Part shown: one piece after another, positions 1-64,000 of the stretch
Layout: every line of letters starts with the position of its first letter
How positions within the stretch are numbered: the first letter of the stretch is position 1
The notes under the pieces: model-generated
What the model was told of the DNA's origin: nothing
Database searches by the model: none
Seen by the model: only the letters and a program-made list of their open reading frames with translations
Position numbers and translations under genes: made by a program
Assembly (NCBI GenBank): GCA_050287085.1
Contig: JBNKBE010000029.1
Span: forward strand, 1 to 64,000
Source: Polyangiaceae bacterium
GTDB lineage: Bacteria; Myxococcota_A; Polyangia; Polyangiales; Polyangiaceae
Direction of reading: 5' to 3'
Length of the DNA stretch: 64,000 nucleotides

Positions 1-140
1 GTGCCTGCTCACAGGTTCTCTCGTCGAGGCCATACCCGCAGCCATCAGCAGAGACGATAAGCCGCAGGCACCACAGAGCACGGTCGCACCAAGGCTCAAC
101 GTTCGTGTCTGATACCGCCGCTCACCCTCCGCGGCGCGCT

Positions 141-243
141 TCACCTCCCCCGACCGCGCGACGAGCGAAGCGAGGAGCCGGGCAAGGGGGAGGCAACGCC
201 CGGAGGGCAAAGCCCGAGGACGTTGGGTGGGGGCCAACCCATG
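141..243 (+). repeat. Hairpin (REP/MITE-like) element, copy 1 of the repeat separating toxin modules
   Basis: CACCTCCCCCGACCGCGCGACGAGCGAAGCGAGGAGCCGGGCAAGGGGGAGG...GGGGCCAACCC has CCTCCCCC/GGGGGAGG inverted arms. Related copies lie at about 1921, 3100, 5800 and 7546. Confidence 0.75.
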
Positions 244-266
244 AGACCAGCACTGCCTTGTACGAG

Positions 267-905
267 ATGCAAGTCGGAGCTAGGATTCTCACCGCTCAGA
301 TGGCACAGGAGGACCCCGAGGAGGCGTTCCTGCGGCAGTTTGGGACCCCACCGCGTAGAGCACGCGGCGGACTCACAAGTGATCAATTGGTGGTTGAGCT
401 AGAGCGACGCGGGTTCTTCGCTATGACCCGCGCCCAGGCGGCCCAACGATATGGCGCGATCAATCTCAACGGTGGCACGCACGCGGAAATGTGGCCTCAG
501 TCAGGACGATGGATCGTAACCTATCATGTTCCCCCGTCCATTAGGTCGGACCCGAGCTACAACATGCGCCTTTACCGCGCTTCGGGGCCTGCCATCGATG
601 CATTCCAAGTCAATCGTGAACTAGCGCCGATGCTGGATGCCGCTTTCCGCAACCTGCAAGACAGGGGGCTCCTAGGAGATGTACGCACTTTTCACGGCGG
701 ATGGCGAATGCGTAACGTTGGAGGCAGCACGAATGTCAGTGCCCACGCCTGGGGCATTGCGATCGACATCAACGCACAGGGTAACCAGCTCGGACAGGTC
801 CCCACCATGGCGCCCGAGATCGTTCGCGCGTTCACAGACGCCGGTTTCACTTGGGGCGGCGGCTTTACGACACCCGATGGCATGCACTTCTCTTTGGGCT
901 TCTAG
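267..905 (+). CDS. M15-family (peptidoglycan L-Ala-D-Glu / D-Ala-D-Ala type) metallopeptidase domain, probable orphan toxin C-terminus
   Basis: Motifs R-x7-S-x-H-A-W-G-I-A-I-D-I-N and F-x-W-G-G-x5-D-G-M-H-F. The 5' part of ORF 105..905 reads through the repeat, so the start is uncertain. Confidence 0.75.
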   Translation: MQVGARILTAQMAQEDPEEAFLRQFGTPPRRARGGLTSDQLVVELERRGFFAMTRAQAAQRYGAINLNGGTHAEMWPQSGRWIVTYHVPPSIRSDPSYNMRLYRASGPAIDAFQVNRELAPMLDAAFRNLQDRGLLGDVRTFHGGWRMRNVGGSTNVSAHAWGIAIDINAQGNQLGQVPTMAPEIVRAFTDAGFTWGGGFTTPDGMHFSLGF

Positions 906-1114
906 CGGACGCTGCGGACAGCCGGTTTGGAGCCTTCCAGTTGTTGCCTGAACTGGAGTACCTGCCCCGGCAAGCGGCGGCTACAGTGCATTGTGCGGCC
1001 CATTGGGGTTGCGCGGGCACGTCAGACCGAGGCAGACTACCGCAAAGTCAGAGAACCGAAGTTCGCGTGCCAGCTATTGCAACGGCACGTACTGGAGACC
1101 CGATGGGAGTATGC

Positions 1115-1600
1115 ATGAAGTCGATCAGCGTCTTTCTTGTCCTCAGTGCGACATGGCTTTTGAGCGCGCCCGCACTTGGCGGGCAGGAGGTGGGTGAGGA
1201 TACTGGAATGTCGGCGCTCGCAATGGTGACCGGGTTTCATGTTGTCGTTCACAAAGCGTCCGGTTTCCAAGTTCGCTTGCTTGAGGCGGATGGCTCGGCG
1301 AGCGTCGCCTGGGATCCGGTGTCTCTCTTTGTCGTCGTCTCGAACAACGGAACGTCCGATCTGCAGCAACGCGTGTGGAGACTCCCCAACGGCGTTGAGC
1401 GTGTTCGCGCCATCACGCCGACGGCATGCGGTGTTGACGTACGCGTAGAGGTGGATCGAATCAAGGATGCGATGGTTGTCGGCCGAGACCAAAGGACTCT
1501 CCGCCTGTGCTTCCTCTCGGCGCAGGGGTCGCTGCTCAGCAGGCTCTCAGTGGCGGAGCTTGGCCTCGTGAACAGGCAAAGGGCCGAGCAGAAGCAGTGA
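1115..1600 (+). CDS. Secreted hypothetical protein (possible immunity protein)
   Basis: Signal peptide MKSISVFLVLSATWLLSAPALG. Lies directly downstream of the peptidase tip. Confidence 0.6.
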   Translation: MKSISVFLVLSATWLLSAPALGGQEVGEDTGMSALAMVTGFHVVVHKASGFQVRLLEADGSASVAWDPVSLFVVVSNNGTSDLQQRVWRLPNGVERVRAITPTACGVDVRVEVDRIKDAMVVGRDQRTLRLCFLSAQGSLLSRLSVAELGLVNRQRAEQKQ

Positions 1601-1950
1601 TGTTCGGCGCGCTCGGCACTAGCGTCCCCCTGGACGGAGCGGGGCGACGTCTGGTGGATGCGAGCGGAGCCAGTGCGGTCGTACCACGCAGCGCTAGCGG
1701 CTCAACTGGTGCACCGTACAGAATGCGCATCCAGCAAGCGCCAGCGGGGCACCTTCTGCGAGCAGTCTCCGCTGCACAAAGGTGCGGTCCGCAACGACCG
1801 CTGGATTGTTGGCAAGGGGCGGCGGGCCCCCTGGGCTGGTCGCCGGAGCCGCGCGAGCCACGGCGAGTAGACGCTATCCATCGCCAAAGGCCGTCCCATT
1901 GAGCTGAGAGCCGGAGGCCAAGCACCTCCCCCGGCCGCGCGACGAGCAAC

Positions 1951-2557
1951 ACGTTGAGCGCGATCGACGTCGGCGTCGCATCCGGTGTTCTCTAAAGCGT
2001 AACGCAGGCCTTCACGCAGGGGACGCTCTCCTGGGCTTTTGACGGTGGCTCGTTCGACAAAGCCCTATTCAGTGGCCTGCAGTCGAGCGTCTACGGCGGG
2101 GCTGCTCATCGAGGAGTATGTCCACGACATCAACCCTGCCTTGGAGCGAGAGGGACTCACTTTGGACGACATCCGCTACCTGAGGTCGCCGGACACCGGG
2201 CCCGAGACTGCCTCCGTCTCCAACGATGGAACCGGTGTAATACGCTGGGATGAAGACGTGTCCCTCGAGGATCACGTACACGCGCTCCTTCACGAGACCG
2301 CCCACGTAATTCAGTGGAAGCACCTCGGGAACGAAGGATTCAGCAACCGCATTGACTGGGATGACCAGCTCCGCATCAAGGCGAACCAGAATCAGTATTC
2401 CGGCGTGCCGCTGTTCCGCGGCCTGCCTCATGCCAGGTCTCAGTCGCTACATCAGTTCAACCTCACCCACCCTGGTTATACGCTGGAAGCGTCGGCGCAG
2501 GCCTGGGCTGACAACCTCATCGACCCATATGCGGGCGATCCACTGGCAGCTCCATGA
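1951..2557 (+). pseudogene. Degraded pre-toxin linker plus HExxH metallopeptidase-like (DUF4157-like) toxin tip
   Basis: Frame from 1951 reads TLSAIDVGVASGVL*SVTQAFTQGTLSWAFDGGSFDKALFSGLQ, the same linker as 6041-6079. It then shifts frame into a domain with HALLHETAHVIQW and YTLEASA. Confidence 0.6.
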
Positions 2558-3009
2558 ACGTGCGCAAGTGTCTGGCGACTGTGACGGTTTCGTTGCTCCT
2601 CGGCGGGTGTGCGCCATCCGAGGCGGTTACACCGTCCAGGCCCCCCCGGCGATTGGTGCGCAGCTGTCCGCCCCGCGCTGTTGTCCGAGTCGTGCTTGAT
2701 ACGTCAAGTGAGGCAATACTCCTTCGAGCTCGCGCGTGTGGCTCTGACAGCCCATTGGCAATCGAGTTTGTGGCGATCTTCGATGGGCCAAAAGCGGTTT
2801 GTGCGGCAACTCCGATTCGTACGAACCCGGACGGCGTCAAGGAGTGGAACGTATCGCAGGCATGCCCTGACCTGAAGCCGCACGTGCGGTACCACATCGT
2901 CGTCAACACACTGGCCGGAGCGCAAGGCGTCGCTGAGTTTTCGCTGCTGGGGCCCGGCGGCCCCGTCCAAATACACGCTCAGGAATGCAAGCAGGTCACC
3001 TCGAGGTGA
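2554..3009 (+). CDS. Lipoprotein, putative immunity protein (paralog of 5192..5707)
   Basis: Lipobox LLGGC. ATGA overlap with the upstream toxin stop. Confidence 0.7.
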   Translation: MNVRKCLATVTVSLLLGGCAPSEAVTPSRPPRRLVRSCPPRAVVRVVLDTSSEAILLRARACGSDSPLAIEFVAIFDGPKAVCAATPIRTNPDGVKEWNVSQACPDLKPHVRYHIVVNTLAGAQGVAEFSLLGPGGPVQIHAQECKQVTSR

Positions 3010-3341
3010 CGCTGCTACGATACAGCGACCCTGGTTGACGGTTTCAAGTAAACACTCTCCGCCGCAACTCCGTGGGCGACCAAGCCGCCCGTAGCAGTCG
3101 AGCACCTCCCCCGGCCGCGCGACGAGCGCAGCGAGGAGTCCGGCCAAGGGGGAGACGGGCGCTAGCTTGGCATCAAGGATGCACCATTCCGCCCAGTAAG
3201 CTGCGCGCCGCACCCCACGGAAGCCCGAGTGGGGGCCAATCCAATGGGCGCCCGCTTCTACGACCCGCTCTTCTCTACGTTCCTGAGCCCGGACCCACTG
3301 AGCGCGCTGTCTGGGGGCTCACCCCGGATGAACCGGTACGG
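2660..3341 (+). repeat. Approx. 680-bp direct repeat, copy 1 (lipoprotein 3' part + hairpin element + Rhs core start)
   Basis: Aligns by eye with about 5359-6040. The final ~240 bp are near-identical. Confidence 0.85.
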
Positions 3342-3513
3342 CTACGTGGGGTATGATCCGGTGAACTACGTGGATCCGGACGGTCGCTTCGTTGCCGCGC
3401 TGGTGGCTTTCGGTGTCGCATCGGCGTACGCGACGCTCAAGGGGCTCGAAGACGGACACTGGGATACCCGTGTACTACGTTCCGGACCAAGAGCTGCGCA
3501 TCCTGTGGTATGA
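3244..3513 (+). pseudogene. Rhs repeat-associated core fragment
   Basis: MGARFYDPLFSTFLSPDP...NRYGYVGYDPVNYVDPDG is the conserved Rhs core end including the DPxG motif. No upstream YD repeats and the tip is truncated. Confidence 0.85.
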
Positions 3514-3576
3514 TTCCAAAAGTGGGTTCCAGCAGACTCAGGCGCCCCTCATGCCAGTGATGCCTAGCGTTTTCTG

Positions 3577-4962
3577 ATGTACCAAGTGCCCTACTCTGTC
3601 AGAAGAATCTCCCGCTACGGTCAGGTCGTGGTGGCTGGAGCCTTGTGCATTGCGTGTGGAGGCGGAGCCGCTCCCCACCCTCCAGAAGTGCAGCGAGTCG
3701 CGGGGAGCGGGCACGAGGGATTCGAATGGTGCGAGCTCCGGCAAAGTAGTCATCGAGGACCGACCGGCGCATGGGTGCTAGCAGTGTCGAGCGCCGGCAA
3801 CGTTTGGCTGGCGCTCGATGGCGCCTCCGCGCGGCTCTCTCAATTTCTGAGCTTTGATGACCCGCTCCCCCGTGAAAGAGCATTTGTCGCCGAGTGGCGG
3901 ACGAGCTCGGATGGGATGGTGCTCGTCTCCGCTGACGTGGACTACGGCTCTACGACTCAGCGGCTCACCCTCGCGGGAAGATCAGGAGCCTGGACTACGG
4001 GTGGCGGGACCTGGACAGAGAAGGAGGGGAAAGCATTCACCGATCCGACGACGCTTACCTACCTTGGAGATGGGCCACTCCCGGGTGAACGTCTTTCTCC
4101 GTTGGTCGACTGTATGGCGAGCTTCGAAGGGCGTTCGGCCTACCGATGGGACTCCCGGCATTACCGCGACGAATGGGTGGGGATCTCGTTCTCCCCCGAC
4201 GCCGTCGCGCGCGTTCGGAGGGATGGGCGACACGCCGAGCTGGTCGTTGCCTATGAGGGGGGTGACGGACGCCACGCAATCCTCGAACGGACGATTGATG
4301 CCGCAGCGCTGAAGAAGGGCCGCTGGGGGCACTTCACGCCTGACCAGATCGAGCTGAACGGCCCCGCTCTCGAAAGGAGTCTCGGGCCATTCGTGATGGG
4401 TATCAAGGGACTCCCCGGTGCTGCCCAAGAGCGCGAACTGGCCACGGCTTGGTCCGGTGAACAGCTGCCACTGCGTCGAGGCAGCCTGGCTCATTTTCTC
4501 GTGGCCTTGCCTCGCGCTGTCCCCTACGTGGAGCTGATCTATCCAGGGTTGTCGCTCGAGCGATTCAGTGGGGCCGTCCTTGTGTTTCAACGAGTCGTCG
4601 GTGGCGACGTGCTTGAAGTGCCCGCGAAGCAAGCGGGGCGCTCCCCCATCGAGTTGGTGCACGAGCTCGAGGCAAAGGGAATGTGGTACTACGATCAGCG
4701 GGCTCAGCGGCTTCTGGTGGCCTCTTCGCTGGACGGGTCTTCAGAGCGGATCGTTCTGTGTCGCCTCGGGCAAGATGATCGCTTGCTCGAAAGCGCGGCT
4801 CTGATCACCGTCGACGAATTGGCCAGACAGGAGGCGCAACTGCTACCCGTGCCGGCGGCTGCGATGTGCAGGGCACGTCCGGAGCGATGTCCAGCCGAGC
4901 CCGCGGAACTCGAGCTGATACCCATTGGTCCGGCGCGGGACCGACTGAAGCGCCAGCGCTGA
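3577..4962 (+). CDS. Hypothetical lipoprotein
   Basis: 461-aa ORF with lipobox-like VVAGALCIAC-GG. No recognised domain. Confidence 0.6.
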   Translation: MYQVPYSVRRISRYGQVVVAGALCIACGGGAAPHPPEVQRVAGSGHEGFEWCELRQSSHRGPTGAWVLAVSSAGNVWLALDGASARLSQFLSFDDPLPRERAFVAEWRTSSDGMVLVSADVDYGSTTQRLTLAGRSGAWTTGGGTWTEKEGKAFTDPTTLTYLGDGPLPGERLSPLVDCMASFEGRSAYRWDSRHYRDEWVGISFSPDAVARVRRDGRHAELVVAYEGGDGRHAILERTIDAAALKKGRWGHFTPDQIELNGPALERSLGPFVMGIKGLPGAAQERELATAWSGEQLPLRRGSLAHFLVALPRAVPYVELIYPGLSLERFSGAVLVFQRVVGGDVLEVPAKQAGRSPIELVHELEAKGMWYYDQRAQRLLVASSLDGSSERIVLCRLGQDDRLLESAALITVDELARQEAQLLPVPAAAMCRARPERCPAEPAELELIPIGPARDRLKRQR

Positions 4963-5191
4963 CCATCGCTCAGCGCCCGCGAGCGTTGCCTAGCGAGGGG
5001 GCGCCCAGCTCCCGGACCGGGCGAGGGGACGAGCCAGTGGAGCATCGTTGACGCTTGCCCTTCACTCGAACGCCACACGCCGTATCGTCTTGTCGTCAGC
5101 TCGATCTGGGCGGCCGACGGCTCTGCGTTGTTCGTCTTTGACACTGCAGGCAAGGCCAGGCTGTATGACCAAGAGTGCAAGGCGACAGGGG

Positions 5192-5707
5192 ATGAGCGAT
5201 CACGATAGGAGCAAAACGTCAACCGAGCTGAACCCCGCCGTTGGCGAAGGCGCGAAAGCGTTCCGGTGGTTGATCTCCCTGTCGGTCCCTCTGCTCCTCG
5301 GAGCGTGCGCACCTTCCGATGTGGTCATGCCGCCCAGGGCTGCCACGCGACTAGTGAGCAGCTGTCCGCCCCGCCCTGTTGTCCGAGTCGTGTTTGATAC
5401 GTCAAGTGCGGCAATACTCCTTCGAGCTCGCGCGTGTGACTCTGACGTCCCGCTGGCAATCGAGTTTGTCGAGATAGCAGATGGCCCGAAGGTCATTTGC
5501 GCGGCAATTACGGTGCGCACAAACCCGCATGGCGTCATGGAGTGGAACGTCTCGCAGGCCTGCCCTGATCTGAAGCCGCACATGCGGTACCATCTCCTCG
5601 TCAACACGCTGGACGGAGCGCAGGGCACCGCTGAGTTTTCCTGGTTGGGGCCCGGTGGTCCCGTCCAAATACACGCTCAGGAATGCAAGCAGGCCGCCTC
5701 GATGTGA
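5192..5707 (+). CDS. Lipoprotein, paralog of 2554..3009
   Basis: LLLGAC lipobox. Shares SCPPRxVVRVVxDTSS...WNVSQACPDLKPH...GPGGPVQIHAQECKQ. Start uncertain. Confidence 0.7.
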   Translation: MSDHDRSKTSTELNPAVGEGAKAFRWLISLSVPLLLGACAPSDVVMPPRAATRLVSSCPPRPVVRVVFDTSSAAILLRARACDSDVPLAIEFVEIADGPKVICAAITVRTNPHGVMEWNVSQACPDLKPHMRYHLLVNTLDGAQGTAEFSWLGPGGPVQIHAQECKQAASM

Positions 5708-6040
5708 TGCCACTACGATGTAGCGACCCTGGCTGACGGTGTCATATAAACACTCTCCATCGCAACTCCGTAGGCGACCAAGCCGCCCATAGCAATCGAA
5801 CACCTCCCCCGGCCGCGCGACGAGCGCAGCGAGGAGTCCGGCCAAGGGGGAGACGGGCGCTAGCTTGGCATCAAGGATGCACCATTCCGCCCAGTAAGCT
5901 GCGCGCCGCACCCCACGGAAGCCCGAGTGGGGGCCAATCCAATGGGCGCCCGCTTCTACGACCCGCTCTTCTCTACGTTCCTGAGCCCGGACCCTCTGAG
6001 CGCGTTGTCTGGGGGCTCGCCCCGGATGAACCGGTACGGC
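5359..6040 (+). repeat. Approx. 680-bp direct repeat, copy 2
   Basis: Matches about 2660-3341. Confidence 0.85.
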
Positions 6041-6712
6041 GGTGGCTCGTTCGACAGAGCTCTGTTCAGTGGGCTGCAGTACGCGCGGAGCGAAGCGTCG
6101 TACGATACGCAACGTGCTAGCAGGGCGGCAGCCAAGACTCCCACCGCTGACGTGGCGCGGGAGGGGTATCGGACAGCGTGGGAGGCAGCGCGTGGCGCTT
6201 TGGAGCGTTACAACCCGCAGTCGATTCTTTCGAAGGCTCCGAACAATCAGCTATCGACTGGTACCGAGTACGGCGGATTAATCTATGAACGCGGCGGGAG
6301 ATACTATTACACATCTGCGGCTCGCGGCGAGAGGGAAGGTGCCGTTGATCCCTGGCAGCAGCTTGGTGAAGTTCCCGCCGACGCACGGAATAGGATCGTC
6401 GGTGACCACCACACGCACGGCGGACCTAATCCGATTTTCGACGGCGAGGACTTTTCGGGGTTTCACTACGAGATAGGGTCTGGAAGTCAAAGTATGTTGG
6501 ATGGCAGTGACATTCACGAGGCATTTTCAGATCTGACGAAGTATCGTGCGAACATGCTGGAGCCGACGCGATTCACGTCGTATCTCGGAACCCCGCAGGG
6601 TCGCTTCGGTATCTACAATCCGTCGTTGGGCATTGTTTTCCACTTCAGCCCGAACGCGAGACTTCTCCCAGCGGGGTGGTCCGTCTCGGCATCGGCTTAC
6701 TCCTGGCACTGA
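5942..6712 (+). CDS. Orphan Rhs tip with internal deletion and DUF4329/JAB-like toxin domain
   Basis: MGARFYDP...NRYG is joined directly to GGSFDRALFSGLQ, so the DPxG segment is missing. The C-terminal domain has EYGGLIY..YYYT, HTHG and FS..D motifs typical of DUF4329. Confidence 0.75.
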   Translation: MGARFYDPLFSTFLSPDPLSALSGGSPRMNRYGGGSFDRALFSGLQYARSEASYDTQRASRAAAKTPTADVAREGYRTAWEAARGALERYNPQSILSKAPNNQLSTGTEYGGLIYERGGRYYYTSAARGEREGAVDPWQQLGEVPADARNRIVGDHHTHGGPNPIFDGEDFSGFHYEIGSGSQSMLDGSDIHEAFSDLTKYRANMLEPTRFTSYLGTPQGRFGIYNPSLGIVFHFSPNARLLPAGWSVSASAYSWH

Positions 6713-6714
6713 CG

Positions 6715-7185
6715 ATGAGAGCTACTCCCTTGCTTTGGCTGACGATGCTTCATGCTGGATGTGCGGCATCGGTTACGGAGGCGACGCAACCACCTAGCGG
6801 CGCAGCGGAGAGCGTTTCTGCGAGTCCGGAGCCGGCGAGCGGACGGGGCCCAGTCGAGGCATGTCGGCTGGGAGAGCTATCGGAAAGCGTGTCGCTGGTG
6901 ACATTTCGGGAGCTGCTTCGCGATCCGGAGCCCTACTATGGGCAACGAGTGCGAATGCGAGGATATTTCATATTGGCGCTGGAGAACACGGTCCTATTGG
7001 AACCCGTTCGCCGTCAGGAGAGTGTCCGCGTTGACTTCAAGAACCTTCCGGCCAAGACAGCTGAGCAGCTTCTTGCGTGTCGGTTGAAAGCAGTGGAGTT
7101 GCAGGGATACGTCACGCATGTGCCGCATCGTGGAAAGGAGAGAGTTTTTATTCTTGCGGATGCAATGGCGACCGCGAGGAAATGA
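6715..7185 (+). CDS. Lipoprotein, putative immunity protein (OB-fold-like motif)
   Basis: LHAGC lipobox and an ELLRDPEPYYGQRVRMRGY motif. Starts 2 nt after the toxin stop. Confidence 0.65.
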   Translation: MRATPLLWLTMLHAGCAASVTEATQPPSGAAESVSASPEPASGRGPVEACRLGELSESVSLVTFRELLRDPEPYYGQRVRMRGYFILALENTVLLEPVRRQESVRVDFKNLPAKTAEQLLACRLKAVELQGYVTHVPHRGKERVFILADAMATARK

Positions 7186-7348
7186 AACCGCAGCGTTGAT
7201 TGAGCGAGCGAGGTAGCGCGGCGAAGCGACTCGGAGCTGGTCCGAGTTCGATGCGTGGTCGAGAGCGCCGGTCACACCCTCACTCAGATGCCCCCGTGCA
7301 GCACAGCGCTGGCTCCCCCCTTCTTGCGCAGCGATTCCGCTGTCTCTT

Positions 7349-7680
7349 GACGTCTGGTGGATGCGAGCAGGCCAGTGCCGTTGTGCTGTGATACGCTGCC
7401 AGCTCGACGGGGCTGCACTGCAGCTGGGACTCGGTCACCGTTTGCCCACGGGTGACGCTGCCACCGTACAGCGACCCGATCCGACTGTGTCAGGTAAACA
7501 CTCTCCACCGCAACGGCGTAGGCCACCAAGTCGCCCGCATCAGTCGAGCACCTCCCCCGACCGCGCGACGAGCGCTAGCGAGGAGCCGGGCAAGGGGGAG
7601 GCAGCGCCCGCAGGGCAAAGCCCGAGGACGCTGGGAGGGGGCCAAACCAGGCGCGGACGTTGGGTGGGGCCCAACCCATA
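7349..7680 (+). repeat. Longest copy of the inter-module repeat
   Basis: Contains segments matching 1647-1680, 3005-3150, 5703-5850 and 141-243. Confidence 0.75.
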
Positions 7681-7777
7681 CGCAGGTGCTGTCTCTGGCG
7701 CCGGCATCGACACCCCGCCGTTCACTACTATCTGCTTCAGCCTCGAAACGCACCGCTGGGCCCCGGAGTGTTGCTAT

Positions 7778-8425
7778 ATGATCCCTCGCGCAATGCGATT
7801 TATAAGGTTCCTTAGCGTTCTTTTGGCATGCGCCTGCGCTAGCCACCGACCTCCTGCTAGCGGGTTCACCTTGCTTTCGCAGAGCGAAGCCGACGCATTG
7901 GCTGCTGCTCGCCTCAAGTTGGAACCCGCTGGTAGCGCTTATTTGCTTGCAACTGTATCTCCAGCGTTTGCGGGAGATCACGTGCTTGCATTGATGCGTG
8001 AGACCAGCGGCAGTGATGCACGTGAACGGCTAGTACTGCGTTCCGTCAAGGAGGGCGGTCGAGGCGCGCTCCAGAACGAATCCGTGATTTCCTCTGAGAC
8101 GTACTCGCTCCTTGTGGCTACCTGGGACTGCGTGCTTACGGCTCCGCGTTCCCCTTCCTCTGTCATGCCTCGACGTAGCACAGCAAGGCGTTCCACGGTC
8201 GTTAGTCTGGACGGCACGACCTATGAATTCATCGGGGCGCCACGGGGAAAGAGCCCGCGCGCCTGGGCCAAGAACCCCCGGCTTTCCACCCATGCCGGTC
8301 AGCTCGCGGAGATCACGCGGCTGCTGGTCAGCCATGTCCAGGCGGCTTCAGTCCATGGCTCGGACTCGCTGGAACGCGCCAAGAACCTGGCGAATGGGCT
8401 GCTCAGGACCCTGGAGTGCAAGTAA
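7778..8425 (+). CDS. Hypothetical lipoprotein
   Basis: MRFIRFLSVLLACAC lipobox. The upstream part of ORF 7361 is repeat read-through. Confidence 0.6.
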   Translation: MIPRAMRFIRFLSVLLACACASHRPPASGFTLLSQSEADALAAARLKLEPAGSAYLLATVSPAFAGDHVLALMRETSGSDARERLVLRSVKEGGRGALQNESVISSETYSLLVATWDCVLTAPRSPSSVMPRRSTARRSTVVSLDGTTYEFIGAPRGKSPRAWAKNPRLSTHAGQLAEITRLLVSHVQAASVHGSDSLERAKNLANGLLRTLECK

Positions 8426-8716
8426 GGAGGGACCGCCCCCAGTCTTCCCGGTGCGACCCTCTATCATTACCCCCTCACCAACGGCGCCTTGCGTCGATTC
8501 GGGAGTCGTACCGTCCGGGTTGCCGGGCTCGCTCCGCTAAACGTGACAGGTGTATTATGTTCATTTCTTGCCGGGCCGAGCTCCGCCAGCTGGGCGTCCC
8601 CGAACGAGACGGCGCTGAGCGTCGATGGCCCGCCCGCCCAAGTGGTGAGCGGCCACTCGCGTGTGGCCCCGCCCCACACGCTCTCTGTTGCGGCGCCGCT
8701 CCACCGCAGCGCGGCG

Positions 8717-8910
8717 CTACTCGTCGAACAACTCGTCGGCGGTTGTAATCACCGCAGCGCGACGGAGCCAGCGTCTGAGCTGATCGAGCTCCGCTGAATT
8801 CGAGACACGCTCTCGCACCTCTTTGGAGACGGTGAGCTCTCGAGCTTCCAGCACCTCGAGGACATCCGCCGCAGCCATCAGAGCCTGTCCTTCGAGCTTG
8901 CCTTTTTTGA
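8717..8910 (-). pseudogene. C-terminal fragment of an Rpn/PD-(D/E)XK transposase-like (DUF4351-like tail) protein
   Basis: Manual translation KKGKLEGQALMAAADVLEVLEARELTVSKEVRERVSNSAELDQLRRWLRRAAVITTADELFDE*. No N-terminal part is present. Confidence 0.55.
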
Positions 8911-9078
8911 TTTGGGCCGCAATTGGATGAAGCGCTGTTGGGACGCGGTTGATGCAGGATTGGGGAGCAGTCCGAGGCCGCGGTCCGAGACTTTGAGCGC
9001 CCGTCTTCCTCTTTCTAGCTGCCCACCTGACGCGGACGGCTTTGGCGCGTGGATGCAGGCACGTTCACTCGAGACGGA

Positions 9079-9663
9079 CTACTCCTCGCTCTCGGTTGGC
9101 GGCGCGCCGTAGACCGGCGCGGGGATCGCCCCGTAGAGCGGCTGCGGCTGCGGCGCGGAAGCGTCGTCCTTGTCCGGCTCGCCCGCATCGGCGCCGGCGT
9201 CGCTGGCCCCTGCGTCCTTGGTAGCATCGCTATTGCCCGAAGCGTCGTCGGGCATGAAGTCATCATCGACGGGGGCGCCGTATACCGGTTGCGGGAGGTC
9301 GTCGTCCGCTCCCTCGCTGCCGCCCGCTCCGGCGGTGCTCGAAGTGCCGGCGACGGGCGCGCCGTAAACGGGTTGTCCCGCGGCGCCGGCCACTTCGTCG
9401 TCGCCGGACGTGTCATCGTCGACCGCGGCATCGTCTTCGATGGGCGCCCCATAAACAGGCTGCGCCATGTCCGCCGGCTCGTCCGACGAGCACGCACCCG
9501 CCGTCAGGCTCGCTGAAAGCGCAAAGAGCGCGGCGCGCTTGAGGCCGGGGGGCGCCACGATCTGGGGACGTTCAGTCGCCTCCAGCGCGGTGCCGCAGAA
9601 GGGGCATGACGCGTCCGCGGACTTCACGTGACGGTGACAGTGGATGCAGGGAACTAGGGCCAT
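9079..9663 (-). CDS. Putative multi-site splicease substrate (spliceotide-type precursor): CxxC-CxxC zinc ribbon, lipobox-like segment, five P[VL]YGA motifs
   Basis: CIHC..CPFC; KRAALFALSASLTAGAC; QPVYGAP x3, QPLYGAIP and APVYGAPP in acidic linkers. Co-oriented directly downstream of the rSAM gene. Confidence 0.8.
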   Translation of the reverse strand: MALVPCIHCHRHVKSADASCPFCGTALEATERPQIVAPPGLKRAALFALSASLTAGACSSDEPADMAQPVYGAPIEDDAAVDDDTSGDDEVAGAAGQPVYGAPVAGTSSTAGAGGSEGADDDLPQPVYGAPVDDDFMPDDASGNSDATKDAGASDAGADAGEPDKDDASAPQPQPLYGAIPAPVYGAPPTESEE

Positions 9664-9815
9664 GGCAATCGTGGGGTTGAGCTCGAGAGCGGATTATGCT
9701 CCGCGAGGGCGGCCGGGGCCCGGTGAAAACGCGTTGCAACGGGATTGCCGCCGGCGGTGAAAGTGTACACCGAGCCAGAGACAGAGGGCTCGGCTTTGCG
9801 CGTAGCAGGCCGCCC

Positions 9816-11066
9816 TCATTGGGCGGCGATCTCCTCTTCGATCAGTTCGAAAACCCCGTGATCGAAAGGCAAGCCTGGGGCGGCCTGGCGCAAGACAACG
9901 CGTTCCCGCTTGCCCCGTTGCCGCATCTCGAGCGAGCGGTGATGGCAGTAGGGATTGTTTCCAGGCTTGCCGAACAAGCTGTGGGTCATCCACGTACAAC
10001 CCCCCTTGCAGACTTCCGCGTAGTAACACGTGCTGCAGAACCCCCAGAGGGACTCCACACCTCGCCCGCGGTTGTAGCGCAGCTTTTCCGACCGCTCCCA
10101 AACATCGCGCAGCGAGCTATCGAGAATGTTGCCGCCCGCCCACTCCTCCGTGTGCAAAGACGGGCAGCCCTTGAGCGTGCCGTCGGCCTCGATGCCGAGG
10201 GTGCTTCGGCCCGCGCCGCAGGAGCCGCCGTGCCCTTGCGGCATGTGGGCGCGGAGCAGATGCTCGTACGGGCCAAAGTAGCCCACGTTGTTGCCCGGAA
10301 AGATGCGTACGCCGCCGGCTTTTGCGCGCGGGATGAGCGCCGCCAGGGTGTCGAATACGGGCGGCAGCTCATAGGGTTGCAGCATTACATCGTGCTGTTC
10401 CACCGCGCGCCCCATGGGCACAGTAAGCTGCAGCTGCCAGCCGTGCACCCTGTACTCGATCATGAGCTCGAGCAGAGCTGGCAGATCGGCGGCGCTCTGC
10501 CGGTTGATCTGCGTATTGACGGAAACTGGCACGCCAGCGCCGCGCAAGTTTCGGAGCGCGCCGAGCGCCGACGTGAAAGATCCTGTTACGCCCCGCAGCC
10601 CGTCGTGGGAGGTTTGCAGGCCGTCGAGCGACACGCTGGTGCTCTGCAGTCCAGCCCGCGCCGCGGCGGCCGCGCGCTCCGGCGTGACGCCGCGGCCGCC
10701 GGTCGTCATCGTGCAGTCCATGCCGAGCCCGCGAATACCGGCGATGAGCTCCGTCCAGTCGTCCCGCAGGTATGCCTCGCCGCCGATCAGAGTGACCTCC
10801 TTGATGCCGAGCTCCGCCATTTGCGCGGCAAGGTCCAAACACTGATCGAGCGTGAGCTCATTGGGGCGTTTTCTCCCCGCGCGGGAGCCACAATGCGAGC
10901 AGGCGAGATCACACTTCAAGGTGATCTCCCAAACCGCGTAGATGGGCCGCGTGCGCACGTCGATGGGGCGCGCCGCTTCCGCCAGAGGCAAATGCCGGCG
11001 CGCGGGTAGAGCCTCCGGAGCGAAAGGGAGCCGCCGCTTGTTTGCCTCGCTGGACTCGGACGCCAT
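9816..11066 (-). CDS. Radical SAM/SPASM peptide maturase, splicease (PlpX-like) clade
   Basis: YAVWEITLKCDLACSHCGSRAG (CxxxCxxC). SPASM region CGAG..GIEADG.LKGCPSL..CSTC..CKGGC..GNNPYCHHR and a C-terminal APGLPFDHG. Confidence 0.88.
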   Translation of the reverse strand: MASESSEANKRRLPFAPEALPARRHLPLAEAARPIDVRTRPIYAVWEITLKCDLACSHCGSRAGRKRPNELTLDQCLDLAAQMAELGIKEVTLIGGEAYLRDDWTELIAGIRGLGMDCTMTTGGRGVTPERAAAAARAGLQSTSVSLDGLQTSHDGLRGVTGSFTSALGALRNLRGAGVPVSVNTQINRQSAADLPALLELMIEYRVHGWQLQLTVPMGRAVEQHDVMLQPYELPPVFDTLAALIPRAKAGGVRIFPGNNVGYFGPYEHLLRAHMPQGHGGSCGAGRSTLGIEADGTLKGCPSLHTEEWAGGNILDSSLRDVWERSEKLRYNRGRGVESLWGFCSTCYYAEVCKGGCTWMTHSLFGKPGNNPYCHHRSLEMRQRGKRERVVLRQAAPGLPFDHGVFELIEEEIAAQ

Positions 11067-11409
11067 CGTCGAACCGTACCTCACAATGGGGGCGTGCTCA
11101 AATGCGCCCACGAAAATGAGCTACGCGTTAGAGTCCGTGCGGTTCTGACGTCGGCGCGCGGCTGCCGCCATCTTCGGTGAGGGCGGGGAGTGCCGCTTCG
11201 AACTGTACCCGATGATGGACCCCAACCCCTGGCTCGAGCATGGGCACATGCCACCTGTTGACCGGACGACGCGAGCCAATGTTTTCCGGAAGACGGCAGG
11301 CGAGGTCGAGAGGCGAATGGTTGTAAAAGGTGAACAATCGTCGCGCTCCGAGGACGTTATTCGCGCGACGGATCCACGTCGGCGCGCCGCGTCCGCGCGC
11401 GGCGCACGA

Positions 11410-11862
11410 GGGCGCGGGTGTCTCCAGTAGCTAGCTCTGCCCCCCCCCCAAAATTGCAGCATCCAGAGTGCCGGAAAAATAGACGAAGTTTGCCAGTCTT
11501 GGTGTTGCGCCGAAGTTCGAGAGATGACCGGGCCTGATCAGAGCTCCGGGGCGCAGCTTAGCTCGTGTGCCGTGGTAGCGCGGCCACTTCGTAACCTCGC
11601 CGAGAATGGTGATGGGCCGAGGGGAGCTTCACGACATCGCCGGATGCGGCGGAGCAGCGTAGTCCGCTTGGCCTTCGGCGTTCTCCGTCGGACCGGAGAC
11701 GGCAACTTCGTAGATCCGGGGCGCATCGTCCCCGTCGGTCAGCTCAGCGGTCCAGATGGCGGCATCCAGATTCGGGCTGAAATAGATATACCCGTCGACT
11801 GGCGCCACTTGTTGTCCGGGGTGGAGGGCTTGCCGAATGCCATAGAAGAACTTTGCGTGCAT
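11410..11862 (-). pseudogene. arr: Tandem-domain rifampin ADP-ribosyltransferase (Arr-like) pseudogene
   Basis: Domain 1: YFSPNLDAAIWTAEL..G..RIYEV. In-frame TGA at 11629-11631. Domain 2: YHGTRAKLRPGALIRPGHLSNFG..ANFVYFSGTLDAAI, then a frameshift in a C10 tract (11440-11449) and truncation. Confidence 0.8.
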
Positions 11863-12078
11863 ATTTGAACGACCCTATCTCTACCCGCTCCTCCCGCACG
11901 CGCAGCTTAATGCATCGTCGAGGAGTGTATCGAGTCCTACTACAACCTCAGAAGACGGCACTCATCTATTGACTATTCCACCCCACCCCATCCCACCCCA
12001 CGGTGCGGGGCTGGGGGCTTGACAGCTCAGCGGGAGCAACGGATAAAGCCAGTCATGAGAAAGGGGAGGGAGCGATCC

Positions 12079-12975
12079 ATGAGTCGCGTACTTGGCATTC
12101 TTCTCGCTGTGGTAACGCCGGCGGTCGCCGTTGCGGCCCTGGAAGAACTCAACGTGTTCAGCGCTGGCGCGCCGATTAAAGCGAGCGACATCAACGCGAA
12201 TTTCAAGGAGCTTCGGGCGGCGCACGAGGCCTTGGTTGCCGAGGTCGCACAACTCGGGGCAGAGCTGGAGGCCAAGGTCAGTATCGTCGGTGAGAACGTT
12301 GTGCTCTACGTTCCGGACGACTATCCGACGCCTCACGCTGCGCTGGCGACCGTGGCTAACAAGCGAATCGCCGAGGGCGCTTCGGTGACCATCCAGATCA
12401 CCGAGTCTGTGACCGGCCTAGGGCCCCTGGAGATCACGCACCCGGACGCGGCACGGATAGCTATTCGCGGCGCGGGGCGTGGGGGAACAACCCTCGGGTT
12501 TACGGATAGCGGCATTCTCGTGCGGGGTACGCGGCTCGGCTTGATTGACGGTCTGACCTTGAGCGGTCCGATAGGCACCGATGTTGAGTCCTACGGCCTG
12601 AAAGCTGACGCTCTGGCGTGGGTTGCGGCTGGCCCAGACTTCGCCGTCAAGGGCTTTGGCCGCGCATACGTGGCGGGCCAAGCAAGCGTTCTGGTCGTCA
12701 ACGATAGCTTCGCGGAGGACGCCGACTTGGGCTATTCGGCGGTTGGCGGAACCATTCTCGCGGATCGCATGCGTGCGATTGGGACGCGTCAGGCCGTGCT
12801 GGCGCGATACGGGGGCTTCGTTCGTGCGCGCGATGCCGTAGTCGCCGACTCTCCCGAGGGCCTATTGGCTGAGGGCGGTTCGACGATCCAGACCGGCGGC
12901 GCGGGCGTCGCAACGGAGCTATACGATCCTCCATTGAACACACCGACGGACAAGAATGCCTGCATTTTCAACTGA
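12079..12975 (+). CDS. Secreted protein with FxAG..ASxINANF motif, coiled coil and pectin-lyase-like beta-helix repeats
   Basis: Signal peptide; NVFSAGAPIKASDINANF; LYVPDDYPT; Gly/Ala-rich beta-strand repeats. RBS-like GGAGG upstream. Confidence 0.65.
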   Translation: MSRVLGILLAVVTPAVAVAALEELNVFSAGAPIKASDINANFKELRAAHEALVAEVAQLGAELEAKVSIVGENVVLYVPDDYPTPHAALATVANKRIAEGASVTIQITESVTGLGPLEITHPDAARIAIRGAGRGGTTLGFTDSGILVRGTRLGLIDGLTLSGPIGTDVESYGLKADALAWVAAGPDFAVKGFGRAYVAGQASVLVVNDSFAEDADLGYSAVGGTILADRMRAIGTRQAVLARYGGFVRARDAVVADSPEGLLAEGGSTIQTGGAGVATELYDPPLNTPTDKNACIFN

Positions 12976-13024
12976 GCTCGCTGCGGGCGAGAGAAGCGTT
13001 CGGAGCCGAGCCAGGGCGTTTTGG

Positions 13025-14353
13025 ATGACGTCGCTGCTGGTGATGCAGTTCGGCGGGATTGGCTGTAACGAGATCGATGCGGGTAAGTCGTCACCGTCGG
13101 GCGAAGGGGGTGCCGGGGCCGTAGCGGCGGGTGTGGGGGGTGTCGAGCAGGATTCGGGTGTCGAGCAGGCTTCGGGTGTCGAGCAGGATTCGGGTGTCGA
13201 CGGCGGAGGCGTGGCGGAGGTGGGCGGGCCCGACGAACCTTCGTGCGAACTTTTTGGCCCGGAGGCGACGGCCACGTCCCCTGCGGGCTGGTCAGTGGAG
13301 TACTTGGCGGCAGGGCAGAAGCAGTATCTGGGGTCTCCGAGCATCGCTCGCTCAAACAGCGGCGCGCTGGTGGTCTCGCATGACGTCTTCGGCGCTGGAG
13401 AGCGAGACGCGCCGCCGACGCGCGTTCACCGAGCGGTCGACACAGACGATGATTGGCAGACTGTTGCCGAGGTGGAGGGACAGTTCTGGTCGTCGATCTT
13501 CGAGCATCGCGGCGCCCTGTATCTGCTCGGCACGCGTGCAAAGTACAGCGATCTGATCATACGCCGCTCGGACGACGATGGGTCGACGTGGACGACTCCG
13601 TCGGACGGAACGCACGGGCTGTTGCGATCCGGCATGTACCACACCGCACCCATGCCGCTGGTCGAGCACGGGGGGCGGGTCTGGCGCAGCGTCGAGGTGG
13701 TGACAGACGCTAGCACGTGGGGCAATTTCGACGCCGCCGTGATGTGGGCGGACGCGGAGGCTGATCTGTTGTCCGCGGACAGCTGGACGCTGACGAATAC
13801 GCTGCCACGAGCTAGCGTTTCGCAAGCTTGGCTCGAGGGAAACGTCGTCGTGGGCGCCGACGGGCAGCTCCGCAACGTTATGCGCTTCGATGCGCCTGCG
13901 CCGCCCGAAGAGGCGATCATCATCGACCTCTTGAATCAAGAACGGACGCCGCAGCTCTCGCCCGGTTTCCGGACTGCGCTCATGCCAGGTGGAGCGAAGA
14001 AGTTCACGATCCGGTTCGACCCGGAGACTGAGCGCTTCATCGCCCTGGTGAACCCCTCCGGTACCATCCATGAGCGCGCGCAGTACATACGGAATCGTCT
14101 GATGATCGCGTCGTCGGGAGATCTGCTCACCTGGGAGCTGCACAAGACGCTGCTCTTCCACGAAGACCGCGCGACCCATGGCTTTCAGTACGCCGATTGG
14201 ATCACGGACGGGGCGGACATGCTGTTCGTATCCCGTACGGCGGCGGACTCTCCCGATGGTTCCGCCGCTAGCTACCACAACGCGAACTACGTCACTTTCC
14301 ACCGCCTAGCTGGCTTCCGAGACTGCCTCTTGCTGAGCGAGAATGTCGAATAG
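13025..14353 (+). CDS. Sialidase/BNR beta-propeller lipoprotein
   Basis: GGIGC lipobox; YLGSPSI; Asp-box RRSDDDGSTWT; WLEGN; GGAKKFTIRFDP; HGFQYADW. Confidence 0.8.
   Translation: MTSLLVMQFGGIGCNEIDAGKSSPSGEGGAGAVAAGVGGVEQDSGVEQASGVEQDSGVDGGGVAEVGGPDEPSCELFGPEATATSPAGWSVEYLAAGQKQYLGSPSIARSNSGALVVSHDVFGAGERDAPPTRVHRAVDTDDDWQTVAEVEGQFWSSIFEHRGALYLLGTRAKYSDLIIRRSDDDGSTWTTPSDGTHGLLRSGMYHTAPMPLVEHGGRVWRSVEVVTDASTWGNFDAAVMWADAEADLLSADSWTLTNTLPRASVSQAWLEGNVVVGADGQLRNVMRFDAPAPPEEAIIIDLLNQERTPQLSPGFRTALMPGGAKKFTIRFDPETERFIALVNPSGTIHERAQYIRNRLMIASSGDLLTWELHKTLLFHEDRATHGFQYADWITDGADMLFVSRTAADSPDGSAASYHNANYVTFHRLAGFRDCLLLSENVE
13139..13200 (+). repeat. 18-bp coding tandem repeat (GVEQ[D/A]S x3)
   Basis: GGTGTCGAGCAGG[A/C]TTCG repeated three times plus a partial copy. 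Confidence 0.85.
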
Positions 14354-14446
14354 CAGGAGGGAAGCGCGGGGACCGATGCAGGTTACCCCCGCCGTACTTC
14401 ACTGCCCACTTTGTGGCGCGCGTTCTTGGCGAGGGGCCATTGTGGG

Positions 14447-15286
14447 TTAATACCGAGGCGCGTCGCTTCGCCCTCCTGAGGCGGGCAGGTTCGGGTACGG
14501 GCGGTACCCGCTCCAAAGAATGTCGCATGCGTGCATCTCCGCGTCTGCCCCACCACTTGTTGTCCGCTGCCCGATCACCAGCAGCTCACGATCTCGCACT
14601 AGCAGTTGCGCGCCCGCGAGCTGACGAGGTTCGTTCATCACCCACCGGGGATGACCATTGGTCACCACGGCCAGAAAGTGACCGGCGCAGTCGGGGTCGA
14701 GCATCCAGACATCCGTGAGGAAGAGCGGGCCCCGCGCGACGATGGCGCAGGTTGCGCCGCCGGGCGTGACCTTGTGGCACGAGAACGGGATGTGCTCCGC
14801 CCCTGGCGAGAAGATCCCGTCGACGATTCGCGACGGATCGGTGGCCGCGTTAGCGGTCTTCAGCACCTCCTGCGCTGGCGCTTGGAGCAGCGGCGGCGCC
14901 TCGCTTGTTGTGCGAACTGGCGCCGCGGCTGCTGCTGGAGTCGTCGCAGTGGGCGCCGCACTCGCGTCTGTCGACTGGAGCAGCACGAGCGCCTCACCCA
15001 GCGGCTTCGTGTAGTCGGAGGCGCCCGGGAGCCGGGTGACCAGCTCTGCGGCTGCAACGAACTTTTTCACGTTCTCCGGGGAGTTCTGATCGCGCGCGGC
15101 CGCCAGATCGGCCGTGGCTCGTGCTTTGTCTCCTTCGACGTAGTGAACCATACCGTCGACGACGCGATCGCAGGCGTGAAGTCCCGTCGCCTGACAGCGC
15201 TCTTCGAGCGGTTGCCGGAGCACGAGACCAGCGGAAACGCAGCTCATGCACAGGAGGGCCGACGGGACCAGGGTGAATTGGCGCAT
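14447..15286 (-). CDS. Hypothetical lipoprotein
   Basis: MRQFTLVPSALLCMSC lipobox. The upstream extension of the ORF is only repeat read-through. Confidence 0.65.
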   Translation of the reverse strand: MRQFTLVPSALLCMSCVSAGLVLRQPLEERCQATGLHACDRVVDGMVHYVEGDKARATADLAAARDQNSPENVKKFVAAAELVTRLPGASDYTKPLGEALVLLQSTDASAAPTATTPAAAAAPVRTTSEAPPLLQAPAQEVLKTANAATDPSRIVDGIFSPGAEHIPFSCHKVTPGGATCAIVARGPLFLTDVWMLDPDCAGHFLAVVTNGHPRWVMNEPRQLAGAQLLVRDRELLVIGQRTTSGGADAEMHACDILWSGYRPYPNLPASGGRSDAPRY

Positions 15287-15556
15287 GGCGCGAACTCTAG
15301 TGCTCCGTCTCAGGAAAATCGATCGATTGGTCGTCAATCGAGCGGGGGCAGCTGAGCTGGCCCTAGGAGCAGGATGATCGAGCGGGGCAACGCCGGGTGA
15401 GCGGCTGATGAAAGCGCGAACCTGGTATGCACCCGAACGATGGACAGGGAAGCGCATCCCGCTCGTCGTTGGCCACGTGGCGGCCGAGGTAGGGTTACTG
15501 ACGTCGCTGGGACGTCGGCTGCACTGTACGCCCCGGAGTGCTACGAGTCCTCTCCA

Positions 15557-15684
15557 GCGACGTCGGGCGCTGCGACGTCGGGCGCTGCGACGTCGGGTGC
15601 TGCGACGTCGGGTGCTGCGACGGCGGTGCTGCGACGGCGGTGCTGCGACGGCGGTGCTGCGACGGCGGTGCTGCGACGTCGGGT
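15557..15684. repeat. Tandem repeat: 4 x 15 bp (GCGACGTCGGGYGCT), then 4 x 14 bp (GCGACGGCGGTGCT), then a partial unit
   Basis: Read directly from the sequence. Intergenic. Confidence 0.9.
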
Positions 15685-15859
15685 GTCCCGTCGCCTGTAC
15701 CCTGCTGCGTGGCAGCGTCACCTTTGGACGCCGCAGCGCTCAGAGTTTGACTGTCACCTGGCTCGAGCGCGCTCGCGTCGATCCAGGTCCGAACTACACC
15801 CGGCTCCGCGCCCTCGTCCGGGCTGAAGGAGAGCCACGGCTCATCGGCACGTACCGTCC

Positions 15860-16214
15860 CATCGAGGTCTTCGCCTTCAACTTCAAAGCTGGGGCCAGGC
15901 GCGCGCGTCTGGCCTTGCCGCGCGTGAGCGACCAGCTCTTCAGGGCGTGCCCGTCAACCGGTCGAGGACGCACCGCCCGCCACCAGCGCAGGGTGACCAG
16001 CTGGAGCTGCTGGCCGAAGACGAAGACCGTGCACCCCAAGCACTCCGTCATCGCTGGGCCTGGTTGTTCACGCACATCTTCGCTGCGGATCTGGAGTGTT
16101 GCTCTCGATGCGGCGGTGCCATGCGATGGGCCGAGGTTCCGAAGACCGAGAGAGCACGGGACTCCAACAGCGCTCCCGGCCCGGGGTACCAGGTTCGCAG
16201 GACGCCCTTTTTGC
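15860..16214 (+). mobile_element. IS91-family (Y2 rolling-circle) transposase 3' remnant
   Basis: HRWAWLFTHIFAADLECCSRCGGAMR matches the W.xL.xxF.xD.xxCxxCGGxM zinc motif at the C-terminus of IS91-type transposases. Confidence 0.65.
16130..16214 (+). repeat. Approx. 85-bp direct repeat, copy 1
   Basis: GCCGAGGTTCCGAAGACCGAG...GGTACCAGGTTCGCAG.ACGCCCTTTT, repeated at 16826-16910. Confidence 0.9.
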
Positions 16215-16472
16215 CCACTTCGAGCATCCGACTCCCCAGGGGACGGTCGCGCGGTGCCTGGTCGCTGAAATCCGGGCCCGAACGGGGCGGACCCGTGCGG
16301 CCTGCGCCGTTTCAAACGCTTGTGGCTCGACATGACGCTTGGGGCGTGTGGCGCGTCGCCGAGCGGCGACTGAGCGAGCTGGACCAAGACCCGAGCGATC
16401 GAGCGAGCGAGCGCTGAGCCCGTCGGATACAGTAGATCCCAAGCACGCCCGTTCTTATTATGGGTCACCCCA

Positions 16473-16826
16473 ATGAAGTCGGAAGTCGAGCCCACCGATC
16501 GTTTGAGTGACTACCTCGTCGCGGTGACCCTCTACATTCAAGGTGGACGAGAACTCGAATTTCACGACTTCGAAACCCGAGCCCTCGCGCTCGTTGTTCG
16601 GCATGGGGGCGAGCTCGTCCGAGCGGTGCGCTTGTCGAACGAGCCCCGAGATGAAGCCGCGCCCTACGAATTTCACTTGCTCGCGTTCCCGTCCAAGGAT
16701 GCCTTCGAAACGTTCATGGCCGATCCAGAGCGTGCGCAGCTGCGTGAATTCGGTGCCATGGCCATTTGCAAGACCGAGCTCATCGCCGGTTTCGATTGTT
16801 CCGAGATCTATCGACAAGGACAATAG
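16473..16826 (+). CDS. DUF1330-like (dimeric alpha-beta barrel) protein
   Basis: F..FE..AL.LV.RHGGE...PYEFHLLAFPS..AFE.FMADPER. Confidence 0.7.
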   Translation: MKSEVEPTDRLSDYLVAVTLYIQGGRELEFHDFETRALALVVRHGGELVRAVRLSNEPRDEAAPYEFHLLAFPSKDAFETFMADPERAQLREFGAMAICKTELIAGFDCSEIYRQGQ

Positions 16827-16910
16827 CCGAGGTTCCGAAGACCGAGGGAGCACGGGACGCCAACAGCGCTCCCGGCCCGGGGTACCAGGTTCGCAGTACG
16901 CCCTTTTGCC
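16826..16910 (+). repeat. Approx. 85-bp direct repeat, copy 2
   Basis: Near-identical to 16130-16214. Confidence 0.9.
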
Positions 16911-16984
16911 AGTTCGATTGTCCTATGCACCGACTCCGTTCGTGAACTGTTTGACGGCCCCTGCTCCAAGGCTACGCTTCCGCC

Positions 16985-17632
16985 ATGAAAGTGAACTCCT
17001 TAAATCTTACTATGGTTCCTTTTCTTGCTGTCTTCGTGATGGGTTGCTCATCCGAGGCGGATGACCCGGAAACAGAGCCTGCCACTGGAAGTGGCGCCGC
17101 AACTCAGTCAGGGGCGGGTGGTGTGTCCGGCGACCCGACTGGCAGTACTGGTGGCGCTGCAAGTCAATCGGGCTCAGGCGGCACAGCAGAGCCGAAGGAT
17201 GCCGGGTTGACCGGCGATCACGCGGGGCTGATCAAACAGTGCGTGGCGGCGTGTGAGAATTTCTACTCCACCTGCCCCAACCCGAATAGCGTGGAGTGCA
17301 CCTCCGTCTGCGAGGAGTGGCATCAGCCTCTCGCCGCCGAATGCTATCCGCTCCGAGAAGCCTACATGGCGTGCATCGCCCAATACCCTTCCGCCTGTCA
17401 GGCTTCGGATTGGGGGTATCTCCTCGAGGACAAGTGTGATCCCGAACCGCAGAATCGCTGCTGGCAAGCAGAGGGCAAAGATTGCGCGCGACGAGACGAG
17501 TACGCCGTGTCCTGCGGCGGGAGCTTCAGCTACATCTGTCAGGAAGGGCGAGCTCCCGCAGAGTGCAGAGACCAGGAGAGCGACATTAGCCCCGGACTGT
17601 ACTGCTGCGACAACGGTGAGCTGTTCCAATGA
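16985..17632 (+). CDS. Cys-rich lipoprotein
   Basis: VFVMGC lipobox, Gly/Ser linker, many Cys in the C-terminal half. Confidence 0.7.
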   Translation: MKVNSLNLTMVPFLAVFVMGCSSEADDPETEPATGSGAATQSGAGGVSGDPTGSTGGAASQSGSGGTAEPKDAGLTGDHAGLIKQCVAACENFYSTCPNPNSVECTSVCEEWHQPLAAECYPLREAYMACIAQYPSACQASDWGYLLEDKCDPEPQNRCWQAEGKDCARRDEYAVSCGGSFSYICQEGRAPAECRDQESDISPGLYCCDNGELFQ

Positions 17633-17889
17633 TGGGCTCCGCGAGTCAAGCCGACGATGATGCGAAAGGAAGACTACCAAGCAACCGTGCCGGCGTTTAG
17701 CCGGCACCTCACCGGGCCTGACAGCAAGGCGAGGCGCCACAGCCTGCTCGTCGGTGTGCAATGGCCTGCTAGAACGCGAGCGGATGCGCGTGTAGATCTG
17801 CGACGGCGGCGGAGGCGAGTTGCTCAGGCGTGCTCACTCGGAAAGGCGCCTTCGCATGGAGTTTCGTGGGGAGCCCTCAGATCGGCGTG

Positions 17890-18492
17890 TTAGCCAGCCC
17901 TGCGCCTACTCTTCGCCGCTTCCTCGGTGATCCGTAGCTGCTCGAGCAGCGCTCCGTCCGCCGACAGGAAGCAGATGCGAAGCACGTGTGGCTCTCTGCC
18001 GACAACAACATTGCCGTCGGAGTCGAACAGGCACCCAGTGCGCGTCTGTGATGTCCAGCCGCGCGAGCGAAGGCCAGTCTTCGCCTCCTCAATCAGGGCG
18101 GACGCTTGGGCGTGTGTGTTCTTCAAAGCCGGCGTGGACGAGAAGTACGGTGAGAGCGGGGCGGTCGGGTCAAGCCACTCGACAAGACGCGGGTGGTGGT
18201 CCACGGTTCGGTCAGGGAAGGCGTAGGGCTCCGCCATTGCGGGTTCCGGGACGGCGGGCTTCCCCTCTGGTAGGGGTCGTACTGCAGGGGATTGCTTTGG
18301 CACTACCGCAATGCGCCCGGATTCCGCCGCGGCGCGGTCGTCTGTCGCGGCGTGGTCGTCTGTCGCGGCGTGGCCGTCTGTCGCGGCGTGGCCGTCTGTG
18401 GCACTGTGCGGCTGCGAGAGCGTAGGGCGATGGCACGAGACGACGGAACCGAGTGCGACGCTTCGCATGAGGTGTCTGATCGAGGCATGCAT
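17890..18492 (-). CDS. Lipoprotein-like cassette gene, probably chimeric
   Basis: Starts just after attC 18512-18586, and its stop lies in GGCTAAC (R'' pattern). 18-bp repeat x4 (ATDGHA) at 18329-18400. The C-terminus resembles that of 1115..1600. Confidence 0.5.
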   Translation of the reverse strand: MHASIRHLMRSVALGSVVSCHRPTLSQPHSATDGHAATDGHAATDDHAATDDRAAAESGRIAVVPKQSPAVRPLPEGKPAVPEPAMAEPYAFPDRTVDHHPRLVEWLDPTAPLSPYFSSTPALKNTHAQASALIEEAKTGLRSRGWTSQTRTGCLFDSDGNVVVGREPHVLRICFLSADGALLEQLRITEEAAKSRRRAG

Positions 18493-18511
18493 TCAACGTC
18501 CTGGAGTGTCT

Positions 18512-18586
18512 GGCCAACGTAGCAGGTTTCAGCTCCGCCGACCGAGCGAACGCGAGGTCGGCGTCTGCTGCGAACCGGAGTTGGGA
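18512..18586 (-). other. attC site (short)
   Basis: Minus strand reads CCCAAC TCCGG TTCGCAGC AGAC GCCGACC..GGTCGGC GGA GCTGAAA CCTGCTAC GTTGGCC. Confidence 0.75.
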
Positions 18587-19176
18587 GGCGTTGCGCTAGC
18601 GATGCGGTAGAGCACGTGCCTGCGCAGCTCATGCCCTTCGGGAAGCGCAGGGTGCTCAAAATCGTCAGCGGGGTTTCGAGTCATACCCAACCTCTTCATT
18701 ACGCCGATCGATCTGATGTTTTGCGGAACGGTAAAGGACACGATCTCGGGCAACCTCGCGTGCTCAAATGCGAACGTGAGGGCGGCCCTCGCAGCCTCCG
18801 TCGCGTAGCCGTGGCCCCAATAGTCTGCGGCGAGACGCCAAGCGACTTCTACGCACGGTGTGAAATGGGCAGCAAAGCGGGGCACGGACAAGCCCACGCA
18901 ACCGATGAATGGCACGAGTGTCGAGATTTGAACGGCCCACAAACCAAAGCCGTGGTCGTGAAAATGCGTCTGGATGGACGAGAGCAGTGCGTCGCTTTGA
19001 GAGCGTGACAATGGCGCCGGGAGGAACTCCATGACTCGGGGATCCGCGTTCAGCGCAGCGAATGCGTCAGCGTCAGCCGGAAGCCAGCGACGCAACAATA
19101 GGCGCTCCGTCGTCAACTCAGTTACTTCGCCCATAGGACCACCCACGCAAGGCCGACCCTTCTGCTCGGTCGCCAC
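18529..19176 (-). CDS. GNAT N-acetyltransferase, RimJ/RimL type
   Basis: LTTERLLLRRW..D...FAALNADPRVMEF; VEVAWRL...WGHGYATEAA; N.RS..VM.RLGM. Begins right after a GTTGGGC R' box (19181-19187). Confidence 0.9.
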   Translation of the reverse strand: MATEQKGRPCVGGPMGEVTELTTERLLLRRWLPADADAFAALNADPRVMEFLPAPLSRSQSDALLSSIQTHFHDHGFGLWAVQISTLVPFIGCVGLSVPRFAAHFTPCVEVAWRLAADYWGHGYATEAARAALTFAFEHARLPEIVSFTVPQNIRSIGVMKRLGMTRNPADDFEHPALPEGHELRRHVLYRIASATPPNSGSQQTPTSRSLGRRS

Positions 19177-19262
19177 GCCCGCCCAACCTAGGTATTAAGC
19201 CGCCGGGGCCCATGTCGATGGCATTTCTATCCATTCAGATCCTGCATTCCAAGGGGTCAGCG

Positions 19263-19279
19263 GACTTTTCTACGACCTC
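19263..19279. mobile_element. Isolated IS1182-type terminal inverted repeat abutting the attC AAC
   Basis: Reverse complement GAGGTCGTAGAAAAGTC resembles the IS end GAGGCCGTAGGAAAACC at 27353. Confidence 0.55.
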
Positions 19280-19435
19280 AACGACCCTGGGTTTAACCCG
19301 CGGGGCTTTACGCGACAAGGCTGCTGGATGCCAGGCACTGAAATGAAAGCGGGCGGCGATCAGCCGCCTCATGCAGGAGAGGCCCCAGCAAGGCGAGGCG
19401 CTGCTAGCCCCGCCGGGTTCAAACCCTTGTTGGGC
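19280..19435 (-). other. attC site
   Basis: Minus strand reads GCCCAAC AAGGG TTTGAACC CGGCGGGG...CCCCGCGG GTTAAAC CCAGGGTC GTT, with internal hairpin GGCGGCGATCAGCCGCC. Confidence 0.85.
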
Positions 19436-19569
19436 GGCCCCGGATTGAATCCAGTAGTGCACTCCTGCGACGTGTGGGTCATCGTGCTTCTTTACGGCGA
19501 GCATCACGGAGGAGTTTGTCGTACCCGATGCTTGCGCATGTCCTGTCGAGCAGAGGCCGCGTGGGTTGG

Positions 19570-20274
19570 CTAGGGTTCGTCATTGGCGGCGTCCATGCTT
19601 TGTCGGGCATCGGCGGACGGGAGCTCGTTGGCGACCAGTTGCAGTAGTCGCTTGATGGTTTCAGCTGCCGGCATCGGACGTTCTTGGGCTGGTATACAGC
19701 GAGACATTCGACCATCGGTCAGGAGACGTATCTTGGCCTCGATGATTCCGTCAATCGCCATCGCTGATTGGGTGAAGCGGGCCCGGGGTGTCTCTGCCAG
19801 GCTCACAAAATGAAGTTCTCGACAACGGGCGGCGATCGGTCCTTCGTCGAAGCGAAGAATAGAGGAGCTGTGTGCGAACTCGTTTCGGATTCTGCGAATC
19901 AAGTGGAGGTCTCTTCGCGCGGACGTTGGAATGAGCCCGAGCAAATACGACACATCGATGCGTGCGGAGAAGGTGGCCAACGCAGCGGTCCCGCGGAACA
20001 ACGGATCGCTTGCTGAAGTATCGTCGACTAGGAACGCGCGAAGCACCTGCGCCAGCTTGTCTTCGAGGTGCGCGGTGGCAAATAGTGCCGCTCCACGATC
20101 AGTCTCGCGGGTGAGTTCGCGGCGGAACACAAGGACGTCCAACTCGACGAAGTCGTCGGGCAGTCCGAGGCTTGTCAGAGCGGAGGCAAACGCCTTGTGC
20201 AGGGCCTCCGGATCGGGTGTGCCCATCCGAGCGCCTAGATCAGCTGGAATGTCGTCGTCGTTCGAGTTTGGCAT
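19570..20274 (-). CDS. MtlR-like / HEPN-related protein
   Basis: ETDRGAAL...LEDKL; LATFSARI..YLLGLI...DLHLIRRIRNEFAH (RxxxxH). RBS AGGAGG before the ATG at 20274. Confidence 0.75.
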   Translation of the reverse strand: MPNSNDDDIPADLGARMGTPDPEALHKAFASALTSLGLPDDFVELDVLVFRRELTRETDRGAALFATAHLEDKLAQVLRAFLVDDTSASDPLFRGTAALATFSARIDVSYLLGLIPTSARRDLHLIRRIRNEFAHSSSILRFDEGPIAARCRELHFVSLAETPRARFTQSAMAIDGIIEAKIRLLTDGRMSRCIPAQERPMPAAETIKRLLQLVANELPSADARQSMDAANDEP

Positions 20275-20489
20275 GTTCCTCCTTCGAGACCCCGGCGAGC
20301 AGCCGTCTGGCCGCTTGCGTCGCGCCCTTGCTGGTGGACCGCAACCATACCACTGAGTTCGGCGCTGCTCCATTTGAGGTTTGCCCCGCGAGCTGTCAGT
20401 GAGAACGTGAGGCTGTTTCCTGCGGAAGTTCGCAGGAAAGCTGGCGGCGCCCTGCCTTCAGGAGGAGGCAAGTTATGGGTCCGCCCAAC

Positions 20490-20679
20490 GAGGCCGTAGG
20501 AGAACCCACCTGCGAGGCGAGCGCAACCTCGCCGGTCCCCGATTGGCGGATTTTTGTGATCCATGTCCAGGGCTCGCGTCTCGTTCGCCCCAGCGGCGCC
20601 CTCAGGGCGCCGCTGGGGCCCTGCTAGGCTCTGCCTGGCGGGGTGGCGCCCGCTATCTTTTCTATGTTGTGGACCAACG
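20490..20679 (-). mobile_element. IS1182-family right-end remnant (190 bp)
   Basis: Near-identical to 27353-27542. Begins immediately after GCCCAAC. Confidence 0.8.
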
Positions 20680-20933
20680 GCGTGCAGGCGTTGAACTCAG
20701 AGGACTTGTCGGCGTGTCATCCTCGCTTTCTGATCGTCATCGAAGCACTGAATCGAAGGTACTCAACAGCGGCGTCTCTGATGTTGCGCCATAGGGGCGC
20801 TGTTTCAGAGGAGGACTATCGTGAATGGCCGGCCTTTCGAGAGTTTCGTGACCGCGCTGAGTTCCGGAATGCATTTCGCCAGCTGTTTCGAAAGGACTAC
20901 GTGCCTCAGCTCGACGTCTCTGCGTCAGGCTAA
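20680..20933 (+). pseudogene. 3' fragment of an inverted cassette gene
   Basis: ...YREWPAFREFRDRAEFRNAFRQLF...SG* ends in the TAA of the attC GGCTAAC. The 5' end is replaced by the IS remnant. Confidence 0.5.
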
Positions 20934-21088
20934 CGGCTTGCCAATAGCCCGCGGGGAGCTATTGGCAAGACCTACCAGGATGCGAGGCTACCAGCAAACC
21001 GTGGCGGCGACTAGCCGCCACCTCCAGGAGGCCTTCAAGCGGAGCCAGGCGCTTCAGGATCCCCGTCGGGTTCATTGGCTTTATGGGT
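20928..21088 (-). other. attC site (family shared with 23802 and 28133)
   Basis: GGCTAACGGCTTGCCAATAGCCCGCGGGG...CCCCGTCGGGTTCATTGGC imperfect inverted repeat. R'' box degenerate. Confidence 0.85.
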
Positions 21089-21158
21089 AGTCCGTCCTGG
21101 TTTTTGGAGCTTTGGGCCTCAGCTGCAAAGCTCTCGGAGTTGGGACATGCACCCGAGG

Positions 21159-22202
21159 CTACGAATCTTCATTGGCGATATGGGTAGTCCGTCCAGTTGA
21201 GAGCGCAATCGCCAGACGCCTCAGTATTCTGGGCACCGCGACGTCCAGCCAGTTGAGCGCTGCGGAGATCGCAGGCTCCTCGGCGTGCCCCGAGTGCAGT
21301 AGCGAACTGCGGACATCGTATGCGTTCTTTATGTTCCTCTCGGCCTCGTCTTCAGTTTCCTCCAGCTCGAGTGCGTGCTCGCGCGCCATTCGCCGTAGGC
21401 CAGCCGAAATCGATTCCCGCTTCAGAGCCGCGATGCGAGCGCGTACACGCTTGACGGCAGCGGCAGACTCGGGGTCTTTGTCGGTCTCGTCAGAGTCAGA
21501 AAGAGCCGTGAGCGCCTTCTCGAGCAGCTGCACGTCTCGCGGTGCGACGTGAGCAGGCGGCAGGAGTGTTTCGAGTGATGTTGTCAGAGAGACGAGGCGA
21601 GCGCGACCAGACTCACCGAGGGCCGTGGCGTAGAGCTCGATCGCCAAAGATAGCCGCGCGTCCCGCGCTACTGCGTCTGGCTGCCGGAGGCCCAGGTTCT
21701 CAGCGAGCCGCTTCAATAGACGCGCAGCTGGCGTCTGGATTGTTGCATGGACATCCCCGGCTCCGTACTCCGTGATGCGCAAGTGGTCCGGCACTATTGC
21801 GGCTGGCGAGCTATGAATCCAACCATCAAGATGAGTCCAGCCGGTGGCCACTAGAAACCGAAAGTTCGGGTTCTGTTGGATGTCGATTGGCGCGTCCTCC
21901 ATGTTCACCGTCTGCAGCCGAGTCTCGGGAATCAAGCTGAAACCGTCTTCCACTACGAGCTGAAGCACTGCACCAGCGAGCTTCGGTAGAAACTCCCTGG
22001 CATCCGACTCTTTGGAGAAGCCAGCAATGAGCAGCCTGTCGCGGCCACTGACGCGGAGCGCTTGGAGGGAAAGCCCGTTGAGCTCAACCCGGCCGTCCTC
22101 GTGGGCCGTCAACATTCGCCCAGGTCCGACGCGAACAGGGACGCTGAGTGTGTAAGCAGCAGGGCCGGTGCCCGAAGAGGCCTTCCGTATGTAGAGGTTC
22201 AT
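21159..22202 (-). CDS. ApeA-like HEPN domain protein (putative RNase)
   Basis: RLVSLTTSLETL helix and C-terminal YDVRSSLLHSG (RxxxxH). Confidence 0.7.
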   Translation of the reverse strand: MNLYIRKASSGTGPAAYTLSVPVRVGPGRMLTAHEDGRVELNGLSLQALRVSGRDRLLIAGFSKESDAREFLPKLAGAVLQLVVEDGFSLIPETRLQTVNMEDAPIDIQQNPNFRFLVATGWTHLDGWIHSSPAAIVPDHLRITEYGAGDVHATIQTPAARLLKRLAENLGLRQPDAVARDARLSLAIELYATALGESGRARLVSLTTSLETLLPPAHVAPRDVQLLEKALTALSDSDETDKDPESAAAVKRVRARIAALKRESISAGLRRMAREHALELEETEDEAERNIKNAYDVRSSLLHSGHAEEPAISAALNWLDVAVPRILRRLAIALSTGRTTHIANEDS

Positions 22203-22243
22203 TGCTTCGGATGTAGGAACGTGAGCGGGTGCGTCGGGCTAAC

Positions 22244-22290
22244 GAGCATGTAGGAAAACCCACCGCCGAGATCAGCGCAACCCCGCCCGG
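22244..22290 (-). mobile_element. Diverged IS1182-type end
   Basis: GAGCATGTAGGAAAACCCACC...AGCGCAACC, directly after GGCTAAC. Confidence 0.55.
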
Positions 22291-22333
22291 CGCAGCTGCT
22301 GCCCGCATTCCGCCTTAACTGCACTTCTGGGGG

Positions 22334-22481
22334 GGCCGACGGCTTGTTTTTAAGTCGCCAGGGGCCACGCGAAAAGGGGAATCGTGAGGAACAATCCCAG
22401 AATAGGGCGGCGATCAGCCGCCACCCTATTCTGCAAGGCGAGAGGCCGATGCCCCTGGTCGGTTTCAAAAACTTGTTAGCC
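22334..22481 (-). other. attC site
   Basis: Minus strand reads GGCTAAC AAGTT TTTGAAAC CGAC CAGGGG...CCCCTG GCG ACTTAAA AACAAGCC GTCGG, with internal GGCGGCGATCAGCCGCC. Confidence 0.8.
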
Positions 22482-22503
22482 AGCAACCGGCTGCAGTCTT
22501 TGG

Positions 22504-22824
22504 TCAGTCTTCTCTGAATCCGCAAGCGACGAGCAGAGCGGTTTCGACATCGAGCCAGCGCTCGTTGGGAAGTGTGCAAATGACGGCACCGATTCGATCG
22601 CGTTGCGCGAGCGACACGTGGTCGAAGTTGAGTGCAGAGGTGGTTGGCATCCCGTCATCCTCAGTAAGGATCACCTCAGTCGAGAGGCCACGGATGGTTC
22701 GAGTGACCGGGGCGACGATGATTTCGTTGAGACGCCCGAGGACACTGTCCCTGGTCAGGATGAGTACAGGTCAGCGTTTGTCGGGGGAGCGAAAGGTGTA
22801 CCAGCGGATATCGCCTCTGTTCAC
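22504..22824 (-). pseudogene. mazF: PemK/MazF-family toxin with premature stop
   Basis: Manual translation MNRGDIRWYTFRSPDKR*PVLILTRD..LNEIIVAPVTRTIRGL..EV.L...GMP...LNFDH. TGA at 22771-22773 replaces the Arg of KRRP. Confidence 0.9.
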
Positions 22825-23024
22825 TCGAAGTTCTCCCAGCCGTCAGCGTCCCAGGCGAGGGGGTCTACATCAGAATCAAACTCATCGGGGGAAACTGGTG
22901 CAGCTTCATACGTTTGAGCGTCAGTTCTTGAATTGGCTGCGAGTTTGAACAGACGCAGCCGTTCTTTGGGGCTGAGACGGGTGAAAAGCGGAAGGAGCTC
23001 TTCTGCTGTCAGGGGCTGAGCCAT
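22821..23024 (-). CDS. Putative antitoxin upstream of the MazF-type toxin
   Basis: 67 aa with an acidic C-terminus. GTGA overlap with the toxin start. Confidence 0.7.
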   Translation of the reverse strand: MAQPLTAEELLPLFTRLSPKERLRLFKLAANSRTDAQTYEAAPVSPDEFDSDVDPLAWDADGWENFE

Positions 23025-23384
23025 CGGAGAATACTACCAGCCTTGGGGAGAGCCAGGCCAGGGCCATGTGCCGAGGGGTCTTGACCGAAACGTGAGCCAG
23101 GGATGGGCCAAACTGGCGCGTTTCGGCCCGTTCAGGTCCCCACAGCGGGGAAGTCGACAGGAACGTTGGTCCCCGGATTGAGCCGCCCCTGAAACTGAGG
23201 CCCGGGAAACGCCTCAAGGACCTTGATGGTCCCGACAATAATATGTCTGTTGAAGGCCTCAAGGTCCTCAGCGGGAACCCAAAGCTCCTGATGAGTAGAA
23301 CCAGTGGCGTCTTGGACGGATACCGTCTTGCGAAGGCGTTATCGAGCTCGAACTGGGTGACAAACCCAATGAAGCCAGAGAAGA

Positions 23385-23801
23385 TACCTCGCTGAGGATC
23401 TGAGCGTCGCGTCGATCGGTCTTGATGCCCCTGCTACCGACGCCGAGTGTGCGGACCAGTGTAGCGGGGACGACGCGAACTTGGTGACCGCAGGCAGCCG
23501 CGGCTTCGGCAATCCGGTAGGCCTCGGTGCAGCTCTCGAGGATGGCACGACTCTGGCCTCGCTGCCGAAGCAAGGCAGCGAGAGAACGTGTCAACGCGCG
23601 AGCTTCGTGAACGAGGTAACCGCGCTCGTCGCGGATACAGACTTGGGAAGCGCGACCTCCGAGGTCGATGGCGATGTGCTCCATGGTGAGGCACCTGTCT
23701 TGGAGTTGAGAAGCAAAGTGTGACTCACAGGGCATCTCGTGTGGCCTGGATCTGCATCCGAAGCGCCTTTGGTCCCTGAGAGCGTCACTTGCATCTCATC
23801 T
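23385..23801 (-). mobile_element. IS110-family element remnant (5' non-coding region plus N-terminal DEDD domain)
   Basis: MEHIAIDLG...ILESC...GHQVRVV...KTDRRDA, truncated after the RuvC-like domain. Its upstream end abuts a truncated attC. Confidence 0.85.
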
Positions 23802-23936
23802 GGGAGCTACGGCAAGACCTTTCAGGATGCGAGGCTACCAGCAATCTGTGGCGGCGACCAGCCGCCACCTGCAGGAGACCTTCAAGCGGAGCGAGGCGCG
23901 TCAGGCTCCCCGTCGGTGTTCATTGGCGTGATAGCC
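23802..23936 (-). other. attC site missing its R' arm (interrupted by IS110)
   Basis: GGGAGCTACGGCAAGACCTTTCAGGATGCGAGGCTACC...CCCCGTCGGTGTTCATTGGC matches about 20953-21080 and 28155-28281. Confidence 0.8.
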
Positions 23937-23968
23937 TTCCTCCGTCATCTTGCGACACCAATTGCTGG

Positions 23969-24916
23969 TCAGTGTGACAGCACTGGCGCTGGTGGCGCCG
24001 ACGGCGTTGAACTCGGCACGAGCGATGGCGAGCGAGGCACCATAACGTACTTGATGTAGTAGAGGCACAACTCAAGACGGAGTCGTGACTCGAAGCACGG
24101 CAGGAGCGTCGTTCTGATCTTCTCCTTTGCCTCCAAGTCAGCTTCTTCACAAAGCTGCTTGCCATAGGTGCTAATGGACAGGGCGGCTGAGAAAACCGCC
24201 CCGTCTACTGGGAGCTCCAGACGATGAACTATGATCGATCCAATGGACGCTTCGCCATCGCGGGTACTCGCTACATAGGACTTCTCACGAATCCCAGTTC
24301 GCTTGTCCGCGTGGAAGAGGAAGCCACGGTCTCTCGCCACCATCACGTGATGAAAGCCAGTTCGCGAGTCGTTCGCGAGCGCGTCAAGCTCAAGGTCGTC
24401 CTCACTATTGATTCGGACGAGCCACCCCCAGCCATCGCCGACATCGCATGCGAGGCTGACACCGACTTGATCGATGTCCATACCGTGAACGTCTACGAGC
24501 GCTCGCTGCAGGTGTTCCAGGATGCACCGGAGCTGCACCTCAGGGCGTGTGATTTGCTCAAACGGATGAGCGGGAAGAGGGCACTTCTCCTTCCTCACGA
24601 AACTGGCAAAACGCTCAAACTTGGCGCGTGTGATTCCGTTGGTCGACTTGAGAAGGCGTGCCAGAACGTAGTCGTTGTTGTTCCGGACCGTGATCTCATA
24701 GTTAACGGCTTTGGCCTTGGCGATCGAGAACGCGGAGGCAAGGACGATGACAACCGTACCCAGAACCAGTTCGAGCGTGCCAATCTCGATGTCGAACAGC
24801 CGCAGAGCAAGACCGACAAGTCCGGGAAGCGGCGGGATTAGGCCCGCGACTAGCCAGTGTTCGACGAAAAATGCGAACACCCGACGCGGCCACCGCTGCG
24901 CTCCCCCGGGGTCCAT
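23969..24916 (-). CDS. Two-TM membrane protein with a GAF-like-looking cytoplasmic domain
   Basis: Two N-terminal hydrophobic helices; GSII...L....AALSISTYGKQL C-terminal pattern. Confidence 0.65.
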   Translation of the reverse strand: MDPGGAQRWPRRVFAFFVEHWLVAGLIPPLPGLVGLALRLFDIEIGTLELVLGTVVIVLASAFSIAKAKAVNYEITVRNNNDYVLARLLKSTNGITRAKFERFASFVRKEKCPLPAHPFEQITRPEVQLRCILEHLQRALVDVHGMDIDQVGVSLACDVGDGWGWLVRINSEDDLELDALANDSRTGFHHVMVARDRGFLFHADKRTGIREKSYVASTRDGEASIGSIIVHRLELPVDGAVFSAALSISTYGKQLCEEADLEAKEKIRTTLLPCFESRLRLELCLYYIKYVMVPRSPSLVPSSTPSAPPAPVLSH

Positions 24917-24924
24917 TTTTGGTG

Positions 24925-25140
24925 TCAGCTCTCTTCGAAGCTCGGCAGCGCCTGAAGATCGCAGCGCACTAACCGGTTCGAGTCGGATATCGCCTGATCG
25001 TCGCCGGATTGGTAGGAAAACGCCAGGCGGTTCTTGGATGAGATGTGCTCAGGTACTCGGCGGAATGGGCGGGTAACTGCGCGCCAGAATGTGTCAGCCG
25101 ATGCGTCCGCCCCCAGCCGCGTCCGGTCGTTGGTCTTCAT
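24925..25140 (-). CDS. Small hypothetical protein
   Basis: 71-aa ATG ORF ending 8 nt before the membrane protein start, preceded by an AT-richer region. Confidence 0.4.
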   Translation of the reverse strand: MKTNDRTRLGADASADTFWRAVTRPFRRVPEHISSKNRLAFSYQSGDDQAISDSNRLVRCDLQALPSFEES

Positions 25141-25299
25141 TGGTTATGGAAACGTACTTGGAAGACCGGCGGGGTGCCAACAGTCAGAACAAATATGTGG
25201 GCAAAGGTGGTGGATAATTGCTGTGGCTTTGTAGGCTGGCAATTTGGCGCAGCTCAAACCAGTGAACACCATTGGCGGCGGACCCGGCCGTGGCTGTCA

Positions 25300-25456
25300 G
25301 GCTAACGCCCTGCCATTCTGCCGCCGCGCAGGGCGCCACAGGTTACAACGACCGGCCTCCACGACCAACGGGAGTGAAGAGGCGGCGGCCGCGGGATGAC
25401 GTCTCTGCGAAGCGACAGCCTACACGGTCGCGGTCGGCAGAAATCGCCTGTTTGCC
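25300..25456 (-). other. attC site
   Basis: GGCTAACGCCCTGCCATTCTGCCGCCGCG...CGCGGTCGGCAGAAATCGCCTGTTTG. Confidence 0.75.
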
Positions 25457-25475
25457 GGCCTACGATATTTGGCTT

Positions 25476-26999
25476 TCATGGTCCGGTGGAGTCAACGCGT
25501 CCAAAGATCGCATTCAGTGCACCGGAGATCCGGGAGGACTGGGTTCTTAACGCATCGAGGGTAGTCTTTAGCTGCCCGTCGTGAACCTGAATAAGTCGAA
25601 TGTACTTGCCTGAATCGATATCGGTTGCATCGAAAAGGATGTCGATGACCCGACCGTTGGCGATAGACCCGGTAGCATGCCACAGGAAGCGCGGCAGACT
25701 CCGTCCAAGCAAGCCGTGCATCTCTTCATTGGAGGGTAGGGACCACGTCGCGGCGTCCGCGCGAAAATCTCGAAGCGATGTGAGTCGCAAGTCCCAGGTG
25801 ACGTTGCCTAGTTGAGGCACGATCGCGCTTAGGACGCGAAATATAGTGTCGAGGTCCAGGAGGTCCTTTAGAGGTCGCCGGAAGGAAAGTCGTATCTTGT
25901 TGTAGAGCGGGAAGAGTACAGCTTGGGGAATTGCACGGATTCCAGCGTACTGACCCCCCAGGCCCCAGGAGGTCGAGAGACTCCAGTCGGGAGTGCCTGA
26001 GGCGGCACCAAATTCCATCCTGGCGTGAGGGCCGACCTGGTCGTCATGTACATACAGCTTGTCGATTCCCGACGAGCGCAGCAGTGTATTCCCAAATATC
26101 GGTGGGTCTTGGTTGGACGGGATGCTGTAGCCCGTAGTGGCGGCCGCGTGATAACCGATCTCGACAGGCGTGCCGTCTTGTTCACCTACGATCTTGAAGA
26201 TGAGTAGGCCGGGAATGCCTCCCGCGACGTAGGCATAGATTGCGGCTTTGGTCGCGAGTTCATCGGCAGCGTCGACATAAAATGGTTCCAAACCGATTGA
26301 GCGAATGGCGTGGGCCATTTGTTCGATTGTCAGTCCGTCTGCATTCGGGAAAACCCGCTGACGCATGGGCATCCGGTCAGTTGCCCAACGGGTGATCTCT
26401 ACCGGCGAGAGCGGGGAGTGCTGGAATGTCTGACCGGTCACATTGAGCGCAGACCAAAGTGCACTGGTGGCACATGCTGCGGTCACCTGGTCTTGTTCCT
26501 GAAAGGGGACGGTGCTGACAGCAAGCTCCAGACCGGACAGATTGGCTCGGCAGCTCACGCTGGTCGTGAAATGTCGACGGCCACCGTCCGAATCGTAGTG
26601 AGCTAGAGCGGTTCTGCCGACCACGCTGCGAGGTAGCGGTCTAACCACCAAGAAGCCGCGATAGCTTTGCTTAATAGCTTCTGCTTCTTGACCCTCTGGA
26701 GCCCGAATCGCAGTGAAGAACTGACTTTGGTCGAATGTCGAGGCAAAGAAGTGCAGACGTGTACAGTGACGTTTGTACGGATGAAAACACTTTACGTAAT
26801 AAGCGGCGAAGTCGTTCAGATAGTCATGGTCCACATAGGGCCTTTCGACGACCATCGTTTCGACGCCAACCCGGGCGAAGTAGTCCTCAAAGTAGCGATT
26901 CTTGAGCTTCGCCGCGATGAGCTCGGCTGAAGCTTCGGATGCCACCCTTAGCTGCTCGGCGAAGCTCTCTATTGAATATGCCAGAACAGCGGTCGACAT
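25476..26999 (-). CDS. Uncharacterised papain/C39-like cysteine peptidase-fold protein
   Basis: FQEQDQVTAACATSALW (Gln...Cys), GYHAAATTGY (His), LYVHDDQVGP (Asp). Confidence 0.7.
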   Translation of the reverse strand: MSTAVLAYSIESFAEQLRVASEASAELIAAKLKNRYFEDYFARVGVETMVVERPYVDHDYLNDFAAYYVKCFHPYKRHCTRLHFFASTFDQSQFFTAIRAPEGQEAEAIKQSYRGFLVVRPLPRSVVGRTALAHYDSDGGRRHFTTSVSCRANLSGLELAVSTVPFQEQDQVTAACATSALWSALNVTGQTFQHSPLSPVEITRWATDRMPMRQRVFPNADGLTIEQMAHAIRSIGLEPFYVDAADELATKAAIYAYVAGGIPGLLIFKIVGEQDGTPVEIGYHAAATTGYSIPSNQDPPIFGNTLLRSSGIDKLYVHDDQVGPHARMEFGAASGTPDWSLSTSWGLGGQYAGIRAIPQAVLFPLYNKIRLSFRRPLKDLLDLDTIFRVLSAIVPQLGNVTWDLRLTSLRDFRADAATWSLPSNEEMHGLLGRSLPRFLWHATGSIANGRVIDILFDATDIDSGKYIRLIQVHDGQLKTTLDALRTQSSRISGALNAIFGRVDSTGP

Positions 27000-27025
27000 C
27001 GCTTCGTGGAGATCGACTCAGAAGT

Positions 27026-27214
27026 TCAGAGCGTAATCGGTGTCCGAAGCTTCCGTGGATCGAGGCACTCCGCTTGTTTCAGAATCTGCAGGGCACGGCT
27101 CTGCGATTTGCTGTAGGCGTCAAACTTCGTGGCGGCGTCTTCGCTACGCACAAAGTTTTCCACTGCGGATTTCAACTCTCGCAGGGTCTGCTCGTTGTCG
27201 GAGGCATTCGGCAC
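27026..27214 (-). CDS. 62-aa partner protein, copy A
   Basis: GTG start gives 62 aa. Gapless homology to 28971..29159. Lies 26 nt upstream of the peptidase. Confidence 0.7.
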   Translation of the reverse strand: MPNASDNEQTLRELKSAVENFVRSEDAATKFDAYSKSQSRALQILKQAECLDPRKLRTPITL

Positions 27215-27226
27215 GGTACGCAAAGG

Positions 27227-27254
27227 ATTCTGGGAGAGTCTGATCATTTGTCAA
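27227..27254 (-). promoter_or_regulatory. Possible sigma70-type promoter for the small-protein/peptidase pair
   Basis: Minus strand TTGACA-N16-CAGAAT just upstream of the GTG. Confidence 0.35.
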
Positions 27255-27352
27255 GGCGAAACAGGTTCGCCCTGGTATCGCGATTTCGCTGGGACACGCT
27301 GCAATATCCACGCCAAAGGCGAACCACAGGCTCTCAGCTTGGTCCGCCCAAC

Positions 27353-28132
27353 GAGGCCGTAGGAAAACCCACCTGCGAGGCGAGCGCAACCTCGCCGGTC
27401 CCCGATTGGCGGATCTTTGTGATCTATGTCCAGGGCTCGCGTCTCGTTCGCCCGGGCGGCGCCCTCAGGGCCCCGCTGGGGCCCTGCTAGGCTCTGCCTG
27501 GCGGGGTGGCACCGGCTATCTTTTCTATGTTGTGGACCAACGTGAAGAGCTGCCACTGGGCGCTCACTTTGCGCTGCCCGCGCAGCGTGAATCGACGCAT
27601 ACCCTTGTTCTGCAAGTTGCCGAAGACGGGTTCGACGGTGCCCATACGGCGGCTGTAGAGCTCTCTGCCGACGGGGCTGTCGAACTTGAAACGCATTCGC
27701 TCGGCGGGTGAGCTGTGCTTGGGTCGGTGCTTTGGTAGTGGCCCAACCTGCTCTTTGATCACGGTCAGCTGACGCTGCGGAGTACGGTAGGGATGTCGCA
27801 GACACTGGTGTCGCAGATGGCAGCCGCGACAGGCCGTCAGCGGCGCTCTGAAGCGGTCGACGAGGTAGCCGTTGAACAACATGCTGGTGCCGCTCTTGTA
27901 AAGCCTCTGCCCCGCGGGACAGATGCAGAGCGCTCGCGCTGCGTCGTAAGAGGCCCTTCGTAGCCCGACCCGTGAGGCTCAGCCTGGACGACGAATTGGC
28001 CGCGCTCATCTACGACGGCAAGTCCGTTGTTCCCTGCAGAACGCCGCGAGAGCTCGTCGTCTTCGCGCTCTCGGGATCGGTGAGGTTGCTCTTCTGTTCG
28101 TTGCCAGAGGGGCCGCGCTTCTTGCCGACCTC
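27353..28132 (-). mobile_element. Internally deleted IS1182-family element flanked by AAC on both sides
   Basis: Transposase fragments KSNLTDPESAK..GVLQG..VVD..Q and YSRRMGTVEPVFGNL..KGMRRFTLRG..KV..QW.L..LVHNIEK. Context GCCCAAC|GAGG...CCTC|AACGGCTTG. Confidence 0.8.
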
Positions 28133-28291
28133 AACGGCTTGCCAATAGCCCGCGAGGAGCTACCGGCAAGACCTTTCAGGTAGCGAGGCTACCGGCAAAC
28201 CGTGGCGGCTACCAGACGCCACCTTCAGGAGACCTTCAAGCTGAGCGAGGCGCTTCAGGCGCCCCGTCGGAGTTTCTTGGCCTTGGTGGGC
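28133..28291 (-). other. attC site
   Basis: AACGGCTTGCCAATAGCCCGCGAGG...CCCCGTCGGAGTTTCTTGGCC, closely similar to 20928-21088. Confidence 0.85.
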
Positions 28292-28297
28292 CTGGGG

Positions 28298-28723
28298 TTA
28301 ACTTTTGTGGGTCCAGCCGCCACCCAACTGGCGTTCTCGAAACTGCTCTCGCAGCTCACTGCGAGCATTGCCCGCAAGAAGTTCGCAGGGGTCGAACCAG
28401 TGCTCGGTGACGCGGCGAGCGAGAACAACGGGGAGAGCGCCAATGAACTCAGCGTTGTCGGGGCAGCGTAGGTGCCAAAGGCCGTAGCGTTCAGGTGGCT
28501 CGCGGAGGCAGATAACCTCTTTCACGCCACCGTTGCAGTTCGTCGCGACGACAACGATCGGTCCTGGAAGCTCGCCTCGAGGCACACGGATAACGATGTC
28601 GTGGTGGAACTCACCCTGCTGCCAGTGGTCCACGAGTTCGTACGACCCAAACTCAGACTTCAAGAGCTCCAGCAGCGAGCTCAACACCATCGAGTCAGCG
28701 AGTCTTTGAATGAGCATTGGCAT
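28298..28723 (-). CDS. Conserved-looking hypothetical cassette protein
   Basis: HWQQGEFHHD, VATNCNGGVKEV and HWFDPCELL motifs. Stop lies 6 nt from the attC. Confidence 0.7.
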   Translation of the reverse strand: MPMLIQRLADSMVLSSLLELLKSEFGSYELVDHWQQGEFHHDIVIRVPRGELPGPIVVVATNCNGGVKEVICLREPPERYGLWHLRCPDNAEFIGALPVVLARRVTEHWFDPCELLAGNARSELREQFRERQLGGGWTHKS

Positions 28724-28739
28724 AGGTTGCTAGTCCAGG

Positions 28740-28943
28740 CTAGTACGCGGCGAAGTCGTCGATGTAGTCGTGATCGATGTAGTCGCGTTCGACGACGATC
28801 GTCTTGACCTGGAGCGTCTTGAAATAGTCCTCGAAGTAGTTCGAACGCAGCTTGCTTCCGACAACCGCTTCCGACGCATCGGTGTTTTGGATGAGGAGCC
28901 TTCGGAGAGCCTCAATGCTATACGATTCGACTTGGAAAGGCAC
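28740..28943 (-). pseudogene. Truncated paralog (N-terminal 67 aa) of the 25476..26999 peptidase
   Basis: YSIE..KL..YFEDYF...V.T.VVER.Y.DHDY..DFAAY aligns without gaps to the N-terminus of copy A, then TAG. Confidence 0.85.
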
Positions 28944-28970
28944 AGTGCAGCGCGAAGTCCCTGGCGGACG

Positions 28971-29159
28971 TCAGATTGTTACCGTCAAGCGCAACGTCTG
29001 GGGATCCAGCTCCTCCGCCTTGTGCAGCGTTTCGACGCGGTTCACGACTGGGGGCTCGATCGAAGCGAAAGCGCGATCTGCGTCTCCATTGGACAAGCGC
29101 GCCTCGACCTGTTCCATAACGCCCTTGAAATGCTCAGCATTTTTGTCGTTAGTCGGCAC
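28971..29159 (-). CDS. 62-aa partner protein, copy B
   Basis: GTG start with GAGGAG RBS; C-terminal LHKAEELDPQTLRLTVTI; lies 27 nt upstream of the truncated peptidase. Confidence 0.7.
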   Translation of the reverse strand: MPTNDKNAEHFKGVMEQVEARLSNGDADRAFASIEPPVVNRVETLHKAEELDPQTLRLTVTI

Positions 29160-29251
29160 GTTGGTGTGGCTCCTCGTGTTGTGTCGCTGAGTCCTTGCAT
29201 AGCTTGGGCCCCGGGCCAAGTGACTTTTGGAAAGGTGGCAGTTTGTTCCTG

Positions 29252-29328
29252 CGGCTCTGGGTTTAACCCGTGAGCTCAGCAAGGCGAGGTGCTGCCAGCC
29301 CCGCCGGCTTCAAACCCCCTTGTTGGGC
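29252..29328 (-). other. Internally deleted attC (relative of 19280-19435)
   Basis: CTGGGTTTAACCCG...CAGCAAGGCGAGG.GCTGC.AGCCCCGCCGG.TTCAAACCC..TTGTTGGGC. Confidence 0.75.
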
Positions 29329-29414
29329 AGCCGTCGTTTCGGTGTCTGGTTCCTCGGTTTGGGGCTGTGCTCTGGCGTGAAGAGACCGGAGGCGATCGCG
29401 AAAAGGAGCGCGAG

Positions 29415-29738
29415 CTACTTGACGGGAATACAGTGGCCAACGCGACATGTTGCTTCAAGGGGAACCGGTCCTGAACCACAACATGTGCGTCGGGGGATCA
29501 AGGCTCGAGCAAAGGCGAACTTGTCGTCGAACGCAGTCACGAACTCGCGACGAACGCTGGCGCCTGAGCAACCCCAGGCGATGAGGGCACATTCGGAAGA
29601 ATAATGGCAGCTTTGATGGCTAGCGACGAAGGTGCGCATACGTTCGGTCAGAATACAGTCGACTTCTAGAGGAAGGTCAGCGCGGCAGCCGAGCGCCCCC
29701 AGGCAGAGGACCAAAACTGGGGCGCGGGTATTCTTCAC
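29415..29738 (-). CDS. Small Cys-rich lipoprotein
   Basis: GTG start; LCLGALGC lipobox; C-terminal C...CRVGHC pattern. Confidence 0.55.
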   Translation of the reverse strand: MKNTRAPVLVLCLGALGCRADLPLEVDCILTERMRTFVASHQSCHYSSECALIAWGCSGASVRREFVTAFDDKFAFARALIPRRTCCGSGPVPLEATCRVGHCIPVK

Positions 29739-30058
29739 ACGGCTCCTCGCGGGGTGGGAGCCCAGGGCACGCCACGGCGTTCGGACATTGGGAGCTGTAA
29801 CAGTCGAGTAGCCAGGGAACTTTGCTCGCGGCTGGTTGATTTTGAACCGAACCGGGTTGGTTGAAGTCATCACCTGCGGGTAGCGACGAAGCCGAGCGAC
29901 GCCCGGAGCGGATGATCACGACATCGCAAGGGTCAGGAGCCAACCGATGACTGCGTCAGAGAGGTGTTCAGCAGAGCGCTTACCGTGTCGACGGAGGAGC
30001 GTGCCGTAGCAATCAAACGGCGGTACGTGGCGTAGTCTCGTCGTGGTAAGCGTATGGA

Positions 30059-30556
30059 ATGGACATCGAGATCGGGCCTGGGGACGCGTCGGACGCGGAA
30101 ATTGGGGACTTGTTGAACGAGGCGTACGTGGAGGACGGGCACACGTCACGAGCAGGAGCGGAGAGCGTGTTCGCGCCAGGAGCGGTTCGAGCACGAGGAA
30201 TGCTGCTATGTGCTCGAGACGGGGTCGGTATGCTGCGCGGAATGGTGGTGGTTGTGGAAGCGGGTTCGGTGGCGGCGAGGCTTGCGCAGGATGGCGAAGT
30301 AGAGATGCATCTGCTAGCGGTCAGCAAAGCAAGTCGGGGACGGGGGATTGGCCGCGCGCTGGTCGAGGCGAGCATCGAGGAAGCAAGGAGACGAGGCGCG
30401 AGCCGAATGCTGCTGTGGACTCAGCCTCGAATGGTCGCGGCGCAAGCTCTGTATCGTTCGAGTGGCTTCGTGAGGCTACCCGAGAAAGACTTCTCGCGTT
30501 CAGACAGGGCATTTCTAGTCTTCCAGCGAACGTTGCGGAGCGCCAGCGACGGCTAG
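30059..30556 (+). CDS. GNAT N-acetyltransferase
   Basis: LAVSKASRGRGIGRALV; LWTQPRMVAAQALYRSSGF. Confidence 0.9.
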   Translation: MDIEIGPGDASDAEIGDLLNEAYVEDGHTSRAGAESVFAPGAVRARGMLLCARDGVGMLRGMVVVVEAGSVAARLAQDGEVEMHLLAVSKASRGRGIGRALVEASIEEARRRGASRMLLWTQPRMVAAQALYRSSGFVRLPEKDFSRSDRAFLVFQRTLRSASDG

Positions 30557-30690
30557 AGGGCTTCGACGAGAAAGTCCTGGCCCTCTACGCCCGCGGCATG
30601 ACCACCCGCGACATCCAGGGGCACCTGCGAGAGCTGCTCGTTCTACGTGGCCATGGGCGTGGGCGTCGACGGGCACCGCGATGTCCTTGG
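30555..30690 (+). mobile_element. IS256-family transposase fragments
   Basis: GFDEKVLALYARGMTTRDIQGHLREL and YVAMGVGVDGHRDVLG. Confidence 0.8.
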
Positions 30691-30740
30691 GCGAGCAGGC
30701 CGCCGAGCGAGTGGGGGCACTTCCGGGGGGCTTGAGCGAG

Positions 30741-30904
30741 CCCCGGAAGTTGTCGAAGTCTCCGGGGGCGCTCCCGTAAGCCCCCAAAAGTTCTCAAGGT
30801 CTTGGGCTGGGCTCCGGGGAGGTCCCAAAAGTTCTCGAAGTCTGGGGTTGAGCTCCGGGGAGGCACGCCCAGGCTCTCAAAGTCTCCGGGTGGGCTCCGG
30901 GCAG
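30741..30904. repeat. Degenerate tandem repeat of about 41 bp (4 copies)
   Basis: Consensus approximately CCCAAAAGTTCTCGAAGTCTNGGGNTGGGCTCCGGGGAGG at 30741, 30781, 30823 and 30864. Confidence 0.6.
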
Positions 30905-31395
30905 TTCCGCCATAGTTGGTCGGGTCGGGGAGGGCACAGCGGGGAGCTCCACTTCAGTTGTCTAGCTTCAGCCGGGGGCGGCGGGGAGCCCTGGCCCAGT
31001 TGTCCCGCTTTCCTTTCGGGCGGGCGCCAGGGGTCACGGAGTGGAAAAAGTAAGTTCGCAGGCAGCCGCCATCGTGGCCAGAGTTTGTCGGCGTCATGCA
31101 GTCAGCAGCCCTTAGTGTGCCAGCACTCGATCGGGCATGAAGTCTCCTGAAGACTCGGGTCCGGGAAGCGCACGCGACCAGGCGTGGTCGTAGTTTGCCG
31201 CTGTGCGCAAGCGCCACTTGTACAATCGGGGCGCGCGGGGTCGGCTCATGGCCTGCGCCGCCTGGGGTTCAGCTGAAGGCGGGGTGAGGGCTTCAGCCCG
31301 CGGCGGGCGCCACGTCTTTCCCTGCAACCGCGCCTGGTCGGGGTCGAAAGCGCCGTTGACCACCGCCTTTGGGTCGCCTAACGTACGAGGACTCG

Positions 31396-32418
31396 ATGCG
31401 TCAAACGCCGTTCTACTGCCGGAGCCGGGGGCTCCCGCTCTTGGCGTTGCTAGCCGGGACCTGCCCTGGATGCGAGCCAGGTCCGCTCCGACTTCCACGG
31501 CGAACCGCAAACGTTCACGGCCCGGGGGACGCGGGAACTGATGCCGCGGGGCCCATCAAAGTGACGCCTTCGGCCGGTGATGCGCAGACTGCGGGCGGCG
31601 ACGCCGCAGGCGCTAGGGGCGAAGATGAGTCCGGTGCTGCGGATGATTCCAGCGACGCAGTCGGTGACATCGCCGGAGCCGCCACCGGTGATCTGGACAG
31701 CGACGCCGAGAACGATAGCGACGCCGAGAACGATAGCGACGCCGATGCACAGACCGTCGGCTCTTGCGAGCAGGCCGACAAGTGCGGGTCAGACGAAGCC
31801 GACGCTGGCGTGGTGGAAACCCCCGTGTGCGGCGACGGTCGCGTCACTGGCACGGAGGTCTGTGATGATCGGGTGCTATCGGCGGAGATTGGCGCCTGCA
31901 ATCCAGAGTGCACAGGGTACTACACGAAGAAGCGTATCCTTCGTTCCAAGGACGTTTATGGCACGGACCTCGGCGGGATTGCCGGCGCCGATGCGATCTG
32001 CGCTGCGGACTTTGGCGCCGGCTGGAAGGCGCTGCTGGTGGGTGACACGCGCCGAGCGACAGTGACGCCGTACCTTGGGGACGAACAGCTGGATTGGGTT
32101 CTGCACAAGTACACTTATTACTACAACGAAGAGAACACCCTCGTGTGGCGCACGGAACGCGTTGCGCTGTTGGGGGCCAAAGAGGGGCAAGCTGTGCCCT
32201 TGTTGACGCCGCTGTTCGATCCGTTTGGGACGCCAGCAGGTTACCCATGGAGCGGCTATGACATCGACTGGACTACCATTGCGGGCGGGACGTGTGAGAG
32301 CTGGACGGCCGCTTCCGGAACCGGTCCCGGCTATTTCGTCACGCCCCTTCTCGACGTGGTCGCCTCGGAGGTGTGTGAGGACACCCCTTGGACTTACATC
32401 CTGTGCGTGGAGCAGTAG
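31396..32418 (+). CDS. Secreted/lipoprotein with myxobacterial Cys repeat (DUF4215-like) and DUF1554-like domain
   Basis: PVCGDGRVTGTEVCDD; DLGGIAGADAICAAD..WKALL..RRA..DWVL; C-terminal ILCVEQ. Confidence 0.75.
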   Translation: MRQTPFYCRSRGLPLLALLAGTCPGCEPGPLRLPRRTANVHGPGDAGTDAAGPIKVTPSAGDAQTAGGDAAGARGEDESGAADDSSDAVGDIAGAATGDLDSDAENDSDAENDSDADAQTVGSCEQADKCGSDEADAGVVETPVCGDGRVTGTEVCDDRVLSAEIGACNPECTGYYTKKRILRSKDVYGTDLGGIAGADAICAADFGAGWKALLVGDTRRATVTPYLGDEQLDWVLHKYTYYYNEENTLVWRTERVALLGAKEGQAVPLLTPLFDPFGTPAGYPWSGYDIDWTTIAGGTCESWTAASGTGPGYFVTPLLDVVASEVCEDTPWTYILCVEQ

Positions 32419-33996
32419 GTGACAGCACAACGCCCCGTCACGGAGCCTGAAGCGCTGCGCTCCCGGGAACTGCGCCCTTGGGAAACCAGCAGTGCGCTCT
32501 TGCTTGGCGGCGCGGCCGTCATGGCGATCGAGGTTCTCGGTACGCGGGTGGTGGGACCGGTGTTCGGGGTCAGCCTGTTCGTCTGGGCCGCGCTTCTCAG
32601 CGTCACGTTGTGCTCGCTGGCTGCGGGTTATTGGCTCGGTGGGACTTGGGTCGACAGGGCACCCGCGCCGCGGCTGCTTGGGCGCGTCCTCGCCCTGGGC
32701 GGTGCCCTTCTGGCCCTCGTGATCCCGCTGCGCGGAAGCGTCCTTTTGGCTGCGGCGGAGTTGGGACCGCGCCTTGGGCCGCTGGTAGCCGCGCTAGTGC
32801 TCTTCGTGCCGGCCTTGACGGCGCTCGGCGCCGTTGCGCCTGTCGTCGTGGGTTTGGAAGGTGGACAAGCCATGGGCGCCGGGCGCAGCGTGGGCAAGGC
32901 TTACGCGCTGTCCACTTTGGGTAGTTTGGCGGGGACGCTGATCATAAGCTTCTGGCTCATTCCCGAGTTCGAAACGCACACCATCTTGTGGGGCACGGCG
33001 GCGGCCGTGACTGCGCTGGGCGCGGCTCTTGCCTTTCGTCATCCTGGCAAGGGGGTACTGGCGGCGTCAGCGGCGCTCTTGCTTTGGGCAGCGCAGAGTG
33101 GCGATACCGAGCGCCCTGCACGGTACGCCGTGCGGGCGGAGGCGGAGTCGCTGTATGGCCGGGTGCAGGTGATCGACGACACGGAACGGAAGGTGCGCTT
33201 CCTGCGTTCGGACCACTCCGTTGTGGGGGCGCATTGGCTGGCGGACAACAGCGCGGCGTTTGCTTTCCTGCACGTGCTAGAGTCGTTGCCGTACTGGTAC
33301 CCCGCAGGGCAGCGCGCGTTGATTCTTGGCCTCGGCAGTGGGTCGTTGCCCACCGCGTTGTCCCCCCGCGGCGTACGCTCGGACGTCGTCGAGATCGATC
33401 CCGCGATCGTGCGCTTCGCGAAGGGCTACTTTGGCTTCGTGCCGAACGGCGGCGTGTACGTGGAGGACGCGCGGCGCTACGTGCGAGACACGAGCGAGAA
33501 CTACGACTTCATCGTGCACGACATGTTCACGGGCGGGGTGACGCCGGACCATCTGATGAGCACCGAGATCTTTTCGGAGCTTAGAGAGCTACTGACGCCC
33601 GAGGGTGTGCTCGCCGTCAACTTCGTCGGCTTTCAATCGGCGCCCAAGAACACCGCTACCCTGGCGCTCATGGCGACACTGCGGAGCGTCTTCCCGCACG
33701 TGCGGGCTTTCCGAGACAAGGACCCCGCGAAGGACCCCGACAAGCTGGGCAACATCATCTTCTTTGCGTCCAAGGTGCCCCTCGAGTTGCACATTCCGGC
33801 AGGCGAGCGCTTCTTCGACGGCACCTGCGCCCAGATCTTACCCGCCCTCAGCGAGTGGGAACTCACCGCGCGCCTCGCCGGCGGCCAGGTCGTCACGGAC
33901 GAGCACAACCCCCTGGCGCGCCATCAACTCGCCAGCGCCGCGGAGCACTACCACGCGATGAACCAGCTCTTGCCGATTGGGGTTTGGGTGAACTGA
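32419..33996 (+). CDS. Fused membrane (MFS-like)/spermidine synthase-like methyltransferase
   Basis: N-terminal TMs with E.LG.R...P.FG; ESLYG; LILGLGSGSL; VVEIDP; DAR; TDEHNP. Confidence 0.9.
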   Translation: MTAQRPVTEPEALRSRELRPWETSSALLLGGAAVMAIEVLGTRVVGPVFGVSLFVWAALLSVTLCSLAAGYWLGGTWVDRAPAPRLLGRVLALGGALLALVIPLRGSVLLAAAELGPRLGPLVAALVLFVPALTALGAVAPVVVGLEGGQAMGAGRSVGKAYALSTLGSLAGTLIISFWLIPEFETHTILWGTAAAVTALGAALAFRHPGKGVLAASAALLLWAAQSGDTERPARYAVRAEAESLYGRVQVIDDTERKVRFLRSDHSVVGAHWLADNSAAFAFLHVLESLPYWYPAGQRALILGLGSGSLPTALSPRGVRSDVVEIDPAIVRFAKGYFGFVPNGGVYVEDARRYVRDTSENYDFIVHDMFTGGVTPDHLMSTEIFSELRELLTPEGVLAVNFVGFQSAPKNTATLALMATLRSVFPHVRAFRDKDPAKDPDKLGNIIFFASKVPLELHIPAGERFFDGTCAQILPALSEWELTARLAGGQVVTDEHNPLARHQLASAAEHYHAMNQLLPIGVWVN

Positions 33997-34261
33997 GGGC
34001 GGGGAAAGTCGCGGAGCCGTCGCCACTCCGGCTTCCGCTTCTGGCTGCTCTTCCGCGCTCGCCACGGCGGTTGTGGGTGCCGCGGTCGATGCAAACGCGA
34101 AGGGGCGCTCCGACGCGGAATGCCGCGCAAGTCATTGGAGTCATGCTCTTCCAACGGCCTTTCCGCCTAGACGTAATGCAAACGGCGCCTCCTGTCGAGC
34201 TGTGGTAGGGCTATCGCCGCGGCGTCGTCGGTGCTACCGAGAGGAGCAGACGGCAGAGATC

Positions 34262-35245
34262 ATGAAGGCGATTGTTTACAAGACGTACGGTCCTGCTGAG
34301 GTCCTCCAACTCGAAGAGCGTCCGACACCCCAAGTGGGCGCACACGAGGTACTCATCCAGGTTCGAGCTGTGGAAGCCACCAAGTCCGACTGCGAAATGC
34401 GAAGCCTCCAGTTTGCCGTGAACTGGTTTGTTTGGCCGCTGCGGCTTTTTCTGGGGCTCAGGGCGCCGCGGCGCCCAGTCCTCGGCAACTACTTCTCGGG
34501 CGTGGTCGCCGAGGTGGGGCCCCGCGTCACGCGCTTCTCCAAGGGCGATGCGATCTTTGGAGGAAGTCAATTCCGATTCGGAGGCTACGCCGAGTACGTC
34601 AGCGTTCCGGAAACCTACTCGCTCAGTTTGCTACCAACGCACACGAGCTTCGAGGAGGCAGCGGTGCTGCTGCTGGGCGGGTACAACGCCATGCACTTCA
34701 TGCACCTCGCAAACATTCGCCCTGGAGAGCGTGTGCTCGTTGTCGGTGCCGGCGGTAGCATCGGCGCCTTTGCCGTGCAGATAGCTCGTGCGATGGGGGC
34801 AGAGGTGACGGCGGTGGATGCCCCACACAAGGAAGCGGGCATTCGCGGCTTTGGCGCATCTCAGTTCATCGACTACACGAGGCAAAACTTCTGGGAAACG
34901 GACGCGCGCTATGACGTCGTATTCAGCCTCGTGGCGCGCATGGAGTACCGGCACGCACTGGCGGTGCTGAACCCAGGCGGGCGCTACTTGATGGGGAACC
35001 CAAAACTGTCAGACATGCTCCGCGCCGTGTGGACCAACGGGTTTTCAGACAAACACGCCTCGTTTGCTTTTGCGCCTGAGCGACAAGAAGATCTCGAGCG
35101 CATCAAGAGCTGGGTAGAGCAGGGGCGCATCAAGGCGCCCCTCGACCGGGTCTATCCTTTCGAGCAGGCCGCTGCCGCACACCAGCGCGTCGAGCTCGAA
35201 GAGCGCGTGGGTTGCGTCGTGTTGAGCCCGGTAGCTCGTGGCTAG
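34262..35245 (+). CDS. NAD(P)-dependent medium-chain dehydrogenase/reductase
   Basis: MKAIVYKTYGPAEVLQ; VLVVGAGGSIG; LDRVYPFEQAAAAH. Confidence 0.9.
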   Translation: MKAIVYKTYGPAEVLQLEERPTPQVGAHEVLIQVRAVEATKSDCEMRSLQFAVNWFVWPLRLFLGLRAPRRPVLGNYFSGVVAEVGPRVTRFSKGDAIFGGSQFRFGGYAEYVSVPETYSLSLLPTHTSFEEAAVLLLGGYNAMHFMHLANIRPGERVLVVGAGGSIGAFAVQIARAMGAEVTAVDAPHKEAGIRGFGASQFIDYTRQNFWETDARYDVVFSLVARMEYRHALAVLNPGGRYLMGNPKLSDMLRAVWTNGFSDKHASFAFAPERQEDLERIKSWVEQGRIKAPLDRVYPFEQAAAAHQRVELEERVGCVVLSPVARG

Positions 35246-35313
35246 AGACGTTCGCGGCCTTGGACCTCGTTCTCGTCGCGAAGCGCGATGCCCACTTGCA
35301 GTCCGGTACTTTG

Positions 35314-36636
35314 TCAGCGCAAGAAGAGGTTGGTTTGCACGACGGTGACGATAGCCTGTGACAGAACCAAGCCCGACTCAACGAAAGCGTGCTCGGCAAC
35401 GTCCAGGCTGTGCGTCTGGTCATCCGTGAGCGAAAAGGCGTCGGCCGGAGTATTCCGATCGACCGCGAACTGCGCCCATTGAAGGAGAAAACAGCGCCGC
35501 GTTTCCGTGCGGTCGCTCAGCAGTCTGGCGAGCTCGAGAGGCCCGTCGAACGTGGGTTCGTCGGCAATGAGATGCGCGGGAATCCAACCCTGCGTCTCGT
35601 TCTCTGCTGCGCCGGGCCGCGGGTTCCAGCGGCCATCGGAGTCGAAACCGATGAAGGCAAATCCGGGACTGTTCACCAACTCGTGGCACGCTCCGCCACA
35701 CTCAGACGAAACCTCGAGCATTTGCTGTCGCACTGACCGCATCTCGTCCAGCGGTGAAATGGGCATGAACACCCGAGGCAGCACGCTGCAAAACAAGGGC
35801 TCCGCCACCATCCAACTGCGTTTGGCCGGCCATGGCGGATTGGTGAGACTGGCGAAGTACGAAAGTGCACCGGCGCTCGACAGCAACCCAGCGCGCGGCT
35901 CGCCTGCTGGATAGTCCACCTTGCGAAGCTCCGTGCCCAAAATCCCGTCGACGCCGTACACCTCGGCCAACGCCGCATTCATGAACGTGTAGGGCGCCGT
36001 CATCAAATCTTCGAAGGTCCCGTCCACGTCCAGGGTGAGGTGAACGCCCAAGGCGGGAACCTCCTCTCGCAACGACGCGTCCAAGCTCTCGAGCTGAGCG
36101 GACCTATCGGTCTCATCAAAGTAGAGCCACCACCGCACGAAGCGAGCCACGCCCTCCCTGGCCCGTTCGTCGCGCAGCATCTTCTCGGCAGCCTGGCCAA
36201 CGGCTTCGCGGGATGGCATGGCCCCCAACAGCACTGCAACCTCGGCCACGCCCTGTCCGCTCCAGATCATGTCCGCCAAACGCTGGGCAAGCGCCTCAGT
36301 AGGTGCAAACGCGATGTCAGGTTCGGGCAGCGGAATCGTCGGAAGTTCCGGCTGAGGCGCGCTGCCCGCGGAGCTTGCGTCGCCAACGCCAGCCGACCCA
36401 CCGTTGTTCAGCAGGGTGTCGTCGTCGAGACCAGGCGCCGCCCCGTTGCCCGATGGGCTCTCAACGCCTGTGACCATGCCGGTGCCTTGCTCTGCCCCAG
36501 AAGGAGCAGCCGCTGCATTCGACGGGTCGCCCGCACCTGCAGGTCCGGCCTCACCGCACCCGACAGCCGTAGCCAGCACGGGCGCGACCACGGTTGACAG
36601 CCACCCGCCGGGCGAGAGCGCAAGGCGCTTTGCCAT
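35314..36636 (-). CDS. DUF1592/DUF1588/DUF1585 (PSD-type) lipoprotein
   Basis: TAVGC lipobox; MLRDERAR..V.RF..WW; YTFMNAALAEVYGV; RAGLL; ACHELV.SPGFAF..FD..GRW. Confidence 0.8.
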   Translation of the reverse strand: MAKRLALSPGGWLSTVVAPVLATAVGCGEAGPAGAGDPSNAAAAPSGAEQGTGMVTGVESPSGNGAAPGLDDDTLLNNGGSAGVGDASSAGSAPQPELPTIPLPEPDIAFAPTEALAQRLADMIWSGQGVAEVAVLLGAMPSREAVGQAAEKMLRDERAREGVARFVRWWLYFDETDRSAQLESLDASLREEVPALGVHLTLDVDGTFEDLMTAPYTFMNAALAEVYGVDGILGTELRKVDYPAGEPRAGLLSSAGALSYFASLTNPPWPAKRSWMVAEPLFCSVLPRVFMPISPLDEMRSVRQQMLEVSSECGGACHELVNSPGFAFIGFDSDGRWNPRPGAAENETQGWIPAHLIADEPTFDGPLELARLLSDRTETRRCFLLQWAQFAVDRNTPADAFSLTDDQTHSLDVAEHAFVESGLVLSQAIVTVVQTNLFLR

Positions 36637-36938
36637 CAAGGCCACGTTCCCTGGAGACGCCGAACCACCCATGCGATGCATCCTGACACGACAGAGGCGA
36701 ACAAAGGTGGAACCCTCAGAGAAAACGGCCAGACTTTGCGGGGATTTGGAGCGTGAAGAGACACGCGATGACGGATCGCTGAAAATTTCGGCGACGAGCA
36801 CACCAACGTGCGGGAACCGGAAGGAGAAATCGAGGCAGACACGGGGCACCGCACAGCGCTGCGAGTTGGGCCAGACACGAAAGGGGTTTGGCGGGTCACG
36901 TCGCGCTGGTGGCGGAGCCTCAACCCAGATTCGGACAG

Positions 36939-38285
36939 CTAATGCGCTTTGAAGTCCCACCACCACCTGGCACGTGGAGTCTCGAGCACCGTTCGGCACC
37001 ACTCTTTCGTCATCCAGCCGCTGACGAGCGGGTCAGTAAGTAGCACGGCTGGCGCCACTTGAGCGGAGTACACTGGGAGCCAACTGGCGAGGCGGCTGAC
37101 AATAGCTTCCAGCGCGGGTTCGGGTTCTTGCCAGCTTGCGATCCGGACGGCGTCATCAAACTTACAGACCTCTGGATGGCTCTTCATGAGTTCCAGAGCA
37201 ATCTCCCGCTGATCGTACTGCACCGCCATGAGAAATCGGTGGCGCCGACGACTAGCTTCGTTCTGCGAATACGTGGACGGCACGCCGCGCCGCTCGTAGT
37301 CGGCCCACTGCTGCGCACATTCCTCGACCGAAGGCGGAGCGGTCTTCCGCCCGGCGAGCTGACGCGAAAAGGCATCTTCGCGGGCCTGAGCCGCGGCCGT
37401 GAGCCACTCGTGGGCGTGACCGTAGACCGAAGGCAAGACTTCGGCAATCCGCGCCACAGCCGCCCAGTCCCCGGTCTCGGCTCCCGCGCGTGAAACCAAG
37501 GCCGCTAGTTCGACGGGCACGTTTCTGTGGGGAAACGCGTCGACATCGCTCACCGCCGGGGCAGCGTGATCGAGGACCGCCTGCCAGTTTCCGAGGTACG
37601 CCTGAAGATACACGATCGAAGCTGCCGCGGAGGCGCTGCCCTGGGCATGAAACTGCTCGAGGGCAGCCAGCGCCAGAGCCGAATGCCCACGCACGGCGAA
37701 GACCTGAGCCTGCTTCGGATTGCGGAACAGGTGCTCGCGGTCGCCCTCGCCGACGAGGACTGGAGACAACGCTTCTGGAGGGCGACTCCCCAACTCTCGG
37801 GCGACCTTCTGCAGAAAGGCCTTGAAGCCCCGGGACAGCACCCGACGTTCCGCGTCGTCGTGCAGGAACTCGACGACTTGCCCCGGCTTACCCGTTCTGC
37901 CGGGTCCCATGTCCAAGCAAATGAAGTCGCCAAAACCGTCCGCCATCACGGGGATCCAGTCTCGACGCCACCAGCCCGCTTGGACCTTCTTGTCAGCGTT
38001 GGTTTTCAGCCCATCAAACTCGCCGGCGTCGAGCAGATGGCGCATCTCCGCCGCCTCCGTGCACACCTCGTGCAAGGGCAACAGTCGCCAGTAGTCATAG
38101 AGCTGCTCATCGTTCTGACCGTCGTGCACCCGCAGCGATTCGATGTAGTCGTCGGGAAACTCTACGTTCATCGTACGTTGAGCTTCTGCTATCTGGTCTT
38201 CGCTTGCGCCATCACGCAGCGACTCCAGGAGTGCAGGCTCCTGCGCGCCTCGCGTCTTGTGGATCTTCCGCCAGGTCTTGTTCAC
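36939..38285 (-). CDS. SMI1/KNR4 (SUKH) domain protein with helical C-terminal extension
   Basis: GASEDQIAEAQ...FPDDY.ESLRVHDGQ; WW...WIPV..DG.GD..CLD..PG..G..GQV. Confidence 0.85.
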   Translation of the reverse strand: MNKTWRKIHKTRGAQEPALLESLRDGASEDQIAEAQRTMNVEFPDDYIESLRVHDGQNDEQLYDYWRLLPLHEVCTEAAEMRHLLDAGEFDGLKTNADKKVQAGWWRRDWIPVMADGFGDFICLDMGPGRTGKPGQVVEFLHDDAERRVLSRGFKAFLQKVARELGSRPPEALSPVLVGEGDREHLFRNPKQAQVFAVRGHSALALAALEQFHAQGSASAAASIVYLQAYLGNWQAVLDHAAPAVSDVDAFPHRNVPVELAALVSRAGAETGDWAAVARIAEVLPSVYGHAHEWLTAAAQAREDAFSRQLAGRKTAPPSVEECAQQWADYERRGVPSTYSQNEASRRRHRFLMAVQYDQREIALELMKSHPEVCKFDDAVRIASWQEPEPALEAIVSRLASWLPVYSAQVAPAVLLTDPLVSGWMTKEWCRTVLETPRARWWWDFKAH

Positions 38286-38343
38286 GTCTAGCTCCCATTC
38301 GATTCCGATTCAGCGTCCGAGGCGCTCTGAGGCGAGAGTAAGC

Positions 38344-39045
38344 CTAGCCGTGCTCCGCGGCTGGAGCGCGAACGGCCTTGACCCCTGCAAACATGCCGGG
38401 CCGCAGCCAGGTTGAGACAGTGCGCGTCAGCACGGGAGAGCCGCGGAGCTCGAACTGCCCGCGGCGCTTGGCCTCACTGAGCGCGATGTCGCCGGCCCAA
38501 ATCTCGTTGAGGGTGCGTGCGTTGGTGGTGATGGTCAGATCGCTATCGTGGCCCGGCTTGTTGACACACAGTTCTCGTTTGTTCGGGTCGACGACGAGCC
38601 ACCATTGGGTGATGCCTTGCGCTCCGTTGACGACGAAGTGGATGACATTGCGGCACGCCGGCAACGCGTCCACATCGACGCGGCGGCAAAAGTCGAACAT
38701 CACGAGTTCGACGTCGAGTTCGTCGTCCGACATCTGACCGCGTGCCCAGCGACTGCCCCACTCCCCAAGCCCCATCATGATGGGCTGTAGCTCTCGACCC
38801 GCCGCCGTAAGAAAGTACTCGGTGCGCTTGTCCGACGTCTTCTTCTTGATGACTAGGCCGCCGTCGACGAGCTGCCCCAGACGCTTGGTCAGCAGGGTCG
38901 GCGAGATCTGGCAGAGCGCCCTTTGAAAGTCGGTGAAGCGGCTCGTGCCGAGCAGAAGCTCTCGAATGATGAGCAATGTCCAGCGCTCGCCGAGCAGCTC
39001 GGCGGCTTTCGAGATGGGGCAGGTTTGACCGTATTTGATGCTCAT
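38344..39045 (-). CDS. HxlR-family winged-helix regulator with SCP2-like C-terminal domain
   Basis: YGQTCPISKAAELLGERWTLLIIRELL.GTSRF; EY.LT.AG. Confidence 0.9.
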   Translation of the reverse strand: MSIKYGQTCPISKAAELLGERWTLLIIRELLLGTSRFTDFQRALCQISPTLLTKRLGQLVDGGLVIKKKTSDKRTEYFLTAAGRELQPIMMGLGEWGSRWARGQMSDDELDVELVMFDFCRRVDVDALPACRNVIHFVVNGAQGITQWWLVVDPNKRELCVNKPGHDSDLTITTNARTLNEIWAGDIALSEAKRRGQFELRGSPVLTRTVSTWLRPGMFAGVKAVRAPAAEHG

Positions 39046-39199
39046 GGTCCTTCGGAGGAGTAACTACAGAAAATGGAGTGGAACACTACATTCTGTGTCG
39101 TGGATGGGGTGGCGGCAGGGCGTTAAACACTCTTCATCGGTGAGCGGCAAAGGCTGCCCACCCATCAAAACCCCAACCAAGAAAAAAAAGGAAGTACTC

Positions 39200-39454
39200 A
39201 TGCCGCTCATCAACGTCGATATCATCGAAAACGTTTTCACTCCCGCACAGAAGCTCCAAATCGTCGAGAAGCTCACCGACGCTATGGTAGAAATCGAAGG
39301 TCCGGCCCTGCGAGCTGTTACCTGGGTGAAGATCAACGAGGTCAAAGAATCGAACTGGGCCATCGGCGGGCAACCCCTCCGTGCGGCCGACGTCCTGCGA
39401 ATGCAAGCTCAGGGTGCCGAAGAACCGGACCAAGACGCGAGGCGCTCTGCCTGA
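39200..39454 (+). CDS. 4-oxalocrotonate tautomerase family protein
   Basis: Starts MP(LINV); QK..I...LTDAMV..EG..R.VTWV.I.EV...NW.IGG. Confidence 0.9.
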   Translation: MPLINVDIIENVFTPAQKLQIVEKLTDAMVEIEGPALRAVTWVKINEVKESNWAIGGQPLRAADVLRMQAQGAEEPDQDARRSA

Positions 39455-39481
39455 CCCATACCGTTCGCCCAGCCTGCCCCA

Positions 39482-39517
39482 GAGCCGTATCGTGCGGAAC
39501 TCCCGCGATGCGGCTTC
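39482..39517 (+). terminator. Stem-loop downstream of the tautomerase gene
   Basis: AGCCGTATCGTG / CGCGATGCGGCT 12-bp stem with two G-U pairs. No strong U tract. Confidence 0.4.
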
Positions 39518-39740
39518 CGGGGCAGGCGGTGACCCTGCTTTCGCGTCTATTGAGGCTACTCCCCTGGAATCGTTCGGTGGCGCTATCTTGGAGCGTAGTT
39601 CGCCAGTGCTTGCTGCAACCACCGAGACAAGGTCTGTTTGAGTTGCAGCCGTCGCAAACCTCAATTCGCACAGCTTCGCCGCGCACGTCAGTCCTACGCC
39701 TTGACATCCGGGCCCAGCGGGCAAACCCTGTCTGGCTCCC

Positions 39741-40895
39741 GTGAATAGCCTGGCTCCCGCAAATATTGTCCGCTCCCATCGTCACTGGTGCTTGCTGCTG
39801 GTGAGCGCGTGCCGTGCCACGAGCCCCAATGAGCCGGCGCACACGCTGGCAAGTCCCCACGCGGCAAGGCCCGCCGCCAGCGCCTACGGCCAGTCGTCAC
39901 AGGCGGCGCCGGCCCCCCCAAAAAAGTCGTTCCCCAGAAAGCGCGTGTCGCCCGGGGCCCCGCCCGTTTGTGTCCTCAAGGGCGAACCCTGGCTACCCGG
40001 GAGCCGTGACGATGTGCTCACGCTGTTCCCGGGAGGCCCCGCGTTCGTGCGCGTCTTGGATTCGGCCGCCACCATCGAGGTCCCAGCCGGCGACACGACT
40101 CACGTCTTCGTACGCGTATCGAGCAGCGGCTGGAATTGGGCAGGTCACCTCGCGGCCGAATCGTTTTCAGTGCGAACTCTCCGTACGCTCATCCACGACG
40201 GCTTTCTCTTGCCCACCGAGTTTGCCGACCTCGACGTCGTGCGAGCGGAGAGCGCGCAGCTGTGGCTGGTCGCGCGTCCCCCGGGCATCGCACAGCGCGT
40301 GCTGGCACCACAACCGGAACCCTACGCCTGCGACGAAGTCCACATCGGACCGCCTCCGCTGCGCGACGCTGAAGCGCTCCTGCCGGGCGACCCCGACGCG
40401 CGTCGCCCGGTCCGGCTGCGCGCAGGTGAAGTTGCATTGAGCCTCGAACCCGGCTCAGAGCCCATAGCCCGGCTTGTCGTCGATGCGTCGTCGCAGGATG
40501 TCGCGTTGCTGCAGCAAAGCGGCAACTCCAGTCGCATCGCGGTCACCACCACTACGACGCTCGTATTTGGCTGGGTACCGACGAGTCAGCTGCTGCCGGC
40601 TGCACCCGCCGAAGACGCCTACGGCGAAGGCCGCTTCGGCCTGAGCGGCATGGTCGGTGACTACGTAGAAGAGCAGCAGGCGCGCGGCACGACGTATCAC
40701 TGTCCCTTCAGCCTCCCCGTAGTCGCGCGTGTCGCCGACGACGTCATGGAGGTTGGCAGCATCGACGCCGGCACCCCCATTCGGGCAGTATCTCATGATG
40801 GGCTTGCGATCCTCGAGCCTCCGGTCGGGATGAGGCTAGCGAAAGGGGCGCGACTCGAAACGGAAAGCGAACCACTCACGCGCTGTTCCCATTGA
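39741..40895 (+). CDS. Hypothetical lipoprotein
   Basis: CLLLVSAC lipobox and a Pro-rich linker. Confidence 0.6.
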   Translation: MNSLAPANIVRSHRHWCLLLVSACRATSPNEPAHTLASPHAARPAASAYGQSSQAAPAPPKKSFPRKRVSPGAPPVCVLKGEPWLPGSRDDVLTLFPGGPAFVRVLDSAATIEVPAGDTTHVFVRVSSSGWNWAGHLAAESFSVRTLRTLIHDGFLLPTEFADLDVVRAESAQLWLVARPPGIAQRVLAPQPEPYACDEVHIGPPPLRDAEALLPGDPDARRPVRLRAGEVALSLEPGSEPIARLVVDASSQDVALLQQSGNSSRIAVTTTTTLVFGWVPTSQLLPAAPAEDAYGEGRFGLSGMVGDYVEEQQARGTTYHCPFSLPVVARVADDVMEVGSIDAGTPIRAVSHDGLAILEPPVGMRLAKGARLETESEPLTRCSH

Positions 40896-40965
40896 CCGTC
40901 GCGTGGTTGCGCCCGCAGCATAACCCAGCCGCCGCACCCATGATGACGAGTGGAACCGCGGTGTC

Positions 40966-42891
40966 TCAGGCAGGCGTGCCGTCGCGGCTTTGCTCAGCCC
41001 GCGTAGACGGCGCGTCGTGCACAGGCGGCCCAAGCAGCTGCTGCAACTCGACCTTGTCGAGGGTTTCCTTTGTCAGCAAAGTGGCAACCAGAGAGTCGAG
41101 CTCAGCGCGTCGCGACAAGATGGTTGCCTTGGCCTCACTCAAAGCCTTCACGAGAAACGTCCGGGCCTCCTGCTCGATGACGTGAACCGTCGCGTCACTG
41201 GTGCTGCCATCGGAAGCGAGCGTGCGGCCGAGAAACGGGTGCTCTGTCTTGTGCTCGTAGTACATCGGCCCAATGAGTTCGCTCATGCCGAAGTGAGCCA
41301 CCATCTTGAACGCCAGTGCCGTGGCCCGCTTGAGGTCGTTCTCCGCGCCCGATGAACACGTTCCCAGAACCACTTCTTCTGCGGCGTATCCGCCCATCAG
41401 CACGCAAAGTCGTGATTCGAGCTCTGGACGCGTCAGAAGGTGCTTGTCCACACCGGGGGACTGCTGGGTGACGCCCAACGTCATACCGCGGGGAATGATG
41501 CTCACACGCTCCAGCGGTTCGGAGTGGCTCGCGTAGTGGGCGAGCGTTGCGTGTCCCGATTCGTGAATGGCGACTCGTCGCTTTTCCTCGGGGTCGAGTT
41601 TGGTCTCGCGAACGTCACCGAGGACGATCCGGTCGTAGGCGTCCGCAAAGTCTTGGGCTTCGATGCTGGACGCGCCTCGCCGCGTCGCTGCCAGGGCCGC
41701 CTCGTTCGCGAGGTTTGCCAAGTCGGCCCCGGAGAACCCCGGCGTATTGTCCGCAATCGTGTCCAAGTTCGTGTCTTCAGCGAGGGGCTTGTCGCGGGTA
41801 TGCACTTCGAGGATTGACTTACGGGCCGCCCGCTCCGGTCGGTCCACGACGACCTGACGATCGAAGCGCCCTGGTCGTAGGAGAGCCGAATCGAGCACGT
41901 CGGGTCGGTTGGTTGCGGCGATCACGACCGTGAGGTCGTTGCGGGTGAAGCCGTCCATTTCCGTCAGCAGTTGGTTGAGAGTCTGTTCGCGTTCGTCGTT
42001 GCCGCCGCCCATGCCCGCTCCGCGAGCGCGTCCCACTGCGTCGATCTCGTCGATGAAGACGATCGATGGTGCCGACTTTTTGGCTTCTTCGAAGAGCGTC
42101 CGCACGCGCGACGCACCGACGCCGACGAACATCTCGATGAACTCGGATCCGCTAATCGAAAGAAAGGGGACGCCCGCCTCTCCGGCTACAGCCCGCGCCA
42201 GCAGCGTTTTTCCAGTACCTGGGGGTCCTACCAAGAGGACACCGCGGGGCACCTTGCCCCCCAGTCGCCGAAACTTGTCCGGCTCTTTCAGAAAATCCGC
42301 GATCTCCCTCAGATCCCGTTTCGGACCTTGTAGGCCAGCGACATCCTCGAAGGTGACGCCGACTTGAGCTTCTTTCTCGTAGCGGCGTGAGCGCCCCCGC
42401 ATCATGCTTGCCAAGGGCCCCTTGCCCATCATTCCGGATGCGCGACGCGAGATCCAGCTCCAGGCGGCGATGAGCAAGAGCCAGGGAACGACTGTGAAGA
42501 GCAACCGTACGAAGAATGGTTGCTCCTCACTTTCGACGCGTACGTCGACTTCCTTCTGCCTCAACAGCGGGACGAACGCCTGGTCGTCTTGACTGGGGAG
42601 GCGAGACGAAAACGCGGTGATCGACCTGCCTTCAATCGACTGAGGAGCCGTCAGCGTGCCCGTGACGGCCTGTCCGCGGATGACAACACTCGCCACTTGT
42701 CCTTGCTCGACGAGCCGGAACAAGTCGGAGTAGCTGAGTCCCGGCTGGGACCCTCCTCCGCTACCCGAGAATTGAAAGAAGGCGAACGCTGCCAACAGAA
42801 CCACCGGCGCGACCCAGCGTCTCCACGGCGCGGGTACACTTGGATCCGGAGGGCTCGGTCCAGAAGAGGGGGATGGGGCGTCGGTTGTCAC
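40966..42891 (-). CDS. ftsH: ATP-dependent zinc metalloprotease FtsH
   Basis: 2 TMs; [44 protein letters not shown]. Start uncertain. Confidence 0.95.
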
Positions 42892-43159
42892 GTGTTGATT
42901 CGCGTCTCGGACATAGAAAGGCGCTCTCCCAGCAGCACGATGCGTGCCATGTGGCGTAGAGCTGTCTCCAAGCGATCGCCTCGTCATCGGAACCCATGAC
43001 CAGTCCATCAAGATGATGACCCGGGTTTCATTCTGACGATCGTCTGCCCGGTGTCTGCCGCCAGTTTGAACCCGGAAACGACACGGCACGATCATTGCTG
43101 ATGCTGCGAACGTGGAGATCTATCAATGAAGAAGCCCCTCGACAGTCAGAAGGAATGCG

Positions 43160-44194
43160 ATGCCGTCCGATAATGGGGCCCCGGAAGACTCTCTCGAAGG
43201 CTTGCTCCGGCGAATCCAAGGTAGGGTTCTGGCATTCAGTCCCCAAAGCCCAGCGCTCGTCGCGGGTTTCGTCGCCGCGGTTCTGCTGGTCGCGATCGGT
43301 GCTTGGACCTCATTCTATCAGGTGCCGAGCGACTCCGTCGCCGTCGTACAGCGCTTTGGCAAGTACTTGGTCGAGGTCCCGCCGGGGCTCCACGCCAAGC
43401 TACCGCTCGGCATCGACGTAGCCACCATCGTTCCTGTCAAGCGCCAGCTGAAGCAGGAGTTCGGTTTCAACACACCAGGAGCCACCGACCCCTACCAGAG
43501 CACCAACGGCGGAAAGCGCGACGAGAAACGCGAAACGGAGATGGTGACCGGTGATCTCAACGCGGCATTGGTCGAGTGGGTCGTGCAGTACCGCATCTCG
43601 GACCCCGTCAAGTTTCTGTTCGAGGTTCGCGAACCCAGCGAAACTCTGCGCTACGTCTCCGAATCCGTGATGCGAGAGGTCGTGGGAGACCGGACCGTGG
43701 ACGAGGTGATCACCATCGGTAGGCAGGAGATCGAAATGGAAGCATTGACCAAGATGCAGGAGCTCTCGACCAAATACGCCATGGGGCTCAGCATCGATCA
43801 GGTACAGCTCAAGAACATCAACCCGCCCCAGCCGGTGCAAGAGTCGTTCAACGAGGTGAATCAAGCTCAGCAGGAGAAGGAAAAACTGATCAACGAAGCT
43901 CGACGCGACTACAACAAGGTCATCCCGCTCGCCCAAGGCGAGAAAGACCAGCGCATTCGCGAGGCCGACGGTTACAGGCTCAAACGCGTCAACGAAGCAG
44001 AGGGCGACGCTGCTCGCTTCAGCGCGCTGTTTGCCGAGTACGAAAAGGCCCCCGAAGTCACGGGGCGTCGCATCTACATCGAGACACTGCAGGCCGTGAT
44101 GCCGCAGTTGCGCTCCAAGATCGTCGTCGACGAACAGGCCAGAAGCATCTTACCCCTGCTGAAACTGGACACACCACAGGCAAAACAACCATGA
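43160..44194 (+). CDS. hflK: FtsH modulator HflK
   Basis: TM plus SPFH domain; MVTGDLN; V..SFNEVNQAQQEKE..INEA; YEKAPEVT.RR.Y.ET. Confidence 0.92.
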   Translation: MPSDNGAPEDSLEGLLRRIQGRVLAFSPQSPALVAGFVAAVLLVAIGAWTSFYQVPSDSVAVVQRFGKYLVEVPPGLHAKLPLGIDVATIVPVKRQLKQEFGFNTPGATDPYQSTNGGKRDEKRETEMVTGDLNAALVEWVVQYRISDPVKFLFEVREPSETLRYVSESVMREVVGDRTVDEVITIGRQEIEMEALTKMQELSTKYAMGLSIDQVQLKNINPPQPVQESFNEVNQAQQEKEKLINEARRDYNKVIPLAQGEKDQRIREADGYRLKRVNEAEGDAARFSALFAEYEKAPEVTGRRIYIETLQAVMPQLRSKIVVDEQARSILPLLKLDTPQAKQP

Positions 44195-45185
44195 GCATCC
44201 GCCGAATCTCCCTCGTCTCGTTGGTTTGCCTCGCTGCGTACGTCGGTGTCAGTTCGCTGTATACGGTCAGCGAAGTCGAGCAAGTGATCATCACCCAGTT
44301 TGGTAAACCCGTGGCGAGCCCGTTACCTCGGCCGGGATAAAGCTCAAGGTTCCTTTCGTGCAGGAAGTGAACCCAATCGACAAGCGGGTTCTCGAGTGGG
44401 ACGGAAACCCCTCGGACATGCCGACCAAGGACAAGCTGTACATCTCGGTGGACCTGTTTGCGCGTTGGCGCATCACGGCGCCACTGCAGTACTTCCTTCG
44501 TTTGCACGACGAGCGCTGCGCGCAGTCCCGCCTCGACGACCTTCTCGGCAGTGAGACGCGCAATGCCGTGGCCAAGCACGAACTGATCGAGATCATCCGC
44601 ACGACCAAGGGCAGAGTACCGCTGCGCGATTCTTTGCTCACCGATGCGGAGCGCGAGCAAGACATCGGCAGCCTGGTCCCGATTCACAAGGGTCGTCAGC
44701 TCGTCGAGCAGGAGATCTTCACGGCGGCGGCAGAGAAAGTCCGCGTGTTCGGGATCGAACTGCTCGACATCCGATTCAAGCGCATCAACTACAACGAAAG
44801 CGTTCGCCCCAAGATCTACGATCGCATGGTCAGTGAACGGCGCCAGATAGCCCAACGCTTTCTCTCCGAGGGCAACGGCGAAGCCGCTAGAATCCGTGGC
44901 AACCGGGTGCGCGACTTGAACAAGATCCAATCGGAAGCCTACCGGGAAGTGGAAAAGATCCGAGGCGTTGCCGATGCCAGGGCCAGCGAGATCTACGCGG
45001 GCGCTTACAACCAAAGCCCAAAGACGGCTGCATTCTACGAGTTCACGCGGACGATGCAGGCCTACGAGGACCTCATCGCCAAAAAAACCACACTCGTTCT
45101 GTCCACTGACAGCGACCTGTTCAAGTTCCTAAAGGGGATGGACTTCGAAGGGGGAGCAATACGCGGAAAGACTCCGCAACCATGA
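44191..45185 (+). pseudogene. hflC: HflC with a single-base frameshift near 44311-44314 (real or sequencing error)
   Basis: Frame from 44191 reads MSIRR..YTVSEVEQVIITQFGKPV. It continues in another frame as GEPVTSAGIKLKVPFVQEVNPIDKR...RM.SER...RG.ADA. Confidence 0.9.
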
Positions 45186-45512
45186 GCACGACGCTTCGGT
45201 GGTGCGGCATGGGTGACTTTCGGGTCGACGGTGGTTTGAGCTCGTAAGCCGTTGACCCGAAAAGCGTCTCGCAGAGCCGAAGCGGGCCGTACTCTTTTGG
45301 TACGGGTGGCGAGCGAGGTGCGACGCCTGCCTGAACTCCAGTGGAGCCAGTTCGTAGGGCACGCCGACTATGATCTCTCCAGGGAAACGTTCCACGTTGG
45401 TCGGGGTGAGCTTCCCCTGCTCAGTGGAAGCGCTCAGAGCAGCGCGACAGTGGACTGCAGGATCGAAGTGGGGTAGTAAAGTTAGTGGGGTAGTGGAACT
45501 TCGAACCACAAG

Positions 45513-48500
45513 ATGCACCTCATAAACAACGCCCCATATGGACTCTTGGTAGCGAGCCTGGCCCTATCAATGAGCGTTGCCTGCTCCAGTGGTGGAGCGA
45601 ACAACTCGAGCGATACCGACACAGGCATCAGTACCGGTGCCGACACGGACGCCGGTACTGATGCCAGCACGGGAACGGATACGGATACCGGCACAGGTAC
45701 CGACACCGACACCAGTACCGACGTCGACGCCAGTACCGACACCGACACCAGTACTGACGTCGATACCAGTACCGACACCGACACCAGTACTGATGCCGAC
45801 ACAGGCACCAACGAAGACCCCGATACAGACGAGGAGCCGTACGTCGACACGGGTCCCGATGGATTCATACACCCCTCTCTCCCCACCACTTTGGAGGAGC
45901 TGGACACCATCAAGGCCAACCTCGACAAGGAACCTTGGAAGTCGGGATATGCTGCGTTAGCAGCTGATGGTCGATCGCAGCTCGGATATGTGATGGGCGG
46001 CCCGTTCCGGGTGGTGAAACGCAACCCTCACGAGAACCTCTGGCCGTGGCGGGGAGACATGAGCGCTTTCTATCAACTCGCCCGGATGTGGTACTTTACG
46101 GGCGACGAGGCGTACGCCGAAAAGGCGCGGGAGATCATCATCGCGTGGGCGACCACCCACGAGGTCTTTGGCGGTAACGAATCTGGTCTCGATCTGGGGG
46201 ACTACGCCATCGCCTATGGCGGCGGCGCTAGCATTCTTCGCGGCACCTGGCCCGGCTGGACGCGGGAAGACACGATCACGGTACAGAATTACTTCCGGAA
46301 CATTCTTTGGCCCGCCACTGCTGCTCCCAACAACATCTCCGGCCCTGCCAACAAAGGCTCACTCAATTTGGTCGCCGGCGCCGTGATCGCCGTCTTCTGC
46401 GACGACACCGAGATGTTCAACCACGTCGTTGACGTCTTCCGCAATTATCCGGGCGCTGGCCTACCGAATATTCTCGCCACGGGACAGATGGGTGAGACGG
46501 GGCGCGACTGGGGTCACGCGTACAACGACCTCTTAGCTCGCACCCTCACCGCCGAGATCCTTTGGAAACAAGGCATCGACGTTTACTCGGCATCGGACAA
46601 CCGACTGCTTGCCGCCGGCGAATACCACGCTCGCAACACCTCGAGCTTTGACACGCCCTTCGTTCCGTACGGCACCGTCGATTATACCTACTATGCGAAC
46701 GCTGGCGGGCTGAACAGCCAGGACCGGGGCGCCTATTACCTTCTCCAAAACGCGTACAAGAACCGCCTCGGTCTGCCCACGCCCTGGATCGATCGGAAGA
46801 TCAAGGAGCAAGGGGTACACGGCGGCAATTTCATGTTTGCCAAGACCGCCGACTTCTCTACGGCCACGGCACCACCAGTCGATCCGCGTCCGGCGGTTTC
46901 CCCGGCTTCGAACGGCTTGACCCTGACTACCCTTGGCGGACAAACGGAGGGAAGGAGCGCCTCCTATTCGGACGGGGTATGGACGGTCACCGGCCTCGGG
47001 AGCGGAGTATGGACTGATGGCGTCGACGACAGCCAGTTTGTCTACAGGGAGATGAGCGGCGACTGCGCCATGGTTGCTCAAGTCACTTCGACAACGTTCT
47101 CGGGTTCACAGAACGGCAAAATAGGTCTGATGATCCGCGACAATCTGGTCGGCGAGGTTTCGCAACGCTCCTGGATCGGAATCGTAGCCACGGAATCCGA
47201 TGATCACCTAATTGAGGCCCGCTCTGACGGCTGGACGGTGACGTGGGGCGGAGGCAACTGGGCGAAGCGCTCTCAGGGCCTACCGCTCCCGCTGCCCTAC
47301 TGGCTCAAGATCGAACGCAAGGACGATGTCATCACGAGCTACACCTCTCAGGACGGCACCAGTTGGTCGCCCATCGTCAGCTCGGACTTCGGCAATCTGC
47401 CGTCCACCGTTTACGTCGGTATCCATGTCTCCAGCGGAACTGAGACGCCCAACACGGCCACCTTCGAGAACCTCTCCTACACTGGTGGCACGGGCGGTCT
47501 CGTGACCACGCCGGCCGCGCCAGCGACCCTGCTCGCCTCGGGCTCGGACAAAGCTGTCACCCTGCGCTGGCTACCCTCCTTCGGCGCCACCGCCTACGAT
47601 ATCCTCCGCTCCACCATCTCCGGCAGCGGCTACGAGGTCATCGCCAGCGATCTACCCGCCGACAAGACCAGCTATGTCGACACGGATGTCATCCTCGACA
47701 CAACCTACTACTACGTTGCTCGCGCCAAGAACTCCGCCGGGACCAGCGAAAATTCGCCCGAGTTCTACGCTGCGCCGCTGTCGGTACCGCTGATGATGCT
47801 CTCTCTGACCGGCGGCAGCCCCGACGACCAAGCCGGTAACGCGGCCAATGCCGCGACCGCCTTCGATGACGATTTCAACTCCTTCTGGTTCAACGAAGGG
47901 ACGACCGGCTGGTTGCAGTATGACTTCGGGACCAACTCCGCTCAGATCATCAAGCGCTACACGATCACCAGCGCCACTTTGATCCCCGAGCGCGATCCCA
48001 AGGACTGGCAGTTCCAAGGCTCCCATGACGGCAGCGACTGGACCACGCTCGACACACAAGCCGATCAGACCTTCGAGTTCCGCGCCCATCAGAACACCTT
48101 CGACATCGAAAATAGCACCGCCTATCGATACTATCGGCTTAACATCACCGCCAACAACGGCGACGCCGATTTCCTGCACCTCAGCGAACTTGGCCTATGG
48201 GGTGACAACGGTCGCGTGATCCCTGACGGCCTTTACCGGATTGCCAGCCGCAGCAGCAACAAGGTCATGCAGGTAAAAGGAAGCACCGAGGGCGCACCTG
48301 TCGTGCAGCAGGCCTTCGACGGGAGCGACAGCCAGCTGTGGAATATCCAGTGGCAGGGGGAGGGGCGCTACAACTTCACGCACGTGGGCAGCGACCAGGC
48401 GCTCGACAATGGCGGCACTTCCGACCCGGACGAAAACCTCGTCATCCAGCCCTCGGGCGGAAGCGACAGCCAGCTCTGGACCTTGGTTCCCAACGCTGAC

Positions 48501-49829
48501 GGCTATTTCAGCATCTCATCCGAAAACAGCGGCCTGGTTTGCGACGTGCGCGACCGTTCCACGACCGATGGCGCAGACATCGTCCAATCCACCGATAGCG
48601 GCAACGACAGCCAGCAATGGTTGGTGGGCCTCGCCGCCGAACCACAACCGACTCCAACAGCTCCGACAGACGTGACGGCCACGCCGGCTTCGATCTACCA
48701 AGTCGATTTGTCTTGGACGGCCAGTAGCGGTGCGGTCAGCTACAACATCAAACGGGCATCCACCAGCCAAGGCCCCTACACGACTGTCGCCCGAGGCGTG
48801 AATACGACGAGCTACACGGACACCGATCTGCTTGCCAGCACGACTTATTATTATGTGATCGCGGCAGTCAATGGTAGCGGTGAAGGGGCAAAGTCCGAGC
48901 AAGCAGAAGCCACGACATTGACAGGCGCGCCGGATGCTCCGACTGGGGTGACGATGATATTAGGTACGCATGAAGTCGTATTGAGTTGGGCGGCCACCGG
49001 CGGAGCGACCAACTACAGCGTCAAGCGCTCGACCACCAGCGGGGGCCCCTACACGACGCTGGCCACTGACCTGACGGGCACGACCTACACCGACACGAGC
49101 ATCGGCCAAGGTGACACCTACTATTACACGGTCGTCGCGAACAATGCCGACGGCGCCGGACTGGACTCCGCCGAACTCACCTTGGGCGCGGACACTCTCG
49201 GCGTTCACCTGAACTTCGATGAGACGGACGGTGACACCGCTATCGATTCCAGTGGCTATGACCACAACGCCACGCTCATCAACGACCCCAGCTTTGGCGC
49301 GGGCATGATTGACGGCGGTCTCCATTTCGCTGGAGCCTCCTTCCAATACGCCGCCCTTCCCGAAGGCATCGCCAGCGGTCTCACCGACTTCACGATCTCT
49401 ACCTGGATTAGGGTCGATTCTTTCGCGACCTGGCAGCGCATCTTCGACTTCGGGACCGGAACAGACAACTATATGTACCTGACCACGCAGGGTGCCGCGG
49501 GTGATCGACTGCCCCGCTTCGTCATCCTCGTCCCAGGCGACCAGCAGTTCGTCGACAGCTCCATCGCCCTCACGACTGACGTCTGGACCCATGTCGCCGT
49601 CACCCGTACCGCCGACACCGTCTCGATCTACATCGACGGAACTCTGGCCGGTTCGGACGCGATCACGCTTGCCCCCTCCGAACTTGGATTCACCACGCGG
49701 AACTACCTCGGCAAGTCCCAGTTCGCCGATCCATATTTTGACGGCTCACTCGATGACTTTCGCATCTACACCCAGTCCATGAATGCCACCGAAATCAGCG
49801 CCTTGGCGCAACTTTCCGCCGGAATGTAA
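45513..49829 (+). CDS. Large modular polysaccharide-lyase-like lipoprotein (alginate-lyase-like + FN3 + F5/8C + ricin lectin + LamG)
   Basis: SVAC lipobox; Thr/Asp linker; FIHP, GQMGETGRDWGH; FN3 repeats; RDPKDWQFQGS; QxW repeats; WQRIFDFG...LDDFRIY. Confidence 0.85.
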   Translation: MHLINNAPYGLLVASLALSMSVACSSGGANNSSDTDTGISTGADTDAGTDASTGTDTDTGTGTDTDTSTDVDASTDTDTSTDVDTSTDTDTSTDADTGTNEDPDTDEEPYVDTGPDGFIHPSLPTTLEELDTIKANLDKEPWKSGYAALAADGRSQLGYVMGGPFRVVKRNPHENLWPWRGDMSAFYQLARMWYFTGDEAYAEKAREIIIAWATTHEVFGGNESGLDLGDYAIAYGGGASILRGTWPGWTREDTITVQNYFRNILWPATAAPNNISGPANKGSLNLVAGAVIAVFCDDTEMFNHVVDVFRNYPGAGLPNILATGQMGETGRDWGHAYNDLLARTLTAEILWKQGIDVYSASDNRLLAAGEYHARNTSSFDTPFVPYGTVDYTYYANAGGLNSQDRGAYYLLQNAYKNRLGLPTPWIDRKIKEQGVHGGNFMFAKTADFSTATAPPVDPRPAVSPASNGLTLTTLGGQTEGRSASYSDGVWTVTGLGSGVWTDGVDDSQFVYREMSGDCAMVAQVTSTTFSGSQNGKIGLMIRDNLVGEVSQRSWIGIVATESDDHLIEARSDGWTVTWGGGNWAKRSQGLPLPLPYWLKIERKDDVITSYTSQDGTSWSPIVSSDFGNLPSTVYVGIHVSSGTETPNTATFENLSYTGGTGGLVTTPAAPATLLASGSDKAVTLRWLPSFGATAYDILRSTISGSGYEVIASDLPADKTSYVDTDVILDTTYYYVARAKNSAGTSENSPEFYAAPLSVPLMMLSLTGGSPDDQAGNAANAATAFDDDFNSFWFNEGTTGWLQYDFGTNSAQIIKRYTITSATLIPERDPKDWQFQGSHDGSDWTTLDTQADQTFEFRAHQNTFDIENSTAYRYYRLNITANNGDADFLHLSELGLWGDNGRVIPDGLYRIASRSSNKVMQVKGSTEGAPVVQQAFDGSDSQLWNIQWQGEGRYNFTHVGSDQALDNGGTSDPDENLVIQPSGGSDSQLWTLVPNADGYFSISSENSGLVCDVRDRSTTDGADIVQSTDSGNDSQQWLVGLAAEPQPTPTAPTDVTATPASIYQVDLSWTASSGAVSYNIKRASTSQGPYTTVARGVNTTSYTDTDLLASTTYYYVIAAVNGSGEGAKSEQAEATTLTGAPDAPTGVTMILGTHEVVLSWAATGGATNYSVKRSTTSGGPYTTLATDLTGTTYTDTSIGQGDTYYYTVVANNADGAGLDSAELTLGADTLGVHLNFDETDGDTAIDSSGYDHNATLINDPSFGAGMIDGGLHFAGASFQYAALPEGIASGLTDFTISTWIRVDSFATWQRIFDFGTGTDNYMYLTTQGAAGDRLPRFVILVPGDQQFVDSSIALTTDVWTHVAVTRTADTVSIYIDGTLAGSDAITLAPSELGFTTRNYLGKSQFADPYFDGSLDDFRIYTQSMNATEISALAQLSAGM

Positions 49830-49956
49830 GCTCCTGAAGCGCACTTGCGACGGGATCGCACCAGTTGATTGAAGTGGCGGACACAGTGACGGAAATGAAG
49901 CCGATTAAGCACGCCTTTGACGCGGGGATTAGAGCACAACGCGGCGTTGAGTTCTG

Positions 49957-50928
49957 ATGAGTGCGGCGTCCTTGTTCGCTATGTGGGAGCTGGGCGTGCC
50001 TTCTCCCTGGGCGGCCTTGGGCGGGTTCGCGCTGGCGGTGCTGTTTGACACGTGGCGCGGCGAGTTGCCGACCGGCGTGCACCCAGTGGTGGCAATGGGC
50101 ACTATGATTGCACGGCTAAAGTCATGGGCGTTGCGCGGTAGTGCGACGCGGCAGTTGTTGGCCGGCGCTGGGGTCGTGCTATTCGTAGTCGGGGGCAGTG
50201 CGGCGGCGGCGTGGCTCAGCATTCGGCTGTGTTGTCATGTGCTCTGGCTTGAGACCGTGGTCTGTGCGTATTGGATTGTTTCGGCGTTCGCGCTCAAGGG
50301 GCTGACCGATGCCGCATTCGTGATGGAACGAGCGCTGCATTCCGGTGAAATAGCGACGGCGCGTCGCGGGCTGGGCAGCTTGTGCAGTCGCGACGCCGCG
50401 CGGCTCAACGAATCTCAGCTGGCCGCGGGTACGTTGGAGTCCATTTCGGAAAACGCTTCAGACAGCGTGGTGGCGCCGTTGTTCTTCTTGTGCGCATTCG
50501 GCGTTCCCGGCATGGTTGCTTACCGCGCAGCGAACACGTTGGATGCCATGTTGGGATACCACGGAGAGCTGGAATATGCGGGCAAGGCCAGCGCTCGGCT
50601 GGATGACGTGCTGAACTGGCTGCCGGCGCGATTGACCGCCGCGTTATTGCTGCTGGCGGGGCTGTTTCTCAAATTGCCGGTTCGCCGCGGGTTCTGTGCG
50701 GTCCGCAGCGACGCGGGAAGGACAGAGAGCCCCAACGCCGGTTACCCAATGGCGGCATTGGCAGGACTGTTGGAGGTGTCACTGGAAAAGCCAGGTTGCT
50801 ACGTGCTGGGGCCCGGCTTGCCTGCGCCCAATGTGCGGCATTTAGAGCCAGGCGTGCGTCTGGTCCGCGTCGCGTGCGGGTTGTGCTTTCTGCTCGTGTT
50901 TGGCGTGTTAGCTTGGCGTGCATGCTAA
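49957..50928 (+). CDS. cbiB: Adenosylcobinamide-phosphate synthase
   Basis: HPVV..G; ES.SEN.SD.VVAPLF; YRAANTLDAM.GY; ARLDD.LNWLPARL; SPNAG. Confidence 0.92.
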   Translation: MSAASLFAMWELGVPSPWAALGGFALAVLFDTWRGELPTGVHPVVAMGTMIARLKSWALRGSATRQLLAGAGVVLFVVGGSAAAAWLSIRLCCHVLWLETVVCAYWIVSAFALKGLTDAAFVMERALHSGEIATARRGLGSLCSRDAARLNESQLAAGTLESISENASDSVVAPLFFLCAFGVPGMVAYRAANTLDAMLGYHGELEYAGKASARLDDVLNWLPARLTAALLLLAGLFLKLPVRRGFCAVRSDAGRTESPNAGYPMAALAGLLEVSLEKPGCYVLGPGLPAPNVRHLEPGVRLVRVACGLCFLLVFGVLAWRAC

Positions 50929-52001
50929 GTACGCCCATTGCCGACGCTTTCGTCACGGCACCTCAGGTGCATGGGGACGTCGCGGAACATGAGCTGCAGG
51001 CGCTGGGGCTCTCTCGCGCCGAGGTGGTCGACTTCGCGGTGAACATCAACCCGTACGGACCGCCCCCCGGTCTGGCTGAGCACCTCGCGGCGTGTGACGT
51101 CAGTCGCTACCCCGATCGACATTGTCGCGCACTGCTAGATGCACTGTCCGAGCACACAGCCTCGCTTCGTGCCAAGATCTGCGTCGGCAACGGCGCGAGT
51201 GAACTGCTCTGGGCCGCCATTCGCACCTGGTGTCCTCGCGGCGGCAAGCTGCTTACGGTAGAGCCGACCTTCAGCGAAGCCCTCTCCGCGGCCAAGAGCC
51301 AACACGCGCAAGTGGTTCAATGCTGGCTCGATGCTGCAGACGGCTTCGCGCCCAATCTGCAACGCCTGCGCGAATGGCTGCAGCGCGAGCGGCCAAACCT
51401 CGTGTACCTATGCCAACCCAACAACCCCACCGGTCAGTACTGGCAGCCCGCAGGGCTTGTGGCTTTGGCCCGGTGTTTCGCTGAAGTGACCTTCGTTTTG
51501 GACGAAGCGTTTCTCGCGCTCAGTGAGTATCATGGCGACGCGGGCTTCACGTGGCCAGACAACATCGTGCGTATCCGCTCGCTCACCAAAGATCTGGCGA
51601 TTGCCGGTTTGCGTTTGGCTTACGCCTTGGCGGACGAGTGTCGCGCCGCAGCACTCACCGCGCAGCTCCCGCCGTGGAACGTCAATACCCTGGCACAGGC
51701 CGCGGGGGTTTACGGGCTTCAGCACTGGCAGCACGTCGAACAGTGCCGCTCGGCGCTGCTGGCAGACCGCAGCAACTTGGAAGCAGGTCTGAAGCAACGA
51801 GGCTTTCACGTGCTGTCCTCCACGACGATTTTCGTCTTGGTTCGTGTGCAGAATGCCGCCGTCGTTCGGGCGGAATGCCTCAAACAGGGCGTTCTGGTGC
51901 GTGACTGTACCTCGTTCGGCTTGCCAGAGTGGCTGCGCTTGTGCGCGCGCCCGGAGACGGACAGAGCGCGCTTGTTCGCCGCTTTCGAAGCGGACGGCTA
52001 G
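50922..52001 (+). CDS. cobD: Threonine-phosphate decarboxylase (PLP class I/II)
   Basis: HG..DF.VNINPYG; RYPD; GNGASE; PNNPTG; DEAF; RSLTK..AGLRLAY; overlaps cbiB. Confidence 0.8.
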   Translation: MLSTPIADAFVTAPQVHGDVAEHELQALGLSRAEVVDFAVNINPYGPPPGLAEHLAACDVSRYPDRHCRALLDALSEHTASLRAKICVGNGASELLWAAIRTWCPRGGKLLTVEPTFSEALSAAKSQHAQVVQCWLDAADGFAPNLQRLREWLQRERPNLVYLCQPNNPTGQYWQPAGLVALARCFAEVTFVLDEAFLALSEYHGDAGFTWPDNIVRIRSLTKDLAIAGLRLAYALADECRAAALTAQLPPWNVNTLAQAAGVYGLQHWQHVEQCRSALLADRSNLEAGLKQRGFHVLSSTTIFVLVRVQNAAVVRAECLKQGVLVRDCTSFGLPEWLRLCARPETDRARLFAAFEADG

Positions 52002-52112
52002 ACCGCTGCGGCGCACGGCTTTTCGCAAGTACAACTCTTACAAACTGAACATTCGCTGATCGGAGACGCCGCACTAGGCGGCGCCTCCGTCGATCGCTCT
52101 ATCAGGAGAAAA

Positions 52113-52775
52113 ATGACCGTCATCGTTCACCACTTGGAGCACTCTCGCTCACTTAGAATCCTGTGGCTCCTCGAGGAGCTCGCTGTTCCCTACGAGATCA
52201 AGAGCTACGCGAGAACTCCGGAGTTCCGCGCTCCCGACAGCTTGAAGCAGATCCATCCCTTGGGGCGTGCCCCGGTGGTGGAGACGGACGGTTTAGTGCT
52301 CGCAGAGTCTGGCGCCGTCATCGAGTACTTCACTGAGCGGGAGGGCAAGCTGAAGCCGAGCGCAGGCGAGGAGCTGCTTCGCTACCGGTTCTTTCTGCAC
52401 TACGCGGAAGGATCCGCCATGCCGCCACTGCTCGTTCAGTTGATTGCTGACAAGCTTGCCGAGGCCCCGGCGCCGTTCTTCATCAAGCCAATTCTGAAAG
52501 GGGCCGCCAACAAGCTCGAGGAGAACTTCTCGGGGCCAGCGCTGCAGCTCCATTTCGGTTTCGTCAATGCTGAGCTCCAGGGGCGCTCGTACTTCGCTGG
52601 TGAGGGCTTCACGGCGGCCGACATCCAAATGTTCTACGCCGTGGAGGCTGCGCTCCAGCGGGGTGGAGCGCGGAAGGCAGAGTGGAGCAATCTCCGGGCA
52701 TGGCGCGAGCGGGTAACCTCCCGCGCTGCGTATCGGCGCGCTGAAGAGCGCGGGGGGACGGCGATGCCGAGCTAA
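52113..52775 (+). CDS. Glutathione S-transferase (Gtt1-like)
   Basis: HLEHSRSLRILWLLEEL; HPLGRAPV; ESGA; HYAEGS; FTAADI. Confidence 0.92.
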   Translation: MTVIVHHLEHSRSLRILWLLEELAVPYEIKSYARTPEFRAPDSLKQIHPLGRAPVVETDGLVLAESGAVIEYFTEREGKLKPSAGEELLRYRFFLHYAEGSAMPPLLVQLIADKLAEAPAPFFIKPILKGAANKLEENFSGPALQLHFGFVNAELQGRSYFAGEGFTAADIQMFYAVEAALQRGGARKAEWSNLRAWRERVTSRAAYRRAEERGGTAMPS

Positions 52776-52929
52776 GAGGGGTTGGCACGACTCGGTCCAG
52801 GCGCAGCTGCCCGACGTCGCCCGGTGCCTCAGGGCACGGACACTGCCCGCGCGTGGGCGGCGGGCCGCCTGGCCCGGCCGAAAATCTGGGGTCCGAACTG
52901 GAGTCCAGGGGTCCTGAGGTGTTAGCAGG

Positions 52930-55900
52930 ATGGACCTGATGGAAGGCAAATTGACGAGCGAGTTGCGCGAGACGCAGGACATCAGTCAGCGCCAGATTCT
53001 GCTGTATTCCGACCCCTGGGTGGACGGTAATGTAGCGTTTGGTCTGCGTTGGAGCTCCGCTAGCCACCTGACCCAGCTGTGCATCGAGCTGGTCCGATCC
53101 GGCTACGATGTCACCGTACTAGGTGGGACCGGGCTAGGTGTCGCCCAGGGGGAGTCAGGTGGGATCTCTGTGGTCGCCTTCGAGGCGAGCGAGCTCATTG
53201 CTGAATTCGGGCCCAAGAAGCCGAGCGGGGAGGAGTCCGGACCGTCTGCCTACGTGAACTACCTTCTAGGTAAGCTGCCAGCGGATTATCAACCGGACAT
53301 CATCATTGGTTGGGACTCGGAGCTAACTCACTTGTTGGCGGCGTATCCAGAAGCTGTGCCTTTGGTCATTGGCCCCGGCCTACTATCGGGGACACCCTTT
53401 CCCGAGACTTGTTCGGTTGGTTTCGGAGTATCTGCTGAGGCAACGCTCTCGTCCTTGACGCGCCGCCTGCGAGGGCGCGAACCCACACGTGCGGAAGAGG
53501 ATGTCCTTGACGGCGTGCGCGCCTTCTTCGGCCTTGGTTTCATTCTCCCGCAGAACCCGCTCAGTCGTGAGCAGCTGGACCCGGAGGGTCGGTACCGGCG
53601 GCTCGTGGCACTCGATTGGGATTCTGTAGGTGCCGCCGTCGCTCCCGGCGACGATGAGTTAGTGACGACCATTAGGGTGTTGGCGGCGCTCGGTGAGGAT
53701 ACGGGCGTCGTGCTATGTGGCGGGCGTCGCCTGGACGGGGACCTTCGCGAGCTGCTGCGCTCTCGTTTCTCTAGGGTGATCGTGCGTGACGAGATAGTGG
53801 GCGCAACGGACGTTCACAACTATCTGGTACCGCTGGTTGATGGTGTACTGTCATGCGATCGCCAGTGGGTGGGAGCAGCGCTCTTTTGGGGTAAGTTGGT
53901 CTTCGCTCTGGCTGATTCTTGGCCAGCGTCCCTTAGCGCCAGCTCGTCGCTCGAGGGCCTGCAGGAGGAGCTAGATCGCGTGGCGTCCTTCGCATGTGAT
54001 GGTGTCTTGGCTGCGATCTTACCTCGCGCGGCAGTCCCATGGGCGACAGTCCTCTCAGAAGGCTGGTTGGCGGGCATGCTCCAGCGGGCGACCCGCGCTG
54101 CTGTTTCGGAACGTGTCGCCGTGACTCTTACCGTCGAGGATTGGCTCGCAGCTATTTTGCGCAACGCACAGTTCGCCGATCCCCAACCCGTGCTCGCGGC
54201 GGCGAGCCCATCCCAGCCCGCGTCGATAGGCGAAACGATCGTTGCGGGGGGGCACTTGGCGGTGTGCTTCGACGTCTTCGGAGTTCTGCTGCAGCACCCG
54301 TTGCAGCGCGCTAGCGATGTCTTTGAGCTCGTCGCGGCGGACGCCCTAGCGGAAGGGTTGGCTGTGCACGGGTTCGCACACGATCGCGCGGTAGCCGAAC
54401 AGGTGTGTCGAGAACGCGTGACGCGGAACGACGGCACCCAGGGCAGTGCGATTACGCTCGACGACATTTACAAGGAGCTGGCCCTCGAAACGAGGCTGCC
54501 TGAGAGTCAGCTAGCGCGGCTGCGCGAAATCGAGCTGGAGTGCGAGGGTCGACTGGTGCAGGTGCGGGCTGAGGGGTGGGCCGCCTACCAGGCAGCATTG
54601 GCTATCGGTAAGCGGGTGCTTCTGTCGTCCGAGAGCTACCTTGGCAGCGAGGACTTGCGGACGCTGCTCGCTGCGGCAGGTTTCGATCCGTCTGAAGCAA
54701 CCCTGGTACCAGCTGCCGACTCTCGCGTCGGGGGTGGTGGTGAAACGCTACTCCGCAAAGCCATCGCTGAGGCCGCTTGCGCCCCGCATCGCCTCTTGAT
54801 CGTTAGTGAAAGAGCGGGCTTCTGTGAGAAGGCACGGCAGCACGGTCTGGATGTCCATGAGTTGCGGGAGTCCGCGACCGTGCTACGAGAGCGACTCGGA
54901 AACGTCGCTCCGTTTGACGGCGGACTAGAGCAGTCAGGGTTGCCTATCTCGGCTTGGTTCGGCCTCTGCACCAATCACCTGGCTTCCCGTTCCGTAGCGC
55001 GCAATGACGGCTCGTTGTTCGGCGGCGACGCACGAACACTTGGCTACGTTGGGCTCGGGCTGTTCGCCGCTGGATTTCAGCACTGGCTTCAGCGTGAGTG
55101 CCTTGCGGGTCAGGTTGAGACGGTGCTTTTTGCACCTCGGGCAGCCTTTCTCGTGCAGCAATGCGGTCGCGTCCTGGGCACTCGTGAGCAACCTTTCAAG
55201 GCACTGATGCTGGACCTGCAGCCCGGAGAGGAGCGGCTGGCGTGCCTGGTGTCTCGCGAACACATAAAGCTTGCAGGACTCGCCAGCGGCCTCAATGAGT
55301 CTTTGGAGGGCTTCTTCGCTGACGCGTTTGGGGTGAGTGTGCGGCAATTGCCGACGGTTAATCTCTTAGCATCAGGGTTCTCAGGCTGGGACAGCCGCGT
55401 TGACTCCTTGTCTGCCGTGCACGCTGCGATTTCGCTGGCACTGACGGTCGCGCCCAGGTTGCTGGACTTGGCGGAGACGGCACGAAAGAGATTGGGGGAG
55501 CTCATTCAGGGGAGCCCCGTGTCGCTTGCCGGCTGCGCTATCGCAGACGTCGAGGGCGACGGGGCCCTGCAACGAGCGATCCATCGAACCTGCGGGGTGC
55601 TGCTCAACGGCTATCAGCTCTTCACCACGACTCGTGTCGCGGACCTCGAGCAGCTAGGGGCTAGCGTGCGAGGTTACGCTTCGCTGGGCGCGATGCGGGT
55701 CAACCCGCCAACTTTCTCCGGGCGTCCTCTGAGTCTTCTCACGGCGCTGTTGGTCGATGCTTCCTCAGCTGAGACCACCGCAGACAGAGGCTTGATGGGA
55801 GTTCCGCGCCAGGCAGTTGTCGCCGATGTCCAGGGGGGGATCATGGCGTTTCTGCGGGACTACGAGCGCCTTTTCGGTCGGTATGGACGGCGCATGGCGG

Positions 55901-58692
55901 TCGGCGCAGAACTGTCGCTGGCGCCCTTCGCACAGTTTGTCGACCACCCGACTCGCATCGATGCGCAGTTGTTCGCGAACTTCGCCATAAAGGGTTCTGG
56001 TGTCTACGTAGGGCCGCGCGTGATCGAAATGCACACGCCGCCAGAGGAACCTGCCCCAGCGCTCGGGGAGCCCGACGGGGAAGCGACACCTCCCGCCGTC
56101 GACGGTGACGACACGGCGCCCGTTGGTGTCGAGACGGAGGCGCAGGCGGAGCCCGAGTTCGACCCGGAGCTTGCCAGCCGAATTGCGGTTCCCAAGGAAG
56201 CCAGCAGGTCGGCGAAAGGCAAGTTGGCGCTGGCCAATCCTTCCGAACTCTCAGGTACTCAGCTCGTAGCCCGGGTCATTCAAACGTTCGCCGGCCAGGC
56301 CAAGGCAGACAAGTACCTCGCCATGCCGGAGGCGTTCTTCGAGGACAGCCGTTCGAACGCGGTTCGTCGGCTGGGGCGAATCACTATAGACGTTCAGCGT
56401 CGCTTGGCGAGGGGAGGGATAGGCGTGGCGGGCGACTCCCTGCGTCTCCTTGGCTCTGGGAATACTGCTCAACAGGTTCAGCGTCACCTGGTCCAGGATC
56501 GACCTAATTATCTCTACATGCCCTGGATCGCGAACCACGGCGATGCTCTGGTCGGAATCTTGGGCTCATCAGAAGGCGCATGTAACTTCATTCCCTTCAG
56601 AGTATTCAGCCATACCGATGACAAGGCCAGTCGTCTGGCAGTCAATCGTTTCGCTCGGGCGTGTCCGGACGCCTATCGCGAGGTTCTGCTTGAGGAGCTC
56701 AAGCTCCTGCGCGGCGATGTGCAGGGCTTCTTGTTTACCTTTGACTGGCACCCTACGATGAGGGTCATTGCGAGTGTCTGCGGTGAACTGGGTATCCCGC
56801 GGGTGCTCGTCCCCCATGAGGCCGTCTTCATGGACCGCGAGCTGTACTACAACGATCCAGAAACGTTGGCGAATCGGCCGATCACAGATGAGGTACTCTG
56901 CTGGGGTGGAGTGCAACAGGAGGTGTTTCTTGAACGCGGCTATCCGGATTCCCGACTCCGGGTAGTGGGTTCGCCCAAACTGGACGCTTTGGCGGCATTT
57001 AAGAGTGAGGTGACTAGACGCAGGTTCTTCACCCGCTATCAGCTTCCGGAGAGAGACTTCGCCATCCTGTTTGCCGCGCAGCCCATGGACATTCAAGTTG
57101 ATACTAAGGAGGCGTTGTCTGCGCAGACCAACGTCGTCCTGGATCTGTTGTCCTACGTCGAGCAAAACGACTACAACTTGATCGTCAGGCTACCGCCCTC
57201 GGGCCACACTGTGTTTTCCGAGCAGTTGAAGGCGCGAATCGAGAGGAGCAGGAACGCCGCCATTGACGGCGTTGATGGGTACCTCGCGGGTCCGCAGGAC
57301 TCCATCTATCACACGGACGCGACGCTCTCCATCAATAGCACGATGCTGCTCGAGGCGGCGCTTATAGGGCGTGCCAGCATCTCAACAAGGTATTTCGACT
57401 TCGAGCAACTCTGGGCGGCACTCGAGATCCCGGTAGTGACGGAGTCGTCTTCCCTCACGCAGGCCTTGAACGAAGTGGTTCGAGCGCGCGGTAGCACGCC
57501 CACGCAGGCGGGATGGGACTGGGCGAAACGCAGTTTCTCCGCTGGGAGTTTCGATGGCAAGGCGGCAAGTCGCGTGAACGCGCGCTTGCGTGAGATCGCA
57601 ACTAACCCCTTGCGCGTGAGCTCGGCGGTAGACCGCATGCTCGCGGATGACCCTTGGACCCCCCGCGTGGTTGGGCTGGCAAACTTGGACCCGCTCGCGG
57701 GAACTCAGCGTTACGTCCTAGACATGCTTGGCGTCGAGTACGTGACCAAGGTGACCAGCGCAGCTTCTGCGTATATGGCAGAGGTTTACTGCCAATGGGG
57801 GCAGTCTTTCAGTCGAAGGAAGCAGCGCGCCGCCGGTTTTGCCCGCAGTCAGGGCCGTCCCACCCTGTATCTGGAGGACGGGTTCATTCGTTCCGCCGGG
57901 ATCGGACTTACAGGGGAACCAGGTCTTTCCATCATCCTGGACGACATGAGTCTGTACTACGACGCGACCCAGCCGAGCCGACTCGAGGCCCTCTTGCAGA
58001 GCGGTCCCGAGCTGACGATGAGCCAAACCGCGCGAGCACGCGCTGCTATCAACCGAATCGTCGAGGCTCGTGTCTCCAAGTACAACGACGCTCCCCTCTA
58101 TGGCCCCGACGTAGGTGACCCCGCAAAGAAGAAGGTGCTGGTCATCGATCAGCGAGCGGGGGACAACTCAGTAAAGCTGGGAATGGCGGACGAGGCGCGT
58201 TTTACTCAGATGTTGGAGACGGCGATGATGCAGCACCCCGACAAAGAGGTGCTCGTCAAACGCCATCCCGACGCGATGAAGGGGGGCAAAGGATCGCACT
58301 TCCCGGCGCACCTCGCCTCTTCACAGGTGCGACTCATCGACTTTGACGTCAATCCGTATCGCCTGTTCGAGCAGGTGGAAGAGGTCTACGTAGTAACCTC
58401 TGGCATGGGCTTCGAGGCGTTGATGGCCGGTAAGAAGGTTCACTGCTTCGGTATGCCATTCTACGCAGGCTGGGGGCTGACCGAGGACCTCCTCTCCATC
58501 AGCAGGCGGGGGCGCAAGCGCAGCTTGGAAGAGGTCTTCTACGTGGCCTACATCCAGCTTAGCCGCTACTACCACCCGGTGCGAGGTAAGCGCTGTGAGG
58601 TAGAAGACCTCATTGAATACATGGGAGACCTCGTGGGTTCTCGCGCCCGACGCAAACCCGTGAAGCCATTGCTGCTGGGCCTGCGCCACTGA
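52930..58692 (+). CDS. 1920-aa capsule-biosynthesis fusion: GT-like + HAD-like + GT-B + C-terminal KpsC-like beta-Kdo transferase domain
   Basis: CFDVFG.LL..P...DVF and ITLDDIY (HAD-like region); VVGSPKLD, NST.LLEA (GT-B); LEDGFIRS, YYDAT.PS.LE, KRHPD, TS.MGFEAL, GMPFYAGWGLT (KpsC). Confidence 0.8.
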   Translation: MDLMEGKLTSELRETQDISQRQILLYSDPWVDGNVAFGLRWSSASHLTQLCIELVRSGYDVTVLGGTGLGVAQGESGGISVVAFEASELIAEFGPKKPSGEESGPSAYVNYLLGKLPADYQPDIIIGWDSELTHLLAAYPEAVPLVIGPGLLSGTPFPETCSVGFGVSAEATLSSLTRRLRGREPTRAEEDVLDGVRAFFGLGFILPQNPLSREQLDPEGRYRRLVALDWDSVGAAVAPGDDELVTTIRVLAALGEDTGVVLCGGRRLDGDLRELLRSRFSRVIVRDEIVGATDVHNYLVPLVDGVLSCDRQWVGAALFWGKLVFALADSWPASLSASSSLEGLQEELDRVASFACDGVLAAILPRAAVPWATVLSEGWLAGMLQRATRAAVSERVAVTLTVEDWLAAILRNAQFADPQPVLAAASPSQPASIGETIVAGGHLAVCFDVFGVLLQHPLQRASDVFELVAADALAEGLAVHGFAHDRAVAEQVCRERVTRNDGTQGSAITLDDIYKELALETRLPESQLARLREIELECEGRLVQVRAEGWAAYQAALAIGKRVLLSSESYLGSEDLRTLLAAAGFDPSEATLVPAADSRVGGGGETLLRKAIAEAACAPHRLLIVSERAGFCEKARQHGLDVHELRESATVLRERLGNVAPFDGGLEQSGLPISAWFGLCTNHLASRSVARNDGSLFGGDARTLGYVGLGLFAAGFQHWLQRECLAGQVETVLFAPRAAFLVQQCGRVLGTREQPFKALMLDLQPGEERLACLVSREHIKLAGLASGLNESLEGFFADAFGVSVRQLPTVNLLASGFSGWDSRVDSLSAVHAAISLALTVAPRLLDLAETARKRLGELIQGSPVSLAGCAIADVEGDGALQRAIHRTCGVLLNGYQLFTTTRVADLEQLGASVRGYASLGAMRVNPPTFSGRPLSLLTALLVDASSAETTADRGLMGVPRQAVVADVQGGIMAFLRDYERLFGRYGRRMAVGAELSLAPFAQFVDHPTRIDAQLFANFAIKGSGVYVGPRVIEMHTPPEEPAPALGEPDGEATPPAVDGDDTAPVGVETEAQAEPEFDPELASRIAVPKEASRSAKGKLALANPSELSGTQLVARVIQTFAGQAKADKYLAMPEAFFEDSRSNAVRRLGRITIDVQRRLARGGIGVAGDSLRLLGSGNTAQQVQRHLVQDRPNYLYMPWIANHGDALVGILGSSEGACNFIPFRVFSHTDDKASRLAVNRFARACPDAYREVLLEELKLLRGDVQGFLFTFDWHPTMRVIASVCGELGIPRVLVPHEAVFMDRELYYNDPETLANRPITDEVLCWGGVQQEVFLERGYPDSRLRVVGSPKLDALAAFKSEVTRRRFFTRYQLPERDFAILFAAQPMDIQVDTKEALSAQTNVVLDLLSYVEQNDYNLIVRLPPSGHTVFSEQLKARIERSRNAAIDGVDGYLAGPQDSIYHTDATLSINSTMLLEAALIGRASISTRYFDFEQLWAALEIPVVTESSSLTQALNEVVRARGSTPTQAGWDWAKRSFSAGSFDGKAASRVNARLREIATNPLRVSSAVDRMLADDPWTPRVVGLANLDPLAGTQRYVLDMLGVEYVTKVTSAASAYMAEVYCQWGQSFSRRKQRAAGFARSQGRPTLYLEDGFIRSAGIGLTGEPGLSIILDDMSLYYDATQPSRLEALLQSGPELTMSQTARARAAINRIVEARVSKYNDAPLYGPDVGDPAKKKVLVIDQRAGDNSVKLGMADEARFTQMLETAMMQHPDKEVLVKRHPDAMKGGKGSHFPAHLASSQVRLIDFDVNPYRLFEQVEEVYVVTSGMGFEALMAGKKVHCFGMPFYAGWGLTEDLLSISRRGRKRSLEEVFYVAYIQLSRYYHPVRGKRCEVEDLIEYMGDLVGSRARRKPVKPLLLGLRH

Positions 58693-58770
58693 GGGCGGGG
58701 CGCCGGGAAGCGTCGACCGCGATCAGAGTCTCGCGGCCGGGTCCCACTAGTACTGGGGCTGCCGCCATCC

Positions 58771-60063
58771 CTACGCTTGCAAGATGTATCGCGTGACCTC
58801 CGGGGGCGCGCCAATGCGCGCCGGAGGCCCCACGGTGCCGAAGCCGCGGTTGACGTACAGCTGCGAGCCCCCGTATTCGTACATACCGGCAACCCAGCCG
58901 TGGGGTAGCAGCCAATCCGCTGGGCGGATGCCGGGGTTGATCTGGCCGCCGTGGGTGTGGCCTGACATCTGCAGCTGAACAGAGCCGGCCGCCTCTTCGA
59001 AGTAGCTCGGGTTGTGGCAGAGCAAGATCGACGGCAGATCGCGGCTCTGCGGCGTATGACGTTGCGCGGCAGCAAGGTCCGGCCCCGGCTCGTCGAAGCG
59101 CGGGCCCTGCACATCATCGACCCCCAGCAGGGCAAACTGCGCGCCCGCGTCGCCAATCAGCGTGCCCGTGTTTCTAAGTACCCGCGCACCAGCCGCATGC
59201 AGCGCCTTCATCGGTGCATCCACGCCTGCGAACAAGTCGTGATTGCCCGGGATGGCGACCACGCCGCGGCGACAGAGTTCACCCAGGCGCCGCGCGAAGC
59301 GACCGAGCTCGGGCGCTAGCTTGGGATCGCGGTCGAGCAGATCTCCCGTGAGCACTATGAGATCGGGCTTCGCGAGCGCGACGCGGTCCAAGGCGGCGGC
59401 GAGCTCTGCCTCGCCCGTGTAGTCACCGATGTGAATGTCGGAGAGCTGCACGATGGTGAAGCCGTCCAGCTTTGGGCTCATACCTTCGAGGCGAAACGGG
59501 ACGTCCACGGTTTGGTAGTCGTGCCGCCCCGCGAGCACACCGTAAAGCGAGCTCGAACTCGCGATCAGCAGCGACGAGCCCGCTGCGGCTTGGCCGAACA
59601 GCGCGCGTCGCGTGACCGCGTTGTCACGAGGCGCGACCGGGACACCGGCACCGAGCTCCACGTCCGTCGTCGGCTCCCCTGGGGGGCTCAGCGCTACGGG
59701 GCTTGCCGCCTCCTCGAGAGCCTGTGGCGCTACCGCGGCGCCGCGCGCTCGGGTCCAGGCGAGTACTTTTGTCACACCACGAAAGGCGAGCAGCCCGAGA
59801 TCAACCGGGAGCAGGAGCGCAATCGTGATGAGCACGATCAGCTCCACGGTCGACCCCGCGGTGACGAACACCCAGGCCGCGGGGACAGCTCGCGCCAGCC
59901 AGCGACCTAGAATGAAACAACACAAGCTAGCAACGAGTGCCCAGCGGAGCCGGCGCCGCGCCTTGGTGCTCAGGCCGAAGGCCTCCGTAAGCCAGCGAGC
60001 GAGGTACCAGTTCAGGCCGCCTAGCAGGAGGCCGAGCACCGCGAAGAAAACCACGAAACGCAC
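58771..60063 (-). CDS. Membrane-bound metallophosphoesterase (YkuE/YaeI-like)
   Basis: QLSDIH, TGDL, GNHD, LLCHNP, SGHTHGGQ, NRGFG. Confidence 0.92.
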   Translation of the reverse strand: MRFVVFFAVLGLLLGGLNWYLARWLTEAFGLSTKARRRLRWALVASLCCFILGRWLARAVPAAWVFVTAGSTVELIVLITIALLLPVDLGLLAFRGVTKVLAWTRARGAAVAPQALEEAASPVALSPPGEPTTDVELGAGVPVAPRDNAVTRRALFGQAAAGSSLLIASSSSLYGVLAGRHDYQTVDVPFRLEGMSPKLDGFTIVQLSDIHIGDYTGEAELAAALDRVALAKPDLIVLTGDLLDRDPKLAPELGRFARRLGELCRRGVVAIPGNHDLFAGVDAPMKALHAAGARVLRNTGTLIGDAGAQFALLGVDDVQGPRFDEPGPDLAAAQRHTPQSRDLPSILLCHNPSYFEEAAGSVQLQMSGHTHGGQINPGIRPADWLLPHGWVAGMYEYGGSQLYVNRGFGTVGPPARIGAPPEVTRYILQA

Positions 60064-60232
60064 CCGGCGTACCTAGGCCGAGAGGGACGCAGGCGCCAGC
60101 GGTGCCCCACTGGAAAGCGTCGCGCTTTGTCGCGCTACGCCAATTCGGGACCGGGATGGGCACGCCGGGCCGGGTTTGCGCCCATCCTTGAACGCCGATG
60201 CGAGTTGGTGTAGCGCGCTACTTGGAGGTCGA

Positions 60233-60985
60233 ATGATCGAAGGAGAGGTGCGGGCGGCGAAGAGCAAGCCTGCTGATGATGCAAACGCGGCTGCTACTGC
60301 GGAGGCGGGGACTCAGTCCGCCGCCGCGGGTCCCCCGCGCGTGGTCCTGCCGGCGGACGAAGAATTCAAGCCCGAGGCGGAGCTGGCAAGCGACGAGCCA
60401 GCCCCTGCTGTCGAGCCGTTTCGAGCCGCACGGAGCGTCCTTTGGGCGGGCGCGCTCGGCATGGTGGGCGCTGTCGCCTGGGCGCTCATCACGGCGCTCA
60501 CCGGTTATCAGCTGGGGCTGCTGGCCGTGGGGCTCGGCGTCCTTGCTGGCATCGGCGCCGCCAAAGGTGGACGTTGCCAGCAGGCGCAAATCATCGGCGC
60601 TGCGGCGGCGGGCGTCTGTTACTTTTTCGCCCAGGCGCTGACGGTATTCGTGTTGTTGGCACAGACGCCCAGCGCGCCGGATGGCGCGGATGTAGCCGAC
60701 GTGGCGGGTGAACACGGCGCGAAGCAGGGCGCCTACGCGGAAAAGGGCACCGACGCCGAAAGTGGCGTCGATGCGCCGGCGGCGAACAATCCCGGACTCG
60801 ACCCTCCCGATCTCGAGCCCGCTGCAGCGACGGACGAGGCCGAGCCGGAGATCGAGATGGGCGTTGGGGAAGCCTTCTCCGCGCTTTTTCTGGCGATACT
60901 CCAAGACACGTTCACGAGCATGGGCGTATTGTTCCTCGCCTTCGCCGTGTGGGAGGGGTGGCGCATCCCACGCCCCCGACAATGA
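60233..60985 (+). CDS. Hypothetical membrane protein
   Basis: Several TM helices; G.VGAV.WA.I..LTGYQLG..A.G.G.LAG. Confidence 0.65.
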   Translation: MIEGEVRAAKSKPADDANAAATAEAGTQSAAAGPPRVVLPADEEFKPEAELASDEPAPAVEPFRAARSVLWAGALGMVGAVAWALITALTGYQLGLLAVGLGVLAGIGAAKGGRCQQAQIIGAAAAGVCYFFAQALTVFVLLAQTPSAPDGADVADVAGEHGAKQGAYAEKGTDAESGVDAPAANNPGLDPPDLEPAAATDEAEPEIEMGVGEAFSALFLAILQDTFTSMGVLFLAFAVWEGWRIPRPRQ

Positions 60986-62463
60986 CGCCCCCGACAATGA
61001 CGCCGACGCAAGCCGTGGCCTTGCGCGGCCGTCTGGGTGGCGTGGTAACGCTGGGCGGCATAGTCACGCTGCTCGCGTACGCCGTGCTGCTAGCCTTCGC
61101 TGATCTGACGTATCCGTTCGGCATCGCCATGGCGTGTGGCTTGCTCGTGACGGCGCTGCGTTTCGGCGCGTACCGCGCGCACGGCATCGTCGCGGACGAG
61201 ACGGGGCTTCGGGATCTCGCGAGCGGCACGTCCATCCCCTGGCCGGCAGTGACGGAGCTGAGGTTCGAACTCGTTCCGGTGGGAGACGTAAAGCTGCGGG
61301 TGGCCAACGTCGCTGGGGGCGGCAAGACGATCACCTTTGGCGATTTGGAGGGACGGCAAGTCGCCGGCCGCACCGTCGTGGACGTCGCGGAGCCGGGGCT
61401 CTTGCTCGCCGTAATCGCCGATCGGACCGGCAGCATCGACGTGTTCCCGAGCGCGTGGAAAAAAGGCCCTGCGCAGCCCCCCGCCGAATTCGTCGAAACC
61501 CCTGCCGTCATGGCCGCGCCCAAAGCGCGCGGCAGGCTCGAAGGCGCTGGGCTCTTGGCGCTGCTATTCAAGCTCGGGCCCAAACTTGGCAAGATTCTGC
61601 TGGCGCTCGTCAAGACCATCAAGCCCGGCGCAGCCTTGATCACCATCGCGGCCTACTCGCTCATCTTCTCTTGGCAGTTTGCTATCGCGCTGGTCGCTAT
61701 GGTGCTCGTCCACGAGTGCGGGCACGTTTACGCCATGTGGCGCTCCGGGGTGAGCGTGAAAGGGATCTACTTCGTACCTTTCTTCGGCGGTCTGGCCATG
61801 GCGGAAGGGCAAGCGGCGTCTCGGAAAGAGTCGGCATACATCGCCATCAACGGCCCCGTGTGGGGCGCCGCCTTCGCGCTTGCCTGCGCTGGCGCATACT
61901 TCGCTTCCGGCAGCAGCTGGACGTTCATCGGCGTGATGGCGGCCTGGGGCGCGCTGCTCAATCTATTCAATCTGCTGCCGATCTTGCCGCTCGACGGCGG
62001 ACGCATCTTGTCCAACATCGCGCAATCCGCGGCGGGTGCTATCGGCACACTCATGATCTTGGGTTCACTCCTGTTGGGCGGCATCTTGGCTTATTTTGCC
62101 CAGCTCGAGCTGTTAGTACTGATGGTGCTCTTGGGCTCTTTCGAGTTTGGTAGTCACCTCATGGGCGTCACGGTGCGGCGCACCGGGCAGCTCCTCCGCC
62201 GCGAGCTCGGCACCGATGAGTACGAGCACTTCACGGCCCTGGTGACGCCCGTTCAGAAGGGGCAGGCTGCGGAGCAACGGCGTCAGCGGCGTGCCGGTCG
62301 CTTTTCAGCGGCGCAGCAAGAGGCCGCCCAGCGCCCCATGAACCGCCAAACTACTTTGCTCTCCGTGGGCGGCTACGTCGCGCTCACGGCGCTACTTTTG
62401 TCGCTGCTGTTCCTGATGAGCGACCTGCCCGGCGGCGGGGCTCCGCTCAGGTTGCTCGAATGA
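60982..62463 (+). CDS. Site-2 protease (M50) with N-terminal PH-like domain
   Basis: HECGH and NLFNLLPILPLDGG; ATGA overlap with the upstream gene. Confidence 0.88.
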   Translation: MTPPTMTPTQAVALRGRLGGVVTLGGIVTLLAYAVLLAFADLTYPFGIAMACGLLVTALRFGAYRAHGIVADETGLRDLASGTSIPWPAVTELRFELVPVGDVKLRVANVAGGGKTITFGDLEGRQVAGRTVVDVAEPGLLLAVIADRTGSIDVFPSAWKKGPAQPPAEFVETPAVMAAPKARGRLEGAGLLALLFKLGPKLGKILLALVKTIKPGAALITIAAYSLIFSWQFAIALVAMVLVHECGHVYAMWRSGVSVKGIYFVPFFGGLAMAEGQAASRKESAYIAINGPVWGAAFALACAGAYFASGSSWTFIGVMAAWGALLNLFNLLPILPLDGGRILSNIAQSAAGAIGTLMILGSLLLGGILAYFAQLELLVLMVLLGSFEFGSHLMGVTVRRTGQLLRRELGTDEYEHFTALVTPVQKGQAAEQRRQRRAGRFSAAQQEAAQRPMNRQTTLLSVGGYVALTALLLSLLFLMSDLPGGGAPLRLLE

Positions 62464-62819
62464 GCGGCTTAGCGAACGCGTCCCGGAGATCTTTGCCGCT
62501 GCTCTCGAGGCCTGTTTCAGCAGTGACAACGCCTGCGGGCGATGCGAGCTAGGCCGGCGAGCAAGACCAGCGCGAACCCAGCGTGGCAATGTCCCGTAAC
62601 GCGCTGTCCAGCAAGCGCGCACCCCGTTAGTTCGGGGGGCGCCTTGCGACGTACCTGGGACCCCGCATCGGGCGCCGCTGCCTCGTCTTCGTCAGCCAGG
62701 GTGTCGCTGTCGCGGCCAGAGGCCGCGTCTCGATCCGGTTGGCCCTTCGCGCCGGGTCTCTCTGACTTTTCCTGGAGAGCACTGATGGAGCATTGGACGA
62801 TGGTGTCATCATCGGTTGT

Positions 62820-63298
62820 CTAAGCCTGGGGCGTCATTTCGACGGCTTTGGAGCGGTTGCGCGCCGCGGCCATCGATACCATCGTAGCCGCGAGGAGCTT
62901 CCGCTGCACTGCACTTTGCGGCATGTATGTGACGTCTCGGTCGAAAATGACCGTCTCTTCGTGGGCTTCGCCGTCCGTCTCGAAGGTCAGCGTCACTAGG
63001 TCGACAAGACGTATTGCTTGCCGTCTCCGTCGTCCTCGATGATCGGCAATGGGTGTACTCCCACCCGCTGCACGTCGAGGGGAACGACGACCCCCGAGGG
63101 GTCCAGGAGCCCGATGGCCAGCGCCGTGCCCGTCGACAGCATCGGTACCACATTGGTGGGCGCGGTCGATCCAGGCCTGGGGAGCAACAGACTGAAGGTC
63201 GAGGCGGTTCCCGAACAATGTAGGGTCATTCGCCGGTCCTCACGAAGGGTAGGAACCTCGTGGCGAGCATGGTATCGTATGGACAGCATGAACCACAT
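62820..63298 (-). pseudogene. Hypothetical gene apparently split by a frameshift near 63005
   Basis: ...DDGDGKQYVL continues plausibly as VDLVTLTFETDGEAHEETVIFDR in another frame. Confidence 0.35.
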
Positions 63299-64000
63299 TC
63301 ACCTCGGCTGCGTTCGGCTCATCTCCTGCTCGTTGCTCTTGGGGGTCGTGCTGGGCTGCTCCTCGCGAGACGCGCAGACGTCATCGCCGGAGGTGCAGCG
63401 CAGAACCGATGCGTTGACTCAAGCGACCACCGACCAGTACCTCGACCTTGATCTGTCTCAGATGGTCGCGCTGGCGCCTGGCACGCTGGAGCTTCAACTG
63501 GTAGCGCGCCCCGATCCTTTGGACTTCAATCAGCACTTGGGTTGGCCCGTTGCGGCGCGTCTCGGAAACAGCACCATCGTCGCCTTCGATCGGAAACGCA
63601 GCCATCAACGGTACGCGTTGGATGGCTTCGAGTGGGGACCGACGGCGGATCTGACGAACAATAAGAAACTTTGCCAATGGCACACGGAGTGCTGGGGCGG
63701 AGCCGGTTCTAACCAATCCACGTGCCGCTTCGACGCGGATAGCAGTAGCGACGTCGTGGCGCGCGGCGGTGACGGTACGTGGCAGCTGACCAATTTGCGA
63801 GAAATCGCTCCGCTGGCGGAGGACGAGAACGCAAGAGACGTTGTCAACAATACCACGCACCTGCGTGCCATCGGAGAGTACTCCGATGATGGCGGAGGAG
63901 TCGTGATGATCGCCGACACCGGGGTCTGGCGATGGCGCGCATCCGCGCCGGAACCTCCCGAGCTAACGAGGGGTCGTATCTCGCGACGACAGGTAACGCA
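63288..64000 (+). CDS. Lipoprotein, sialidase/BNR-like; runs off the window end
   Basis: Manual translation MNHIHLGCVRLISCSLLLGVVLGC...HLGWPVAARLGNSTIVAF; no stop seen before 64000. Confidence 0.6.
   Translation, partial: MNHIHLGCVRLISCSLLLGVVLGCSSRDAQTSSPEVQRRTDALTQATTDQYLDLDLSQMVALAPGTLELQLVARPDPLDFNQHLGWPVAARLGNSTIVAFDRKRSHQRYALDGFEWGPTADLTNNKKLCQWHTECWGGAGSNQSTCRFDADSSSDVVARGGDGTWQLTNLREIAPLAEDENARDVVNNTTHLRAIGEYSDDGGGVVMIADTGVWRWRASAPEPPELTRGRISRRQVT

Follow-up and report, generated by a model that had tools for sequence, protein, structure and literature searches.

Mobile elements at attC sites and hairpins

Targeting of integron attC sites has been described for the IS1111-attC group (ISPa21, ISPst6, ISKpn4), a monophyletic IS subgroup with a DEDD transposase, a seekRNA guide and subterminal inverted repeats that takes a set position in attC, near its 5' end, in a constant antisense orientation (PMC3001079, PMC11187229). 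It has also been described for group IIC-attC introns such as S.ma.I2, presented in PMC3001079 as an attC-specific lineage within a palindrome-favouring family; these retroelements insert in the bottom strand and part a gene from its own attC. In staphylococci, IS1272 and TnSha1 of the IS1182 family use hairpin-forming targets with no sequence consensus, in both orientations, with part of the hairpin deleted and no duplication, as described in PMC4923244 and PMC5678879. The integron integrase crosses over between G and TT of the attC triplet, according to PMC12901181 and PMC8876359. A literature search on IS1182 elements at this crossover triplet found no paper; ISfinder lay outside the search.

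IS remnants in the Polyangiaceae cassette array

The window (the whole stretch of DNA analysed, 64,000 nucleotides of contig JBNKBE010000029.1 of a Polyangiaceae bacterium) carries four IS remnants among attC sites and cassettes, and all features given below lie on the minus strand. They were confirmed to stem from four separate insertions by two sibling elements of the IS1182 family, each at the R' GTT of an attC, with the transposase pointing along the cassettes and a 3-bp duplication. The initial annotation had placed IS ends directly after GCCCAAC (20490, 27353) and GGCTAAC (22244) and an opposite end before the AAC of the attC at 19280. All of these coordinates hold, and the first three are downstream (IRR) ends.

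Insertion 1 (19210-19279) is the 70-bp upstream (IRL) end of an element of type a whose remainder is deleted; it is 97% identical to an end on contig C58 that runs into a transposase start. On one side it is deletion-fused to the R'/L' arm of a truncated attC (19181-19209), a junction spanned by a unitig, and on the other it abuts AAC 19280-19282, which is the R' GTT of the occupied attC at 19280-19435. This attC, with an R'' end of GTTGGGC (19429-19435), folds fully, its AAC still paired to GTT. Insertion 2 (20490-20679) is a 190-bp IRR end of type a, including the transposase 3' end, with a bridged junction; its IRL was lost together with its attC. It borders the core site GTTGGGC (20483-20489) of the next cassette, in which the duplicated GTT recurs, and an MtlR-like cassette gene (19570-20373, PF05068) lies downstream. 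Insertion 3 (22244-22336), a 93-bp IRR end next to the core site GTTAGCC (22237-22243) of the next cassette (gene 21159-22202), belongs to the sibling type b, GAGCATGTAG; across 60 nt it is 65-66% identical to both remaining IRR ends, and it is 98-100% identical to ends on C19, C58, C65 and C68. The attC under it (22338-22481) has R'' GTTAGCC (22475-22481) and an R' that reads GAC, its first A missing at the deletion junction. The end motif GAGGYCGTAG proposed in the initial annotation therefore covers the 20490 and 27353 ends and misses this sibling type.

Insertion 4 (27353-28132) is a two-ended relic of type a (PF13751 and NF033551) next to the core site GTTGGGC (27346-27352) of the next cassette (genes 27026-27247 and 25476-26999). 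Its IRR is intact, the transposase C-terminus lies at 27487-27950, and internal deletions lie at about 27952 and 28125, the latter bridged. At the 28132 end a mere 7 bp of IRL is joined to transposase sequence, and besides this the relic lost about 308 bp in a second internal deletion. It had been proposed that removal of this relic restores a complete attC arm. The relic does have an AAC at either flank, and its empty site resembles the R' arm at 20928, but the occupied attC at 28133-28291 (R' GTT 28133-28135) has a degenerate R'', GGTGGGC (28285-28291). R'' is likewise degenerate in its unoccupied paralogue at 20928-21092, where R' GGCTAAC is intact, and in a paralogue at about 23790-23935 that has no R' arm and adjoins an IS110-family remnant (23268-23735; NF033542, E 5e-15). 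Two further attC sites are without IS, one at 25300-25456 and one at 18512-18586 (R' GGCCAAC 18512-18518 on the plus strand, R'' GTTGGGA 18580-18586); this last site and the core sites were called from sequence. PADLOC gave hits for 0/6 cassette proteins. Unitigs of run X1, which may be the source sample and is a separate assembly rather than independent data, bridge all four deletion junctions, three of them with at least 31 letters to either side and one with 29.

Across the genome, 18 of 20 IS ends carry the expected triplet, both exceptions being on C1, in a count that leaves out one C5 row as a partial chance match. Because IRL ends follow GTT in 7/8 cases and IRR ends follow AAC in 11/12, the position at the attC triplet is beyond chance. 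The 11 AAC-flanked IRR ends lead to 11 different single-copy cassettes. An IntI is present (440 bits), and in the complete integron on C15 the IS occupies the first attC.

The transposase and its elements

Six of six full-length relatives score 275-309 bits against NF033551 (IS1182 family; cut-off 270 bits). The own-genome fragments, for which this profile is the best match, reach 184 and 89 bits because they are partial. The architecture is DUF772 plus DDE_Tnp_1_6, as in the IS1182 family, and an acidic triad (D142, D306, E484), putatively catalytic from its motif, is invariant in 20/20. While the window copies are dead, many relatives survive as complete elements (1.74-1.89 kb) in which terminal inverted repeats of the GAGGCTGTAGAAAAA type surround one transposase gene and a 3' non-coding region of about 120-190 nt. 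The transposases gave no match to the IS110 profile, and only transposase domains were found, with no reverse transcriptase or intron RNA; Rfam gave no match on the locus that holds the relic, and no RNA holder was listed. In one full copy neither a promoter directed outward nor a terminator scored better than in shuffled sequence, and no solved structure was found by sequence among the relatives. That the IS forms a cassette by itself, ending in an attC mimic, was ruled out, since nine IRR ends reach an attC score of at most 4.2 and thus do not fold as attC.

Flanks of relatives and a second target

Among GTDB relatives, 196/198 distinct ends carry GTT/AAC, and all 86 two-ended loci repeat the same triplet on both sides. 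The base before GTT is C in 64/70, and at least three of the four RRRY positions after it are kept in 62/70. Four loci break CGTT/AACG on one side (L042, L061, L043, L048), which rules out a 4-bp CGTT duplication and sets the length at 3 bp; a single locus, L084, has ATT on both sides, and because this copy duplicated a variant triplet, a transposase-made duplication is favoured. On a home-made attC score (an attC covariance model had no base pairs and was left unused, and a first hairpin score without spacer was dropped for poor separation), 58/86 flanks outside the Nitrospirota genome G233 reach at least 7, compared with 77/1000 genome controls and 40/448 locus controls. With attC flanks on copies elsewhere and four independent insertions here, neither outcome named in the initial annotation as refuting its proposal arose, and an IS1182 subgroup directed at the crossover triplet of attC is supported. 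A flank-blind motif scan gave 6/6 for transposase-linked ends against 9/114 for unlinked matches, which was counted for the explanation preferred below.

In a FastTree phylogeny these transposases (56 rows) group in one clade with support 100, and the 18 control IS1182 fall outside it. The IS1182 family includes a CTAG-flanked type and a palindrome type. Among 22 control loci, 0/8 callable inverted-repeat pairs were GTT/AAC-flanked, and CTAG-type ends were seen. Orientation at attC is fixed within each lineage, and in a derived group the element is reversed at the same GTT. A reversed class at R'' was ruled out, as the attC lies on the transposase-downstream side and finishes at that same GTT; 14/17 pass the score. 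IntI is above cut-off in 26/47 host genomes; many of the other 21/47 are incomplete. No empty alleles were seen among relatives or in run X1, and no pair was found with the same IS and cassette behind different attCs.

G233 differs. It holds 21 GTT-flanked copies of 1811 bp, which suggest recent transposition activity (one copy scores 276 bits against NF033551), and 0/21 reach the attC score. Instead, 19 copies of identical length sit, all in the same orientation, in the loop of one other hairpin repeat, of which 33 sites are empty and whose stem is 90% paired, with two-sided changes at three pairs. The geometry of the target therefore differs, being the foot of the stem in attC and the loop in G233. 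No IntI matched at E 1e-30 in this genome, which is a MAG, so an intI may have escaped assembly. Rfam returned no gathering-level family for the repeat (10 of 15 G233 regions submitted), and an IS4 end was ruled out as its identity because an IS4 gene adjoins only 2/24 loci examined. 'attC-specific', as the subgroup had been called, is thus too strict: as 19 of the 21 G233 copies sit in a non-attC hairpin loop, the target is CGTT in structured DNA, usually attC.

Target choice and consequences for the array

The explanation we hold with good confidence is that the four remnants landed independently after the R' GTT of attC and duplicated the triplet, and that the transposase itself likely picks CGTT in hairpin-forming DNA. 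Its observed basis is the position, the 3-bp duplication, the lineage-fixed orientation, the single clade and the occasional non-attC hairpin; the enzyme would read CGTT in such DNA and cut with a 3-base stagger. Since GTT is duplicated, landing likely leaves the attC usable: the upstream attC would stay recombinogenic, because it retains R''-L''-L'-G|TT, with GAGG now provided by the IS. The IS would then serve as the 5' portion of the cassette that follows, and the integrase would excise and move both together. The array may in this way offer a renewable safe harbour in which no gene is cut.

A contrasting model, that of the initial annotation, is that insertions inactivate the attC or cassette and that the transposase drives array-eroding deletions, which we consider unlikely. 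In its favour, every copy in the window has suffered deletion, in three cases extending into flanking DNA, one R box is damaged in each of two occupied attCs (28133 and 22338), and an IS of 1.8 kb could block Pc read-through, as reported for a IIC-attC intron in PMC3001079. However, many relatives are complete, unoccupied attC paralogues are equally degenerate and the attC at 19280 keeps its AAC-GTT pairing; with R'', L'', L' and G|TT intact and no gene cut, inactivation of cassettes is unsupported. The transposase as cause of the deletions is an association only: deletion has affected each of the four remnants, yet its breakpoints fall 7, 70, 93 and 190 bp within the element and not at its tips. 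The deletions are probably best read as later decay of IS copies.

Alternatively, the enzyme could have a short preference for CGTTR only, with the attC excess due to selection, insertions elsewhere being purged while those in arrays persist. This appears improbable. G233 does show that attC is dispensable, CGTTR is the only feature clearly common to both targets, and 28/86 flanks outside G233 fall below the attC score. A 5-base motif would be expected thousands of times per genome, yet 19/21 G233 copies are in one hairpin repeat that still has its 33 empty sites, and orientation is uniform there and lineage-fixed at attC.

It is very unlikely that an IS circle with GTT between its ends is recombined at this junction with attC by the integron integrase at G|TT, giving the same product. 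The IS position coincides with the IntI crossover, IntI1 is described as able to use atypical GTT sites (PMC12901181) and 26/47 hosts have IntI, but L084 has ATT on both sides, G233 has 21 copies and no IntI match, the IS ends lack an attC-like fold and the acidic triad is intact. Origin of the four ends from one duplicated insertion or from misassembly at repeats can be dismissed: the 20490 and 27353 ends have 12 bp of outside flank in common and the assembly breaks at IS copies, but there are two IS types, insertions 2 and 4 show 8 differences in 190 nt, the downstream cassettes are unique and X1 unitigs, possibly from the source sample, bridge the deletion junctions.

Returning to recognition by the transposase, a more far-reaching version remains tentative. 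Perhaps this widespread DDE clade reads structure plus CGTT, lands on the crossover while leaving it unbroken and joins the next cassette, with IntI as a second vehicle. Its recognition module would then have turned round in one lineage and, in a host free of integrase, moved to the loop of a hairpin.

Significance and comparison with known systems

If true, this would add a third route of attC homing, mechanistically unrelated to the RNA-guided recombinase and the retroelement, and of the three it is the one aimed at the crossover triplet. It is relevant to the break-up of chromosomal arrays into CALINs and to assembly breaks inside integrons. The transposase, a single protein, comes close to using a single site, and its natural switches of orientation and target offer a way to work out how DDE enzymes locate structured targets. 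A clinical role currently seems minor: among 72,556 plasmid records only 3 gave a match at E 1e-30, each of them a large marine replicon.

Like the IS1111-attC group, the elements described here are a monophyletic IS subgroup at a fixed place and orientation in attC. Unlike it, they have a DDE enzyme, terminal inverted repeats and a 3-bp duplication, and lie at the attC 3' end (R' GTT), mostly sense. With group IIC-attC introns they share the likeness of an attC lineage within a family that favours palindromes, whereas here the gene keeps its own attC and the IS precedes the next cassette. Other IS1182 members share the NF033551 profile and the DUF772 and DDE_Tnp_1_6 domains but fall outside the clade. 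IS1272 and TnSha1 share family and hairpin-forming target, while the present elements differ from IS1272 in a near-invariant CGTT, a fixed orientation, a 3-bp duplication and an insertion that deletes nothing, as the repeated triplet at 86/86 loci indicates.

Insertions in the cassette array

The window belongs to a contig (C29) of a 6.2-Mb assembly with 63% GC and holds a decaying cassette array at 18.5-29.4 kb. As the top strand of this array is the minus strand, RYYYAAC on the plus strand reads as the core site R' (GTTRRRY) of the recombination site attC; excerpts of PMC12901181 and PMC8876359 give the consensus of R'' and R' and place the crossover between G and TT. All coordinates of the initial annotation were correct when re-read on the window sequence. 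Insertion 1 (19210-19279) is a 70-bp transposase-upstream end (IRL) at attC 19280, insertion 2 (20490-20679) a 190-bp downstream end (IRR) at 20490, insertion 3 (22244-22336) a 93-bp IRR end of a sibling element at 22244, and insertion 4 a two-ended relic (27353-28132) with only 7 bp of IRL left and two internal deletions. In array direction the order is attC and GTT, IRL, transposase, IRR, then GTTRRRY and the next cassette. The attC at 28133 is off by one base in R'', which is also degenerate in paralogues lacking an IS. Three junctions (19210, 20679 and 28125) are spanned with at least 31 letters per side, and a fourth (22336) with 29 letters, by unitigs of run X1, which may be the source sample; no empty allele of the insertions occurs among these unitigs. 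The deletion truncating insertion 2 stops exactly at another GTT within the transposase gene (20677-20679), which may be coincidental or reflect integrase action on a secondary site, and a reverse-oriented gene fragment (20680-20934) is joined to this end.

The array has further features. Long attCs whose R' arm carries an additional hairpin form a family of six copies, in the window (20928-21092, about 23790-23935 and 28133-28291) and on contig C35 of the same genome (2350-2545, 7365-7545 and 10120-10320); the R'' box is degenerate in five and intact in one on C35. A 507-aa cassette protein (25476-26999), with a broken paralogue 2 kb off (28741-28900), contains a QxxxCA motif, presumably cysteine-peptidase-like, and has no Pfam or PADLOC match. 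A PemK/MazF-like toxin-antitoxin cassette (22504-23020, minus strand) has a premature stop near 22771 in the toxin frame (PF02452 on the downstream part). A second IS type is present as an IS110-family remnant (23268-23800) adjoining an attC without R' arm, and a Mutator (IS256-family) transposase fragment (30585-30735, PF00872) lies just past the array.

A widespread targeting rule

Across the genome, leaving out one partial chance match on contig C5, GTT precedes seven of eight IRL ends and AAC eleven of twelve IRR ends, both exceptions being on contig C1. Since each of the 11 AAC-flanked IRR ends runs into a single-copy cassette, derivation of all copies from one insertion by duplication is excluded. 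The only integron integrase of the genome (440 bits) is on contig C15, where an IS occupies the first attC of the array, behind intI and a putative attI, and is oriented along the cassettes.

The proposal that an IS1182 subgroup targets the attC crossover triplet is borne out among relatives, where the rule is real and widespread. GTDB was scanned twice, yielding 74 and 80 loci out of about 1400 stretches estimated in all. Ends were called by the IR motif without use of the flank; 11 weak calls of the first locus set (L030, L035, L046, L056, L070, L072, L081, L082 twice, L083, L084) were left out before counting, as were ends of the second set with a motif score below 1.5, and loci repeating places already counted. 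GTT or AAC was found at 98 of 99 distinct IRL flanks and at 98 of 99 distinct IRR flanks (127 loci), and the same triplet is repeated at both ends in 86 of 86 two-ended loci, near-identical copies included. A flank-blind scan found the expected triplet at 6/6 transposase-linked matches versus 9/114 others. Outside a Nitrospirota MAG (G233), C precedes GTT in 64 of 70 distinct sites, and the next four bases agree with RRRY at every position in 36 sites and at three or more positions in 62. Of the 86 flanks outside G233, 58 have a home-made attC score of at least 7 and 28 a lower one; a score of 7 is reached by 77 of 1000 CGTT sites of the window's own genome and by 40 of 448 sites in the loci, which contain real attCs. 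Hosts include Myxococcota, Acidobacteriota, Thermodesulfobacteriota, Pseudomonadota, Verrucomicrobiota, Nitrospirota and Gemmatimonadota, and the same pattern occurs on a Pseudoalteromonas replicon. The integron integrase IntI exceeds the cut-off in 26 of 47 host genomes.

The closest transposase relatives are from Polyangiaceae and other Myxococcota, which makes a myxobacterial host of the window likely. All six full-length relatives pass the NF033551 cut-off; DUF772 and DDE_Tnp_1_6 are present, and D142, D306 and E484 are invariant. Among 22 other IS1182 loci, taken as controls from 151 genomes of the phylum, GTT/AAC flanks were found in 0 of 8 callable IR pairs, called with a generic finder less powerful than the clade motif; some of these calls may be flanking hairpins. 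Three control loci (L094, L096, L097) have GC-rich inverted or repeated flanks and are possibly of a hairpin-duplicating type. A FastTree tree was built from 74 proteins, with 15 near-identical loci excluded beforehand; in it, 56 rows fall on a single branch (support 100, length 1.15), separate from the 18 controls, all of which come from one phylum. A reversed group of 15 rows occupies the same R' GTT in the opposite orientation, and 14 of 17 flanks of this class pass the attC score; it is nested within the clade as a single group of weak support (54), in a polytomy that also holds four forward elements.

A hairpin-loop lineage

Strict attC specificity, as initially claimed, is too strict. 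All 21 copies in G233 (1811 bp each) are GTT-flanked, none reaches the attC score, and 19 lie in a hairpin loop that reads (A/G)CGTTA; no IntI match was obtained in this MAG at E 1e-30. Empty sites number 33, versus 0 for the reversed pattern. Base pairing covers 90% of the stem, with three two-sided changes over 12 copies, part of the stem being fixed by the site-picking pattern. The hairpin is the conserved inner part of an intergenic repeat, dispersed and about 150-170 bp long, whose terminal inverted repeats (25-35 bp) differ between copies. This repeat (L142-L149, L151, L187-L201, L323-L334) has at least 33 empty copies and about 20 that hold an IS; it matches no Rfam family and is a candidate REP/REPIN- or MITE-like element. 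As the G233 element is nested among attC-type elements in the tree, hairpin-loop targeting looks derived from the attC type. One copy (L160) lies clearly outside the repeat, with GTTAGTT after it and no attC fold upstream; its site could be attI-like.

Mechanism and consequences

Insertion site, duplication, polarity and clade are matters of observation; behind them, the transposase would select CGTT in hairpin-forming DNA and cut with a 3-base stagger. The repeat length of 3 bp is fixed by one-sided exceptions to CGTT. L084, an end left out of the counts and found later, has ATT on both sides; here the target's own triplet was duplicated, which is expected of a staggered cut but not of recombination at G|TT. 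One enzyme would have to read both the stem foot in attC and the loop in G233.

On this staggered-cut model, the arms and G|TT of the upstream attC would stay in place after insertion. The occupied attC 19280 still folds, AAC pairing with GTT, and the suggestion that insertion inactivates cassettes is therefore unsupported. Because the IS lacks an own attC, the integrase would count it as the 5' start of the next cassette; no direct trace of IS and cassette hitch-hiking was found. Adjacent deletions caused by an IS start at its tip. Those in the window have their breakpoints inside the elements, so decay of copies is a simpler reading than the seeding of deletions.

Comparison with known systems

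Our literature search found no report of IS1182 at attC; ISfinder, TnPedia, subscription papers or supplements could record a named element that repeats GTT. IS1182 is absent from the main texts of PMC7923331 and PMC12444791, and where PMC9137128 and bioRxiv 2021.07.26.453812 mention it, the context is unrelated. According to excerpts of the respective papers, a quarter of complete integrons hold IS (PMC4889954), and palindromes are targeted by some IS1182 members (PMC4923244, citing Siguier 2015; PMC5678879). The elements described here differ from IS1272, which has a hairpin target and deletes instead of duplicating (excerpts of PMC4923244 and PMC5678879), and from IS1111-attC elements and IIC-attC introns, for which PMC3001079 and PMC11187229 describe antisense insertion, either close to the 5' end of attC or in its bottom strand.

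Follow-up and report, generated by a model that had tools for sequence, protein, structure and literature searches.

The window analysed here is a 64,000-nt stretch of a Polyangiaceae genome that is assembled in 160 contigs. It carries two diverged copies, A and B, of a two-gene unit in which the gene for a small protein precedes an enzyme gene by 26 and 27 nt, respectively (Table 1). The small proteins align without gaps with 17/62 identities, and the alignment score of 63 exceeds the shuffle maximum of 54 (0 of 2000 shuffles were as high). Against the family profile, which includes both copies, they give E values of 5.6e-10 (A) and 9.7e-8 (B). These results confirm the preliminary description of two diverged pairs, each with a 62-aa product from a GTG start, an enzyme of 507 aa with a Gln/Cys-His-Asp arrangement in copy A and one that stops at 67 aa in copy B. 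An upstream ATG at 27247 would extend small protein A to 73 aa; because a sigma70-like site overlaps this codon, the 62-aa start is favoured. The site is a consensus match only, from a search that returned 2 sites against a shuffle mean of 0.9.

The remnant of enzyme B is identical to enzyme A at 31 of 63 residues, and codon positions 1, 2 and 3 are identical in 36, 42 and 25 of 63 codons, as expected under protein-level selection; the selection on the conserved pair that had been proposed is thus supported. No continuation of enzyme B was found in other frames, and copies A and B are the only two enzyme matches in the genome. The break probably marks a deletion junction, at which a short direct repeat, CTAG, is present. 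It lies inside a single contig of run X1 with zero differences, but this run may be the source sample, so that its support is not independent.

The attC-like sites in Table 1 are hairpins with R''/R' boxes that were found by our own uncalibrated consensus scan. The repeat containing the 27346 site recurs at 20478-20679, the array also carries a PemK/MazF-type cassette, and cassette B no longer has a 3' attC of its own. Since the sole IntI above the cut-off in the genome is on contig C15, near the contig end, the window array is without an integrase on its own contig (C29); a related repeat is present at 172694-172742 on C15. No IntI-like match above 60 bits was found in the related loci probed. 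The suggestion that the pairs were captured as integron cassettes therefore stands as regards their attC-like flanks, but there is no integrase on the contig and the setting is not general among relatives: it is seen only in this genome.

Table 1. Features of the two cassettes (window coordinates)
Feature	Position	Strand	Remarks
attC-like site closing cassette A	25300..25456		R boxes 6/7 complementary; constrained fold at most 0.5 kcal/mol above minimum
Enzyme gene, copy A (P0001)	25476..26999	-	507 aa; pLDDT 94, pTM 0.93
C-terminal domain, residues 370-507	25479..25892	-	Predicted docking surface for partner helices; contacts 372-394, 476-494
Papain-clan (C39-like) catalytic core, residues about 138-369	25893..26588	-	Putative roles, from topology
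Core codons	Cys176 26474-26472; His284 26150-26148; Asp319 26045-26043	-	
N-terminal domain, residues 1-137	26589..26999	-	Conserved E52, Y55, D63, R81, H83
Small partner gene, copy A	27026..27214	-	62 aa; GTG 27214, stop 27026; helical body, conserved tail L51-L62
Sigma70-like promoter consensus, cassette A	27227..27254	-	10/12 match, 13 nt before GTG of small gene A
attC-like site upstream of cassette A	27346..27452		Distal boundary may be 27452 or 27492
Enzyme gene remnant, copy B	28740..28943	-	67 aa, TAG stop; ends before catalytic core
Small partner gene, copy B	28971..29159	-	62 aa; GTG 29159, stop 28971; intact; GAGGAG ribosome-binding site
attC-like site upstream of cassette B	29261..29328		68 bp; best fit to consensus

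The enzyme and the predicted complex with its partner

Fold searches with the enzyme model gave 51 chains at Z >= 8, and nearly all of the 50 listed are papain-clan by title. The best match was staphopain C (Z 15.7, rmsd 3.3, 172 aligned residues, 12% identity), and LahT147 (PDB 6mpz; Z 13.2, rmsd 2.3, 136 aligned with the core) and the pseudomurein endoisopeptidase PeiR were also among the top matches. Phytochelatin synthase (2btw, Z 12.9) and deconjugases of the UfSP, ZUFSP and Josephin types were found as well; the viral matches are headed by phage lysins. All 117 aligned homologues carry Q167, Q169, C176, H284, D319 and D320. In the model C176 starts helix 175-192, H284 lies in strand 277-292 and D319 ends strand 314-319; the catalytic triad was judged from this topology and from contacts. 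The fold search and the invariant Cys/His/Asp/Gln agree with the papain/C39-like enzyme first suspected, and the 507-aa product is probably a cytoplasmic papain-clan cysteine protease.

Sequence libraries left both proteins unnamed. The enzyme matched no Pfam family at E 0.1, C39 models included; neither window protein matched the PADLOC v2 system models or was named by Pfam or NCBIfam at E 0.1 (small ORFs gave chance-level rows only), by PHROGs or by PDB sequences. A weak Atlas lead connects the enzyme to clusters with 11% Peptidase_C39_2. The window enzyme starts with a folded domain, not a signal peptide. Folded alone (pLDDT 88.6), this N-terminal domain had a best Z of 3.9 and no Foldseek match at E 0.001, which is not proof of a new fold; the C-terminal domain had no identified match. 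Internal duplication of the two domains was rejected (hhalign probability 0.2%). A weak search of 8000 candidates of 1004-2865 aa for longer enzyme forms gave 1 protein, and searches with the extra C-terminal domain of the long forms, PHROGs included, gave no identity.

The small partner ends in the family motif V/I-D-P-x2-L-x2-P-[FVIM]-T-[LIV]-stop. A conserved C-terminal tail had been read from the two window copies and is borne out, but the family motif is broader than that reading. The motif is the chain end in 132 of the 150 top family matches, and Thr is penultimate in 126 of these 132 (18 of the 150 were set aside); some tails in distant subfamilies (loci L095, L100, L103 and L106) are one residue shorter or without Thr. 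Hydrophobic residues occupy tail positions -12 and -7, and Pro position -4; in this register the tail resembles C39-bound leader peptides, for which the available text on LahT gives Leu-12/Leu-7/Val-4 (PMC6363468). Among 72 partners none ends in Gly and none has a membrane-length hydrophobic stretch (maximum 19-residue hydropathy 0.84); their charge ranges from -10 to +12. Searched against PADLOC, 74 partners hit four families with one member each, at E 0.003 or weaker.

Co-folding of enzyme and partner gave a score of 0.79, the best control reaching 0.00; the mark used was reached by 116/157 solved pairs vs. 2/215 mismatched pairs. The runs share at least 97% of contacts, with partner pLDDT of at least 84. 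The predicted interface of about 150 contacts wraps a separate domain; it takes in tail residues 55-62 of the partner and, on the enzyme side, C176-A177, 220-226, 281-285, Q321 and W345. The tail is predicted to lie across Cys176/His284 in the active-site cleft, with Leu62, or Thr61 with Leu62 as P1', as candidate P1 residue, a prediction that possibly draws on remembered C39-leader complexes. The small protein had been taken for a substrate, inhibitor or trigger of the protease; the modelled geometry ties it to the enzyme. Of these roles, we favour that of inhibitor.

Pairing, distribution and neighbourhood

Of 160 related loci, 156 have a partner scoring at least 9 bits; of the four remaining enzymes three begin at the 5' edge of a contig and one has lost its 5' end. 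The 80 metagenome loci were left out of profile building, and 78 have partners of at least 12 bits and one more a partner of 10.3 bits with the right tail; this set overlaps in part with the GTDB loci. No locus had an intact enzyme and intact flanks but no partner. The small ORF is thus general among homologues, and the opposite case, homologues without it, failed. The unit is a two-gene operon with the small gene usually first; the partner lies downstream in 12 loci (3/80 and 9/80), and in locus L063 it is fused to the enzyme C-terminus with its tail end kept free. The fusion is sister to a downstream-order locus with support of 100 in a FastTree of 133 of 155 enzymes (22 near-duplicates dropped; four long-branch joins flagged). 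An obligate third gene was rejected, the largest neighbour cluster comprising 9/80 loci.

Broken enzymes beside intact partners occur (4/160 loci, L094, window copy B), and an orphan partner is present in G081; the gene after this orphan was considered as an enzyme relative and rejected as unrelated. Sequencing errors in the assemblies may account for broken enzymes, and the count of this asymmetry is biased because the loci were found via enzyme motifs. Intact copies are present in cultured bacteria, namely Methylotenera versatilis (L015), Mangrovimonas (L062) and, on a plasmid, Shewanella baltica (L104). Both families are large, with 1634 enzyme clusters at 90% identity (8000 candidates scored) and 1428 partner clusters at 50%, and neither has a name in the libraries searched.

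The pair is patchily distributed, being present in 12/401 genomes of the phylum and, among 80 GTDB loci, in 17 named phyla; four plasmids and four IMG/VR contigs carry it. No match was found in 50,697 phage records, and a weak, DNA-level search of E. coli genomes found none either. Among neighbouring ORFs, 23/123 match PADLOC at 1e-8, a count without a matched control, on ORFs hand-picked from 451 and with some generic matches (AAA, methyltransferase). Adjacent defence genes include GajA, HamA, BrxL and Cas6, and one pair is inserted between hmaA and hmaB. The defence-gene setting that had been anticipated is in this sense upheld: loci are often among defence genes; many others lie amid housekeeping genes.

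Ubiquitin-like (E1/E2/Ubl) operons adjoin the pair in 29/160 loci (12/80 and 17/80) and on two of the four plasmids, an adjacency that needs 13 changes on the 133-enzyme tree. The other 131 loci have no E1/Ubl/E2 match within the available flank, many contigs being short, and none of the window ORFs scanned is an E1, E2 or Ubl. In 16 loci, in most cases divergent from an E1/JAB/Ubl operon, the gene immediately 5' of the pair is CapH-like and no CapP probe match is present; 12 other loci, L106 included, also carry an IrrE/CapP gene. Several adjoining ubiquitin-like operons already hold a JAB peptidase.

Interpretation

We consider it somewhat more likely than not that the pair is a type II toxin-antitoxin-like or anti-phage module, in which a cytoplasmic protease toxin is silenced by a product-like plug. 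In the model, the partner helices would dock on the C-terminal domain of the enzyme and the fixed-length tail would occupy the cleft, so that binding would cover the active site, as in type II toxin-antitoxin systems. Because the tail appears to stop level with the catalytic cysteine or a single residue beyond it, resembling a C39 leader without its core, it would behave as a product-like plug. Loss of the plug, for instance when the host is shut off, the plug is degraded or a phage protein displaces it, may free the protease, which would then cut a conserved target of the host or phage and arrest the cell; the conserved N-terminal domain is a candidate for target binding or sensing. In this genome one copy of the module is intact and the other has a dead enzyme and a kept plug, an asymmetry typical of toxin-antitoxin pairs. 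Against this reading, a tail in the active site equally fits a substrate or modifier, many loci lie amid housekeeping genes, and a plain toxin-antitoxin model leaves the link to ubiquitin-like operons unexplained.

That link, together with the 2btw match, would suit ATP-free protein tagging, in which the enzyme ligates a 60-aa helical ubiquitin- or Pup-like modifier to phage or host proteins. It would clip the last residue of the partner (Thr-|-Leu), hold the remainder as a Cys176 thioester and pass it to an amine on the phage or host protein; phytochelatin synthase carries out an analogous acyl transfer with glutathione, and sortase transfers after Thr. The near-constant penultimate Thr, a hydrophobic -3 residue (papain enzymes usually prefer one at P2) and the free C-terminus retained even in the L063 fusion are in line with this, and the contact with Q321, on the primed side by motif alignment, would fit one residue past the scissile bond. 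We nevertheless regard tagging as unlikely: the large interface is more inhibitor-like than that of a turned-over tag, no partner ends in Gly, some distant tails are shorter or lack the Thr, and orphan partners and dead enzymes suit antitoxin logic better. The same neighbourhood could point to a plug-silenced regulatory protease of the adjoining immune operons, cleaving the CapH-type repressor in the stead of CapP, or removing or trimming Ubl conjugates. In the available text on described loci CapP occupies that position beside CapH (10.1101/2022.04.27.489752), the pair takes this place in the 16 loci without a CapP match, and deconjugases are among the fold matches. Yet other loci have both the pair and IrrE/CapP, several operons have their own JAB peptidase, and most loci, the window included, show no ubiquitin-like operon in the available flank, the window being also without a CapH/CapP-type gene; we hold this reading to be distinctly unlikely.

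Tail-in-cleft geometry is also what a substrate would show, and the small protein may itself be the active agent, either as a latent effector freed by cleavage (Pepco/EACC1 logic) or as an activator that the protease needs, much as Lit needs the Gol peptide. According to the available text of PMC12642450, it is established in defence that proteases can activate small effectors whose genes adjoin theirs. However, at most one residue extends past the cleft in most partners, so that cleavage would free almost nothing; the partners have no hydrophobic segment and no consistent charge, and they persist alone when the enzyme is dead, which makes this role improbable. Least probable of all those weighed is a function outside conflict, as a hydrolase of peptide processing or of the cell wall whose chaperone-like propeptide is provided in trans. 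Staphopain, PeiR, C39 leader peptidases and phage lysins among the fold matches speak for it; against it are the patchy, mobile distribution, the folded N-terminus in place of a signal peptide, the lack of a core peptide after the motif, and neighbourhoods without an obligate third gene, transporter or tailoring enzyme.

The pair is widespread and apparently undescribed: no described system was matched in the family libraries, PDB sequences and literature searched, in keeping with the novelty first claimed. If the protease-plug reading is true, the pair would combine a papain-clan protease toxin with a core-less leader-peptide antitoxin, an arrangement that we did not find described; if tagging is true, E1/E2 chemistry and Pup ligation would be joined by a third bacterial route of protein conjugation. 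Either a controllable protease with its plug or a ligase that needs no ATP would also be of practical use as a tool. According to the available text of PMC11601596, no Bub operon had been shown to be phage-protective, and the link of the pair to Bub/Bil operons offers a handle on this question.

Comparison with known systems

Bub/Bil operons with CapH/CapP are frequent neighbours, with the pair often on the strand of the regulator; the pair itself is without E1, E2, Ubl and JAB, most loci, the window included, lack such operons, and the available text of the two accounts does not mention the pair (PMC11601596; 10.1101/2022.04.27.489752). The Pepco, EACC1, MBL and hydrolase modules share a small gene beside a protease, a defence setting and a modelled partner at the catalytic cysteine, but in the available text their proteases are trypsin-, caspase- or subtilisin-like and fused to sensors, and their small protein is a pore-former set free when a sizeable piece is cut away; 'papain' and 'C39' have 0 occurrences in the main text (PMC12642450). 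Tox-PL1/Imm35 and Tox-PLC39 likewise combine a papain-like toxin with a proposed peptidase-inhibitor partner, and the Tox-PL1 signature has D-x-Q after His, where the enzyme has D319-D320-Q321 (PMC3482391). Those toxins are C-terminal domains of secreted RHS/WXG proteins, whereas the enzyme here stands alone, has three domains and lacks an export module, and it has no Pfam match to Tox-PL1/Tox-PLC39-type families.

With the C39 double-glycine peptidases (LahT147, ComA, PCAT1) the enzyme shares the core fold and the Gln-Cys-His-Asp order, and the partner tail shares with the LahT leader the hydrophobic residues at -12/-7 and the conserved -4 position, as given in the available text (PMC6363468). 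The pair differs in being without an ABC transporter, Gly-Gly and a core peptide, and the window enzyme adds a domain of about 140 residues at each end and has no Pfam C39 match.

Staphopain and staphostatin genes are operon-linked; the former encode secreted proteases with a propeptide, the latter beta-barrel proteins of about 105 aa. The pair shares with staphopain-staphostatin (PDB 1pxv, 1y4h) the combination of a papain-clan protease and a small dedicated inhibitor binding via the active site, but the present partner, a short helical chain, would use its free C-terminus.

Two copies of the gene pair in a cassette array

All coordinates proposed for the two gene pairs in the preliminary description were confirmed. 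Both small ORFs encode 62 aa from GTG starts and align without gaps at 17/62 identities, as had been counted, with an alignment score reached in 0 of 2000 shuffles; the spacing to the enzyme gene is 26 and 27 nt. Enzyme copy A is 507 aa long and copy B is cut to 67 aa, with 31 of 63 residues common to both. Since the small genes are identical at only 80 of 189 bases, with third codon positions least alike, the copies are old and not a recent duplicate. Copy B of the enzyme stops at a TAG ahead of the catalytic core; no continuation was found in any frame, and no further fragment anywhere in the genome. A short CTAG repeat at this junction and the direct run into an unnamed 141-aa gene (28298-28723, minus strand) suggest shortening through deletion. 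The junction was crossed unchanged by one contig of sequencing run X1, possibly the source sample. A second, 68% identical copy of the 141-aa gene is located at G000:C54:3035-3422.

On the minus strand, from ~17.7 to 30 kb, unrelated genes are interspersed with repeated hairpins, among which attC-like sites were located by our own scan with the general attC consensus. Related repeats recur on further contigs, and one terminus of contig C15 carries them as well, beside the sole IntI gene of the genome (440 bits), indicative of an attC array whose integrase is absent from its own contig. The integron-cassette assignment is partly borne out: attC-like sites flank the genes, IntI lies on another contig, and no IntI match above 60 bits was found at the related loci probed. 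The array also carries GNAT, MtlR-like and transposase genes, a weak promoter-like site within cassette A, and a PemK/MazF-type gene interrupted by a stop at codon 18. The 202-nt repeat consists of a DDE transposase gene 3′ end joined to an attC-like element, and is possibly an insertion sequence travelling with, or targeting, attC. The 347-aa and 315-aa genes are candidates for further defence genes. A second dispersed-repeat family (D2, D4, D6, D7, D18) lies between genes at 140-7650.

Features of the cassette array and short tandem arrays in the window
Feature	Position	Strand	Basis or remark
attC-like site, best fit	29261-29328		consensus scan
attC-like site, end of cassette A	25300-25456		consensus scan
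right-hand box, start of cassette A	27346		consensus scan
67-aa gene overlapping PemK/MazF-type gene, toxin-antitoxin-like cassette	22504-23024	-	Pfam E 4e-7 (part past stop)
202-nt repeat, 96% identical copies	27341-27542 and 20478-20679		related copies on several other contigs
unnamed 347-aa cassette gene	21159-22202	-	no noteworthy Pfam, PADLOC or PHROG match
unnamed 315-aa cassette gene	23969-24916	-	no noteworthy Pfam, PADLOC or PHROG match
tandem array, period 14-15 nt	15557-15682
tandem array, period 18 nt	18323-18394
tandem array, period 41 nt	30742-30898
tandem array, period 12-36 nt	45611-45856

The enzyme, its partner and their surroundings

The enzyme has a papain fold and a conserved catalytic set. 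It gave no match in Pfam, PADLOC, NCBIfam, PHROG or PDB sequences, and 1634 homologues were found among 8000 candidates scored. The Gln/Cys-His-Asp arrangement read from copy A is conserved, with catalytic roles predicted from topology: Q167, Q169, D170, C176, H284, H318, D319 and D320 are invariant in 117 homologues (of 120 listed matches, three short ones dropped), and the Cys motif is kept in 9/9 distant members checked. The fold was predicted confidently (pLDDT 94, pTM 0.93), and comparison of this model matched residues 138-369 to the papain clan, as the papain/C39-like label implied, with staphopain C (Z 15.7), PeiR (13.9), LahT C39 peptidase (13.2) and phytochelatin synthase (12.9) as matches, those ≤1 Z apart being tied. 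The N-terminal domain carries invariant residues of its own; a fold search with it was without match. Long forms (719 aa, L104 3956-6115; 726 aa, L106 3836-6016; 1049 aa, P0271) end in an additional domain in which the motifs G-H-P, A-R-I-x-G-E and S-G-R-Y are conserved, and the Atlas holds unnamed free-standing look-alikes of ~160 aa (score 0.93). This domain is possibly an effector freed by self-cleavage.

The two genes are paired, and the small ORF is indeed conserved beside enzyme homologues, scoring at least 9 bits in 156 of 160 GTDB and metagenome loci. Among 80 GTDB loci the partner was upstream in 72 (a partly circular count, as these were picked by pattern and then built into the profile), downstream in 3, fused to the enzyme C-terminus in 1, a contig-edge partial copy in 1 and missing in 3, two of them at contig edges and one with the enzyme 5′ end lost. 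A profile search of 80 metagenome loci, some duplicating one another or the GTDB set, placed it upstream in 69 and downstream in 9, with 2 below 12 bits (best background score, 12.4 bits). The profile scored 2 of 4 viral-contig loci; at another, L189, inspection by eye showed a diverged small ORF at the expected position. In each of the four plasmid relatives (24-33% identity) a gene of 52-60 aa is annotated ahead of the enzyme, scoring below 10 bits and with a diverged tail. In the reverse direction, a profile search of 401 genomes gave 8 places, spread over 7 of the genomes; 7 adjoin the enzyme and the eighth is an orphan partner (L199, G081:C29:102077-102322) in a genome that was covered except for 8000 bases. 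An unrelated DUF6933-domain gene starts 5 nt downstream of the orphan, and its cluster holds a DUF3427 helicase, a phosphotransferase and an AAA_14 ATPase.

The partner family comprises 1428 clusters at 50% identity and has a fixed, free tail: counted from the stop, position -12 is V/I/L, -11 is D/S/N, -7 is L and -4 is P. Of the best 150 matches, biased toward the consensus, 132 stop at the motif (9 extended and 9 unparsed by the pattern were set aside); Thr occupies -2 in 126, Pro -4 in 122 and Leu -7 in 121. Five homologues (P0222, P0230, P0172, P0192, P0268) extend 12-51 residues beyond the motif; in two of them the short extensions are alike, and these may be precursors meant for cleavage and not errors. 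The natural enzyme-partner fusion (579 aa, L063 5977-7716) is nested within the partner-downstream clade. Enzyme and partner similarities covary (rho 0.50, 0/999 permutations, 69 pairs), as would be expected of linked genes.

The settings are defence-rich and mobile. No obligate third gene was found beside the pair; PADLOC matches occurred in 23 of 123 neighbour ORFs, hand-picked as nearest from 451 without a control set. E1, E2 or Ubl genes were present in the 5-6 kb flanks of 12/80 GTDB loci, 17/80 metagenome loci and 2/4 plasmids. On a tree of 133 enzymes this ubiquitin-like-operon label, given to 31 loci including two JAB-only, of which 20 were kept in the tree, requires 13 changes. A capH gene with no capP match lies immediately ahead of the pair at 16 loci, and capP is also present at 12 others. 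At L022, L045, L054, L064, L066 and others, capH without capP is divergent from E1/JAB/Ubl operons and followed by the pair; several small genes of the operons adjoining capH-only loci have no Pfam name. In the available text of Ye et al., CapH and CapP adjoin 168 of 544 Bub operons, with no phage protection so far (PMC11601596). At L078 the pair sits inside an Hma defence system, between hmaA and hmaB, and at L001, the closest GTDB relative, an Abi_C gene follows immediately downstream. Distribution is patchy: 12/401 genomes of the phylum, and 17 named phyla among the 80 GTDB loci.

Predicted complex and possible functions

Co-folding supported the proposed binding, with a score of 0.79 vs. 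0.00 for the best control. Of the solved pairs 116 of 157 attained the mark, as did 2 of 215 mismatched pairs; these counts apply only roughly to the present alignments, and C39-leader structures already learned by the model may account for part of the result. Runs agreed on at least 97% of contacts, with partner pLDDT of at least 84. In the model the partner binds the enzyme with its tail lying in the cleft; the interface takes in partner residues 55-62 and, on the enzyme, C176-A177, 220-226, 281-285, Q321 and W345, the listed enzyme-partner contacts including 283-60 and 224-56 to 60; partner helices touch enzyme 372-394 and 476-494. With its residues at -12, -11, -7 and -4, the partner tail resembles a leader that lacks a core. 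In an alternative register, Thr would be P1 and the last tail residue P1′.

We lean toward a protease toxin silenced by this plug: the partner would inhibit the enzyme, which would be toxic when free and might be released upon infection. Interface size, nothing releasable past the cleft, and tails stopping earlier in distant subfamilies favour this reading. So does retention of the partner where enzyme function is lost, seen at 4/160 loci, L094, window copy B and the G081 orphan. The reverse was unseen, among loci that were themselves found via the enzyme, and frameshifts may stem from faulty assembly. ATP-free tagging by the pair, with a mechanism like that of phytochelatin synthase or sortase and a Pup-like modifier, is improbable, and a regulatory or deconjugating protease serving the neighbouring operons a little more so. 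Still less weight goes to a reading in which the small protein acts as an effector or, like Gol for Lit, as an activator, and least to a role outside conflict.

Relation to known systems

The proposal of an undescribed system is upheld to this extent: the module is real, widespread and without description in the literature searched, mostly openly accessible papers; operon tables and large defence-prediction tables may list these proteins. The available portions of PMC11601596, PMC13373217, PMC6363468, PMC3482391, PMC12642450, 10.1101/2022.04.27.489752 and 10.1101/2024.07.02.601686 contain no description of the pair; in that of the last, 'protease' and 'peptidase' occur 0 times. The pair falls outside C39/PCAT, the PADLOC systems and Bub/Bil. 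Its predicted binding resembles that of a C39 peptidase and its leader, and it would work like staphopain-staphostatin and like a type II toxin-antitoxin pair.
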